Below are positions 1 through 64,000 of a stretch of DNA of 64,000 bases, piece by piece. Positions within the stretch are counted from its first letter, which is position 1. Each line of letters begins with the position of its first letter. Made by a program: the position numbers and the translations under genes. The notes below the pieces were generated by a model. It ran no database searches. It was given only the letters and a program-made list of their open reading frames with translations, and was not told the DNA's origin. The stretch lies in NCBI GenBank assembly GCA_030704615.1, contig CM060731.1:93558001-93622000 (forward strand). The letters are read 5' to 3'. Source of the stretch: Takakia lepidozioides (Eukaryota > Plantae > Bryophyta).

Positions 1-870
1 CGGGATCACAGTGCAATCAGCTGGCCACAATCCCTGGCTCACACTAGTCTGCACCCCTGGCTGCGTTACACAACACAACTGATCTGTCTATATGCCCACG
101 CCTACTCATACTTCCATCTGCAATGCCATGCCAACTCTACTACACTCTTATACAACCCACCAGCTGCTCCACCCATATATCCCCCCACACTATTCTCCCA
201 CCAGCTACTTGCTCGTCCCCTTTATCAAACCGCTCCACCACAGACTGCCGAGCTGTGGCCCCACATCAAATGGAACTTCATGCACCTGGTGCCACAAGAC
301 ACAACACTACAAACCCTAACCATTCTCAGCCCCTTCCCACATCGTTCTTCATACCACTGCAATATCATACAAAGATTTGCCTATACCCTATACCCAACAT
401 AGTAAACTAAGCACCCCCCCAAATCCCTAGCAGCCAATTCACGCAACTCCTGTTATCATAACCAGCCTCATAAATCGACACATTACTCAGCTTCAGCCAA
501 AATCCACCCTGTCTGCTTGCAAAATAGCTGCCACCCCACAACCACAACTCTACCTTGCCATATTACTCCATGTTAACTCCCTTTCCTTAATGCTGCACAT
601 TAGACCTCCCACAAGCTGGCTACCTCCCCCCCCCAAAAAAAACACCTTCATCTTTACATGTTCTATCTCATCGCCGTCTCTCATCAATCGCTCCCTCCAC
701 CAGCCCACATGCACATTACTCCGCATTACAATGGCCTCTGACGGCTCGTTGCCACCACTCCATTCCCCAAGCATCCCTCAGCCTCAGAATTTTGTGTGGC
801 CTCGTCGTAATGAGGCCGCAGGGTGCAGAGGGGACAGGGACCTGACAGCGGGCCCCGCTACATTAAAATG
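1..870 (+). mobile_element. Possible degenerate C/A-rich LINE relic
   Basis: Same strong C/A strand bias as the LINE at 26.8-32.1 kb; broken Pro/His/Thr-rich frames; no diagnostic motif is intact. Confidence 0.2.
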
Positions 871-1083
871 ATCCCTATTCCCCCGTTTCTCTTATTCTAG
901 CGACGACCGAAGGTCGGAAGCTAGTTTAGCATAGTGGTCATTTTTGATGCATTGTTGAGGGAGCGTAGGTGGTGCATTAAGATGTCGTCAATGACATCTT
1001 AATATGGGAGGTGCAACGATCACTGGTTCGGGTGTCTCCACTGCAATTTGTCTATCTCATACGATTGCCTGTCCTCATTTCAA

Positions 1084-2080
1084 GTGACCAGGATGCCATG
1101 TTGGGTGAATGGAGTGCAGCAGCCCTACGCGACAGATCTTGTCATCCTTGACATCCCAGATGGGCTTCCAGTGCCTGATATCATTCCCACAGATGTGACT
1201 CCAGCCTGGAATGCTCATAATCCACTTTACTGGCAGTGGGCCTTCTCTCTCAGCAACAAGTTTCTGTCTGACGCTGGGTCGCTTTTGATTTTCCAGGGTG
1301 AGGACATGACATCCCGCCGGTTGCTTCACAGCTACATGAAGTCGTCAGGGTTCAAAATCCGCAAAATTTGGACCTGTGTGAATACCCTGCCACTATCTAA
1401 TGCAGAGTTTCCTTGACAGAAGGTGCTCGCCTGGGCTTTTTTGTGTGTTATTGTTTCGTGGAATTTCCCTTCACAACGTTTCTAACATTGGTGCTGCTGC
1501 AGACACATGTGTTCAAGGCCATTTGTCTTGCTCAAATTCGGCCAGACACCACTCCTGTTCATGTTGGCCATTCGACGTTTGGGAAGGGGGGCTTCACATA
1601 GACCCTAAATGCGACCCTGTGCAATCCGATGTTATCCACAACTATGTGGACTCCTCCCAGACATTGAAAAAAACTGGTGGCATTCCATGGAGAAGTGATC
1701 GGGAGAAGTCACCCGCTTTCATGCAGACTTTGATTGAGACATGCAGCCGGCATGGTGGGAAAGTGGTGGACCTGTCCATGGGTACAGGTTGGTACCCAAT
1801 CAGATTCCATTGTTTGGGTGCACTTCTTTGCCTTCAGATTCTGCTTCTTACTTTGTTTCGTGGATCCATTTGCACTGTTGCAGGGGCTTCCTCCCATGCA
1901 TGCAAGTATGCAGGAAGGCATTTTTTTGGGATGGAGGGGGACGAACATCTCTACTCTCAAGTCATCGCACCTCTGTCTGGGGGTTCATCGCATTCGACCC
2001 AGACTGAGAACATTGTTGTGGAGCAGGATCTGCAAGAGCCCGATGCTCTAGATGTTGATTCCGATTTCTCATGTGAGTAA
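1084..2080 (+). pseudogene. Beta-class N4-C/N6-A DNA methyltransferase-like gene, copy 1 (5'-truncated, spliced)
   Basis: Motif IV-like DLVILDIPDG, then REKSPAFMQTLIETCSRHGGKVVDLSMGTG/ASSHACKYAGRHFFGMEGDE (motifs X-I-II). GT-AG introns at 1423-1502 and 1788-1883. In-frame TGA at 1414 and a frameshift near 1580-1600. Confidence 0.75.
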
Positions 2081-2639
2081 GTGCTAGTTCAGTTGTGGCA
2101 CTTCACTGACACGACAGCGCATCCTTCCATTTCCATCTTTCCTGCACAAGTTGGGCCAGCAGAATGTATATGGACTTACATTGTTTGTTTGTGTGTACAG
2201 GAGCCCAAGGTCGTCACGGTTCCTCCCTTTCTTTGCAAACCCGCAATTTTTCCCAAGTCCGAAAGCAGATTTTAAATTGCCATGTTATGCGGAGGCTGCA
2301 GCTTCGGGAATTTAGTCTCCTCTCTTCTCCCCCTAGTTTGCTTTTGAACAGTGAGGGTTTTGTGCAAAGCAGGGCTAGTGTCTTCATAGACAGTTCTGCC
2401 ATCGTTTTGGACGCCGACTCCAGTAGCACAAAATATTCTTTGTCGGAATGAATCTTCAGTTATTAAAAAATTAAGTTTGAAGCACCAAATGGCCTCTCCA
2501 CCTTCTTTGCAACTGTGTGTCAACAACTATGTCGAGTTCTGATTGCTGGTGAAAGGACAATCACAACCCTCACCAGTGGGCAGAAGTTCACTCTAGAGCT
2601 GGGGGGATTTAGCAACCACTACTCAAAAATGCATCTTAG

Positions 2640-2901
2640 TTTTGCATTAATCTACAAACGACATTCATCCATGTACCATTTGTCAAACATCCTTTCATCC
2701 TCCATTCATCCATCGTTCATCCATCGTTCATCCATAACGATGAATGACGTGTGCATGATAAACTTGACACAACCCGCAGTAATAGGTCCTCTAGGCCGAA
2801 TAGGTGTCCGCGGTTATAGGTGAGCACATGCAGATCCGTGAGCAGAATTCTGCTCACGGAATTTTCTGCTCACGGAATCTGCTCACGGTTTAGCAATCCC
2901 C
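2640..2901. repeat. Probable transposon end: TCATCC repeats, CCGCGG..ATAGG motifs, 24-bp palindrome CCGTGAGCAGAATTCTGCTCACGG, terminal TAGCAATCCCC
   Basis: Same order of motifs as the right end of the nested element at 5440-5662, which ends AGCATTCCCC. Confidence 0.45.
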
Positions 2902-4076
2902 ACAGCGGCCGAATGGAGGAGAAGGCAAGCTCGGAGGCGGGAAGGAGAAAGCAGGTGCAAGGGAGAATGCGTGAAGCACGCTCAGAATTGTGGAATGACA
3001 AGGCGCCGTGGTGGGGAACACGACACGGCGAGGTCGGCTTACGACACGTGGCGGATATGCCACCTCTTGCCTGCGCAAACCGTTGTGAAGTCGGCGTCGA
3101 CTTAAAGAGCCGCCGCCAATTTCAAGCACAGAGTACTGGCTGTTGCATAATGACCGCCCAGCGGACACGTGGGGTGCGACACTGTGGGCGCCGGCAACAA
3201 CGCCACATGTAAATAGTTCATCCAACATGGACCATGAAAATGCACAATAAACATTTTTCCGTTTCGTTGCCATGTTTTTGGGAAATCGGCATGGAATTCA
3301 TAAAAAGGAGGGTGTGCCACAAGAATGTGATAGTAGAAATGTGGTTGAATCCAGGTGGGACTTGTGCATTCTCCCACAAAAACTTTCATTTTGCGCCAAG
3401 ACAGAAAGGAAATGCGTGGAAGTCGGCACAGACTACCGCGTGTTGCGGCAGCTTCGAAACGGATATGATGCTGGATTCTGCACATACTTCCCTTAGCCCC
3501 CCTTCACACAATCCCCACGTTTCACCTCAGCACACAATTTGGCAGCGACTTCCAACGCTTTCTGCCGCTTTGATGTCAATTTATGTTGGAAGTCGGCACA
3601 GACTTCCCACATCTTCGTGCTAAAAAATGTACACAGACCAGCATCTGCCTAAGATATGGGAAGTCGGCACAGACTTCCATGCCTTCGTGCTCCCAATTGT
3701 ACATTCTAGAGCTCTTTGCTAAGAAATATGTGGCAGGTCTGTGCCGACTTACTTGTCTTCTTGCTCAGAATTACACGTTCTCAAGCACTTGGCACAGACA
3801 TATGTGGGAAGTCGGCATAGACTTCCATGTCTTCGTGCTCATAATTGTGAATTCTTCAGCAGTTAGCACAGAAATATGTGGGAAGTCGGCACAAACTTTA
3901 ACTGTCTTCCTGCTCAGAATTGCACGTTCTCAACCACTTGCCACAGAAATATCTGGGAAGTCGGCACAGACTTTTATGTCCTCATCCTGAGAACTGTGCA
4001 ATTCTTCAGCACTTGGCTAAGAAATATGTGGGAAGTCGGCACAGACTTACTTGTCTTCCTGCTCAGAATTGTGCGT

Positions 4077-5662
4077 GCAACGACGCTACCACGTGAGCCT
4101 GGCGTGTGAGCGTGTGAGCGTACGCTCACACAATGGTGATGTGGCGTGAGCCTACGCTCACAGCGCTGACATGGCACTGGTGCTGATGTGGCGTGAGCCC
4201 ACCCAAGGTTGTGCCACGTCACCACAAAGATGGTGGGCCTATAACCGTGGAGCCTATAACTGTGGGATTTCACCATCTGAAGGTGAGATGGGTTAAGGGT
4301 TTAGGGCGTCCACATATATCAACCTTGTGTTAACACGAGGTTGATTTCAAGTTCTCGAAATCAACCTTGTATTAACACGAGGTTGATTTCCGAGAATATT
4401 CATTTGAATGTGACTTCATGTGTTTGCAAATGAACAAATGAGTTTGAGGAACGAATGCAACAAATAGTAGACGCACGCACAACAAGATTGATGACGTGAC
4501 ATACATCGACAGACATACGACTTCATTTTATTTTTTATTTTTATTCTCCCTGGGGGGTGATGCAAATCAACCTTGCATTGACGCAACTTTGATTTGAAAA
4601 ATGAAAGCATCATTTTTTGAAGATTTTTTATTTTTATTTTTATTTTTTTCCCCTCCCTGCGGGGGGTGATGCAAATCAACCTTGCGTTGACGCAACCTTG
4701 ATTTGAGAATGAAAGCATCATTTTTTGAAGATTTGTTTTTTTTTCCCTTCTTGGGGAGTAATGCAAATCAACCTTGCATTGATGCAACCTTGATTTGAGA
4801 AATGAAAGCATCTTTTTTGAAGATTTGTTTTTGTTTTTTTTCTTCCTGGAGGGTGATGCAAATCAACTTTGCTTTGACGCAACCTTGATTTGAGAAATGA
4901 AAGGTTTTTTTTTAAAAAAATATATTATTTTATAAATTTTCCCTGGAGGGTGATGCAAATCAACCTTGCGTTGACGCAACCTTGATTTGAGAAATGAAAG
5001 TTTTTTTTTTTTTTTTTTTTTAAAAATAAAAAATAAAATAAAATAATAAATAAAATAATAAATAAATTTTCCCTGGGAGGGTGATGCAAATCAACCTTGC
5101 GTTGACGCAACCTTGATTTGAGAAATGAAAGCATCATTTTTTTAGGACTGTTTTTTGCATTTTGTATGGTTGCTAGCCTTGTTGTTCTTCGTTTCGTGTC
5201 TTGCAGTGCAAATCTTGCCAACCTGTTCTGCACCATGTTTTTTCATAAACCGCAAAGACGCTTTAGGGATTTCCTGGTGTTTGTCTGGAGAACGTCTATC
5301 AATGAAAAGTGGATGTGAATTGGGGGGAAGGAACTTCGTTAGAACAAACTCATTCTCCTTCGTGTTCATTACGCAACAGGACATTGTACTCTCTGAAATA
5401 TCTTGTGCCCGTGGACAAAAACCATCCACAAACCACCCGTGATTTCTCATCCGACCAAGATTTGGATGAGGGATGAGACTTCTCGAGAATTAAAGTTGGC
5501 AAATCTGGGGCGTGGTAGTCGCCTACAGTTCCGCGGAAATAGGTGGCATCCGCGGAATTAGGTCCTGCACATGGGAAACCTTGCTGATGTGGCGTAAGCC
5601 TAGCTGGGCTCACGCGCTCACAGGCTCACGCGCTCACAGGCTCACGCGCAAGCATTCCCCTG
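4077..5662. mobile_element. Non-autonomous TIR-type element nested in the AGTCGG array
   Basis: Splits one host repeat unit (GAATTGTGCG|TTCTCAACC) with a duplicated GTGCGT (4071-4076 and 5663-5668). GTGAGC repeats at the left end are mirrored by GCTCAC repeats at the right end. Confidence 0.6.
4316..5135. repeat. Tandem quasi-palindromic repeats AAATCAACCTTGCGTTGACGCAACCTTGATTT separated by poly-T/AT linkers
   Basis: About 8 copies visible; the first two read ATCAACCTTGTRTTAACACGAGGTTGAT. Confidence 0.85.
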
Positions 5663-6988
5663 GTGCGTTCTCAACCACTTGGCACAGAAATCTTTGGGAA
5701 GTCGGCACAGATGTCCATGTCTTCGTGCTCAGAATTGTGAATTCTTTAGCAGTTGGCACAGAAATATGTGGGAAGTCGGCACAGACTTACTTGTCTTCCT
5801 ACTCAGAATTGTGCGTTCTCAACCACTTGGCACAAAAATATTTGGGAAGTCGGCACAGACTTCCATGTCTTCGTGCTCAGAATTGTGAATCCTTCAGCAG
5901 TTGGCACAAAAATATGTGGAAGGTCGGCACAGACTTCCATGTCTTCGTGCTGAGAATGATGGCGCTTATATCGAGAGACATGACACCGTTGTCCACTGCA
6001 GCAAAGGGGAGCGGACTGTCTCCATTGTCTTTATCTACCGACACCCAGTCAGTCGTGAGCTTGTTGAGAGGCCAATCGAGGTTACAGCTTCTTGGTGACA
6101 ACATTGCAAACACGTGGCAAATTCCGAAGTTGCCTGAGCATGGAATGCATGCATAACTCAAGCTTACCTCGGCTTGTGAGGGCATACATACTTGTCAAAG
6201 TTCATTATATGAATAAATGATTTCTCTGAAGAAAAGATCCAGTTTTTGTGTAATGTTTCATTTTGTTTCATGTTCACTTTTGCCTCAGAGGATCCAGTAG
6301 TACTGAATCTTGTACTAAGTCAGGAACGAACTCTGTGAAATGCCGCAAGGTGCTGATTTTCTCGCACACCCCACAATTCTGCACCGACTTCAGATCCCAC
6401 GTACATGCAAAGGATATGGAGAAGTCTGTGCCGACTTCCCATCTGAAAATCACGCCTGAAGGCCATCTCGAATTCAGTGCTGACTTACCATTCGGGAATA
6501 TGTTTTTTCCGCTCATTGCAGAAGTCTGTGCCGACTTCCCAAACCCACGACAACTGTACGGGCGATGGCGAAGTCTGTGCAGACTTCCCAAACCCTATAC
6601 ATTGTACGGGCCATTGCGAAGTCTGTGCCGACTTGTAATGATTTCTGAGTGACTTGTCCAGCACACATGTCCAATCTGTGCCGACTTCTCATATTAAGCC
6701 ATGTAATTTTCCACGGTTATAGAAACCCCACCTATTATCATGGGTAGGTTTACGTGGCTGCAACTACGATTTCTTGCCTGCAAGTCGTTGCCGACTTCCG
6801 GAACTACCAACGACGCCGAACCTGTCTTGCATGCCGAACCTACAGTTTGTGCTTTATTCTTAGCGGAAAATAGGGCGTTATGGGCCCATAAACACCCCCG
6901 ACTTTGAGTGTTTTGGAAGGAATGTTCCCCAAAATTCCACTTTTCGCCCATTTTCCGGCCTCTGCTCATGTTTTTGGGTGCTCACTGC

Positions 6989-8958
6989 TCATAGAAAAAC
7001 TACCCCCTTGTTGCCGTGGTGGGTAGGCTGTAGGGCAGCTGAGTGGAGAGGCCAAGATGCATACAGATGAGAAGAGAGCCGATTCCAGACCAGAGCAGGC
7101 AGGGAAAAGAGAAATAGACTGTAATAATTAGCTACAGGGCTGTAGATGATAGGAGTGGGATATTGTGTCTGGTGTGTAGCAGGTTGTGGTATGTTGGGGG
7201 GAAGTAGCGGGTTGTGAGAATGAACTCTGTGGATTAAGGTAGGTAGTGAGGTATTGTGCGAGGCCTGGCAGTGAACTGATGCAGGACCGCAGCAGGATAG
7301 AGGGTGGGAACGAAACAAAGAGAACAATGTGGGAACTATGAGGAGGGGGGCAATACTGATACATAATTGGGGAGGAGGATGAGTATGCTCCCTGGTATTG
7401 AGTAGCTTGTACTGTGATTGAAGCGGGCATTGAGCTCGCCTTGTTTCCGTTATCTCGGATTCGAGATGGCGCTGCTTGCCTCTGTCGCATGAAGTAGGGG
7501 GCTGTCCATCGAGTGGGCCAGTAGCTTGGCCGTGGGTCAGCCAGACCGGATATTCCATCACTCTGGTGCTTTGCATCATGTTGGGCTCAACAATTTGAGA
7601 TATAGAGGGGGGGAGGGAGGGAATCCATCCGTGCGGCGCGTCACCATAGTAAGCATAGTGCCGAGGATTGTGGCTCCTCATGAGGCACTGGGTGGGGAGA
7701 ACTTGCACACCTGAGCATAAGATTACTGGTAATTGCGTAAGAATGTTGATTGCAAGCATGCTCGGAGTGGTAAGAACCAGTGTTGGCCGGGTACCATGTT
7801 TTGAGCCCTCTCCCGGTCCCGGTTATGGCGTACTCTTTGAAAAAAATGGATGGCCGGGGCAGGGTATACCAATAGGTTTGAAAAACATCTCGGTTACAGG
7901 TTCTCAATAAACACATGGATTTTTTGTTGTCTGGTTCTCAATCTACTGTTATGCCATCTTAAAAAATGCCGGTTCCATGGTACCAGTTATGGGATTCATC
8001 CATTTTTATTTATTTTTACTTTTTCTAGCATTTTTGTGTATGTGTGTAAAACTATACACAAACGGGTTGTGGCCTGGTGATAAGCCACTCAAGTATTGGC
8101 CTGTGGGCAAAGTTCAAACGTTCAACCATGTCATCTATCTCTCCGCCTTCAGGCTGGGGGCTTTGCCCCTCTAATACACTAGGCTTACAACTTACAACTA
8201 TTGTCTTAGCCAAATGCCAAATGCCCGACTAATTAATTTCCTACTTGGACATTCTCATTAATGTTGTGCACCTAATCTCCCCAACATCTGTAATTTCTTA
8301 ACTACCATCACTAACCCTTATACTTGTATTATCTAGAACCGCCTCTACGCCATCCACATTTGCTCCGGATCTTGCTCCGGGTATAACACCCTTACAATCA
8401 CCATGCCGGTTCTCTAGCCGGTTAGGAAGCTCGATTTTTTTTCCGGTTCCCTTCCATAGCCGGTTCCTGCGGGGGCTGCACTTTCCGGTTATGCACATGT
8501 GCATAACCGGCAAATAACCGCCGGATATGCATGTCAAGATGCCATACCCGGCCAACACTGGTAAGAACAGGACGCAATAGATGGTACGTTGGTGTAGGCA
8601 TGCCTCACATCTCCATGCTCGATAAAGAGGGGGCGGGTGGTGTGACTTCCATCGCCAGATAGGGGAGCTTGTATATGCTAAAGTAAGGAACGAAATGATG
8701 GCAGTAGCTCGAAGCAGGGAGTAGTCTGTTGGGTGGAACGCTGGGCCGTGGCTGGTGTGTAACTTGAGCGGCAGTCGGGGTAGAATCCACGATTCTGTAT
8801 GCGACAGGCCTAACGAGAGGCCCGATGAGAGGAGGGGCACCGAGTAGACATATGACCCCTGTTCCTGTGAAACGAAATGAAAATGATCTAATGCCAGCAA
8901 CAGTGAGTCCATTGAGCATTGCCTGGTGGACTACCATCTTTCTACGTGGACTTGGCAT
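6989..8958 (-). pseudogene. Degenerate ORF of unknown (probably TE) origin, interrupted by a MITE
   Basis: ORFs 8605-8958 and 6989-7759 appear to join once the 7778-8560 insertion is removed (one stop remains). No recognised domain. Confidence 0.25.
7778..8560. mobile_element. Non-autonomous hAT-type element (MITE-like)
   Basis: 16-bp TIR CAGTGTTGGCCGGGTA / TACCCGGCCAACACTG; perfect 8-bp TSD GTAAGAAC (7770-7777 and 8561-8568); subterminal CCGGTT/AACCGG motifs. Confidence 0.9.
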
Positions 8959-10420
8959 CTGGTGGCGGCCTTTATTCTAAATGGGAATCTCTTCTTTGTC
9001 TACTCACCTCTTGCTGCTCAACTTGCATAATGGTACTACTTGGAGAAAATGTCCGATCTGCTAGAGCGGCCTCTACGGTAGTGCCTATAGTGCATTCCCC
9101 TCCGGGTTGGCCATGGTGTTCATGAGCCCATGCCAACCATGGGTCTTGGTGTAGTCGTACTCCACCGGAGATGGCTTCCTCTCAAACTTGCGTTGCTACA
9201 CATGCCACAAATTAAAGTCAGTTCCTCACGATGATGGAGCCAAAAAGAAGACATAACAAAATACATATAGAAGTATGACTTATAACGTGAGTGATAAAAT
9301 ACTTGGATCTACCAGGGGAGTTGTGTATGGAGTCCGCCTTGTCAAGGCGTGATGTTGCTGCGGAGCGTGCCCTCTCAAAACTGGCCTTCTTTGCTGCATC
9401 ATTCTCTCCCACAATGAGCGCATCCCACGATTCCTATCCCCCCCCACACACAATCAGTAAATCACACACATAAGGTTGTATCGAATCCACCTGAGTGTAC
9501 ATGCAACAAATGGAAGGTGAAATGATTCAAAAAGCCCTCATCTACACTCTATTCCTGGCTTAAATCCCCATCACCGTCTCTCCATTCCCTTCGTATTGCC
9601 ATCATTCTCCCTGTCACAACATCTGGCCACACTGCCCCAAAACTGTGCCAGTTCCCATGGCGGGTGCTTCCACCATTAATACAGCCGAAATCTTAAACTC
9701 TAGCCGTCATACTTCTATGCTCAGAGACTGAGAGACAACCATGTCCAGCTCGTGGAAGACTCTCGAGCCTGCTTGACTTCAGCCTGCACAAGTCTCGATA
9801 TTCTAGGGCAAAATGGATGGATGCTATATAATACATTTGAAATTGGAACATCAATTCAAATACAACGTGACTTAATGTTCAGAGATCCGTTCCATAATCT
9901 AATCCGGTGCTGCTACAAAAATGCACAAAGCTGCAAAGTCTAAGTAGACTTCCAAATGCCTCAGCAGAAGATGCATACACTGGCTTGGCCGGACTTGGTC
10001 ACCCACCTTCAACTGCCATCCAGCCTGAAAACGACAGAAGATACATGAGCAAGCTTTCAGGCAATATCATAGCAACAACAACATTGACATATGTGAAACA
10101 AACTAACATCGCTAAGAATATATGTCTAAGCACCATTATACAAACTCGATGTATGCAAAATGGAAAATTGCAGGTAGGGAACCCTTACCCCATTCTAGCA
10201 ATCAAGGACTGGAGGTTTGGGAGTTGTCAAGATTGCTGACAGGTAGTGCGGCGGCTGCAAGCATCGCACTCCACGACACCAAAGCGGACTGATGATAATA
10301 CTACCAGAAATGCAAGTTTGTCGCTGCAATTCTTGACTCAGCACCAACTATATAGTTGATAGTGGACATAATATTAATCTTAGACTTATTGAAATAAGCA
10401 AATTATAAGTCGGTGCCGAC

Positions 10421-10660
10421 CAGTGTTGGTCTGGTATGGGTATCAGACCCGAGTATTAACGTTGGTATCAACCCTGGTATCAGGGACCAGACCAGCCTGG
10501 TCTTAAGTTCTACAATACCAAGTCATATACCAGGCTATTATCCGTTTTCTCATACCAGCTACAATACTGGAGTACCCCCGGTCGTCTTCCTCATTTACTC
10601 TAGTATGTGTACTATACTAGTTTATGTGTACATACATGTACTTATTTATATTTACTTCTG
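10421..10660 (+). mobile_element. Truncated end of a related hAT-type element
   Basis: Starts CAGTGTTGGTCTGGTATGGG, like the 7778 TIR, with GGTAT/ATACC subterminal motifs. No matching second end found. Confidence 0.35.
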
Positions 10661-10664
10661 GTAG

Positions 10665-10995
10665 ACAGATCACTGCAAAGGGAAGGAATTAGAGATATAG
10701 CCATTAACAATGACTCTGCTTGAAGAGGTAGTCAGTAGAATCTGGACCCATCTACAAATATCTGGTGGGAAACCAATCTTTGCCAAGGCTGCGAGGAGGA
10801 AGGGCCATTCTACCCTATCGAATGCTTTTTCGAAATCCAAGAGTAATGCATCGCTATGGCTTGGTTGGGTTTGGAAGCAAAGTCAGGAACTTTAGGAACC
10901 TCTTGTGCTAAAAGCAGATTATCCAGGATGAATCTCCCTTTTACGAACCCAGTTTGGTTGGGACGGATTAGAGAGGGCAAGAGAGGCTGTAAATA
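10665..10995 (-). mobile_element. L1-type LINE reverse transcriptase fragment
   Basis: LQPLLPSLIRPNQTGFVKGRFILDNLLLAQE, then after a frameshift LDFEKAFDRVEWPFLLAALAKIGFP...RVIVNG. Confidence 0.85.
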
Positions 10996-12013
10996 TAAAC
11001 ACCAAACACCAAACACCAAATACTATTCTCTCTTGGAACAAAAAGTGGAATATGGGCCTACAGTTAGATTCATGAGCCAAGTGGAGTTTATGTTAAAGGG
11101 CTGTATGGGACTTAGACAGTTTTACGGGTTCTGTGGGGTACCCTTAATTTTGCGCAGACTTAAGGGTGGTAGACTCAAACTAACACAGGCCTTAGGGGTG
11201 ACAGAGCAAGATATATGGCGAAAAGACTGACCTGCTAAAGTGTCCACTTTTCTTTGGAGACTGATCGTATTCTCCCAGTGGCTATGCTCAACATTCCAGA
11301 GACTATTGAGCACTGTCTCATCTTTTGCCCCCCTGGTGTTTAAAGTCTGGCATCTGATCTTTAACTTCTACTCTGCCTGGCTTATCAAGCGGACATCCGA
11401 GGAACCAATGAAAGAAAGAATGGACCGCCCAATTCACCTCGTCCCCAAGAGGGGGGTGGGGCTTGCAGTGGCCGTCTGACAAAGAAATGATTCTGACATC
11501 AAACAGATCAGTGGCAAGAACCAAAAATTGACCACCGTAGAGCAGAAGGCTATTATGACCCACATGAAAACCCCGCCCAGAAGCAACATTATCTAGCAAG
11601 GACAAGACCGGCATAATGCTGCAGGGGAGGCTCCCGGGGGGGGCAGCCTTTCCAGATTGGGGGTGATCTGAAAACAGGCCCAAGATGAAGGTAGGGGGCC
11701 AGGGTCTTGGAGACCTCATCCTTATAAGATTCCAATCGTTGAGCATGCGTCTCCTTCCAACAATTTGAGAGACGAGCATGACTCTGCCCCTGTTGCTCAA
11801 TGGATGCTGCTGGTTAAGCAACACTAAATGTTGGGAATCTGAATAACACTGTGGGGAAGCACTTGAAGTAAAGAGGGGAGATGAAAGCAATGATTTCGAA
11901 AACAGGGTGGAGACTGCAAAATAGTAGTTGAATTTTGGTTGGACGAGAGAGCCTCCACTTGTGCAAAGTCTTATGAATAGCATCGCCCCTTCCTCACCAT
12001 CAACAAAGATTAC

Positions 12014-15000
12014 TCAAGAAGACTGCCAATTAAATGGAAGCCCACCAAAGGAACTGTCTGCACCCAGGCTCCCAAGCATACCATTCCCAGTGAGTTCATG
12101 ACGGGCCCAGTCTTGTAAGTGCACATTTTGGTGCTGGGCTAGGGCTGCCAGATTGAGCCTCCTACTGAGGCCGTCGTTCATTGCACCCATATTCCCCCGC
12201 AACCCATAAAAAGTACCACCCCCAATACTTCTGCTATGGTTTCCAAGGCCTGAGAGGGCATGCACCCCACCACCACTCACAGAGTTACTCAAGCCTCCAA
12301 CCAAACCACCTAGGCTACTACCACTGACCCCTAAATGGTCGCTACTGACTCCTCTACTCTCAGATCCAATACCAAGTGACCCCATCCCTCCAGCTCCATT
12401 GTGAGGGTTCAAGCCACCAAGCCCTGAGTCGATTGCAAAGTTTCTGCTTAAGCCTGTTGCCCCTTGACATTGTTCAATTGACCCACCATTGATGAGCTGC
12501 TGGCTCATCATCATTCCTTGCAAGAGTTGGTTTACAACATTCTGCGTGTACGCAGGTTGCTGACTTGCCTGTGCTGACACCTGCTGCTGCTGGAGCAGGC
12601 TGGCACCCCCCCCAATCCCATGTGTGTTTTTCTGGAATATGTTTAAAAGTGGGTTGTGACCCAACGATGCCCGGCTAGTACCTCCCCCACCAGTCATGGT
12701 GACAAGGGAATTTCGAAATGATGTGACTGAGGTGGTAGGAGGGGCCAGTAGTGAACCAGAGAAGGACCGACTGCCAACTGCTGGAGGCAGCTGCTGCTGC
12801 ATAAGCAAAGCACCAACGATTGTGTTGGGTGTGCTTGATTGGTGCACATTCTGAAGTGGATTTTGAGGAGTGCTCTGTAGAGAATTTCGCAATGATGCCA
12901 GTGAGTTTTGTTGAAAGAAAGAGTTGGCCACTGGTGCCATTTGATTCCCACCATCTGCAGATCCAATAAGGTTACTTCCCAGGTGATCCAGTACAGTCAA
13001 AGTGCTGGCATTTCCATTGGTGACAAGGTTATGGAGGTCCAGTTGATCCTGTTGCTGCTGCTGCTGCAGTGCTTGATTGATTTCGGGGATATGAAGCACA
13101 CCGCTAGAGCTCATACTGTTTCTTCGAGGGAAACTGTGCAAGCTTGCTGCATTCCCATATCCCATGTTTGTGAGAAAGACAGAAATGACACTTCTTACAT
13201 CTGCGAAAAACGCTGCACCGAGCTTACAGAAAGAAAGGAAATGACACGATATATGTCCCTGGAAAGATCAAAGAGATTATGGGAAAGAGAGAAAGGAAAA
13301 TTGTTTTACATCCACATCGGGCGATAAGGGGAGGAAAGAATGTACACATAAGACTTTGTTTCCCATAGTATAAGGGGGAGAAAGAAACAAACAAAGAGAG
13401 AAATAAAACAAATTCATAAAGTCACGGAAAGGTCGAAGAGCTTATGGGACAAGGAAGCAGGATACAACAAAGAATGCGGGGCCCTCAACTCTCAACAAGT
13501 AGCCCAAAAAACACCATTCAGCGTCAGGAAATTCTGTAAGGTGGAGAGCTTCAGGGGCCTTTGGGACCCCAGGAAACGGGAGAGGGAGGGTATGTACTCA
13601 CAAGAATTGTTTGCCATAGCCTTCTGACCATAGACCCAATGTCCAGACGTGGGTGGGACAAGAGGAGACAGACACTACCTTTGTGAGGGGCTCACTCCAG
13701 TAGTGGGATTTACCTTGATATAAACAATTAGTTCGGGCTTTCCAGATTTCCTCTAGATATCCCTCCACACAAGCATCGATCTGATGTGTGTGAGCAATTA
13801 GACCCCAACCGAGCCATGGCTTTTAGGCTCAGCCTCAAGATTTTGACAGTTGGTGAACTGAGGTGCAGGGACTATGTTCTTGATGGTCCTGAAGAGGCAC
13901 ACTATGCTGAGAATACCCTGGACATTGTATCAGAAAATGGATATTGTCTTCAGGCGCACATCCGGCATTGACAATCTGCCTTTCCTCTCTGCATCTATTT
14001 AGTGTTCAAAGGTAGACTCCCCACCCACTCTAGTGCAGAGGGTGGGTAGGTAGGGAGGGTATGTAGGTAGGAGAGAGAGAGGGAGAGAGAAAGAGAGAGA
14101 GTGTATGAAAGAGAGAGAGAAGAAATGAACTTTCCAAGTACTCAACAGACTTGGCTGACCATTGTCCTGCGGAGAGAAGAAAAGGGAGGAAGAGGAGGGG
14201 AATGGGAGACTAGAACGGAACCATAATGACTTCACCACCTCCACAAGGAGCCAAAAAAAGCAGATGGGACGACACATAGCAAGCAAAGAGCCAGCTAGAA
14301 ACAGTGTGGATTGGTGCGGCTCACACACATCTCCCTGAATGCAATGAGATGACCAACATGGGGAGCCAACACTCTGTAAGCTTGTGAAATTTATGGCACC
14401 TTTCTATTTCTCTTGCTCATGGCTACTAGAAAAGACAGGGAAAACGCCTTACCAATTGGTCCCACATTGTTCTCACGACTGAAATCAATCAAGTCTTTCA
14501 TACTGTTCACCACCTCTGAAATCTGTGCACAACAAGGAAAAAATCAGCTGTTTTGAGAGGGAGACAACTAGTGGCCCTAACTAACAAGAAGCTCCTCATT
14601 TTTAACCCTATGCACTACAGCTTTCATCGGATGTTAAATAATCAGCTTTGCATGTGGGAGCATCAATAAGGCTTTTTCGAAACAACAAGAAATCCATTTA
14701 AGAACAACTTTTTTTTCCGTTTATCAATACTGCCCAACCCAAAGCCCAGCAAGCAGATGAATCACCCAAAGCAAATGAAGTCATGATAGTATTGGCACAG
14801 CCCGACAGTGCGGAGCACTAGGGCAATCTCAGCCACTTATGATGCATTCTATCTGAGATTCATCGGAAACAATGTAAGTCTAAACTTCAAGCCTGTGCCT
14901 TATAAGCAACATGGACAGAGAAATAAAGGTCAATTGGCAATGAGACCTGCAGACAGCGAACATAGCGCTTGGTGTAGCCCAGGTCATTCACAGTGGGAGC

Positions 15001-18000
15001 CTCCAAGCTTTTGGCAAGCTGTCGCGCACTTGTCACAAACCTGAATTGAAAACCCCTATAAGGCCCATTTGTCTGTTCTGTTTGTCTCATAAGCTCTTTG
15101 GACTTCTTGTGTTGGTTCTATTGTTTTCTGTGTTACAGGTACTTTGTGTCCATGGCTACACTAAAAAGTTCAATTCTATGTCTTTTTTAATCCTCAACTT
15201 TTCTGCTTAATCAAAGTTGGGTATGGATCCCCAAAGGCAAACAGCAAGGCACATATAACGAGAGGTCATTCCTCTAGTATGCCATGATGTCCTGAACAGG
15301 TGCAGCTGCCTAAAGCTTGTGTAGAATTGATTCCAACTTATTTCGGTGGGATTTCTTACAAATGGCAGTTGGTCTGCATCTCCTGCAGCCCAATGCCTCC
15401 ATTATTAGTTGCAGATGTCTGATACTTCTGTAGAATTTGTGCCAATTGAGTCACCTGCATCCAAACCCACCATCAAGTCTTCAAACTTACAGTTGTTCCC
15501 TGGCTTAGAACAACAGTCTGCTGGTTAGGAGCATCCACTATGTACCTCGCATTGTGGCATGGCCAGAGCAGCCCTCAAACCCAACAAAGGTCACCAGAAA
15601 AAGTAGGCATGGATCCAATTGAGGAAAAGAAAGCATGTACTCATAAGACGTTGTTTGCCGTAGCCTTGTGGCCATTGACCCCGCACCCACATTGAGCAGA
15701 ACACAAAGGGACAGAAACTACCTTTGTCGGGGGCTGACACTGAGGAAAAGAAAGAAAGAAAGCAAAAGCTAACTTTGTCCACAGAAGGCCCAAGGGCCCG
15801 AGGGAAAGACATGAAACAGAAACCACTGGAACTACTGAAACAAAGCCAAGCTATGAGAGAAAGTCTGACCTCCAAATCAAGAAAGTAAATTGCTAGGTCA
15901 CTTGACATCTAAGCTGCCAAGTTCTATCATGGAGGAGGCCAGAAACTGTGTTACCTGAGGGACTATCAACCTTTGAGGAAGAAGCTCTTCATGGCTACGG
16001 GCACAAAACTCCCATGACAAAATCTGTGCTTTTTCAACACCATTTACACATGTTATCAGACAAGCGACACACAAGACACAGTTTGTCACCACATCGTATT
16101 TTAGTGCCACCACATACATATCACAGACAAACACTCAATGTACAAATCTAAGATGTTTCGGCATGAATAGATACAGTCAGAAGTGTGAAATAAGGGTGTT
16201 GAGGGGTTGATGCACCTTAAGATCGGAACTGAAAACAATCCGTAACTGCCCATCACGTACAACGCGGAGTTGCTCAAACACACTTTCTTGGATAGCTTTG
16301 CCATACTCCAAAACCAGGTGCCCAGACCTCAGCCGGTACTCATTAGGCAAGTCGACAAACAAAAGTTCCTCGAGGATTCCACTGTCGTACTTGATTTTGC
16401 CCAACCTTGGCAGCACCTCCACAGTCGTTTCTGTCATATGGCGCCCATGCAGCATTATAATGTGCTAATGCTCTAGTGTGTGGCAAGACTACCAGAAGGT
16501 CAGGGGAAAGCCTGGGCAACGATGGCTTACCTGAAACCAAAAGTGAAACCATCAACCACTCCCTTCCCTGGAAGAGACCACCTCCTGCCTAAAGGTAAAA
16601 ACAAAGGAGTAAAAAGGAATGGTCAAAGAATCTATCCTCCATTCTGGACTTGTAGGCAATGACACTTCCTCAACAGTGGAGTAACTTACTTACAGTACAT
16701 ATGTAACTTTTACATAAAACATTTACAAATGTCATAAACAAAATGGGGCAGACCTGTGGACGGAAGAGAAGGAAAAGGAGAGGACGGCAGCAGACTTACC
16801 AAAGCCCCGACCTGGTTTAGTGCCACATATCTCACAATGCCAAACATCCTGCCAAGCTCACACACTCACCTTAAAAAACTGAAGACAATATCCATTTTCT
16901 GATACATTGTCCGGGATACTCTCACCAGAGAGTGACCCTCTTCAGGACAATCAAGAACATTGTCCCGGCACCTCTGTTCACCAACTTTCAAAATCTTGAG
17001 GCTGAGCCTAAAGCCCTGGCCCTGTTGGGGTCTAACTTGTGGGCTGCTCACACACAGCAGATTGATGCTTGTGTGAAGGGCTTCCTAGAGGATATCTGGA
17101 AAGCCCAAGCTAATTGTTTGTATCAAGGTAAGTCATACTACCGGAGTGAGCCCCTCACAAAGGTAGTTTCTGGTCCCTTTCGTTCCGCCCAAACTGGGGG
17201 CAGGTTCTATGGCCACAAGGCTACGGCAAACACAGTCTTATGAACACATCTTGAAAAACTGAAGTAACAAATTTCATCCCTACAACTTGGTGATACAGGG
17301 GTTTCGGATGTCAAAATTCAATTCGAAGTAAATCAGATTTCAACTCCAGGAACATCTGGAAAGACAACCTCTGAACATTCCTTAGATGTTTATTGAGTAA
17401 CAAACGATAATACTGTAGTATATGTTTTGGATCACCAGGGTAGAGGAAGAACCTGGGGAAAGATGCCAGTCGGTTGACGACCACCACTCCCGTAGAGAGA
17501 GACACACCACCGCTTCTTAGCACGCGGTGCAAAGTACTCAGCTACAAATTTCCGCCAAAATGTGATGTTGTTATCCTGAAATGACAAGATTTTGCTTCAA
17601 GATTTGGCGCTCCATTTTCTCCACTTATCATTAAACATTGAATTCCCTAACTGCTCACTTCAACTTCTCCTCCACTTTTCTTGCAACTAAGTTTTGCATA
17701 CACTACACGCTATTCATTCGTTCAAAGAACGGAGACTGTTCATGCAAACACTAGAGACAATGAGGTTTTTCGTACTGAAAGAGAAGACTAACTGGAGGGC
17801 GGTGCCTTTGATGATAAAGGTATTGCATTAGCCGGCGTGCGCACACTCCAGCCTCAAATCCCGACTCTTTGATCACACCTATCTCACGTACCAACCCAAG
17901 ATGGTTCAAATCAGTGTTTTGGAAATATTAAAAGACCTGAGATCTGGAAACAACCATGAAAAGTAAACCACCCTCCAGCAGCACGCAGATACAGTGGAGC

Positions 18001-19901
18001 ATCTTTGGTACCCCTGCAGTGGCACTCAACTCAACTGCCCCAACTGACACATGCTAGAAGAGGAAAAGAGAGAAAAAGACAAAGGAAAAGGGATGCTGAC
18101 AACTACCTGGCCGAAGAGCGATGGCATAGAACAAGCAGTAAACTGCCAACCTTGAATTAAGTTGTACATCTTACACCAAATGGTAAGTGGTAAACATAAA
18201 GACCAACTTGTGGGAAGGGGGAGGACCCACCAGCACTCTGCGAAAGACTGACTTCTTGTTGCTGTTGTCGTTGTTGTAATTGTTGTTGCTGGAGAAGGTT
18301 AAGATGTGTCTGTTGGCGCTGCATTCGAAGCACCTCATCAAGCTGGAGCTCAGGGGGCAAACTTAAGTTACTGTGTCCCTGGGCTGAATGAAAACCCATC
18401 TGAAGCAAATAAACACTAACTACACACTGTCAGTAAGTTTTAACTTACAGAGCGTGAAGATGTAGCTGAATTCAGCTAAAGTATCAAATATCTTGAGATA
18501 CTTGAACAATAGCGACGATAATTAAGTGATCAAGATGAAATAAGCCCCTGCAACACCCAAAAGACAAACCAAAGGCCTTTCCATCCTCAACTTAGAAGAT
18601 GGACCTGACCACACAATCCATCCTCTGCTTTGATCTCTAGTTGTGTCATCAAGACCTGTTGCGGCTGCAATGCCTGATCTCTTGAATGAGATTCCAATTT
18701 CACTGAGGCTAGGGCCTGCTGCTGACTGGCTCCATGCCCTGCAACCTGTGTGCTAACCCCTAAACCAAACCCCACTCCTTGCTGGGTACCACCAATGTGA
18801 AGCACCTGTCCACCACTTCCAAGTGACTGAACAGAAGGTGGCTGCTGACCACTGGAGGTCAGTTGCTGAGCAATGCCACAAGCAGACTGTTCCTGCTGTA
18901 AGGACTGCAACGATTGTTGTTGCTGCAAGAGTTGGGTTGGAGGGATACCCATTCTGACTTGTTGATTAAGTTGAGAATCCTGCACCCACAAAAATGTAAT
19001 TGAGGATGGATTTGACTTCCCCCAAGGCTTGACTACAATGCTCAAACACACATAAAAAATGCTAAACTTTTCAAATACCCAAACAAATATCCGTGTATCT
19101 CATTCTAGCAGCAGTCCCAAATGCGCCTACCTGAATCCGAAAACCAACTCACCTGCTGGTCAAGTCGAGAGAGAGGTGAACCTCCCTGTTGACGAGCCAT
19201 GGAGCTCAAATTTGAGGAGGAGATGGACCGAGGCGAAGCTGGTAGTGCCTTGGAACCCATGCCTGAGAGCCCAAATGAGTCCGAGGCCGGACCCATGCTG
19301 CGTGACAGATTCGAAGCCCCTGAGTTTGAGCCTGTGATGAGAGAGCTGGCTCCCACACTCAGACAGTTAGCTTCTCCATTAATGCCCTGGTGAATACCTG
19401 TCCATCCATCGACCCACTGGATTGCATCAACATATATCCATGGGAGTGTGGCGTAAACACCATTCTTGATAACCAAGAATAAAGAGCATGGTAATTAACT
19501 TTCCGAGAACAAACTTCTCAGACCACCAATGTCACCATGCATGGCTACAACTTACTGTAGTTAGTTCACATGGACTCTGCAAAAGTTGTGAGAGCCGCAC
19601 TGATAAACACTACTGAGTTGCACACCACAAAGAGGATCATGCTGGATGAAAAGGGGTAGTCCTACCAACCTGTGAGCCCCGGACTTGTCCCAGCACTGAG
19701 AGAGGAGAGGCTGGAGAAGCTATCCAGCACGTGCACACCTCCAAACTGAGACCGCCCAGAGGTGGGAGCCGAGAGGATTGGCTGTGAGAGTGCACCTCCA
19801 CCTTGGTTCCCCAGCACAACATTGCCTGTACACAGAAGTGAAGGGGATGCTATCTGAGCCTGACCTCGTGCCACCGGAGGAGCCGCCAATGGCGCCCCCA
19901 T
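12014..19901 (-). CDS. SEU: SEUSS / SEUSS-LIKE transcriptional co-regulator (LIM-domain-binding domain, Q-rich)
   Basis: Phase-compatible GT-AG exons across the LDB core: 17793-17878 (FEAGVCARRLMQYLYHQRHRP), 17453-17575 (DNNITFWRKFVAEYFAP), 16800-16848 (WHCEICGTKPGRGF), 16216-16430, 15955-16023 (ILSWEFCARSHEELLP), 15360-15454, 14947-15040 (NDLGYTKRYVRCLQ), 14453-14522 (ISEVVNSMKDLIDFSRE), 12014-13146. Upstream exons approx. 19670-19901, 19153-19397, 18605-18979, 18204-18399. SEU versus SLK subfamily not resolved. Confidence 0.92.
13597..14051 (-). mobile_element. 5'-truncated RTE/RTEX-like LINE 3' end (intronic)
   Basis: TSD AGGGAGGGTATGTA (13583-13596 and 14052-14065); homologous to 16885-17249; encodes a C..C..EDNIHFLI-type zinc-knuckle remnant. 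Confidence 0.75.
15634..15740 (-). mobile_element. Short 5'-truncated copy of the same LINE 3' end
   Basis: 14-bp TSD TGAGGAAAAGAAAG (15620-15633 and 15741-15754); shared tail ATGGCCACAAGGCTACGGCAAACAACGTCTTATGAGTACA. Confidence 0.75.
16885..17249 (+). mobile_element. 5'-truncated RTE/RTEX-like LINE 3' end (intronic)
   Basis: Translates EDNIHFLIHCPGYSHQR...IDACVKGFLEDIWKA (LINE ORF2 C-terminal CCHC region); flanking direct repeat AAAAACTGAAG; same 3' tail. Confidence 0.75.
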
Positions 19902-21699
19902 CCAGTGACTCGACTCCAAGTACTGCTCCAGTGCCAACCCTTGAGAAACCTCTTCCCTTGAAACCCAGCCTCACACTCTCTCCCGATTCTTTTATTCTAT
20001 ATTACATTGCAAGTGGAATTTAGGATGCCTTCTTTTTTGAAGTCATTGGACTTGATGGTGAAAAAGACATGAGAATACATGAGAGGCCCTCATTGGGAGA
20101 CCACCAAATCAGATTCCTGCAGGGTGAGAGATGAATGATTAGGCTGCGATCCTTGAGCTTTCCAGAAAGACATCAGTAGAAATGGTACTGATAGTGCCTA
20201 AAAGCCGCTGTGGTGTTAGCCCCTCCTCGTTCCTGCCCACATTCGTCCTTGTCTCTCTCAAACCCCCTGGCAGGTGAAATTCCACTGGAAGGCAATCGTG
20301 GCTCAGCTGTGGGTATTGGAAGTGAAGGAGCTCACACAGTATGAAAGGAACCCAAGCACCCGAGCTCCACCTCTAGTATGTGTTTTGGGTAAACCATTGG
20401 AAGAGAGAAGTACAACCCGCAATAGGAGAGAAGAGTGCACCCCCTCTGTCCAGGAAGACAGCCTGACTCGTTGTTTCTCTGAATTGACCTCCTCAAGTCC
20501 ACATTTTCTATCCAACTTTCAAACCACTGCTTCGGAATGGCGAAATAGATGCTGTGCCCTGTTACTTAGAATGTCCCCCAGAGCTCCCACATGTATCATC
20601 GCTCTAGTTGACAGGCTGTTGTTCGCCAAAGCAAAAGGCGACATCTTCGTGGGCGGGACGACCCAGCTTCATCACTTGAAACTTCCAAGAAGTGAGTTTA
20701 TGTTCGTGTCTTGACTCTATCTCCATCTGTTCCCAAACCGTATGCCTTATGTTACGATACGCTCAGTGAATAGTTCTGTGGTAAGTAACCAGAATGAAGA
20801 ATAAGTCAAGCTATTCTCATTATAAAATCCAAATAGCTCCGTGAATCCATCTAGACAAAGCGGACATACCTGCTTCCACAATGTCGGAAAAATTGCAGCA
20901 AAGGCTATACATCGTTACAAAAGGAGACCTGCGTCAGGACTCAACGAGATTGAGACTTGGAAACGGTCACATGATTTGATTGACGACCAAGCAGCTTCCC
21001 CCAATCCCAGGATACGAGACCATTTTGATGTCAGGAGGAGGTGGCAGGAAGATTACACCATAACGGGGAGTATCACACCAGCAGTGCTTGATGAGCTCAA
21101 GCGCATCTATCATTCGCACGTTCTGCGTTATCCAATGAAGCCCTCCGCCTACTCATCCTAGGCATTCGAGCTCCCACATTGCATGATAGGGAGAGCCAGA
21201 ACTACAGCAAGTCTTCCCACTAAACTCCAAACCAAAAAAAATTCCCTCTCGAAATCCCTCCCACCCCCTCTCGCAGAAGGCTGGTAAGAAGAAAATGCGT
21301 GCGAGACATCAAATTTGGCAAAAAAGCGGCACCATAACCGCTCGACTACACTGAAACCGCTCTGACAGTCATCCTACGAACGGACCTTCCAGCAAGCAAG
21401 CATCCCTTTCTGTTCACACACAACCAGTAGGCGCCAGGTCTGACACTCCACACTCGCTCCTTCACAACCCTTGTGAAACGTACAAGACGAAGCAAAACAT
21501 CCACAATCCAGGAACGCACAAGTGAGATAAAGGACCCTCCTCCCTCTAAACGCATTCTACAAACGAAAAAGGCAAACGCCTTCCAGCAACACGAAATCTC
21601 CCAGCCCCTCCCCTCCCCCAAACACACCTCAACAGTTATTTCCTGCAGCAGACCACCTCAGAACACTTGCTCGCACGTCTCTCTCTCTCTCTCTCACTC

Positions 21700-21742
21700 A
21701 ATGGCCACAAGGCTACGGCAAACAACGTCTGATGAGTACATT
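21700..21742 (+). mobile_element. Minimal (43-bp) copy of the same LINE 3' end inside a (CT)n tract
   Basis: AATGGCCACAAGGCTACGGCAAACAACGTCTGATGAGTACA flanked by duplicated CTCTCTCTCACTC. Confidence 0.65.
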
Positions 21743-22596
21743 CTCTCTCTCACTCTCACTCCACCAAGAGACCCCGATGCCAAGGACGACCGAGCAACGT
21801 CATCAGTTTCGTCCGACACCGATCGTCCCATTTCGACCCAGAATTGAATGTCTCTCGGGACCTCATTTCCGGATTCCGACCAACCCTTTTTTTTCATTTC
21901 TGAAGTTTCACAGACATGGCTACAGTAAGCAGGCTCCTTGGAACTGAATTGGCGATTATATTCAAAAAAATTGGTGCAACGGCTGGCAACAATACTTTAA
22001 ATTCAGGTTGAGTTTTGGCAAAGTTTTGTGAGGGCGACACTCTGATTTTTAAGATACAAAATTTGTGGCTCCAATATTGGAATATGAAAAAAAAAAAAGG
22101 GGGCTGGTCTGAACGCTACTTGCACAATGACCAAGCCAACAGCCCAGGGAATAAATGCTAAGACGAGCTGGGCGGTACATGTATGCACTACATGGGAACT
22201 TATAGAGGCATCGTACTGCAGACTCTGCAATATCTAGTGGTGTACCTGTATAGATCTGGCTATAAGCTTAGTTACAAAATTGAGATCCAAAATTGAAGGC
22301 GCCAAGCCTATATGATAATGAAGCGTTTTGGCTCCGTCTCCCTATGTACAGAGTTGTAGCTGGCTCCAACAAAGTATTTTGATCCCATATTTTTATATAA
22401 CTAGGTCAACTCCATATTTTATTTGTAGCTTTTTGGCTATTTTTCGCCTAAATAGAAAGGGCTGATTCCGACAATTCCAAATTGGACGGGTAGTCTACCC
22501 ATAATTAGGGTCTGAAATGTTTCCAAGGTAACAACGAATGAAGGCCTGCCGTGTCGGCCTCAACTTTGTGTATACGCAGTCCGCCCGCTTTCCCTT

Positions 22597-22762
22597 GAGC
22601 AGGTAGCCCAGTGTTTGGGTATTTGTGCCTTGACCTGGGTGATCCTGGGTTCAATCCTTCAACATGTGCCTTCAACCGTCCATTGGCCCCTCGATGGGCT
22701 GTGTGTTTAGCAGTAGGCTCTGTACATTCACTGAACGTTAAAACAAACTTTACTTTACTTTA
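22597..22762 (+). mobile_element. tRNA-derived SINE
   Basis: A-box-like GGTAGCCCAGTG, B-box GGGTTCAATCC, (TTTAC)n tail, TSD CTTTCCCTT (22588-22596 and 22763-22771). Confidence 0.7.
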
Positions 22763-24029
22763 CTTTCCCTTTTTGACGCAGCCTTGTTACTACAGTAACA
22801 TCCTCTCCAGGTTGTTATGTTCCGAGGAAGCCGACTGTTTTTATATACTAAACAATAATTTTGAAAGAGGGCACGCCACGTTGCGGGCCTACAGGAAGGG
22901 ATCCTACGATCGATGCGGGCGCGCGCTACGCGACAAAGCTAACGCCAATCCAATACGAAAGTATTAAATGAAAGAGCATTCAAAGGTACATTTTGCACAT
23001 TCATGTGAGGTGAGAATGCAGCCACGAGAGTTGAACCGTACACCTCGATGCCGTGGGGGTGTTAAAGGAGACGAAGCGATGGGGCCCACGACTGGCAATC
23101 ATCGATGGCCGGACAACCGCGCGGTCTGCCAGGCAGCCAAAAGCACGGTTGGTCATTGACTTGCGCTGTTGAATGCAGTCAAGCAGCGCGGTCATTGGCC
23201 CACCTTTCCGGTACCGTCCTCGGGCTCCTTTATCACGTAATTATGCGTTTCGCCATCGGGGTTAGGCCCCTGGCTAAACCATGTTTAGGAGTTTAGCCAG
23301 GTGGGTGCTTGCACATCCGGGGCTGATTTTTGCACCTGTCACAAGGCATTTGACAGGCAAAAAAAGGCAAAAAAAAAATCTGCCTGTCAAAAGAGAAAAA
23401 GATGCATCTCACAGTTAAAGTTTTTTTTTTTTTAAAGCCTGTCAAAAGAAAGGCAGAAATTTCTGGTAATTAGGGGTAATTTTATTACTAAGTCCACCTA
23501 GGAGAGGCTCACAAAGCCTGAAAGGTACAAATTATGAATAGAGAATCTGCCAAGATTACTGTTAGTTATTAGCAATTTTATTAGTAAGTCCACCTAGGAG
23601 AGGCTAAAAAAGGTACAAATTGTTAGTAGTTATTGTTAATCTTACTAGTAAGTCCACCTAGGGGAACCTCACCTAGGCCAACTGCCCTTCTTTGTGTAAG
23701 TTCTTTGTGTTTCAAGCCTTACACCTCTAGGCTCTCCCTCTTTGTTTCCTGTGCGTGCTCCAGCCTCTATTCTTAGGTTTTTTTTTGTTTTTTTTTCTTA
23801 TAAGGGTGTTGAGTAGACGGATATTTGGCTCGGATCCATTTCGGAGAATGTGGGATGCACTTGCTTTCCCGTTTCTAGGCTTTACTCTTGATACACCCTT
23901 GTAAAATGCACAATTAAGTACTGGAGGCTGGCAGCCAAAATAAATTGCTGGTTCAAAACGTGCAGTGCCTGTTTGACTTGTTCTCCCTTACACCATGCCG
24001 ACATTCCAGGTGATGATGTTGAGGGAGTT

Positions 24030-25090
24030 GGTATTTAGATCGCGGGCGGAAGAGGAGGGGGTCGGGAGAGGGGGGTATAGGTGCACTTGATTGAATAGGC
24101 GAGGGTGGAAGGGGTTGGGGGGATGGGGGCATGGGGGGAACTGTGAGTCCAGGGAGGGGGGTTAATGCCTTTAGGGTGCAGAGAGGATGTCATTGGATAA
24201 AAATGGGAATTTATTAGTGAGAGCTGACAGGTCTTGAGTCGGGGAGGTAAGTGAGGCAAGATGGTTACCTAGGATTGTGTGGACCACTCCCGGTTTGGAT
24301 TGTAGGAGGTGAAGCGAGGAGTGTAATTCAGAGAGGTGGTGTGGAGGGGCTAGGTAATTATTGGGGAGTGGGGGCACTTTATGTAGGTTGCGTAGCAGGG
24401 AACGGATTTGGGAAAGGGAGTGAGATTCAAAGTAAATGTTACATGTATCAGGTAGCGGGGAGATAGTAATGATGAGGGCAAAGAGGATGTGTTGGGTGGG
24501 AAAGACCTTGTGTCTGTGTGTGGCACGGGTAAGAGCTGGGAGATGGCACGCGGGAAGGCCAAAGGTGGAGATTTGGTGTGGAGGGGGAGTCTGATGTGTG
24601 GGGATGGAGGGAGGAGTTTTGGGGAGGAAGGGGGAGAAGTGGTCAAATAGGTTTTGATGGTACCGACCATGTGGGCAATGGGTGATAAGATAGTTTTTGG
24701 GAGGTACGTAGATGGGTGTACTGGGGGAGTAAATAAAGTGGGTGAATTGTGGGGATACATATTGGGGGGTGGTATACTAAGAAGACACCATGGAAGAACT
24801 ATGGAAAGATAGCTTAAAAGGAGCTTAGGAATTAGGTTGATCTTGCTGCATTAGTAAAGGGGAAAAGAGCAGCTATGCAGTTATAGTTGCGCGACGAGGT
24901 GAAGCTTGCGCCATGGCGGCTACCGTAGCTAGAAGGAAAGAGATGGTTAAATAGCGGTACTGCTAAAAATGTAGAAAAATGAGACTACGAAATCGAGAGG
25001 ATGGCGGGCCGCTAAATATTAGCCAAGACTACGGGATTTAGCTACGGTTGGCGGCGGGAGAGCGGAGCTCCGCCCCCACCGCCCTTGCTG
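24030..25090 (-). mobile_element. Possible 5' relic of a C-rich LINE
   Basis: GC-rich leader, CCGCCATGG start context near 24913, then C-rich broken frames similar in composition to the 26.8-kb LINE. Confidence 0.25.
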
Positions 25091-25648
25091 ATCGACTTGG
25101 AAGGCAATTTGTACTGATTCTGCGGCTACATATGAAGTCTAAACATGATTTTTGAATGACATTGCATTCTTGCATTCTTGCACGTCGTGCAGGACCTTTA
25201 CTTCTGACATTTATAGATAATCTCTTCCATGTACCTCTTATTATTCGCAACTAAACAAAGGCCTGCAGGGCCTCCATGCCAAGACAGGACATTGCTACAT
25301 TGTCATCTCTACTTGCATACCCAAACATGGCCAAATCCATACAAGGCCCTCACTCCAGGCATATTGACCGACATGAAGATCAGATTCATGGCGTACAAGA
25401 CATAGCACTAGACACTCGTACACACTACACACATATCCAATCCAAAGCTTCATTGCACATTCCGGCAAAATGCATGCCCGACAGTGCACCGTAAACAATT
25501 GCAAATGAACAGGGGATACACCATACGGTCTGCAACATCCATCACATACAGTTTCGGAAATGAAGCTCGGCTTTATTTCATGACCATGTCAAAATACGAT
25601 GCAGGACATATGTAAGGCCCGTTGAATCCCAAGACATAGGAAGCAGAC

Positions 25649-25978
25649 CTACCCATCAATCGGACCTCTGCAAGGCCAGTCGATTTTTTTGAAGTCCCAT
25701 TCGTAATTTGGGACTATCGTCGTCTCCACTCCCAGCACTTTCTTCCAGGACTTGCTTTCACCGTTCCAATGCCACATGTGTACTTCTTGCATAAAAGGGG
25801 TGTCTGTCCACCTGGATGTCACACGAAAAAACACTTTGGATTTATTGTGCGACAGGTGCATGGTGGACGGGTATGTCACGACGAGTTCACCACCTGCAAT
25901 GGTGCAGCAGAGATCACCAAGTGACGTCCGAGGCCAGCACACCGCCAATTCGTCGGCAGGGCCCCCAAAAAAATGCAA
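25649..25978 (-). pseudogene. Unidentified coding-like fragment
   Basis: 109-aa ORF with protein-like composition (EVHMWHWNGESKSWKKV); no domain assigned. Confidence 0.2.
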
Positions 25979-26757
25979 ACAAGAACCATAGACCTATTAA
26001 GTAATAGGGATAGTAAGATCAATAAAATGGTCCCAAAAAAAACCCTTCTTACCCACTGAGAGAGAAATGCAATGAAATGAAATGGTACTTTATAACATTT
26101 GCGGAAAGCTCAAAGAGCTTATAGGACAATATGGAAAAAAAAAACATGAGGAAACAAAACCAAAGCAAAAAAAAAACTACTGCTGGAGGGATGTGCAATG
26201 TTGTTTTTTGACAAGTAGCCCTACCTTTTTTGTGACACGTTATTTTTTTTTTTGACTTTTACTGTGACAGACAACTTTGAGAAAATGCATTTCATATGAC
26301 AGGTTGACATATTTTTGACCTTTCACACAATTTTGTCATATGAAATACGAAAAATGAAAAGAAGTGTGAACTTCTTACAACTACAATTACTGAAGCTCCA
26401 GCCCGTGAATACATATGGTATTGTCTTTATTATTTTCATGGGTTCCAACCCAAACATGTAGCATTTGTACCACTTATTCTCTAACTATAAGACTTTAGCA
26501 TTTTTAACCTCTTCATACCTTGCCCCAAGCCTCTCTACTTTGAGAGATATTTTCTTGGCTTATAAATGAGCTAGGAAATACACTATGCCAGTTGATTGTA
26601 AGTTTGTAAGTAAAGATTTGGAGTCATGCAGGATGGCCGTGTCGAATTAGGTGTAGTTGTTTGAACAATGACACCTCCTCCACGACAAATGCTTTTGAAA
26701 TAGGATCAGGAGAGGGACTCCAGAAGAATTTTTCTGGCACTGTTGTGGCTGTGGGTT

Positions 26758-29700
26758 ATGGCCACCAGTATACAAAGCCTCATACATCTTCTCACAGACT
26801 CCATCTCTCCGCACATTATTCTACTACAAGAAACTAAACTACACACCAACCGCCCTAACATCTCATACATAAACAAACTACTCCCGACATACTACTTCAT
26901 GTATGGCAACCCTTTGTCGGCTCCGCAATGCCTTAGGTGGCGCTCGGCCCCATATAGCCCCACCCGGGGAGGCGTGGCCATTGGCATCCTACATACCCAT
27001 CATTCTCCCAGCACCACCACCAAAGTGAACGTCCCCATCCCTCTTCGCTCCCATCTCCAAATTATCCAACTTTATATGCCTGCTCTTAACCCAATTACCA
27101 TTATTCACCTATACATGCCCTCCCACACTGATGACCTCCAACTAATCCCATATATTATGCTTGCGATCTCTAAAACGGTTACCCATCCTCATCAGCAGCA
27201 TCACCACTACATTCTAGCTAGTGACCTCAACAGAGATATTACCCTCCTTGGACACTCCTATAAAGGTTCCCACCAACCCCCATCCCCTCCCGATCACGAA
27301 TGGGCCAAGTTCATTCAACAACACCGATTTAGCTACATACCCGCTGATCACCACTACTCCAGGCAAGGTGGTCTCCACTATTCCTCCGTGAGCCTCTTTG
27401 ATGGTTTCTATCTCAAAACCAGCACTGAGATCCCATCCTATCTTTGCAGCCATATTCACATTGACAGCATTTGTAACTCCGATCATTACCCAGTATCGGT
27501 TTCTCCTCCCCCCTCCCTTATCCCTTTCCGCCCTCTTCCCTCTATCCTTATCCCTCCTCCCCAACCCAGGATTCTATCCCCACTACCTAAACATAACATC
27601 ACAGCCTTCCAAAATCACTCCCAACCTATTGTCTCTATCCTAACAAAAAAACTCTCCCATATCCTCTCAGATACGAACCTCTCACAAGATCCCGATAACA
27701 CCTGGCTCGAAGTAAAGACCACCTTCTCTTCCATCTTACTAGAAATGACCAATAGTGTTCTCGCCACATGTGCTGCTCCCCCAGACCTGCCTCAAACCAC
27801 ATGCTCTAAACAAAACGGTGGATATCTTACCCGATCACAAAAGCGGGCATGGACCTCCCACCTAAACACCTATCACACTATCCGCAAAGCTCTCACCGTT
27901 ATACCTAACTCTTCCACCCTCCCACTACACAGAGATTGGCGCTCTGATCCCCACATCTCTTGCTTAAACTCCATATCTGTCTGTAGCCATATCTTGCCCC
28001 CTCCCAACCCCCTCCGATCTTCCTAGTTGGATTGCTGCTCTCTCCAAGCTGGGGAGGGATGCAAAAAAAACCCGCCTATAACATTACTAAACAAAAAGCC
28101 ACAGCTGATCACAAAAGATTTGTCTCATCCTGCCCACCCCCAAAAGGGGGCAGTAGCCGCAAGGCGAAGTGGCTCTTAGTTACGCCGGCCTCGGCCGGTG
28201 TCACCTCTCTCTCTCTCTTTTCTCATCCTTCAGCCAATTACTAGATGACCACCCTAAAAAAGCCCATAAAGCTATTTTCAACCCTGCTCTAAACCCACCC
28301 ATTGACTGCCTCAAACACAGATCCAACCATCTACTAACCACCCCTGATGACATAAAAAATGAAATGTGGATTCAAGCCTCAGCCTCCTACACTCCCACCA
28401 CTACAAAATGTCTGCATCCTACCCTACCCACTCCCGACTGCGTGTGTAAAGTCCGCCATTATCCTTGGCACAACTTAGACGGCTTCTCACTAGAGAACCA
28501 TGGTTCTCCATCAGACCTCATCCATGACGTCTTCACTCTTGATATCTTTGAATCCTGCCTCAAAGCCCTTCCCAAAGCCAAAGCCCCCGGCCCCGATTCG
28601 ATCCCAAATGCTATACTACAAGCTCTTGACCCTGTACTCCACCTACTCCTCTGTAAATTCTTTAAACTCTGCTATCAACTCCACCGTATCCCGCACATAT
28701 GGAAGCACAGCCGCACCATTCTTCTCCTCAAGAAAGGCGACCCTACGGATCTCAGTAATTACAGACCCATTGCCCTCGCTAATACTATCTATAAACTATT
28801 TATCAGTACCCTTACCAAGATGTTGTCCAACTATGGAGAACACCACCGCATTCTTAGCGATCCGCAAGAAAGCTTCCACGCCACACGTAGCACTACCAGA
28901 CAAATACAATATGTGATATGCGCCCTAGAAGACGCCAAACTTTAAAAACAAGATATATATCTCCTATATATCGACTTCAAAAATGCTTTTGGCTCTTTAG
29001 ACCACCCGCGACTACTCGCCATTATGACAGATTTAGGCTACCCATCAGACGCTATACAACTCATTGGCAATATTTATACTAACAGCTCCACGGAATGTAC
29101 ATGCTCGTATTATGGTTCTACCCCTTCCATTCCGATCCTCCGCGGCACTATCCAAGGCGACACCCTCAGTCCTTACCTCTTTAGCATTTTCCTTGAACCC
29201 TTGCTCAGATGGATTGCTCGTGGCAAACTTGGATACCAATATAAAACCTCCTCGAATGAAAATTCTGCTGCTGCTTACGCGAACGACCTTGCTATCCTTG
29301 CACACAAAACCCCAACACCTCAACCGACAAGTTGACAAACTATCCCGCTTTAACCAATGGTCTAGTATGGAACTAAGTCTTTACAAATGTGCCGTTACCG
29401 CGGCCACCCACCATAGTAAGCTTACCAAATCTTCTATGGCATCACACTCCAAATTATACATCCAATACCAGAACAAACCATTTCCCTTCCTAGGCACTGA
29501 TGAACCCTACACATATTTAGGTATTCAACTTGTCCCCTCGCTCACATGGCACGTACAGAACAACACTACACTTGCCAAATTATCCACTAAAAGGATGGCT
29601 CTTCTCAAAGCCCCCATAGCCATCAGGCCTAAACTATCCCTCATACAATCAGTCCTAAAACCACAAGTCCAATACTCTTTCCATGCGGCTCTTTTCTCCC

Positions 29701-32080
29701 TCCCTAACATCATCCAAATTGATAGACAAATCATCCAACTCACTAAGTGCATTTGTGGTCTCCCAAATAGCACTCCCAATGCTCTCACTCAACTTCCCAT
29801 GGACAGCTATGGCATTGGTACCAGTCCCTTAATAATCCCATACTCACGCACCCTTGGCTCTCAACAACTAGAAGCCTTCAACGACCCCGGTCGTCTATGT
29901 CTCATCTACCGTGGGCTACTCAAGCACCTGGCATTCAAGTATAATGGACTCCACTCGCTACCCTTCTTACATTCACAGTCTTGTCTTCATTCTCCTACCG
30001 CCCGCTCCCTACTCATACTCCGCCAGCTGAAAACCAGTGTGCAACCGATCTCCCTGACTACCCCAAATCCATATCCCCCCTCGAATAGGCCTGACTTACT
30101 AGCCCTTTCCTCTCCCAATTCAAACGCAAATTCCCCCGCCAAAAACCACTTATCATCAAATATTTCAAAGGGCAACACATCACGACCCTCACCCGGCTCA
30201 CACCAGCCACAAACAACCGCCTCTTGAACCCTGGAGAATTCACTCTTAAACACCCCAGAGCCACTACCAGAACCTGTCGATTCCTCTGCCATCTCCGCAC
30301 CCTATTTTGCCACCCATCGGCCTCATGTACCCTTGATTGTGACCTACCCTGTCTTCTTTTCCCCCATAGTCCACAAGACCTACTACCAGCCTTTCAAGCC
30401 GCCCCCCCCCCCTCTATCCTACAAATGCTTAAATCCTCCCATACCGGTGATACTTGTACCACCGACACTCTCCATTGCGCCACAGGCCCCTACCCCCTCC
30501 CCTCCTCACCACATACCCCAACTCCTAGTCATGACCCTGCTAACCCCTCCCCCCCTCACTCACACACCCAAATCTCCCCCACCCTCTCCCCAACTTCTAA
30601 CATCACCAAGGACGACCTAATCACCCTATCTCCTCCACCTAATTCTCCCACTTCCAGTGCCACCCCTAACAACCCCACCACCTTCATCATTGAAGACATT
30701 CTCGGGGTCAGAACCCAAACATCAACTGACGAGTTTGGCGCTATATGCCTAGATACGTACTACCTCTGCAAATGGGCCGGTTATTCTTCAGAATCCAGAT
30801 GGCAACACTTGGCAAATTGAGGACGATCATTTTGGGTCACACGACGACTGTGACCCCATCCATAACCTCGCCCTCCTCACTGCGTTCCATAAGCAAACCA
30901 ACACTAACTACCTGACACATACTCACCAACAACATATCTCCCAGTCACAACTCACGGATGCCCGCCACATTCCTTACCCGCTCTCCTTACCTCATATTCA
31001 CATCAATACTACCAAATGCAACCCTAATAAAGACATTGCTCACGACTCTCCCCTAATCTATCAAGGCCCACAGAAGTCTAAAATCTATGCCCACAATGGC
31101 CGATACATTGGTCTAATCCCCAATGATAGGCTAGTGTGGCTCTGACATAGATACTTCCCTCCTAACCCACAGGCTTGTCAGTTACTGCCACCCAGGCAGG
31201 ATTTCGCTATAGAAATTTGATGGCTAGTAGACCGTTACCTCAAGGGCACACCCCCAAAAAAACCCCACGTCCAATCCAAACTAATTCAAGCATACACTCA
31301 CAGTACTATCCCCAAGGAGTTGTCTAGTCTTCTTATATCCCCTTCCAACTTACTCACTCCTACTATTCCAGCCCACTTACGTGCCCCATGAAACTTACCT
31401 CATACGCTAGCCCACACCAGAGAGACTGCATCTTTGGCGCCATTGGACTAGCTACCCAGCATAGGTGGTCTGGCCACGGCTTTGCTCATCCTCGCTGACT
31501 CCCACATTCAAGAAGCCCTCCAATGGGCTTGTACTGCTACCCACTCCTCCCCCTCTGCCTGTACTATTCTCCTACTCACACAACAAAGGCCTCCTGACAA
31601 CCCCCACCCCCTCCTACAAACTCCCTCCTGGCGTCTCCCTTCTAGCCACCTTTGAACCTAACCAGCTACTATACGCGCACAACCTCCCCTCCCCTAAATA
31701 CATTCGACGCTTAGAACCCACCATTACATCATTATTGCTTGTCCAACACATCTATCCTACCCCCCTGCCCGTTAACCTCCCCTTCACCTTACACCACTTA
31801 CTTGAACGCACATGGGGGATGAAATTTTCCATTACCCCCACCACACACCCTCAACTACATCTAGCTCCTTACCCACCCTATTTCCCAGAGTCAACCCAAG
31901 CAAGGCCTGGATAAGGGCGCTACCACGCCCTTCTCCTGCCCCCCTCTCACCCCCTACTAACCCCCCGGTTTCACATCTACATATGCCGCTCAAATTCTCT
32001 CCCTCCCACTCCCACTATACAGATGGTTCCCAATCCGGCTCTAACGCTGGCTATGGTGTTTTTCACACTGCCAATAACCG
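26758..32080 (+). mobile_element. Non-LTR retrotransposon (Dualen/RandI-like architecture): APE - RT - chromodomain - PCIF1-like segment - RNase H start; degenerate, 3' part interrupted
   Basis: APE: IILLQETK, GGVAI, LYMPS, ASDLN, SDHYPV. RT: KAPGPDSIP, KKGDPTDLSNYRPIAL, IDFKNAF, RGTIQGDTLSPYLF, AYANDL. Chromodomain 30683-30820. YYSSPLTC...DCIFGA...WSGHGFAHP at 31361-31492. RNase H HYTDGS...GYGVF at 32013-32065. Confidence 0.9.
28132..28220 (+). mobile_element. 89-bp structured retroposon with (CT)n tail inserted in the LINE
   Basis: 9-bp TSD TCTCATCCT (28123-28131 and 28221-28229); removing it restores the LINE frame KRFVSSFSQLLDDHPKKAHKAIF. Confidence 0.85.
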
Positions 32081-33350
32081 AGGAGTTGTAGATACAACTG
32101 TTTTTTGTTTCGCAAAGAGAGAGCAGACATGTATTGCCAACAATACACAGGCAAATGAAGGAGTAGACAGAAGCTGTAATTCTTGTGGGCAGCCCCAAAA
32201 AGCTTTGTTGCTTGCCAAAAGCACTGTAGTATATGACAGATTGGCAGTAAGTTGAGAAGTGGAGCTCATGCTGGTACAACTTCATCCACGACAGCACCCT
32301 CTTACATGGTGAAGCCTCTGCCTTTTCAAGCTCGCCATGGATATCGATAATCGCCATGCTTGTCACCTGCAATGCACCTGTGCTCTGGCTAATTGTTGAA
32401 CTCAATCATTTTTGTGCCCCTTAGGGGTCTATGTATTTTTGGGGAATTTGCAATTGGGGTATGGAGGTGTTGTAGCACATTACTATGGCAAAGAGCCTAT
32501 TCTTCTGCAGCAGCTGGACCAGCCTGGACAATGCGCTCGAGTCATGGCCACATATCGTCATTCCCATCCACATCTGCACGTTCGTACAATGCATTGTTGT
32601 GTAGGTGATCAATACATTTTTATGAATGTTGCCATGCATTAAGAGACTTTGTCCACTTCGCATGTACATTATACCAGAACGCCAAAATGCGAGTTTGTCC
32701 ACATCGCATACATTTCAGCTGTGGATGTTGCATGAGCGGTGAGCATGAGCATGAGCAAATATTAGCATGAGCAGAGCACATTTCAGGGAATATTCGTCGA
32801 TTTTGGGCCTTAACAAACTACAATTCGACCGCTTTTCATGTCAAAAACTGCTCGGTGCATCAACATCATGTGGCGTAAACGTTAGGTTCGGAAGCGATAA
32901 AGTAGGTTCGGCAATTACTGAACCTATATAGTCGTTGACGATTACAGCAGAACATGTTCTCTTGGACAGGTGGTCGGTGCCGATTATAGGATGCTCGAGA
33001 GATTTGACAGGAATACCACTGCGGAAAAAGGCCCACGGGAATAGGGCCGTGGGAATAGGCACTCGTAGCAATAAATAAATAAAAATTGAACAAGCAAAAT
33101 ACCCGAGAGGAAAGCGATGCCTCGGAGATTTCCTCCACGTGTGGTTTTACGAGTGGCGCCCATTACCCAGTTGGTGGTTAAGGTGAAGTCGGCAACGACT
33201 ACACCATTGCTTCGAATTGGAAACAGTGCTCACCTTCCCACTATGGACAGTGATGCAGGTGAAAGCAATGATCCCGCGCAGGAATCGGACCACGAGAGGC
33301 CTCCGTCCCCTTAGCTGCGGCGAGTTCAAAATAGTGGTGTGGCTCCAAAG

Positions 33351-33833
33351 ATGAACAATGCTGCAGGCGAAAGTAGCAGCGCACTGTTGGAATCTCACGA
33401 GGACAGGCCTCAGTCCCCTGAGGTGGTATTTTTTCCGCCTTTCACCGAAGCGTTCGGCGAGAGCCTTGCCTTTTCGGAATTTGTACTGCCTTGGTGGAGT
33501 CTTATGGATTCCGACTCGTCGGAAGACTCATCCGAGGACGAAGACCAAGGTGGAGAGTTCCCTACAAATGCCTTTGACGAATTGGACGTGGACGGAGAGG
33601 ACGACTTGCAATGGATTGTTGCTTCCATGGAGGTCTTTCAGAGAGAGGCTCCGGAGTTTGTTGTGACGGCGGAAGCACACCCATTAGACTCATGCAGTAT
33701 CTGCCTGCAGTCTGTCCAAACGGGAGAGTGTATGTGCACGGTCACAGTGTGCGCACACTCCTTCCACACTGCATGCATTGAGACTTGGGTTCAGCAGAAT
33801 GGGACATGCCCGCTTTGCCGCCGTAGGTTGTGA
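33351..33833 (+). CDS. Intronless RING-H2 (C3H2C3) protein, putative E3 ligase
   Basis: CSICLQ...CAHSFHTACIETWVQQNGTCPLCR preceded by an acidic region; ORF intact. Confidence 0.8.
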   Translation: MNNAAGESSSALLESHEDRPQSPEVVFFPPFTEAFGESLAFSEFVLPWWSLMDSDSSEDSSEDEDQGGEFPTNAFDELDVDGEDDLQWIVASMEVFQREAPEFVVTAEAHPLDSCSICLQSVQTGECMCTVTVCAHSFHTACIETWVQQNGTCPLCRRRL

Positions 33834-35505
33834 GAGATAACTTGGGCATTTTGATTTCCAACTCTGTTTTCCGCCTACCTCTTTAGGCCCTCAGTGTACT
33901 GTGAACCATTTCCATTATAAAGTTTGTTATAACTTTTTTTGTCTCGGGATCTCTTCCCTCCCTGTGAAGCACCATTTGATTTCACTTCCGCCGTTTTATC
34001 TATTTTCTTCTCTAAAGCTCTTTCAGCTTTCCATCGCGTTCTATGGTAACAAAGGATCACGACAAGTAGCGGCATTGGCAGATACTCAAATCTGTCATCT
34101 TTCACGAAGACTTCAACGAACTACCGCATATGCACAATGTAAAGGCCTAACAGTACGAAGTCCGCAGCGAATTGAGCTACTCCATTTCAAAGTATACATA
34201 TTTTTCGAGAAAATGGCCAATGCCAAGGAAGAACATAAGGAAGCGTTTGAAGTTATGATATTTGTTATACCTTGAAGTCGGTGCCGACTTGAGGTAAATT
34301 CTTGCTCATGTATACAGTATACGTCAAACAGTGCATAGTCGGCACCGACTTCAACCTTTTCAAGTGAGGTCAACTTTTGAGCATGTATACAGTATACGTC
34401 AACCACTGCATAGTCGGCACCGACTTCAACCATGGAAGAAACATGCGCAAAGAGACATATGGTCCATGTTTACCCGAAGCATACGCAAGTGTTTAAGAGA
34501 GGTAAGCTATGCTCATGCGAGCTGCAGCTGAGGCCTAAAAATAACGTCGCATAACAAAGGGAAATGGCATTACAAGCATTAAACAAAAAAACTATGGCAA
34601 CCATTTTGAGCTCATACGGGCTTTATGGTTTACTGAAGAGATGTAGTGCACAAATACAAATTATAGATTGGACCTTGTTGTAGTCGGCACCGACTTTACT
34701 CGCAGTTTGCCAAGAGGAACTATATTCCCCAAAATAGGAACAATGTCTGTTAATTAGAGGATGTGTTTCAAACATATACGGTGTGCACATGCGAGCTGCT
34801 GCTGAGCCCTAACAATATAGTGGAGGAACAAAGGGAAATCGGTTCAGATGCACCAAACAGCAATCGTAGGACACGTAGTGCACGAAGCGAATACGACATA
34901 TTGGGTGAAGTAAAGAAACGACCTCGAAATTTACAAAATGGAGGTCGGCCTGCACTGTATAGTTGACACCGACTTAAACCACCTGATGTGGACGAAAAAA
35001 CATATTTCGAGGTAATAATAAGCATGTCAATAAAAAACAAATAGTTGTTCAAATGAGAGAAACTCCGCTCATGTGAGCGGCTAGTGAGCACTTCTTTAAT
35101 GGTTAAGGGAAAGGCAAAGGGGTTATATTTACATCGTACGTGAGGTGTTCAGTTCATGCGCTACGAAGGTATTGTGCAGATTTCCAACCCATACCAAAAA
35201 CTCTGCATATTGGGGAACGACCTCAGCGGTTGCACTTATATGAACTTGTTCATAGTCGCCCAAAAAAAAGATTGTGATGACAATCATTCACGTTGTATGG
35301 CACAACCATCTGGTGTGGTCATGTGAGGTACTCATAAGCGGAACAAGTAGACTTTTGGACATGGTGATGTATTACAAAAGCAATTCAAAGACATGTACAT
35401 GGTCGCTAAATACCACCATGTTGAAGGGTCAAAACAGCTGAGGTCATGCCCAATATCCCGGAGTCCTCAAACAGTACTGATTTCCAGACTTCTTTATCAG
35501 TAAAG

Positions 35506-38500
35506 CTACTCTTCCATCGGAAGCCCGACGTCATCGGCATACTCCATAGCTATATGATCTAATACATACCCCTGGTAGAATTGTCCCCACAGATAGACCC
35601 TGGGCTTCCATAAGACGATTGTCTGGGGTTGGAGCCCTCTCCTCAGAGCTCTCCTCCTCACCACTGCCATCGGAGGATTCTTCCTCACTGGTTGGATCCT
35701 CGCTTCCAGAACCCTCCTCTGCCTCACCATCCACATAGGGCTGGACCCGAACGCGTTGCACAACGGCCCTCTTCTGCGCTGGCCATTCTGCCATTTGAGA
35801 CACTCCTGTCCATGGCTCCTCTGCCTGAGCATTTGCTACTACCGCCGCATAGGGAGGAAGAGCGTAGCTCTTTTCCGGAGTATGTATCTCCGCAAGTCGA
35901 TCCTAGAGCCTAAGGCCTTCCCCACTCCCAGTATCCGCTGAACTTCGTTGAATCCCGGTGATGCCCCCACACTGTCGCTTTGCAACATGCGTCTGCGGTT
36001 GATCGCTACAAAGAGCACAAAAAAAATTAGTTAATACTAGCCAAAATGCCCAAAACGAACAGAAGTCAGCGTACTCATGTTCACTTACACAATGCATGTA
36101 CCTGGAAATTGGGCTTACTCACTCCAAGGATTGGATCTGAATTTGCGAGCCCTCGCGGTCATCGTTCATCCAATCGTTATCGCCATGAGTGGCTGTTGCC
36201 ATTTCCACCGTTGGTGGTTCCCGCTGCAACCCACAAAGCCTCTCTCGAAGGAGCTCCTCATTCCCCTCCATCGCAAGCAAATGCCTTTCGCAAACACTAG
36301 CAGCGACCATGGATGCCCCGCATCCCGATGTCAAATCCACCACTGCTCCTCCTTCCGGTGAACACAGCTCCATGAATGTCTGCATAAATCGCGGGCTTTT
36401 CTCCCGTGCCCCCCGTAGGAAGGACCCATCCTGGCGTTTGTGCAGCATGTCCGCTCTCACCATGTTCCGAACCAGGTCTTCATTGATGACATTGTGGTCG
36501 GTATCGAGCTTTCTAGTAACTCCCGGAAGTTGAAATTGCCCTCCAAGCTTTTAAGAAGGCAGAAGGCGTAGAATATGACAGTCTGCATGATTCAATGTTA
36601 GATACAATGCCAAAATTTTGTATAGTCTTGACCTTCGCCTTTCATAGTCGGTACAGACTATGCCTCCAATCAGCAGGTAGTGCATACAAATAAAGTCGAT
36701 AAGTATCATAGTCGTTACCGACTACGATAATGCGACAAATTTAACCATGTTGTTGTACCCTAAAACCCGTGTCAGACTGCACCCACTATGCCTTTCCCGC
36801 ATCTTCCAATAAGACGGTACCGACTTTGACTCCGTACAAGAGTTCACCCTCTGACATAGTCGTGGACTGACCATCTGCCAATCTCTCCAACCCCAGTCTC
36901 ATAGTCGGCACCGACTGTGTTTCCCACCTCTGCCACCCAACAACCGAAAGGCACCGGCAACCACCCCCATCCTTGTTGGTAATAGTCGGTACCGACCATG
37001 ACTCTAGCGTCTGATACAAGGTCGTCTTGCGTCCAAGACATACCGGGGACTACCTTACACTTGGCATATTGAACCTTTCAAACATTCCAAGCACAAACTT
37101 ACTGACAAACGTTACAAATGAACAGGGTAAACCCACCTGTGGTTGGCCAGCTTCTCCAGATTGCAGGGGAATTCGATTGAGGCAAGTCCACTTTTTCTTT
37201 ATAAGTTTGAATGGCCCCACAAGGCCAACGCATCTCCGGATTGATATCTGTCTTTGCATCCCCCTTGCAAAAAATCACAAGGCGCTCTTGTTGTTCCAAC
37301 TTGCAACAACATTGTCTCGGCCAGTGCCTTTCACGACTTGCCCATCGGGGAGGTCAACCGGAACTAAGTCCACCCCTGCTTTCATTCCCCTAGGCAAATG
37401 GTGTACAGGGTCAGTGGGTACGTGCCTCTCCAAAATGCGTCAATGTCGCCCATGGGCTCCGGCCACCTTCTGGACAAGCCAACCTACGAATGACAAATTG
37501 GAACCAATCGCACTTGAGGCATGTTACCTGCAACTCCCTCTCGCAAAGCTATCGCTTCGTACAGCAGCACAGATGCAAGCTGCAACATCCTCCCCTACAT
37601 TGTCTCCTGCCCCGAATGTCAAGGTCCGAGCAGACCTGTTCCTCCGCTCCACCTGAAAATTATGCAAGGCTTGGGTAAAATTTCCGTAGGCTGTGTTGTC
37701 ATGCCTATTTGCACTTTCTATCTCATCCACACCCTCCACACCGGTGTTGCCTCCACCCCTTCTGCCTGGGGGGGTTTCTTCCACTGTGGCGGCATTTTTT
37801 TTAGGTTTCTGTTTCCTTTTCCGCTGTTTTTTCGTTGCCAGTGCAGCCTGTAGAGTAGTGTTGGCTTGTTCAATTTGGGCTGCAGCTACTTCGGCGGCCT
37901 CCTCGGCACCTTCTTCCGTCAAGGGCTCCATGTTTGTTGGTGCCTCTAGTTCGTGATTCGTGTACTTCTTGTACACTTCAGCCTCCTCGTCAGGAATAAG
38001 ATTCGGTGGCAAGTCAAGCCACCAAAAGCACGGTAGATGTGAGGCTTTCACGTATAGGCCCAACTGCCTTCCGTTGTACATTGTGCAGTCACCCCGCTGA
38101 CTAGCCCACTGTGTGACCATGGCCGGCATACACTTTATGTGCTTGTTGGCGAGCAAGTAGAAGTTGAGGTACCTACAAAATTGTACGAGACATGTGTTAA
38201 TGTAGCAAACATATGCACTCCACCATGACCTCAACTTTTGCAAAAACCAAACTTGATGGAACTGTCATGAATCTTCTAAACTGTATACAATTCAACGGGC
38301 CAGTAAAGTCCCCCCTGGTTGCTCGGTAATCTGCCAGCTACGACCAGACCCATCATTCATCTCGCTCCAGAATAATTCCCTCCAGTACTTTATCCGGAAC
38401 TCGTCCACCCACTCTGACAGAGACCGTAGGGATGGTGCCTCCTCCCGGGTTGGAACCCCTTTTGAACGAGCCACTCCAACTGTCGCTCAGCTTCCTCCTT

Positions 38501-40665
38501 TTGCTGCAAGCCGAGCCACAAAATAAGAATGTTTCTCACAAACAATGTCATATACCAAAGCACTTTAAGTAATAAACGGTGTTTACCTGAAACCACCATG
38601 TCATCTTGTCCAACCACAAGCCGAACACCACATCTATTGGAGCCTGGGAAATTTAACATCTTTCCTAGTCCCAAGGTCGGAATTCCAAATCTTCAACCAC
38701 GCCACCTTCTCCGCAGTTGTAACCTCACTTGTTGCCAACATCTGCAACTTCTCTAATGTCATTTCGGGCTTTTGGTTGACGGCCAATTTCTTATAGTGCG
38801 CGGTTATCTCCAGCAGAAACTCATCACCCAAAGCTGGGTCACAGATAGATGAGTACTTGGCTATTTTGGTGTACCACTTCGTCCTGTGCACTTGAAAATC
38901 ACTCAATGGCCTTCCTAATGAATTCTGTTTTTTCGGCCATGGCGGGCAAGTGCACATGGGCTTCCAAGCACGCATTTCTGATTCTGCGGAATCCCTCTTG
39001 ACCCATGTACTCTATGAGAGCATCTCGCAGTATCGTCATCTAGTTCCCATCCCGCTTGTTCAAGCACTTCTCATAAACGTCTGGTGGAAGTGTTGATTCG
39101 TACTGCTCAACTGATGTGGTTACGCATTTTTGGAACTAGAATAGCTTGTGAGGAAGCTCTGATGACACGTTTCCACGATCTGTTACGCTGCACAACGCAC
39201 ACCAAAACGCAACTTAGTCGGCAACGACTATGACAGGAAAACACCTAATTCTAGATAGTCGGCTCCGACCACAACCATGCATCCCAACAGAAAATTGGCT
39301 ATAGCACCTACATCCCTCCAAACTGGTATAGTCGGGAATGACTATACCAGTTGAAGTGAACATGGCCTTCATAAATTGAACAAAATAGTTCCGGCGGGTA
39401 AAATTGCAATAGAGGGAACTCCAAATCCTCTGCAGTGAGTCATAGTCGGTCCCGACTATACGAGATCCTCGTTCAGGGGCAATGTGTTGTCCTGAAATTG
39501 AAAAACTTGTAGGTGAGGAAGGGGGTCTGGCTTTGAGACATGACGAAGAGGTCACTAACATATGCGAGGCCCCGAAATTGTAGTACTGCAAAAATAGTCA
39601 CTTTCTCACTCATGCGATGTAGAAGTTCCCTCCCGTCGGCAGGGAAGCTGTTATAGTCGGGAAGGGTGAAGCATACGTATGCAGATGTAACGTACACGGT
39701 CACCGATGCTCACCAGGAAAAGACAACCTAGCACATGTGAGCACAAATGCACATAAATACTTACACATTCATTCTGTTCATTGCACGTCATATGAGGCCG
39801 AGATCGGAACTCCTCACATCCAATATTTTGGCGTTCACACGGTAGTGCCAGCTTGCATCGTCAGCGTGCTGCTCAGAAATGACCTCCATCCATGCGTACC
39901 ACCTGTGATTGCCGTCGTAAATGTGTGCCATTTGTTCGAAAGGAACTCCCACTCTGTGTTCCTTATGTCCTCCTCAAATGCTGCATCCGCTGCTTGCCAC
40001 TGTGAAGACCAATTTTCTCGGTCTGCGGGTTCTATGTCCTGATATTGCCCACTGTCGTCATTTATGGAAAGCAGCATTGAAGCCAGGGCGTCGTTGTGCC
40101 TATCTGCCTCAAAGAATAGCTTGAGCTTGTTGATGCTGGGTCGCTCTGCCATTCGCACTGCCGGGAGGGGCTTCATCCTGCACAATGGGATTCGTGGAGG
40201 AGCCCCATTCTTGAGCAAATGCGCAATCGAGCTCATAATGTGGTTCATCGCACTTGTCGTCAATGACAAAAGAGCTTGTTTGCGTATGTTTGCAGTGAAG
40301 ACAACGTCTGCCACTACATTCTCATTGGTGGGATTCGACTTACCACCTGCCTGGGCGCTTGTGGTTGGACCTGGCAAGGCCCCGGTTGCTGAAATGGGGG
40401 AAATAGGAACGCGTGGCGTTGCACCTGCCGAGGCGCCGCTTGCAGATATGGGGGATACAGGCAAGGGATCCCTGGACGTCGTGGCGGCTGTGGACACCAT
40501 CCCTGCCTCCTGTGATGCCACGGTTTTTTTTCGAAGTTTCCCAGCCTTCTTTGGAGGTCTGCTCTCCGTGCTCTGTTGCGAGACAACGGTGCGAGTGCGC
40601 AACACCTTGCTGCGAGTTGCCGTTCCCAGCACGAAGTCATCCTCCTCATCCTGAACGTGCTCCAT
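35506..40665 (-). pseudogene. ParB/Srx-like domain plus beta-class amino-DNA-methyltransferase-like fusion gene, copy 2 (multi-exon, disrupted)
   Basis: N-terminal PPRIPLCRMKPLPAVR...IYDGNHRWYAW (about 39880-40200); GVDLVPVDLPDG...SWN (about 37290-37380); KKWTCLNRIPL; intron 36583-37136; REKSPRFMQTFMELCSPEGGAVVDLTSGCGASMVAASVCERHLLAMEGNE (36250-36410); acidic tail. Several stops and frameshifts. Confidence 0.75.
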
Positions 40666-41470
40666 GATAAGCAGGATACGCAGCTCGGTAGTGCAAAATG
40701 AAGGCGGAAGGTCGGGAACAATAGAAGGGGAGTGTGATCGCCGGACAATGTGGAGTAAACGAAAAGGGCAGAGCAATCCTCCGTGGCCCTCAACGGATGC
40801 CTTCAAAACAACACCCGTGCTTCAACGACACGTGCCCTCCCCCATGATGCTTTCGCTGCTCCGTGCCACGCCATCGTCATTCGCTTCAAGTTTAAATTTT
40901 GACTACGAATGGATGCTACCATCCCAAGAATTGTCATCCATTCCTCATCCCATATTATTTCTTATCCCTGCTTGCACGAGTGAAAAACATAATTTTAATA
41001 TTTATATTTTGTATGTATAGGCTATAATGGGCGCCCATAGTACTGAGCAATACCACCTTACCATTTGCAAAACATTGCCTTTCTTAAACGTCCATAAAGC
41101 AAACTCGCCCCATTGGAATGGTTCATTTATGTAGAAGGACATAATCGGCGCTGACTCTGGAGTACATGACACCCAAATCCGAAGGTGTGGGGCAGATGCT
41201 TGCCTTACCAAATGTCCACCAACTGGCTGAACACAAAATAGTGCAATAGTTTGTTGTACTGTAATAGCAAATCAAAAAGTGGTCGACGCGACACTACATA
41301 CAGTACTAACATTTATATACTTTACACACCCCCACTCCCAATCTGAAATGATATTACGAGTTATGAGGGCACAATGGGGTTTTTATTGATCCACATGAAT
41401 TCCATTTGAAGCACGTCTACTGTACTGACGGTGCATGCAAATGTAAATCCTTATGCCTTCTGAATACAAG

Positions 41471-41845
41471 TCAGGAAGTCAACGGAACTTCGACTGGTAT
41501 GAAAACTAGCTCATGAGTCATCGGGCTCCTCCAGGTAAACAGGATTGAAGCCGTTGTACCGCCCCTATTGAAGTTCACCACAATGTCGTGCCCTTCAATC
41601 AACCCACCATCGAATATGGATAGTTTCACTGTTTCTTCCTCCAAACCAATGCGAATGTCCCCATACGCGGGAGAAGAGGACCACACTTGTTCAGGAGTAT
41701 ATGTCTCCCCAATGGAGTCCTCCCAGGTCCAGTGGCAGCAGTTCCACCACCATAGCATAGCAGTGCGTATTCTGTCCGACTGCCCGCCGTAGCTAGGAAA
41801 ATCGGAATCAAGGATGTGGAGGACCACGGACTTGACAAGCCGCAA
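41471..41845 (-). CDS. Unknown ORF, probably cut by the left TIR of the large element
   Basis: 124-aa protein-like ORF whose 5' end abuts 41860; no recognisable domain. Confidence 0.3.
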   Translation of the reverse strand: MRLVKSVVLHILDSDFPSYGGQSDRIRTAMLWWWNCCHWTWEDSIGETYTPEQVWSSSPAYGDIRIGLEEETVKLSIFDGGLIEGHDIVVNFNRGGTTASILFTWRSPMTHELVFIPVEVPLTS

Positions 41846-41859
41846 TCGTCACCCCGCTC

Positions 41860-43203
41860 CCCGGTTATCAACGTCACGTCCGTCAATCAGTGTCAGGTCA
41901 CGTCAGACCTGACGCTGACGGGACCTCTGTCACGTCAGGTTCGGGGAATATTCTGGTAAAAATAATACCAGATAAAATACTGCCACTTAAGCAGCCACGT
42001 CGCCGACACAGTGGCCGTGGCAAATACATTTTGAAAATTAACAAAATAAACACGACCGCCAATTCGTTTTATTTTTCGAAATTAAAAAAGAAATAGCGAC
42101 CGCCGTATTGGCGGTCGCTTCAATTTTTATTTTTTTTAAAGCAAGATTGGCGGTCGCCTTATTTTTTGAAATAGAAAAAGAAATAGCGACCGCCGTATTG
42201 GCGGTCGCTTCAAATGTTTTTTTTTTAAAGCAAGATTGGCGGTCGCACTGGCGGTCGCCTTATTTTTCGAATTCAAAAAACAAATAACGAGCGCTATGCT
42301 GGCGGCCGCTTCAATTTATTGTTTTAAAAAAACAAGATTGGCGGTCGTATTGGCGATCGCCTAATTTAAAAAAGAAAACAAGCGACTGCCGTATTGGCGG
42401 TCCCACGGTGGCAAATACATTTTTGAAAATTAACAAAATGAACGCGACCGCCAATTATGGCGGTCACTTTGTTTTTCGAAATTAAAAAATAAATAGCGAC
42501 TGCCGTATTGACGGTCGCTTCAATTTTATTTTATTTTAAAGCAAGATTGGCGGTCGCACTGGCGGTCGCCTTATTTTTTGAAATAGAAAAAGAAATAGCG
42601 ACTGCCATATTGGCGGTCGCTTCAAATGTTTTTTTTTTTTAAAGCAAGACTGGCAGTCGCACTAGCGGTCGCCTTATTTTTTGAATTTAAAAAATAAATA
42701 GCGACCGCTATGCTGGCGGTCGCTTCAATTTATTGTCTTAAAAAACAAGATTGGCGGTCGCCTAATTTAAAAAAGAAAACAAGCAACTGCCGTATTGGCA
42801 GTCGCACGGTGGCAAATACATTTTTGAAAATTAACAAAATGAACGCGATCGCCAATTATGGCGGTCGCTTTGTTTTTCGAAATTAAAAAAGAAATAGCGA
42901 CCGCCATATTGGCGGTTGCTTCAATTGTTTTTTTTTAAAGCAAGATTGGCGGTCGCACCGGCGGTCGTTTTATTTTTTGAATTAAAAAAAGAAATAGCGA
43001 CCGCTATCTTGGCGGTCGCTTAAATTTAAAAATATGCAAAATAGAAGTGACCGCAATATTGCACAAAATAAAAGGAAATAAAAGCGACCGCAGTAGTGGC
43101 GGTCGTTTGTTTTTAATAAAATATAAAAATACGGACCGTAGTATTAGCGGTCGTTTAATTTCAAAATTACAACAAATATGGTTGTACTGCTTTTTTTGGG
43201 TGG
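41860..43203 (+). repeat. Left long TIR with GCGACCGCC-N4-6-GGCGGTCGC palindrome array
   Basis: Direct reading; inverted match to 57588-58684. Confidence 0.85.
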
Positions 43204-43670
43204 GCACTATTGCTCTTCACTTCTTTTGGCGCAAACACTTGAGGTTGCTTTGGATGTTCTCTTCCATTGAACGAGAGTGTAGCCCAAGAGAAGGGTACGC
43301 ACATTTTGCCGTAATGGCTTCCACCAAAGCCACTTCAGCAGATTGTGTATAAGCTCAACACTACAACCCACATCGACCCACTTGGGTTGCTGACAGGTGT
43401 AGAAGTGTTGGGCTATCGCATTGCATTCTACATTCACAACACGTTCATTTATAGGTGACTGTTTTTTGTTGCTTGCATCGCTAGGTCCCAGGGGAATGGA
43501 TATTGGGTGAAGATGAGGGAGGAATGGAGCCCTTGGTATACGGCAATACTGCTCCAATCAATAGAGAACTCGCACCATCAGTTGTGCTCCAACAGCAGTA
43601 TCGGTCCCCGAGTAAATAAACTTCCGTTGTAAATAGATACTTACGATAAGAAAGCTTTAATCCACATAGG

Positions 43671-46594
43671 TTGCACTCAACACTACCAATGGCACTGACA
43701 GTGTTCGAGCTCGCTCACCTCGGCTATAAAGGTGTGAAGTGCGTTGGGGTGGGTTTATGCCCCAAAGCATCTATTCGGGTAAAAAGCCACTTTGCCCAGT
43801 GTGGAGGCAATATTCCAATGTCTTTGGATCTGGACATGACCTCTGAGCAGAACACTCTATCTTCCCGTCAGGATGCCCCGATTAGTACCCAGGGCGACTC
43901 TTGTGAGGCTTCGGGTGTCATTAGACAAGTGGGTTGTGCCGGAGCAACACCTGCTTCAACACCGCTTTGTACCCCTACACTTCAACGGAGTAGAGGATTA
44001 CGGCAGCAATCCATGCAAGAAGGTCTTAACTTGTCTGCGAAAAGACAGTGGGATAAAAAATGGGCGCAGTTTTTCTTCGAGGCCAACATACCATTTAATG
44101 TGGCAAAGTTTCCGGCATTTGTTTCTGCTGTTAGAGCAAGCTCGGAGTCCAGATCCACATACGTGCCTCCGACTTATCACAATCTCCGCACAAGATTGCT
44201 AGAAGACGCCATGACCGAGCTTACCCAAAAGGTCAACGATAGGATGGACGAGTGTATCAGAAAATATGGAAGCACTATATGTGCCGATGGTTGGAGTTCT
44301 ATCACAAACAAACCGTTGTTCAATGTCATGCTCGTATGTCCAGTTGGAGAACAATTCTTGGGATCAGTCGACACTAGCGGCGAGAAAAAAGATGGACGTC
44401 ATCAATGCCAACTATTGACGGACTTCATCGAACAGGTCGGAAGTGATAGAATCGTGCAAATATGCACAGACAATGCCGCTAACATGATAAACACTTCAGA
44501 CATGTTGTTGGCACATAATCCCCATATGTACTATCAAGGTTATGCTGCTCATATCCTTGACCTCCTTTCGGAAGATTGGGGAAAAGAACAGTGGGTGAAA
44601 CAACTTGTCAAGCGAGCGAAGACTGTTGTGTCGTTCATCCGCACACACCACATCCCTTTGGCAATATATAGGAGGCACGAACCCAAATACAGCCTCCGCA
44701 ATCCAGGCGAAACTCGTTTTGCCACTAACTTCTTAATGGTGGATCGGTTGGTGACGGTGAAGAGCAGTCTGGAGTACACCATCATCGATCCTCAATGGGA
44801 TGCGTACACACATTGCGAAACTTCAGAAAAGCCAAGCCATTGGGCAAAAGTCAAAAAGTTCGAAATAACATTCGTAGCGATGATTTCTGGAAGAAATGTG
44901 AAAACTTTGTTTATATGGTTGAGCCGGTGTTAATCGTTTTGCGGGAGTTTGATGGAAAGCAGCCAGTAATGGGCAAGGCATGGTTACTAATGCAAAATCT
45001 TGAGAAGCACGTCCAATCCTCGAGGCATCCTCCCTTCTCCTTGGAACCTAAACTTGCGGACAGTGCTGAGGATGCATTTTACGACCGTCGTTCGATGGTT
45101 CGAACGGACTTGCATTATGCGGGGGCTTTTCTCATTCCATTCTTGCTCGACAATACCATGCTCCGAGACGACGCTGATGCCAAGGCCGGCCTCATGCGAG
45201 TGCTCATGCGACTGGCTCCGCCGAACTATGCAGAGAAAGCTATATCCGAGTGCCAATGCTTCTCAGATCGCCGTGACCATTTTGAGGACATGTCGGATCC
45301 AAAAGAGCTCAATACGCTGCCACATGAATGGTGGGATCTGATTGGAGCTGGAGCAAGAACATTGGCTTCCATTGCGAAGCGTATTCTTGCTCAAGTGTGC
45401 TCTGCCTCATCTTGCAAACGCAATTGGAGCAGTTACTCATTTGTTCACAACAAGATTCGCAACAGGTTGAATCCCGCAAGGGCTGACAAATTGGTGTATG
45501 TGTGTACCAATTGCCGACTGCTACGTGAGAGGGCAAGGGATGATGCTGCAGCATGGTATGAGAGAAATTTGCACTCCGAAGACTCTGCTTCTAAGGCTGA
45601 TTCAATGAGTGACGATACTGAGCCTCAGAGAGAATCATCTCAGAAGGAATCATCTGCCTCCGATAGTGAAGATGGATCCGATGATGCTCCCAAAAATGCG
45701 TATGACCCGTTTACATTCACAGAGCAGGATGCTTATATCCAGCCGACCTTTGATGACATTCTTGAAGAAGTGCGTATCGCAGATGAAGGTGAAGCTGCAA
45801 TTGTACTATCCCCAGAATATGGTATTCAAAATGAAGTTGGGGTCGACCCTCGCCCTCCACTACACGCTGAAGCCACCGATAGTGCCCCAATGGAGCTTAG
45901 GGGTGATGTACTGCCAGGACCGATCGACATACGCAACCCTGTTCATACAAACGATGGTGTCGAACCCATTGTACAGTCGACGGGACCGGATCATGCCTCA
46001 CCGATACGACCAGCTCCACCACAATGTCAAAACCGATCTAGCTCCTCATCAACACAGCGGACATTAAGGAGCAACAAGGTTGATCTGTTTTCCACACACA
46101 TGCATCATTCTGCTGCATTGGACCGGGCGGAAGTTGAAGCCTCGGATGATGACAACCTGCCACTACAATTCCACCTTAACCGACGTATTGTGCAGCAGAC
46201 CCGTGGTTCCTCACATGCCGGACCATCTAATGCCGGTCCATCTCGGACAGTCCCCCCTCCGGTACCTCCTTCGACACCACCTTCGATTGCGTCCCAAGTC
46301 CATAAACGACAGAGAACAGTCCAACTTTTTGTAGGTGATCGGCCCACAAACAGACCAGATACCGTGGATGGTATTCAAGATCAGAGCGGGAGTCGACCTC
46401 AAAGAGAACTAAATGTGGTTCGAGGTCGCTTACAGATTCAAAGGCCTGGACATATGAGGTCGGATAGGGAGGACGATTCCAGCACTGATCATGGCAACGG
46501 TGGTGAAATCGATGGTGACCCGGATTTTCAACCCATCGGAGCATTAAGATTAGGATCTTCTTCGTCCCGCCGTCGAAGCAGTAGAAGGAATTGA
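43671..46594 (+). pseudogene. hAT transposase (DUF659 plus hATC dimerisation domain), disabled
   Basis: TICADGWS, IVQICTDNAANM, AAHILDL, PGETRFATNF, WWDLIG, VCSASSCKRNWS, KIRNRL. Frameshift near 44800-44830; catalytic SCERNWS reads SCKRNWS. Confidence 0.93.
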
Positions 46595-46859
46595 AGCAAA
46601 ACAGCTGTAAGCATGCATCAGCACTTTTTAGTGTACATGTTTATATTTCTGTACTGAAGTAATACCAATGTGATCATTGTCACTATGAGTATTTGTATTG
46701 CTGTTGTGTATGTGTTGGAAAATAAAAGATGTTGCCCATGTGTATATCAGCCAAAATGTCGGCCAAAGACACCGTCACTTGCTCATGTTTGTGTTCGGTG
46801 ATTTGCTTGTGGAATGGAGAACAATTGTGCCATGCTTCTAACTGTGCATTCATTTTTAT

Positions 46860-48535
46860 TTAAATGGAGCGACCGCCAAGGTGGCGGTCGCTTCTACAAA
46901 GTGTGACCTGCGCATGGAGCGAGAAGTGAGGCGGGGGGAAGAGGGGCATATAAGCTCCGGGACATTCTCCCCTCACTTTGCTTAAAGTTTTTTTTTGCTT
47001 TTATAAATGCAGCGACCGCCATTACTAGCGGTCGTTTTTTTTCTTTTTTTTGGCGAAATGGAGCGACCGCCATTTGTGGCAATCGTTTTTTTCTGTTTTT
47101 AAATGGAACGACCGCCATGGTGGCGGTCGCTTCTACGAGGACTGCATTGCGCGTGGAGCGACTTTGGGGGGGGGGGCATATAAGCCCCTAGTCATTCTCC
47201 CCTCACTTCCATTACTGGCAGTTTTTGTTTTTACAAAATGCAGCGACCGCCATTTTTGGCGGTCGCTGTGATGGTTATTTTTTAAGATGCAGCGACCGCC
47301 ATTACTGGCGGTCGCTTTTATTTTAATTATTTTGGAAATGAAGCGACCACCTATGTTGGCGGTCGCTTATTTATTTTAAATGTTTTGAAAATGAAGCGAC
47401 CGCCTATGCTTGCGGTCACTTATATATTTTAAATGTTTTGAAAATGAAGCGACCGCCGATGATGGCGGTCGTTTATTTATTTTAAATGTTTTGAAAATGA
47501 AGCGACCGCCTATACTAGCGGTCGCTTATTTTTTATTATTATTTTTTAAATGAAGCGACCACCTATGTTGGCGGTCGCTTATATATTTTAAATGTTTTGA
47601 AAACGAAGCGACCGCCGATGCTAGCGGTCGCTTATTTTTTTATTTTATTTTTAAATGAAGCGACCGCCTATGTTGGCAGTCGCTTATTTTTTTTAATGTT
47701 TTTGAAAATGAAGTGACCACCTACGCTGGCGGTCGATTATTTATTTTAAATGTTTAGAAAATGAAGCGACCGCCTATGCTGGCGGTCGCTTATTTATTTT
47801 AAATGTTTCAAAATGAAGTGACCACCTATGCTGGCGGTCGCTTATTTTTTTTTATTTAAAAAAAAAATGAAGCGACCGCCTATGTTAGCGGTCGCTTTTT
47901 TATTTTAAAGTTTTTGAAAATGAAGCAACCGCCTATGTTGGCGGTCGCTTATTTATTTTAAATGTTTTGAAAATGAAGCAACCGCCTATGCTAGCGGTCG
48001 CTTTTATTTTAATTTTTTGAAAATGAAGCGACCGCCCATGTTGGCGATCGCTTATTTTTTTTAAAGTTTTTAAAAATGAAGCGACCGCTGATGTTGGCGG
48101 TCGCTTATATATTTTAAATTATTTGAAAATGAAGCGACCGCCTATACTGGCGGTCGTTTTTTTTTTAAATTTTTTTTTAAAGGATGCGACTGCCTATGTT
48201 GGCGGTCGCTTATTTATTCTAAATGTTTTGAAAATGAAGCGACCGCCTATGCTGGCAGTCGCCTATTTATTTTATTTTATTTTAAATAAAGCGACCACCT
48301 ATATTGGCGGTCGCTTTTTTATTTTATTTTATTTTCAATGAAGCGACCGCCTATGTTGGCGGTCGTTTTTTTTTTAAATTTCCGGAAAATGGAGCGACCG
48401 CGTGTTTTCTTTTTTTCTTCTTTTTTTCGCAGATTTTTTTTATTTATCCGGAAAATCAAGCGACCACCAGTTCTGGCGGTCGTTTATTTTTTTATTTTCC
48501 GAAAAATCGAGCGACCGCCAAGTTGGCGGTCACTT
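46860..48535. repeat. Internal tandem array (about 58-bp units) AAATGAAGCGACCGCCTATGYTGGCGGTCGCTTATT
   Basis: More than 20 palindromic units separated by AT-rich linkers. Confidence 0.9.
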
Positions 48536-48544
48536 TTAGAAGAT

Positions 48545-48622
48545 TCGCCCTGCACGTGGCCCGAGAAATGAGGGCGGCGGGGGATATAAGCCAAGGGAAG
48601 CTTATTCTCCCCTCACTTCCTC
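48545..48622 (+). promoter_or_regulatory. Putative core promoter module (G-box CACGTG, TATAAG, pyrimidine-rich initiator ATTCTCCCCTCACTT); related copies at 46900-46980 and 47140-47210
   Basis: Three near-identical modules; this one lies about 300 bp upstream of the 48904 ATG. Confidence 0.5.
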
Positions 48623-48903
48623 TCCACACAATTTCTGTGTGCGTAGCATTTCATTATTCCACGACACGTAGTCACGTGGAGAAGGAGGCCATTGGTTGGG
48701 TAGGGGGTATTTTTTGCCGCGATTTCTGTGAGGTCGTTGTAGAATGCTCCCATAGGCCCTCCTCTGGCTTCCAGGATCATTTTATTCTACAAAATTAGCT
48801 TTTATGAAGTATTGACACATAATCAAACCTACTTAACGGGGGAAGGGTTTAGAGTTACGTCTTTTTAGAAAACCTCGTTTAGTGTTGCTCCGATTGTTGC
48901 AGA

Positions 48904-51243
48904 ATGGCAGAGGGCCAGGACGATGACCGTCATGGAAGATATGACCCCAATGAACATGGACCACCCCTTAAGAAAATCAAAGGGTCAAGGCAAGACTTCA
49001 ATTGGGAAGTATTTGGTGACCCTAACATACTAGCAGAAGAGGGCTGGGAGGATGTTCCGGAAGAGTTCCGGTGGCCGATGGCGAGATGGTAAAAAATCGT
49101 GAAATGGTACCACATCAATCGATTGTGGCCTTTGGATAGGCATGACGTGCAAACCCGAAACAATTACGCAGAGTCCAGGTCTTGCACGAACTTGCATTTC
49201 CAGCATAGAGCGAATGAGGTGCATTGTACATTGTGGGGTCAACCTCTTTTAAAGGGTCAAATCTCGTACACCTTGGTAGCCATATTGTACGTGGAGGTCA
49301 TACTCTTGCGTCCAGTGAATTGACAAACTGCTAGTAGGAGGAACGCAAGGTTGCTATACGATTTGGAGTACATCCCGGACACGTTCGGAATACAACCGGC
49401 TGCAACATTAGAGGAACAACTGGTGGAAAGAGACCAGCGAATCAGGACCTTGTAGAACCGACTAGACTGACAAACACTGCGCATAGCCGAGTTGGAAGCT
49501 ACATTGCAAGACATGCCTCCAAACAATGAAGGCACTGTTGTCCACAATGAGGATCGAACAAATGTCGTGGACATGGATGCGGAGTTTGCGATGCCCGATC
49601 GCAGTATTGACCTCATCATTCAGGAAGTTACGGACGTCCTTGACCCTGTGGCCGATGAAACCATGGTTGAGGAACAACGAATTGCGGATGAGAGAAGGAG
49701 GAAAGGAAAAGAACAAGTACTGGAAACCGGGGAATGCTCGAGGGTCGCCATTCAATCGGAGATGAACCCGATATTAGATGTCGACCGCGTTACAAAGGAG
49801 CGGGACATTGCCATAGCAACTGCATGGCGCTTGTCCAAAACGCTGGAGATTCAGGCATGGGTCCCATTGAATGACGATTGGGAGAATTGGGTACAATGGG
49901 CGACCCATTTGGCCTCCAGAGAAGCACGGGTAGAGCGGGCACTGTCAGGCTTGCAACATGTCGCACGCATGTCGAACCGTAGCGTGGATAGCATTTATGC
50001 CAACATGCAAAGGTATAACGATCTCCGCATCGCATCAAGCGTGTTCGTCGGGTATACCAATTGGGCAGATATGGGTTCTATGTTCGATCGATGTGAGCAC
50101 ATAATTTTGAGGTCGAACAGAAGCATAAACTGGGAATTGGAGATAGAGGAAGAGTGAGACACCACAAGAAGGATGACCAGCCACATCAATAAGGCCCAGA
50201 GGGAGGAGATACCACGAGGCGTTTTGCCGTCATGGATATCAAATGGCACAGTTTGTTCGATGTGTAGGAATCCATACGGCCCAGAGGGATGTCATGTGCT
50301 TGGATCATGTGGACATATGTTTCATCTCACATGTCTTATCCCGCAAGCCTTGCGGACGAGCGCTTGCCCAGAATGCCGTACACCAATCCATCGCCGTTTC
50401 TATGAGCTGGTGGGCTTGGAGGATCGGATGCCCATAGGTTTTGAATACAATCGACACAACCTCCCATTGGATGGGCTACCATACACATTTCTGAATTGTG
50501 TGCATTGGGGCAAGAACTTGGTATGGGATACAGACAGAGAGATGCATGGCATACATGCCGGAAACCCGGCATACATCAAAGATCCCCAGTATTTCTGGGT
50601 CACATCTGATTGGGAGATAACCATACGTGCGGGAGGTATTCGAGATTGGTGGGAGAGAGAGCAGTTTTGCTGCAATCTGGGAGGGCATTGGAGTCAAAGA
50701 AGGTCCAGGTTTATCCGGCTCCCACAGGTTCCATGGGTGCCGGAGGAGAACGAATTGTATGACCGACAACCGATTGGGAGACATTTGTTGCTGTCCGAAC
50801 TGGAAGACGCTATAATATGTCAATGCCGAATGAATGATGCGTACAAGGCGGTTTATTGTCGAAACGACACAATGATTAGGGACAGGGCCCGCGAGAGGCA
50901 GTTGGAAAGTTTCAAAAGTACCATCAAAGCAGTTGTAGAGAAATGGAGGTGATTATGGACAGACTGTTATCGTCGTGTTTTGGGGGCTGTATTGCCGGAT
51001 GTGGACGGTCTTGTTGCCGATTTGCATGCAGCCCGAGCACTTGTTCTCGATCCACCTCCGCCACGTCGTGAGAATGAAGAAGAAAGTCAACTTTCGCCGC
51101 GAAGTAGGCGGATGCAGGCCAGAATTGATCACATGTCATTGGGCCCCTCATTGACCACGAGATCACGGTCGCAAGCTCTGGCAATCGGCAGTGCAAATCA
51201 GGCCACAGCATCAAATTCCACATCCTCGGACAGTGACGACTAG
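48904..51243 (+). pseudogene. Single about 780-codon frame with coiled-coil and RING-H2 domain, broken by six in-frame stops
   Basis: ORFs starting 48904, 49099, 49492, 50173 and 50980 are all in one frame; stops at 49090, 49321, 49453, 49468, 50155, 50950. RING: CSMC...CGHMFHLTCL...CPECR. Confidence 0.75.
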
Positions 51244-51689
51244 GCTTTGAATGACTGGCAGCATAGTACATATACAATATGCATTTTTGTTGTACCTTGA
51301 ATATTGTTGGAAAACATAGTGATGGCACTCCGCCAAGTTTGTATATCACCAATTTTGTTAATACACAATGCACATGTGCGGCACCTCCCAATTTCAATTG
51401 CATGAGCAACGTTTTCTTCACATTTACACTCGTGTGATGGGGAAGAAGTAGTTCACCTTGTAAACAAATTTACAATGGTATCATATTTGGTCATGACGTG
51501 TATATGGGTATTTGCAATGAACTCCGAAAGCTGGAGAACAAGGAAAATTGATGTTAACAAATAAGTTATAATGAGTTACGAACGGTCCTCTTCCAAACAA
51601 ATTTCGCCTGGTCCCTGCGTATTTCATAATCATTTCGCAAAATCTATGATCTTTCTACGAACATACCCACAAAGTTCTCAAAACACAAA

Positions 51690-53100
51690 ATAATTTCGAT
51701 TGATCTCATATTACACTGGGACGTATCAGAGGGTACATTGAACACACTGGCCAAGTTTCAAAGCGAACGAAAATCATTTGGATGGGCAACCATCCGTTGG
51801 CCCATTGAACGAATTTTGATTGATCTCATATTACTCTGGGGCATCTTACATGGCACATTGAACATAGTGGCCAAGTCTCAAAGCGAACCAAAATCATTTC
51901 GATGGCCAACCATCTGTTGAGCCATTGAATGAATTTCGATTGATCTGATATTAGTCCGCGACCTGTGAGAGGGTGTCTGGAACGTGCTGGCAAAGTTTGG
52001 AAGCTAACAAAAATGATTTGGATGGGCAACCATCCGTTCACCCATTGAATGTATTATGTTGGAGCTGCTATTGCTTTGGGACCTGTTGGACTGTGTTTCG
52101 CGTGCTCACGATTTTTTTTTCATTTCGTTTTTAAATGGGGCGTGTAATGTAGCCATATGCAACGTGCGTGCCAAATTTGGGAGCGATCAAAATTCATTTG
52201 GACCCAAAACCATGGTTTTTTCCCTGTTTTGCACTCCAAACTTGATTTGTGTTCTACTTCATGCACTCTTCATAGAGAGTTCTGCAATAGTGAGCGAAGA
52301 GAACATTTTTTTTTTTGGGCATTTTTTATTGATCCAAATTTTGGCGGGGGAGTAGCTGTGGGATGCTGGAAGCCACAGAACAAAATTGAGCCAAAAACAA
52401 AATCGATACGTGCCAGAAACCCCCACTGAAAGGCAGTGCAAACCTATTTATTGGTTTAAAATAAATTTAAATTCAATTAAATTGTGGAATGGCTTGAGGG
52501 GGGAGCGCGTCGATGGGGAGGCAAATGATTTATTCGTCTGTTGTGTCTCCGCACATATGTTCAAGCACATGCGGGCAAAAGAGGGGCTTCAACCACATCC
52601 GTTCAATGGGTGCAATAGCCGTGCACCTATTGCAGGATTTCTTTTTCGCATTGAACAAAAACCAGATGACAAATGAACGCCTCATTGGACAATCGAACGA
52701 TTTTTGATTGATCTCATATTACAGTGGGACGTATCAGATGGTACATTGAACACACTGGCCAAGTTTCAAAGCGAACGAAAATCATTTGGATGGGCAACCA
52801 TCCGTTGGCCCATTCAATGAATTTCGATTGATCTCATATTACTCTGGGGCCTCTTACATGACACATTGAACATAGTGGCCAAGTCTCAAAGTGAACCAAA
52901 ATCATTTCGATGGCCAACCATCTGTTGAGCCATCGAATAAATTTCGATTGATCTGATATTAGTCCGGGACCTGATACATGGTATGTTGAACATAGTGGCA
53001 AAGATTGAAAGCAAACGAAAATCATTTGGATGGGCAACTATTCAATCGCCCATTGAATGAATGGGATTTCGTCTTCGATTATACTGGGACCTGTTACATG
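51690..53100. repeat. 120-bp tandem repeats in two blocks of three (51690-52050 and 52698-53060)
   Basis: TGATCT(C/G)ATATT recurs at 51701, 51821, 51941 and 52709, 52829, 52949; units contain a GATGG-GCAA-CCATC-type hairpin. Confidence 0.9.
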
Positions 53101-54086
53101 GTATGCCCTTTGAAGCTCTTTTTGTAGTGTCTCTTGCCTCGTAATGCGGTGCTTCTTCATGTCCACTTTATCCAATATGTTAATATTCTCCATCTGGAAC
53201 AGATCCACATATGTGTGCAGAAATCCTTAAAAAAACAAATGACCATTTCAACTTTTATAAGCCTCATCCCCAGCTTCCAGTTTTGATGGTCATTTGTTTT
53301 TTTAAGTTATATACGCATGTGTGGATATGTTCCAGATGGAAGATATTAGCATTGGCAAAATAAGAGTTGGAAAAGCACTTCGTTACGAAGCAAGAGACAT
53401 TACAGAAGACCTCAGCATGTTGAACATTTGGATGAAGAACCTTGTCCATCGTCGCTTCAAAGTTCTAGCGCTTCTGAAATGATCATATGTTTGTTGGTGG
53501 AAGCAAATCTCGTAGGCCACATTGATCTCGTACCCATCGAAGACTCCCGTAGGCCACATGGAACGATTCATGTGATACATTTTCACAAATGCGATGTGAT
53601 ACATTTGTGAAATGGTATTACATGAACCGGTTAATGTGGCCAATGCTCGTCTTCCGCACCATGGCGGAAATGTTCGCCACTTGAAAGCACAAACACAAAT
53701 AATCCGTGCAAACAATCTCAAGAATCATATGTACTGCAAGGTGTTTCATACTACCGATGTTCATGTAGCATAATTATTTATGAATCGTTTTGTTACTCCC
53801 ATGCCAACAACATCAGGTCCACTGCAACTGCCATATTCCGAATTCCGTATCAGCCACCACGGACATGAAACCAGGAACTTCGCACAAAATCTCCAATTCA
53901 TTCAATTTATGGTGGGCCATGGCTGCAGCGTGCAAGCTGGCCAGGGTGGCTGATACATCCGTTTGAACATGACAGTCTTAGAGGACGTTGACATGGGAAT
54001 AACAAAAAGAGTACTACAGAATTCAGCTAGAGGAACAACAATAGCATGAAACACCTTACCGTAAATATGATTGTTGACATTGGTAC

Positions 54087-54360
54087 TGAGAAAATGATAT
54101 ATTGGATCCATAGGAGTTGGACAACAAACGTTCCATATCTCATTCAACTGTGCGATACTACCATGAATGACATGGATAAAAAAGTAATAGGTATACATGC
54201 GACCTCCGCACGTTTAAGTAGAGACCTAGTATCAAACGTTCGGAGGTCGCATGTGCACCTATTACTTTCCGATCCATGCCTCTCATGGTAGTGTCGCACA
54301 GTTGAATGAGAGGAGACGTTTGTTGTGTAACTCCTACGGAACTAATACATCGTTTTCTCA
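54087..54360. repeat. Long imperfect inverted repeat (about 128-bp arms, about 18-nt loop)
   Basis: TGAGAAAATGATATATTGG...CATGCGACCTCCGCACGTTT pairs with AAACGTTCGGAGGTCGCATG...TACATCGTTTTCTCA. Confidence 0.85.
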
Positions 54361-54572
54361 TAACCCTATCCGAAACCTTGGAACATTACAAATATAAACA
54401 ATGAGCCAGTACACAAACCATTTATGTTGCGATGACAGGTGCCAGGGTCGAGCATATGCAATATAGTATGTACAATGGGACTTTATTTATTACATGCACG
54501 TCCAAAATTGAGTTATGTCTTCATAAAAGAACCATTGTACCGCCAGAAATGCCATATCTACGAGACTATGGT

Positions 54573-56033
54573 CTACTCCGTCCTATATATGTCTTTCGGC
54601 TCAGGCCAATTGAATGGCTTGCCCATGAACCGAAGTACTACATGGGCTAATGTGACTCTCTTATTTTTGTTGTTGTCGTACAACCTTTGTAGCATTGAAT
54701 GCCAACAACCTCCCGTAAATTGGTCCTGGACCATACTTTGATCATAATGAACGCCGCCATTTATTCGTACCGCTATCTTCCCAACAACAAAGGCCTCCGA
54801 CGTCATGTCCTGGGGGGGGGGCGTGACATTCACATTGAAAACCGATGCAATATCTTTTTCCACCCACCATCTTTTTGCGAGTTCCCGGTCCAGCTTGTCT
54901 TGGTTTTCAAATTGGTACGGCGAGGCTTTGCGTATGCCCAATGGGGTGGCTAAGCCCCAATCACACACCCCAATCTTGATCTCCTCGATGCCATCTGGAA
55001 AATGCAACAAGATGTTGTCGGGGGACAAGTCGTTGTGCAGAACACCGTTCTTGTGGACAACATCCATGATGCACACCAGTGCCCATGCAAGTTTACTGTG
55101 CACTTTCCGGAAACAAAGCAAACGATCGCATTCCTGGAACTCAGCTTCCGTTCCCATTTGTTCCAAAATCACCATGTTGTCCGAATCGTTGCCTTATTTT
55201 CTGTCAAGGTTCATCATATCGCGTATAGTCCCCCCATTCCACCAGCGAGTGTAACCCTCTACCTCACGTGCATTCACAGCAAAATACGAGATAACACCCG
55301 GATGTTGGAACTTCATTGCCAAACACTCGTCGTTATGTTGTCTCAACGCCTTTTCTGGATTTTTGGGCTTGGGTTTTTTTCCTACTAGCTCCCAACGCTC
55401 CGATATTCTAGAATCGCCAACAATCCTACAGTGACGGACCTTAGCATATCCTCCTTCTTTGTAAGGGCCAATCTCTACCACCTTCGCACTAGAGTTCAGG
55501 TAATAAAGACCAGTTGTGCCTCCCCCGCCCGATGACCCCGCCTTCCAAGGGACAACCCTAGTCCGGCGATGTGAATTCTGACTTGCCGAGCAAGCCCAAT
55601 ACTCAACACGCCGCATTAACTCAGCTTCGGCGACGGGCACTCGACCCTCGGTTGTTCTACCCTTCCATGTCTTCATTAGCTGCCTCAAATTCCACGTGGC
55701 GTCTTTCGCCCTACTTTGGATCCACCGATTGAACTTTGGCTTGTCCCTGTCCGCCGTCCACTTAGCCCCCGCCAAAGCATTTGTCATTTTTCTCTCCATA
55801 TTTTGCTGGAAAATCTGAAACCCCTCCCATCCATGCCTAACATAAACACTCTCCAGCCTTATCATGTCCCTACCCTTGAAATAATCCGCTACCACTTCTT
55901 TCACCATATCCAAGGCATCCGGTCCCGGGTAGTCTGGCTTGTTGACCTGGCTATCCCGCTCGTGGGCACGTTTTCTCTTCCTCCGCCCCCCAGACGATCC
56001 CGCCCCAGAACTTGAATTCACAACCCCCGACAT
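54573..56033 (-). pseudogene. Intronless atypical protein kinase with one in-frame stop
   Basis: EGGYAKV (Gly loop), LVGKK, NDECLAMKFQHPGVI, WWNGGTI, HNDLSPDNILL, IGVCDWGLA. ORFs 55194-56033 and 54573-55175 are in frame across a TAA. Confidence 0.85.
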
Positions 56034-56329
56034 TGTATAAACCTTTGCCCACTACAGGGTCCAAAACCTCAGAGAAATGGCAATGAACGCGTGTGGATGG
56101 TGTCTTCGTAGTTTTCTGCAAAAAAACATGCCGCCGGAGATCCGGAAACGGCAAAATGGTGATACGATGATTGTACCGTGAACCAGTGTGTGGGACTGAT
56201 CAATAGAAAACCGACAAAACCTCCCCCCCCAAATAATCATCTTTACACCTCCTGTTGGCAGTGCCAAGCAACGAAGTCCGAAAGGACTACATGATGCCAA
56301 GGAACCACACCACAAGAGGGGCAAAAGTG

Positions 56330-56455
56330 ATCAGAAAAAGAGGGGGAAATGGTTTATATAGGCGCCCACCCCCCCCAAAAAAAAATGGCATTATGCTTGA
56401 AAAGGCGAGACTAGCTAGTCGCACCTCGCCACGCGCACCCACATGGGAGAGGACC
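56330..56455 (-). promoter_or_regulatory. Putative TATA-containing promoter of the kinase gene
   Basis: CTATATAAA on the minus strand at about 56353-56361, preceded by a GC-rich GCGCGTGGCGAGG block that recurs inverted at 57497-57590. Confidence 0.45.
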
Positions 56456-57587
56456 TAGTGTAGTTTTTATGACTCCGCCAAAGCCGTAGTCCTAAAAACG
56501 CTCATCTCTTGTAGTGGATGTTGGCCAAGGTTAGATAGAAGGGGTACAAGAGGATGATGACGCCCCGGAGAATGCAGCCCGGACCCTATACGATGAGGCT
56601 CCATCCGATGCGGATGTTGGAGAAGAAGATGAAGACATGGTCATTGAAAACGAGGTGAGAGATGATTCAAATGTGCATTTTGCTGACCAGGCCATTTATG
56701 AAGATGACTCCGATGACCAAGAAGACTTACAGCTTGATGAGGACGAAGAAGCTCCGGATGATGATGTTCAAGTTGATTAGACACGTAATCAAAGCTACAT
56801 AACAATTCTCGCATAGAACTGCCTATCATTTCGATCCTTGGAATGATTCTAGTGAAGTTGTGACTCGAAAAGTGACTCTAGGATTGTTGAATTTTTGTAT
56901 GAGGGCAGACACATGAAAGCATCGACCGCCATGTGGCGGTCGCTTTAGGTTTTTTTTAAATTCAGCGACCGCCATTCAGCAGCGGTCGCTTATTTTTATT
57001 TTTATTCTTAAATAAAGCGAGCGCCGTTTGGCGGTCGCTTCTTTAGTAAACTTTTGAAAAATGCAGCGACCGCCATTCGGCGGCGGTCGCTTAATTTGAT
57101 TTTGATTCTTAAATTAAGCGACTGCCGTTTGGCGGTCGCTTACTTAATATATTTTTTTAAATGAAGTGACCGCCATTTAGCGGCGGTCTCTTATTTTTAT
57201 TTTGAATCTTGAATTAAGCGACCGCCAAACGGCGGTCGCTTATTTAATATATTTTTTAAAAATGCAGCGACCGCCAGGTGGCGGTCGCTCTTCTTGTTTC
57301 TATAAATATAGCGACCGCCTTGCGGCGGTCGCGTGGTTTTTTTTTTATTTAGGAAATCCAGGGACCCGCCATGTAGCGGTTTTAAAAAATAAATAAAAAA
57401 TCATGAAGCGGCGCCTGGCCAGCCACGTGGCGAGGTGCCACGGGTCAGGAAAAATGAAACAAATGGGATGGGGGGAGGTGGTTTTGAACCCTTGACCTCT
57501 CCCATGTGGGTGCGCGTGGCGAGGTGCGATTGGCTTGTCACGCCGCGCTGACACGTGGCGAGGCGCCACTAGCCTGTCGCGCCTTTT

Positions 57588-58684
57588 CACCCGAAAAAGG
57601 CGGTACAATCATATTTCTTATAATTTTAAAATTAAGCGACTGCTAATACTACGGTCGCTATTTTTATTTTTTATGAAAAACAAGCGACCGCCACTATTGC
57701 GGTCGCTTTTATTTCCTTTCATTTTGTGCAATATTGTGGTCACTTCTATTTTGTATATTTTTAAATTTAAGTGACCGCCGGTATGGCGGTTTTTTATTTC
57801 AAAATATAATGGGACCGCCGGTATGGCGGTCGCTTCATTTGTTTATATATTTAAAATAAAGCGACCGCCAATATGGCGGTCGCTTTTAATCTTTATATTT
57901 TCAAGTTTAAGCGACCGCCAGGTTGGCGGTCGCTTTTATTTTATATATTATGAAACTAAAGCGACCGCCAGTTTGGCAGTCGTAAATATTGTTTTATTTT
58001 AAAATAAGCGACCACCGGTGTGGCGGTCGCTTTTATTTTCATATGTCGCTTGTTTTTTATATAATTTTAAATTTACCGACCGCCATATGGCAGTCGCTTG
58101 TTTTTCTATATATTTTTGAAATTAAGCGACTGCCAAATGGCGGTTGCTTGTTTTTTTAATATATTTTTGAAATTATTCAACCGCCATATGGCGGTCGTTT
58201 GTTCTGTATATATTTGCAAAATTGTGCAACCGCCAATACGGCAGTTCTTTTTTAAATTAGGCGACCGCCAATGCGACCGCCAATCTTGCTTTTGTTTAAA
58301 AATAAATTGAAGCGGCCGCCAATATGGCGGTCGCTATTTCTTTTTTTATTTCAAAAAATAAAGCGACCGCCAGTGCAACCGCCAATCTTGCTTTTTTTTT
58401 AAAATAAATTGAAACGACCGCCAATATGGCGGTCGCTATTTCTTTTTTAATTTCGAAAAACAAAGCGACCGCCATAATTGGCGGTCGCGTTCATTTTGTT
58501 AATTTTCAAAATGTATTTGCCACTGCCACCATGTCGGCGACGTGGCTGCTTAAGTGCCAGTATTTTACCTGGTACTATTTTTAACAGAATATTCCCCGAA
58601 CCTGACATGACGGAGGTCCCGTTAGCGTCAGGTCTGACGTGACGTGACGCTGACGGACGGACGGACGTGACGCTGATAACCGGG
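57588..58684 (-). repeat. Right long TIR with GCGACCGCC/GGCGGTCGC palindrome array (further array at 56920-57380)
   Basis: Inverted match to 41860-43203. Confidence 0.85.
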
Positions 58685-60700
58685 ATTGGGAAGAGAATGC
58701 AGGAAAATGCTTCTGATTTTAGCAAGAATGACATCCATCTCTTTTTCTATGGAGAAAGTTGAGACATCTTCCGGGAAGATCCATGATCCTACAAAGGTGT
58801 TTTTTCTTGTGGCCAGGAGCGCATGGCCACCATCAATGGTACTAAAAATCAGCGGGGTGATGCGCACTCCCAAGTAAACCGGGCCATCCGAAGGGGACGT
58901 CCGGGAGAAGCAGCCTATGAAAAGATCTGAGGCGACAACAGAAGTCTCCCAGATTGTCCTCTTCACCATGCCTCACTTTATAAATAACTGCTTCCGCTCT
59001 GGACCACTCGATCAACGACACCGGAGAGAGCAAGAATTCCTTCGGATTAAACTGAGTAGCAGACGCTGGGGTGGAGAGTACTCTGGGTCTCTTGGCCTGG
59101 TGTCTATCAGACGGAGAGGCCTCATCTTGAACAACACTGCCATTTCTTCCCCTATCATTTCCTCCTCTGTATGGACCAGTACCCCTCTGCTCGAACTGAT
59201 TCATTGCAGCCGGCACTGCTACCACAGACGGGGACACCTCGTTGTCTTCTTAAGTTGTGGGCAATCTACTTTAAAGTGTCCTTCCTTATGACATTGGTGA
59301 CAAAGGACATTGAGGGACTCTTCTAACACTGCCACTGTGATAAATGAATTATCCAAAGTTAGCAGTTTAAGAGAGGCATCTATAGTGGCATTCTCAGGCA
59401 TCCAAACCACAATATTTGGGACTCCCGAATCCCATGTGGGCTCCATGTTAGCCACCGAATCAATGTTGAGGAGGTCCTCTTCACCCAAATCATCCACATT
59501 CATAGAACCCATAAATGAACCAAAGTGGGCACCGATTTCTGGAGGTAAATGCCAGGGAGATACGGCAGAGCAAGCACCCTAGGTTTACAAGTCACCCCAT
59601 TTTATGACCCCAATCGGAAGACCAGGGGATATATGGACTCTGTAGCGAGACTTCCGGATGTTGAACTTCAACACCTTTTCAACGAACTCTGCAGAGCTAA
59701 AGAGGATGGAGAAGAAACCACTTCCCACGAGGTGGCAAAAAAGCTTGGTGAGGCCACCATCAGGGCCCAACTGCTCCTGAGTCCACATTCGAGCCCAATG
59801 CCGGTCACAAACCCGACCTGGGAAGTGCAGTAAGATTCCTCTTTCAGCCAACAGCAGTGAGTAGCTTTTTATAACCTCCATGTTCAGAGCTAAAACTGGC
59901 TGGTCTTCTTATGACAGGTGCTCCTCACTCCACAGTTCCACCTGCCTGCTTGGAGGAGAGGGCGGGGCTGCTCCAAGAAGACCCGCACCGTTTTGTCTAT
60001 AGAACCCTCCGCTTCTACGCCTCTCACACTGCTGTCTATTGGATCTGAATGCAGAAGATTTGGGTGGGCCCCAAAAGTTGCGCTCGCATTCGGAGCCATT
60101 GAGACCAGCTGGACAAGACTAAGAGACTAGGAAAAAAGAGAGAACCAGACTGATAGACACACCAAACCAAGGGGGAAAGATGGGGAATGAGGGGGGGTGG
60201 GGGGGGTGAGAGGAGAAGTAGAAAGAAAGATGCGGAGCAGCTTATCTGGTGGAAAAAGAAGCCAGCACGCGCCAAACAGCCATACCCTGGATTTGAAGGC
60301 AACTCCCAAGAGCGCTAATGCCAATACCCATGCAACTGGCCGCACCGTGTCAACTTGAAGACTTGGCAGCGGGCGGTGAGGAGAACGTCTCATTTCCTGA
60401 CTGAACACCAAGGAAATTGCAGTTCTTGAAGAGGAAGGGTCAAGGGACTTAAAACCTTCGAATGCTCCTGACGTAGAACCCAAACACGAAAGCCGGAGAG
60501 AGAGAAGGATGAACACATCCAGGGGGAGGAAGGAGAAGAAAGCGATGAGAATGACTTTCGTCTATGGAGTTTTCAACTCCTAAGAGTATCAGCTGCTAGT
60601 GAACGGAATTCGTCGAGCTCAACCGAGCTAGATTCAGGAACGGATAGGAAGGGGAGAGCCAAAAAGCATTTGTTTAGCATCGGGAGATGATATGCCAGCA
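58685..60700 (-). mobile_element. L1-type LINE 5' part / ORF1 (gag-like zinc knuckle), degenerate
   Basis: LCHQCHKEGHFKVDCP (CX2CX4HX4C) near 59250-59305; broken frames; truncated at the TIR. Confidence 0.65.
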
Positions 60701-61829
60701 GCTAAGTCCTTTCTCCACTCATCGCACAACGCGAAGCCTCCAGCCTCCATGGTGAGATTTCCCCGTAGAAGTACGGGTCTTTTGGTTTTGTAGGCATGAT
60801 ATAATGAGTTGTGTATTTGGAAAGCCCAAGTATGGGATTCATAATGTAAATAAATTTAAATAATAATAAAAACAAAAAACAAATATGGGGGACCGGTAAA
60901 GATATGCTGCTGCAGTCATATGGAAAATACAGAAAAGACAAAAATAAAACATTTAAACAAATGAGGAGAAAAAAAAACCGGGTGACAATTTGCCCGCGAA
61001 AGAGTGTCTACTGAGCCGCGGTCGTCTGAGAAATAAATAAATAATTCATTAATTAAAATAAGGAGAAAAACAACAATAAATCCTGGCGACCCGTATCACC
61101 GTCGCATAGGAAAATGTGTCTACCGCTGTGCAGTCGCCTAGGAGAAAAATAAAAATAAAAATAAAAATAAAATAAGGCAAAACAAAATCCGGGCGACCGC
61201 ACGCTTGGGAAAGAGCGTCTGCCTTGCATGGTCGCATGAGAAAATAATTTTCAAAAAATTAAATAATCAAGAAAACAGAAAAAATAAATAAAAATAAAGG
61301 GAGAAAAAAAAATCGGGCAACATTGTGACAGCGGTCGCCAGAAAAGAATAAATAATTAAAAAATATATATATAGATATAGTGACCGGTAGAACGGTCGCC
61401 CTGAAAAGACGTTTGAACCATGGTGACCGCTTGTTCGGGAAAAAATAAATAAATTAGAAATAAAACTAAATTATAGATTATCCTGGTGACATGTTTATGT
61501 CTCGGATATGCCCGAATGTACCTCCCAAACTTGACAGTCATTTCTTCCCAAATTTTGTCACCACCTGCATGTAGTAGGTAACTGCCAGTTGGTAAGGTTC
61601 ATTTGCAACACCATTTCAGTAAATATGGACAAAAGGATGAAATCTGGACATCTGTTAATTAATTAATTAATTAATTAATATGAAAAAACTATATTCAGTA
61701 TTAACAATGCATTAAAGCTTACAATTTTGGGTTTTCCAGGATTGGTCCGAAAAGTAGCATCGTCCTTTGCAAAATAAATGACAAGCAAGACACCTATGTT
61801 GAATTTGAGGAGATCGCTCGTGAGTATAT

Positions 61830-63402
61830 TCACGGAGGGGAGATCTCCCGTGCACTCGATAGGTAGTTTCTCGCAATTTACGCGAAACGAATCATTCGAT
61901 TACTACATGTCAATGGTGAGAGAAGATGAGAGGAGCTTTCCCGTGAAAACGTAACAAATGCATGTCAATATCACATAGGAAACAAAGTAAGAGCTTTAAA
62001 ACCACAATGGGTCGTGACTCAAAATTATTGGTAGAAACATTGGAATAACGTTTTTGAATTATTGAAACTTAAGGAATAGAAAAGTCTTTGTCATATTGAG
62101 GACAAGAAATAACAAACGAAATGCATTGAACTGACAAATACAAGGTCAGATACCATGTCAAATACAATTTCAAGTACAATGTCAGCTTGCTGCAGGTGCT
62201 TTGAGACCTCCCCCCACCAGGGGAGATCTCCCGTGCTCAATACGAGAACCGTCGAGCCGTCAAATCAAAAGAAAATAAGATCTAGAAACATTCACATGAA
62301 CTAGTCATCCAGAAATTAAAACTGTCGCGTAAGACCAGTTATTTGTCACCCTCCGAATACCAAATAAGAATCCAGGAAATGCCGAATAGATGTCGAGACA
62401 TAGCAGGGGAGACCTCACGTGCTACAACTGAAATCAATAGCACAATCGCGAAAATACAATTTAGAACGTCGGCATCATAAGGCGCCACCGTTAAAATCGG
62501 AGTAGTGAACGACATTCCGCAAGGGAAGATATGAAGGTTTTGGACCAGACAAAATCCTCATCATCTTCAAAAAATGAAAACATTTGCGAATCCTTACTAT
62601 ATTCGACAATGAGCTCTAAGAAAAATATAATAATCATGATTGAAAATAGTCAAGTCACTGTAGCACGGGACATCTCCCGAGCACTATGTGTAAGGGAGAA
62701 AACCATCAACCACCATGGGAAATCGGCAGTTCGACATACAAAATACGTGGAACCGTCAGACGGAAACAAATAAAAATGTACAACCATTCACATCCACTGG
62801 CAATTCAAAAATTCAAAATTTTGGAGATCAGAACAAAAGCTATTTGTCCGTAGATAAAAAAAAATCCAGTAAGTAATATTAAAAAAACAACGTGACATAC
62901 CACGGGAGACCTCCCGTGTTACACCTGAAAATCAGTAACAACATCGCGAGGATACAATTTACAAAGTCAGATTAAGAAGGGGCCACCGTTGAAATAGACA
63001 TATAAAAGTACATTCCGCTAGGGAAGAAAATATGATATTCGGACCCCGACATATCCTTATCAGATAACGAACCAAATTGGGACTCAATGAGCGCTATGGT
63101 GAATGAGAATATTAATCATGTCAGTCTGCAATAGTCAAGAATCTGTAGCACGGGAGATCTCCCGTGCTATGTGCGAAAAATACAATCAACCAGAACTAAA
63201 CTTTCATTGAGATGCATGCAGTCAAGGTTCAAATCGCTAGAGATATAGATGTTTAGAAATTGAAAGTTTCAAATGGTCGACACAGAGAATTCAAGGTCAA
63301 CTTCTGATTGTCAAAGGAGCTCCCACAAAATCCTGGCAATCACCAGTAAGATTAACATTAACACATATTGTCGACAAATTAGCACGGGAGATCTCCCGTG
63401 CA
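61830..63402. repeat. Regularly spaced palindrome TAGCACGGGAGATCTCCCGTGCTA
   Basis: Copies near 61836, 62219, 62401, 62660, 62899, 63146 (perfect 24 bp) and 63380. Confidence 0.85.
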
Positions 63403-63418
63403 CCTCTGTACACTGTGC

Positions 63419-64000
63419 TTAATTAGACTCACTTTGATCGTTCGCAACATATAGATTTGCTTTCGCTTTAACTGCTTCGGCCTTTCCAATACGTCTAGAG
63501 CTCCACTTGGAGGTGTTCTTCCGAGGTCGCATTGTCCACGCCACATTGTTCGTATGTATCCACTTTGGTGGATCAGATTTATTGAACTCCCAAGCTTTGT
63601 CCCAACAGTTTCTATACCTATCCACGTCCTCCGCTGCAGCACCTTTAGGTCTCCACCACTCCAGAAGGACTTGCCGATATCTCTCATCTGAACGGTCACG
63701 AACAACATCAGAGATTGCCACACCCATCCAAACTGGATATGTCTCTGTTTCTGGTGGTCGAACAAGTACGGAGTTTCCAATTTCAATATCTTTGAATGGG
63801 TCCATCGGTTCTTTAGGTCTCTGACTCTTTGGCCCACAATACGGATCCAGCTGGTTGCGATCTTCCTCCTTTGACTCCTCCTGACTCTCACATTCAACCC
63901 TAATCCCATCTCTGTCATGGTTATCTTTCCACAGAGTCGAAGGCCAAAACCCCTCCTCCAGCTTGTCCTTTGGCTCAGGCAATGGCTTACCAAGTTCAAT
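63419..64000 (-). CDS. C-terminal part of a probable TE-encoded protein (BAH/SH3-like beta-barrel appearance); runs off the window
   Basis: DIEIGNSVLVRP...YPVWMGVA...VLLEWWRP...YRNCWDKAW; frame open to the window edge. Confidence 0.5.
   Translation of the reverse strand: MELGKPLPEPKDKLEEGFWPSTLWKDNHDRDGIRVECESQEESKEEDRNQLDPYCGPKSQRPKEPMDPFKDIEIGNSVLVRPPETETYPVWMGVAISDVVRDRSDERYRQVLLEWWRPKGAAAEDVDRYRNCWDKAWEFNKSDPPKWIHTNNVAWTMRPRKNTSKWSSRRIGKAEAVKAKANLYVANDQSESN

What the first reader, a model, noticed from the sequence alone, without database searches (positions are those of the whole stretch)
35506..40665. Spliced eukaryotic ParB-like + beta-class amino-DNA-methyltransferase fusion carried in mobile DNA
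Seen: joining the minus-strand fragments gives one multi-exon gene with a ParB/Srx signature (RIPLCRMKP..VR...IYDGNHRWYAW; the DGNHR part is hidden from the ORF track by a frameshift), a middle region, and an MTase with motif order IV ... X-I-II. Established: that order defines beta-class N4-C/N6-A MTases, ParB-N plus beta-MTase fusions are typical of phages and bacteria, and plants normally methylate DNA with C5 MTases. Inference: a horizontally acquired module that gained introns and travels in a plant transposon-like unit with a RING-H2 gene, possibly marking or protecting its own DNA. This is the best candidate for an undescribed system in the window.
Basis: partly seen in the sequence, partly recalled or inferred. 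Interest (0 to 1): 0.92.

Follow-up and report, generated by a model that had tools for sequence, protein, structure and literature searches.

The report
Broken transposon ParB-methyltransferase helper gene
This is a decayed copy of a helper gene carried by jumping genes of mosses and related plants; it joins a bacterial-type DNA-clamp domain to an altered bacterial-type DNA-methylase domain next to the element's own palindromes, probably so that the element can recognise and shield its own DNA, a design already predicted in algae but untested anywhere.

Summary
Observation confirmed. Window 40665-35531 (-) is one ~7-exon gene of about 1,200 codons: ParB/Srx domain, helical middle, beta-order N4/N6 methyltransferase. 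Both folds are supported through intact homologues. This copy is a pseudogene with at least a dozen breaks; the frameshift at 39926 is private to it. The fusion is old: 14 of 14 homologous loci with room carry the methyltransferase downstream, and 9 of 12 have a head-to-head Mutator-like transposase. No transposase was found in this window. In Ceratodon copies both domains are under strong purifying selection (dN/dS 0.01-0.10), although catalytic motif IV lacks its aromatic residue (D-x-P-[E/D/H] instead of DPPY). The best-preserved relatives carry CG-containing palindrome arrays; many share the core TCGG-NN-CCGA with this copy. It is not undescribed: a ParB-like + N4/N6-methyltransferase transposon accessory gene was reported in Ectocarpus (PMC12477816), and ParB genes with inverted-repeat arrays in red-algal Plavaka elements. 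I found no paper on the land-plant version. The scan found this family many times before on other DNA of this genome. Verdict: new variant of a known, untested kind.

The parts
39765..40665 (-). Exon 1: low-complexity N-terminus, then ParB/Srx-like domain (about 40240-39770); frameshift at 39926, stop at 39790-39788
   Evidence: fold via homologue model
39188..39764 (-). Intron 1 (577 nt) with 4 AGTCGG-NN-CCGACT-type palindromes (39216, 39257, 39330, 39444)
38587..39187 (-). Exon 2: conserved helical middle region; stops at 39138 and 39042, frame changes near 38902 and 38646
38281..38503 (-). Exon 3: 10-nt gap near 38452, one stop, donor site reads TT
37528..38172 (-). Exon 4: conserved block, then charged/basic linker (possible nuclear localisation signal, inferred); extra base near 37597
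37137..37483 (-). Exon 5: methyltransferase catalytic half with motif IV-like DLPDG; frame changes and loss of about 19 codons relative to homologues; 5' boundary uncertain
36583..37136 (-). Intron 5 (554 nt) with 5 palindromes (36646, 36710, 36812, 36903, 36984)
36123..36582 (-). Exon 6: SAM-binding half, motifs X-I-II; frame change near 36517
35531..36005 (-). Exon 7: acidic C-terminal tail with a short conserved block (LPPY); stop near 35905
34276..34975 (.). Palindrome cluster between the 3' ends of the two genes (34276, 34337, 34412, 34682, 34961)
33243..33833 (+). RING-H2 gene, tail-to-tail with the ParB-MTase gene, broken by an in-frame stop at 33312; probable cargo of the same element
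   Evidence: flanked by the same palindromes
32929..33200 (.). Palindromes upstream of the RING gene (32929, 32972, 33187): leftmost marks of the unit
41143..41156 (.). Degenerate palindrome upstream of the ATG: rightmost mark of the unit before the 16.8-kb neighbouring element at 41860
   Evidence: 2 mismatches, weak

Best explanation
Identity (about 0.9): a pseudogenised copy of an accessory gene of a large Mutator-like DNA transposon family of non-seed land plants, here without its transposase. Mechanism of intact relatives (inferred): the protein finds the element's own CG-containing 16-20 bp palindromes, probably through the helical region after the ParB domain. It loads and spreads along the element like a ParB clamp on parS, using a nucleotide such as CTP. 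Its SAM-dependent methyltransferase domain then writes a non-host mark (4mC or 6mA) or otherwise modifies bases, which keeps host 5mC silencing off the element, a VANC-like anti-silencing role. Shown: folds, fusion, linkage to transposase and palindromes, purifying selection. Inferred: DNA binding, nucleotide use, catalysis, effect on silencing.
For: ParB/Srx fold: AF2 model pLDDT 85; the 8 best VIA matches (Z 5.2-7.3) are all ParB/Srx proteins and the next has Z 4.0; Foldseek top rows are Noc, ParB, KorB, PadC. Nucleotide-site-like motifs are conserved in 75 homologues: V-R-P, G-N-H-R-x-x-A-W, D-I-N. MTase fold: TM 0.68-0.74 to N6_N4_Mtase models over residues 480-705; Pfam PF01555 E 2e-4 for P0009; 148 phage records, best ones DNA methylases. 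Fusion in 14/14 loci and head-to-head transposase in 9/12. dN/dS 0.06-0.09 for ParB, 0.01-0.03 for the motif-IV exon, 0.07-0.10 for the SAM exon. Palindromes: 26 sites with at most 1 mismatch against 0 expected in the window; all 9 intragenic sites are intronic; arrays in L004, L089-L092 and four Ceratodon copies. The cassette has far higher dS (0.5-1.1) than the linked transposase (0.05-0.18) in the same Ceratodon pairs, with variant palindromes, as if cassette and sites are exchanged as a unit. The same idea is proposed for algal elements.
Against: Motif IV lacks the base-stacking aromatic residue in all legible homologues, and motif I departs from FxGxG. No DNA-binding domain was identified in the middle region. 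No expression, binding or methylation data exist; no RNA run holds this copy. Structural scores are moderate (Z under 8; Foldseek PDB E at least 0.018). No transposase, TIR or TSD was found for this copy. The transposase of relatives has no Pfam hit; 'Mutator-like' rests on its motifs (D...CxxH, SWIM-type CxC...CxH).
Confidence: 0.45

Rival explanations
1. Same targeting, but the methyltransferase domain is catalytically dead or repurposed. It binds or flips CG/CHG bases (or reads methylated ones) and shields the element or recruits chromatin factors without writing a mark.
For: Family-wide loss of the aromatic residue of motif IV and drift of motif I, for example DWSANTG in Ceratodon. Precedent: the DIRS1 methyltransferase domains are thought inactive.
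Against: The Asp and second Pro of motif IV, the downstream W-N, the motif I Asp and the motif II Glu are kept. The motif-IV exon is the most constrained part measured (dN/dS 0.01-0.03). DLP-type motif IV variants are common in phage beta-class enzymes (own knowledge).
Confidence: 0.3
2. The protein helps transposition itself rather than chromatin state. The ParB clamp compacts a 10-25 kb element to bring its ends together, blocks self-insertion, or helps retain excised copies.
For: These are large elements; palindromes are spread along the element and inside the transposase region (L089, L090). Clamping and spreading is the known ParB activity.
Against: It does not explain why a methyltransferase fold is kept under strong selection. 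In algae the ParB domain is coupled to other DNA-modifying domains (2OG oxygenase), which points to modification.
Confidence: 0.17
3. A domesticated host gene, or a recent lineage-specific horizontal transfer from a phage or bacterium.
For: Both folds are prokaryote-like.
Against: High copy number (exon depth mostly 500-2300 against about 60 for this copy's own intron contigs); most copies decayed; linked to transposases; introns shared with mosses; no relative in viral contigs, and the one GTDB hit is an intron-split plant-type gene on a 4.7-kb contig, likely contamination.
Confidence: 0.05

Closest known systems
Ectocarpus Sola1-1_Ec32 accessory gene (PMC12477816, Genome Biol 2025)
   Same: About 1,100-aa ParB-like + N4/N6 DNA methyltransferase protein, on the strand opposite to the transposase in a giant DNA transposon; proposed to bind and modify its own element.
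   Different: Brown alga and Sola-1 transposase, against land plant and Mutator-like transposase. No palindrome array or motif-IV change is described there. Sequence homology could not be tested (the protein was not found by a term search of the supplement).
Bostrychia Plavaka accessory genes PAG2/PAG3 (10.1101/2025.02.11.637652)
   Same: ParB-like domain next to arrays of inverted repeats; an N6_N4_Mtase domain in the same cassette; the cassette moves between transposon families, including Mutator in Chondrus.
   Different: There ParB is fused to a 2OG oxygenase and the methylase to a SET domain, in two genes; here ParB and MTase are one gene.
Phage and bacterial ParB_N + N6_N4_Mtase fusions (ParB-terminase loci)
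   Same: Same two folds in the same order.
   Different: Intron-less, about 400-500 aa, canonical DPPY-type motif; 10-15% identity for ParB and 24-30% in part of the MTase; no long helical middle.
VANC anti-silencing proteins of VANDAL (Mutator-like) elements
   Same: Mutator-borne accessory gene thought to act on element-specific non-coding motifs.
   Different: Unrelated protein; VANC function is proven, this one is not; found in eudicots.
Marchantia DN4MT1 and bdelloid N4CMT
   Same: Eukaryotic amino-methyltransferases of prokaryotic origin.
   Different: Host genes; DN4MT1 has a canonical TSPPY motif and no ParB domain is described for either. Not the same family by motif IV.

Membership tests
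ParB/Sulfiredoxin superfamily | ParB/Srx fold | tested here: met
   Homologue model: the 8 best VIA matches and the top Foldseek matches are all ParB/Srx; moderate scores; Pfam ParB_N not hit
ParB/Sulfiredoxin superfamily | GxxRxxA nucleotide-binding motif | tested here: met
   G 74/75, R 68/75, A 64/75 in alignment A2; present in the window as GNHRWYA
ParB partition proteins (ParABS) | HTH DNA-binding domain, parS binding, CTP hydrolysis, ParA partner | tested here: inconclusive
   Helices follow the ParB domain but gave no clear HTH match; no ParA seen; binding and CTPase not testable
Beta-class N4C/N6A DNA methyltransferases (PF01555) | Permuted order IV...X-I-II on a Rossmann fold | tested here: met
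   Order in window and homologues; TM 0.68-0.74
Beta-class N4C/N6A DNA methyltransferases (PF01555) | Catalytic motif IV (D/N/S)-P-P-(Y/F/W) | tested here: not met
   DLPD, DIPD, DAPE, DMPE, DYPE, DCPE, DHPH, DVPE: no aromatic residue
Beta-class N4C/N6A DNA methyltransferases (PF01555) | SAM-binding motif I (F-x-G-x-G) and motif II acidic residue | tested here: inconclusive
   Preceding Asp invariant, last Gly and motif II Glu mostly kept, Phe and first Gly not
Beta-class N4C/N6A DNA methyltransferases (PF01555) | Methyl transfer to DNA | not testable with these tools
   Needs assay or modification sequencing
Algal-type ParB-MTase transposon accessory genes | ParB-like + amino-MTase gene inside a DNA transposon, opposite strand to the transposase | tested here: met
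   Met in homologous loci (9/12; 4 Ceratodon copies); this copy lacks a transposase in the window
Algal-type ParB-MTase transposon accessory genes | Sequence homology (common descent) with the algal proteins | not testable with these tools
   No algal protein was returned or found in the supplement
Mutator-like elements (MULE) | MULE DDE transposase with SWIM finger | tested here: inconclusive
   Relatives show D...CxxH and SWIM-type motifs but no Pfam or PDB hit; none in the window
Mutator-like elements (MULE) | Long TIRs and 9-bp TSD | tested here: inconclusive
   No ends found for this copy; neighbours are a LINE cut near 32085 and a 16.8-kb element from 41860
DN4MT1 / N4CMT host 4mC methyltransferases | SPPY motif | tested here: not met
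   TSPPY in DN4MT1 against D-x-P-[E/D/H] here

The most novel reading that the evidence does not exclude
Land-plant Mutator-like elements carry a self-addressed epigenetic system: a ParB/parS-like nucleotide-dependent clamp working in a eukaryotic nucleus, loading at element-specific palindromes, and an amino-methyltransferase with a new catalytic motif (acidic residue in place of the aromatic) that writes 4mC, 6mA or another modification on the element's own CG sites to block host silencing. Cassette and sites are swapped between elements.
Probability: 0.3. Interest if true: 0.9.

Novelty: new variant of a known kind. Interest (0 to 1): 0.58.

Why it matters
How DNA transposons escape methylation silencing is proven only for VANDAL/VANC. 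A ParB + DNA-modifying accessory protein has been predicted in algae but never tested. The land-plant version makes the question testable: near-identical, apparently young copies exist in the sequenced moss Ceratodon purpureus, with a defined 20-bp candidate site and a strongly conserved unusual active site. If active, it would be a source of 4mC or 6mA in plant genomes and a ParB clamp working on eukaryotic chromatin. This particular copy is dead and adds only comparative data.

Tried and rejected
Pfam, PDB-sequence and phage searches with the window's own pieces were blank; the word-index search with the ParB piece was blank. A single-sequence AF2 model of the Ceratodon MTase failed (pLDDT 31), so the MTase fold rests on the Atlas model and profiles. 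Profile searches of the ParB alignment against PDB sequences and Pfam gave nothing meaningful. Viral contigs: no relative. GTDB: one hit, rejected as plant contamination because it is intron-split with plant-type palindromes. The hAT transposase at 43671-46594 was rejected as the partner: it lies in a separate unit with its own GCGACCGCC repeats and has no AGTCGG palindromes. Assembly error was rejected for the breaks that could be checked: the organism's own reads match this copy's introns without differences, and sister copies differ at several breaks. No RING gene in any fetched relative. Iyer 2011, cited for the green-algal proteins, is not held. No tree with prokaryotic enzymes was built; identity is too low and no outgroup set was at hand.
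Full report
OBSERVATION. A model of seven exons (40665-39765, 39187-38587, 38503-38281, 38172-37528, 37483-37137, 36582-36123, 36005-35531; 3,652 nt, about 1,200 codons) has canonical splice dinucleotides at 11 of 12 sites. The exon-3 donor reads TT, and the 44-nt intron 4 is doubtful. Compared exon by exon, the gene is collinear with moss homologues from the ParB region to the C-terminal tail, and several intron positions are shared.

STATE OF THIS COPY. It is a pseudogene with at least a dozen breaks. Stops: 39790, 39138, 39042, about 38294, the end of exon 4 and about 35905. Frame changes: near 39926, 38902, 38646, 38452, 37597, twice or more in exon 5, and near 36517. About 19 codons are lost after motif IV. 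Contigs of a DNA run of the same organism match this copy's introns with no differences at depth about 60. Exon bins reach a summed depth of about 500-2300, which points to many related copies (not a copy count). Those sister copies differ from this one at 39926, 39136, 39041, 38901-3, 38646, 38452, 37597, 37242 and 36515-9. So the breaks checked are real and mostly private. No run on record as RNA holds the stretch.

DOMAINS. The window pieces gave no direct family hits. The MTase exon found 15 relatives, among them Ceratodon purpureus proteins. A ParB-exon profile found 267 proteins. An AF2 model from 75 of them (pLDDT 85) matched ParB/Srx structures at the top of each library. The eight best VIA rows (PadC, KorB, SerK, Srx, pNOB8 ParB, SbnI; Z 5.2-7.3) stand above the rest (Z 4.0 or less). 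Foldseek gave Noc, ParB, KorB and PadC first and phage ParB proteins. Scores are moderate, as expected at 10-14% identity. V-R-P, G-N-H-R-x-x-A-W and D-I-N are conserved. From known ParB motifs I infer that these form a nucleotide site; which nucleotide is not shown. The Ceratodon MTase region matches N6_N4_Mtase models at TM 0.68-0.74 over about 210 residues, with weak sequence support from Pfam, DpnA and M.RsrI and phage methylases. The order IV...X-I-II is the beta order. Motif IV is D-x-P-[E/D/H] in nearly every legible member and never has the aromatic residue; motif I departs from FxGxG.

CONTEXT IN RELATIVES. Of distinct homologous loci with at least 3.5 kb downstream (one counted at 3.4 kb by the script's window aside), 14 of 14 have the MTase on the same strand; of those with at least 6 kb upstream, 9 of 12 have a head-to-head transposase-like gene. 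These loci are not phylogenetically independent. That gene has a conserved acidic residue followed by CxxH, and a SWIM-type finger, which reads as Mutator-like, though Pfam does not recognise it. Among Ceratodon copies dN/dS is 0.06-0.09 for ParB, 0.01-0.03 for the motif-IV exon and 0.07-0.10 for the SAM-binding exon. The odd active site is therefore maintained, not decaying. In the same pairs the cassette is much more diverged at silent sites (dS 0.5-1.1) than the transposase (0.05-0.18), which suggests exchange of the cassette between elements (inference).

PALINDROMES. AGTCGG-NN-CCGACT occurs 26 times in the window with at most one mismatch; none are expected by chance. Eighteen or so sites span 32929-41143, and the nine inside the gene are all intronic. 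Related elements carry their own arrays. L004, L089, L090, L091, L092 and several moss-metagenome loci share the core TCGG-NN-CCGA with different outer arms. Ceratodon copies have a different 20-bp site, AG(C/T)CT(A/G)CG-N4-CG(C/T)AG(A/G)CT, 9-17 times between transposase and ParB gene and in the first intron. Several decayed or short loci show no array. All site types contain CG.

THIS LOCUS. The palindromes enclose a RING-H2 gene (33243-33833, +, with an in-frame stop), so it is probably cargo of the same element. Unchecked scan notes report RING in sister copies, but none of the fetched relatives has one. No transposase, TIR or TSD was found here. A LINE is cut off near 32085 on one side, and a 16.8-kb hAT/kinase unit starts at 41860 on the other. 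A second MTase copy at 1085-2080 (42% identity over 64 residues) has a related palindrome array at 3089-6783.

ORIGIN. Both folds are prokaryote-like, but no close viral or prokaryotic relative was found; the single GTDB hit is an intron-split plant-type gene. Any transfer is ancient, and donor and direction are not shown.

MECHANISM. Most likely the intact protein recognises the element's palindromes, spreads as a ParB-like clamp, and modifies or protects the element's DNA against host 5mC silencing (0.45 with an active methyltransferase, 0.3 with an inactive or repurposed one). A role in transposition mechanics gets 0.17. None of the functional steps has been tested.

KNOWN SYSTEMS. The Ectocarpus Sola1-1_Ec32 element carries a 1,104-aa ParB-like + N4/N6-methyltransferase gene opposite its transposase; the authors call such proteins a possible new class of self-modifying accessory proteins, also seen in green and red algae (PMC12477816). 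Red-algal Plavaka elements have ParB-2OG and methylase-SET genes with inverted-repeat arrays. Six literature searches found no land-plant report; the library misses many journals. It works like those algal cassettes and, by analogy, like VANC. It is not a canonical beta-class methylase (motif IV not met) and not DN4MT1. The scan has already reported this family many times in this genome; those notes gave me the leads to the Mutator context and the algal papers, which I then checked.

VERDICT. Real feature, dead copy, new land-plant variant of a predicted but untested kind. Interest 0.58.

Noticed in passing
window 1085-2080 (+) and 3089-6783: Second spliced MTase of the same family (motif DIPDG), with no ParB part detected in the window, followed by arrays of AAGTCGGCACAGACTT-type palindromes.
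   Followed up: partly
window 41860-58684: 16.8-kb unit with CCCGGTTATCA ends, kilobase GCGACCGCC repeat arrays, hAT transposase (43671-46594), RING-like ORF (50158-50949), hairpin cluster (53120-54360) and kinase (54576-56051). No target-site duplication seen; may be two nested elements.
   Followed up: partly
L001:17521-23387; L005-L008: The window's hAT + kinase pair is also adjacent in Ceratodon (26-46% identity), suggesting an old kinase-carrying hAT family. A related kinase sits between transposase and ParB gene in L005 and head-to-head with ParB in L006-L008.
   Followed up: no
L004:265-747: TET-like 2OG-Fe(II) oxygenase ORF (PF20515, E 1e-28) beside the SWIM end of a Mutator-like transposase in a ParB-MTase locus, recalling TET/JBP and PAG3 cargo.
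   Followed up: no
L001:8661-9176: The ESM Atlas feature search links the ParB exon to fungal DUF3723 clusters (score 0.93), a family I recall as Starship cargo; DUF3723 may be ParB-like. Lead only.
   Followed up: no
L001, L003, L093, L094 (Ceratodon): The NCBI gene models (758-810 aa) omit the upstream ParB exon, which hides the fusion; the adjacent transposase is not annotated.
   Followed up: partly
L092 (CADCWO010000058.1): A contig in a cyanobacterial MAG is an intron-split plant-type ParB-MTase gene: probable contamination.
   Followed up: partly
window 61830-64000: Start of another element marked by a different palindrome (GCACGGGAGATCTCCCGTGC) and an unassigned ORF at 63422-64000 (-).
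   Followed up: no
window 41018-41083: Short stretch of very high depth (about 6,000-7,500 in run X2), 350 nt upstream of the ATG; unexplained high-copy sequence.
   Followed up: no
window 26704-32085 (+) and 58684-60800 (-): Decayed LINE ending at the start of its RNase H-like region; on the other side a zinc-knuckle ORF resembling L1 ORF1.
   Followed up: no
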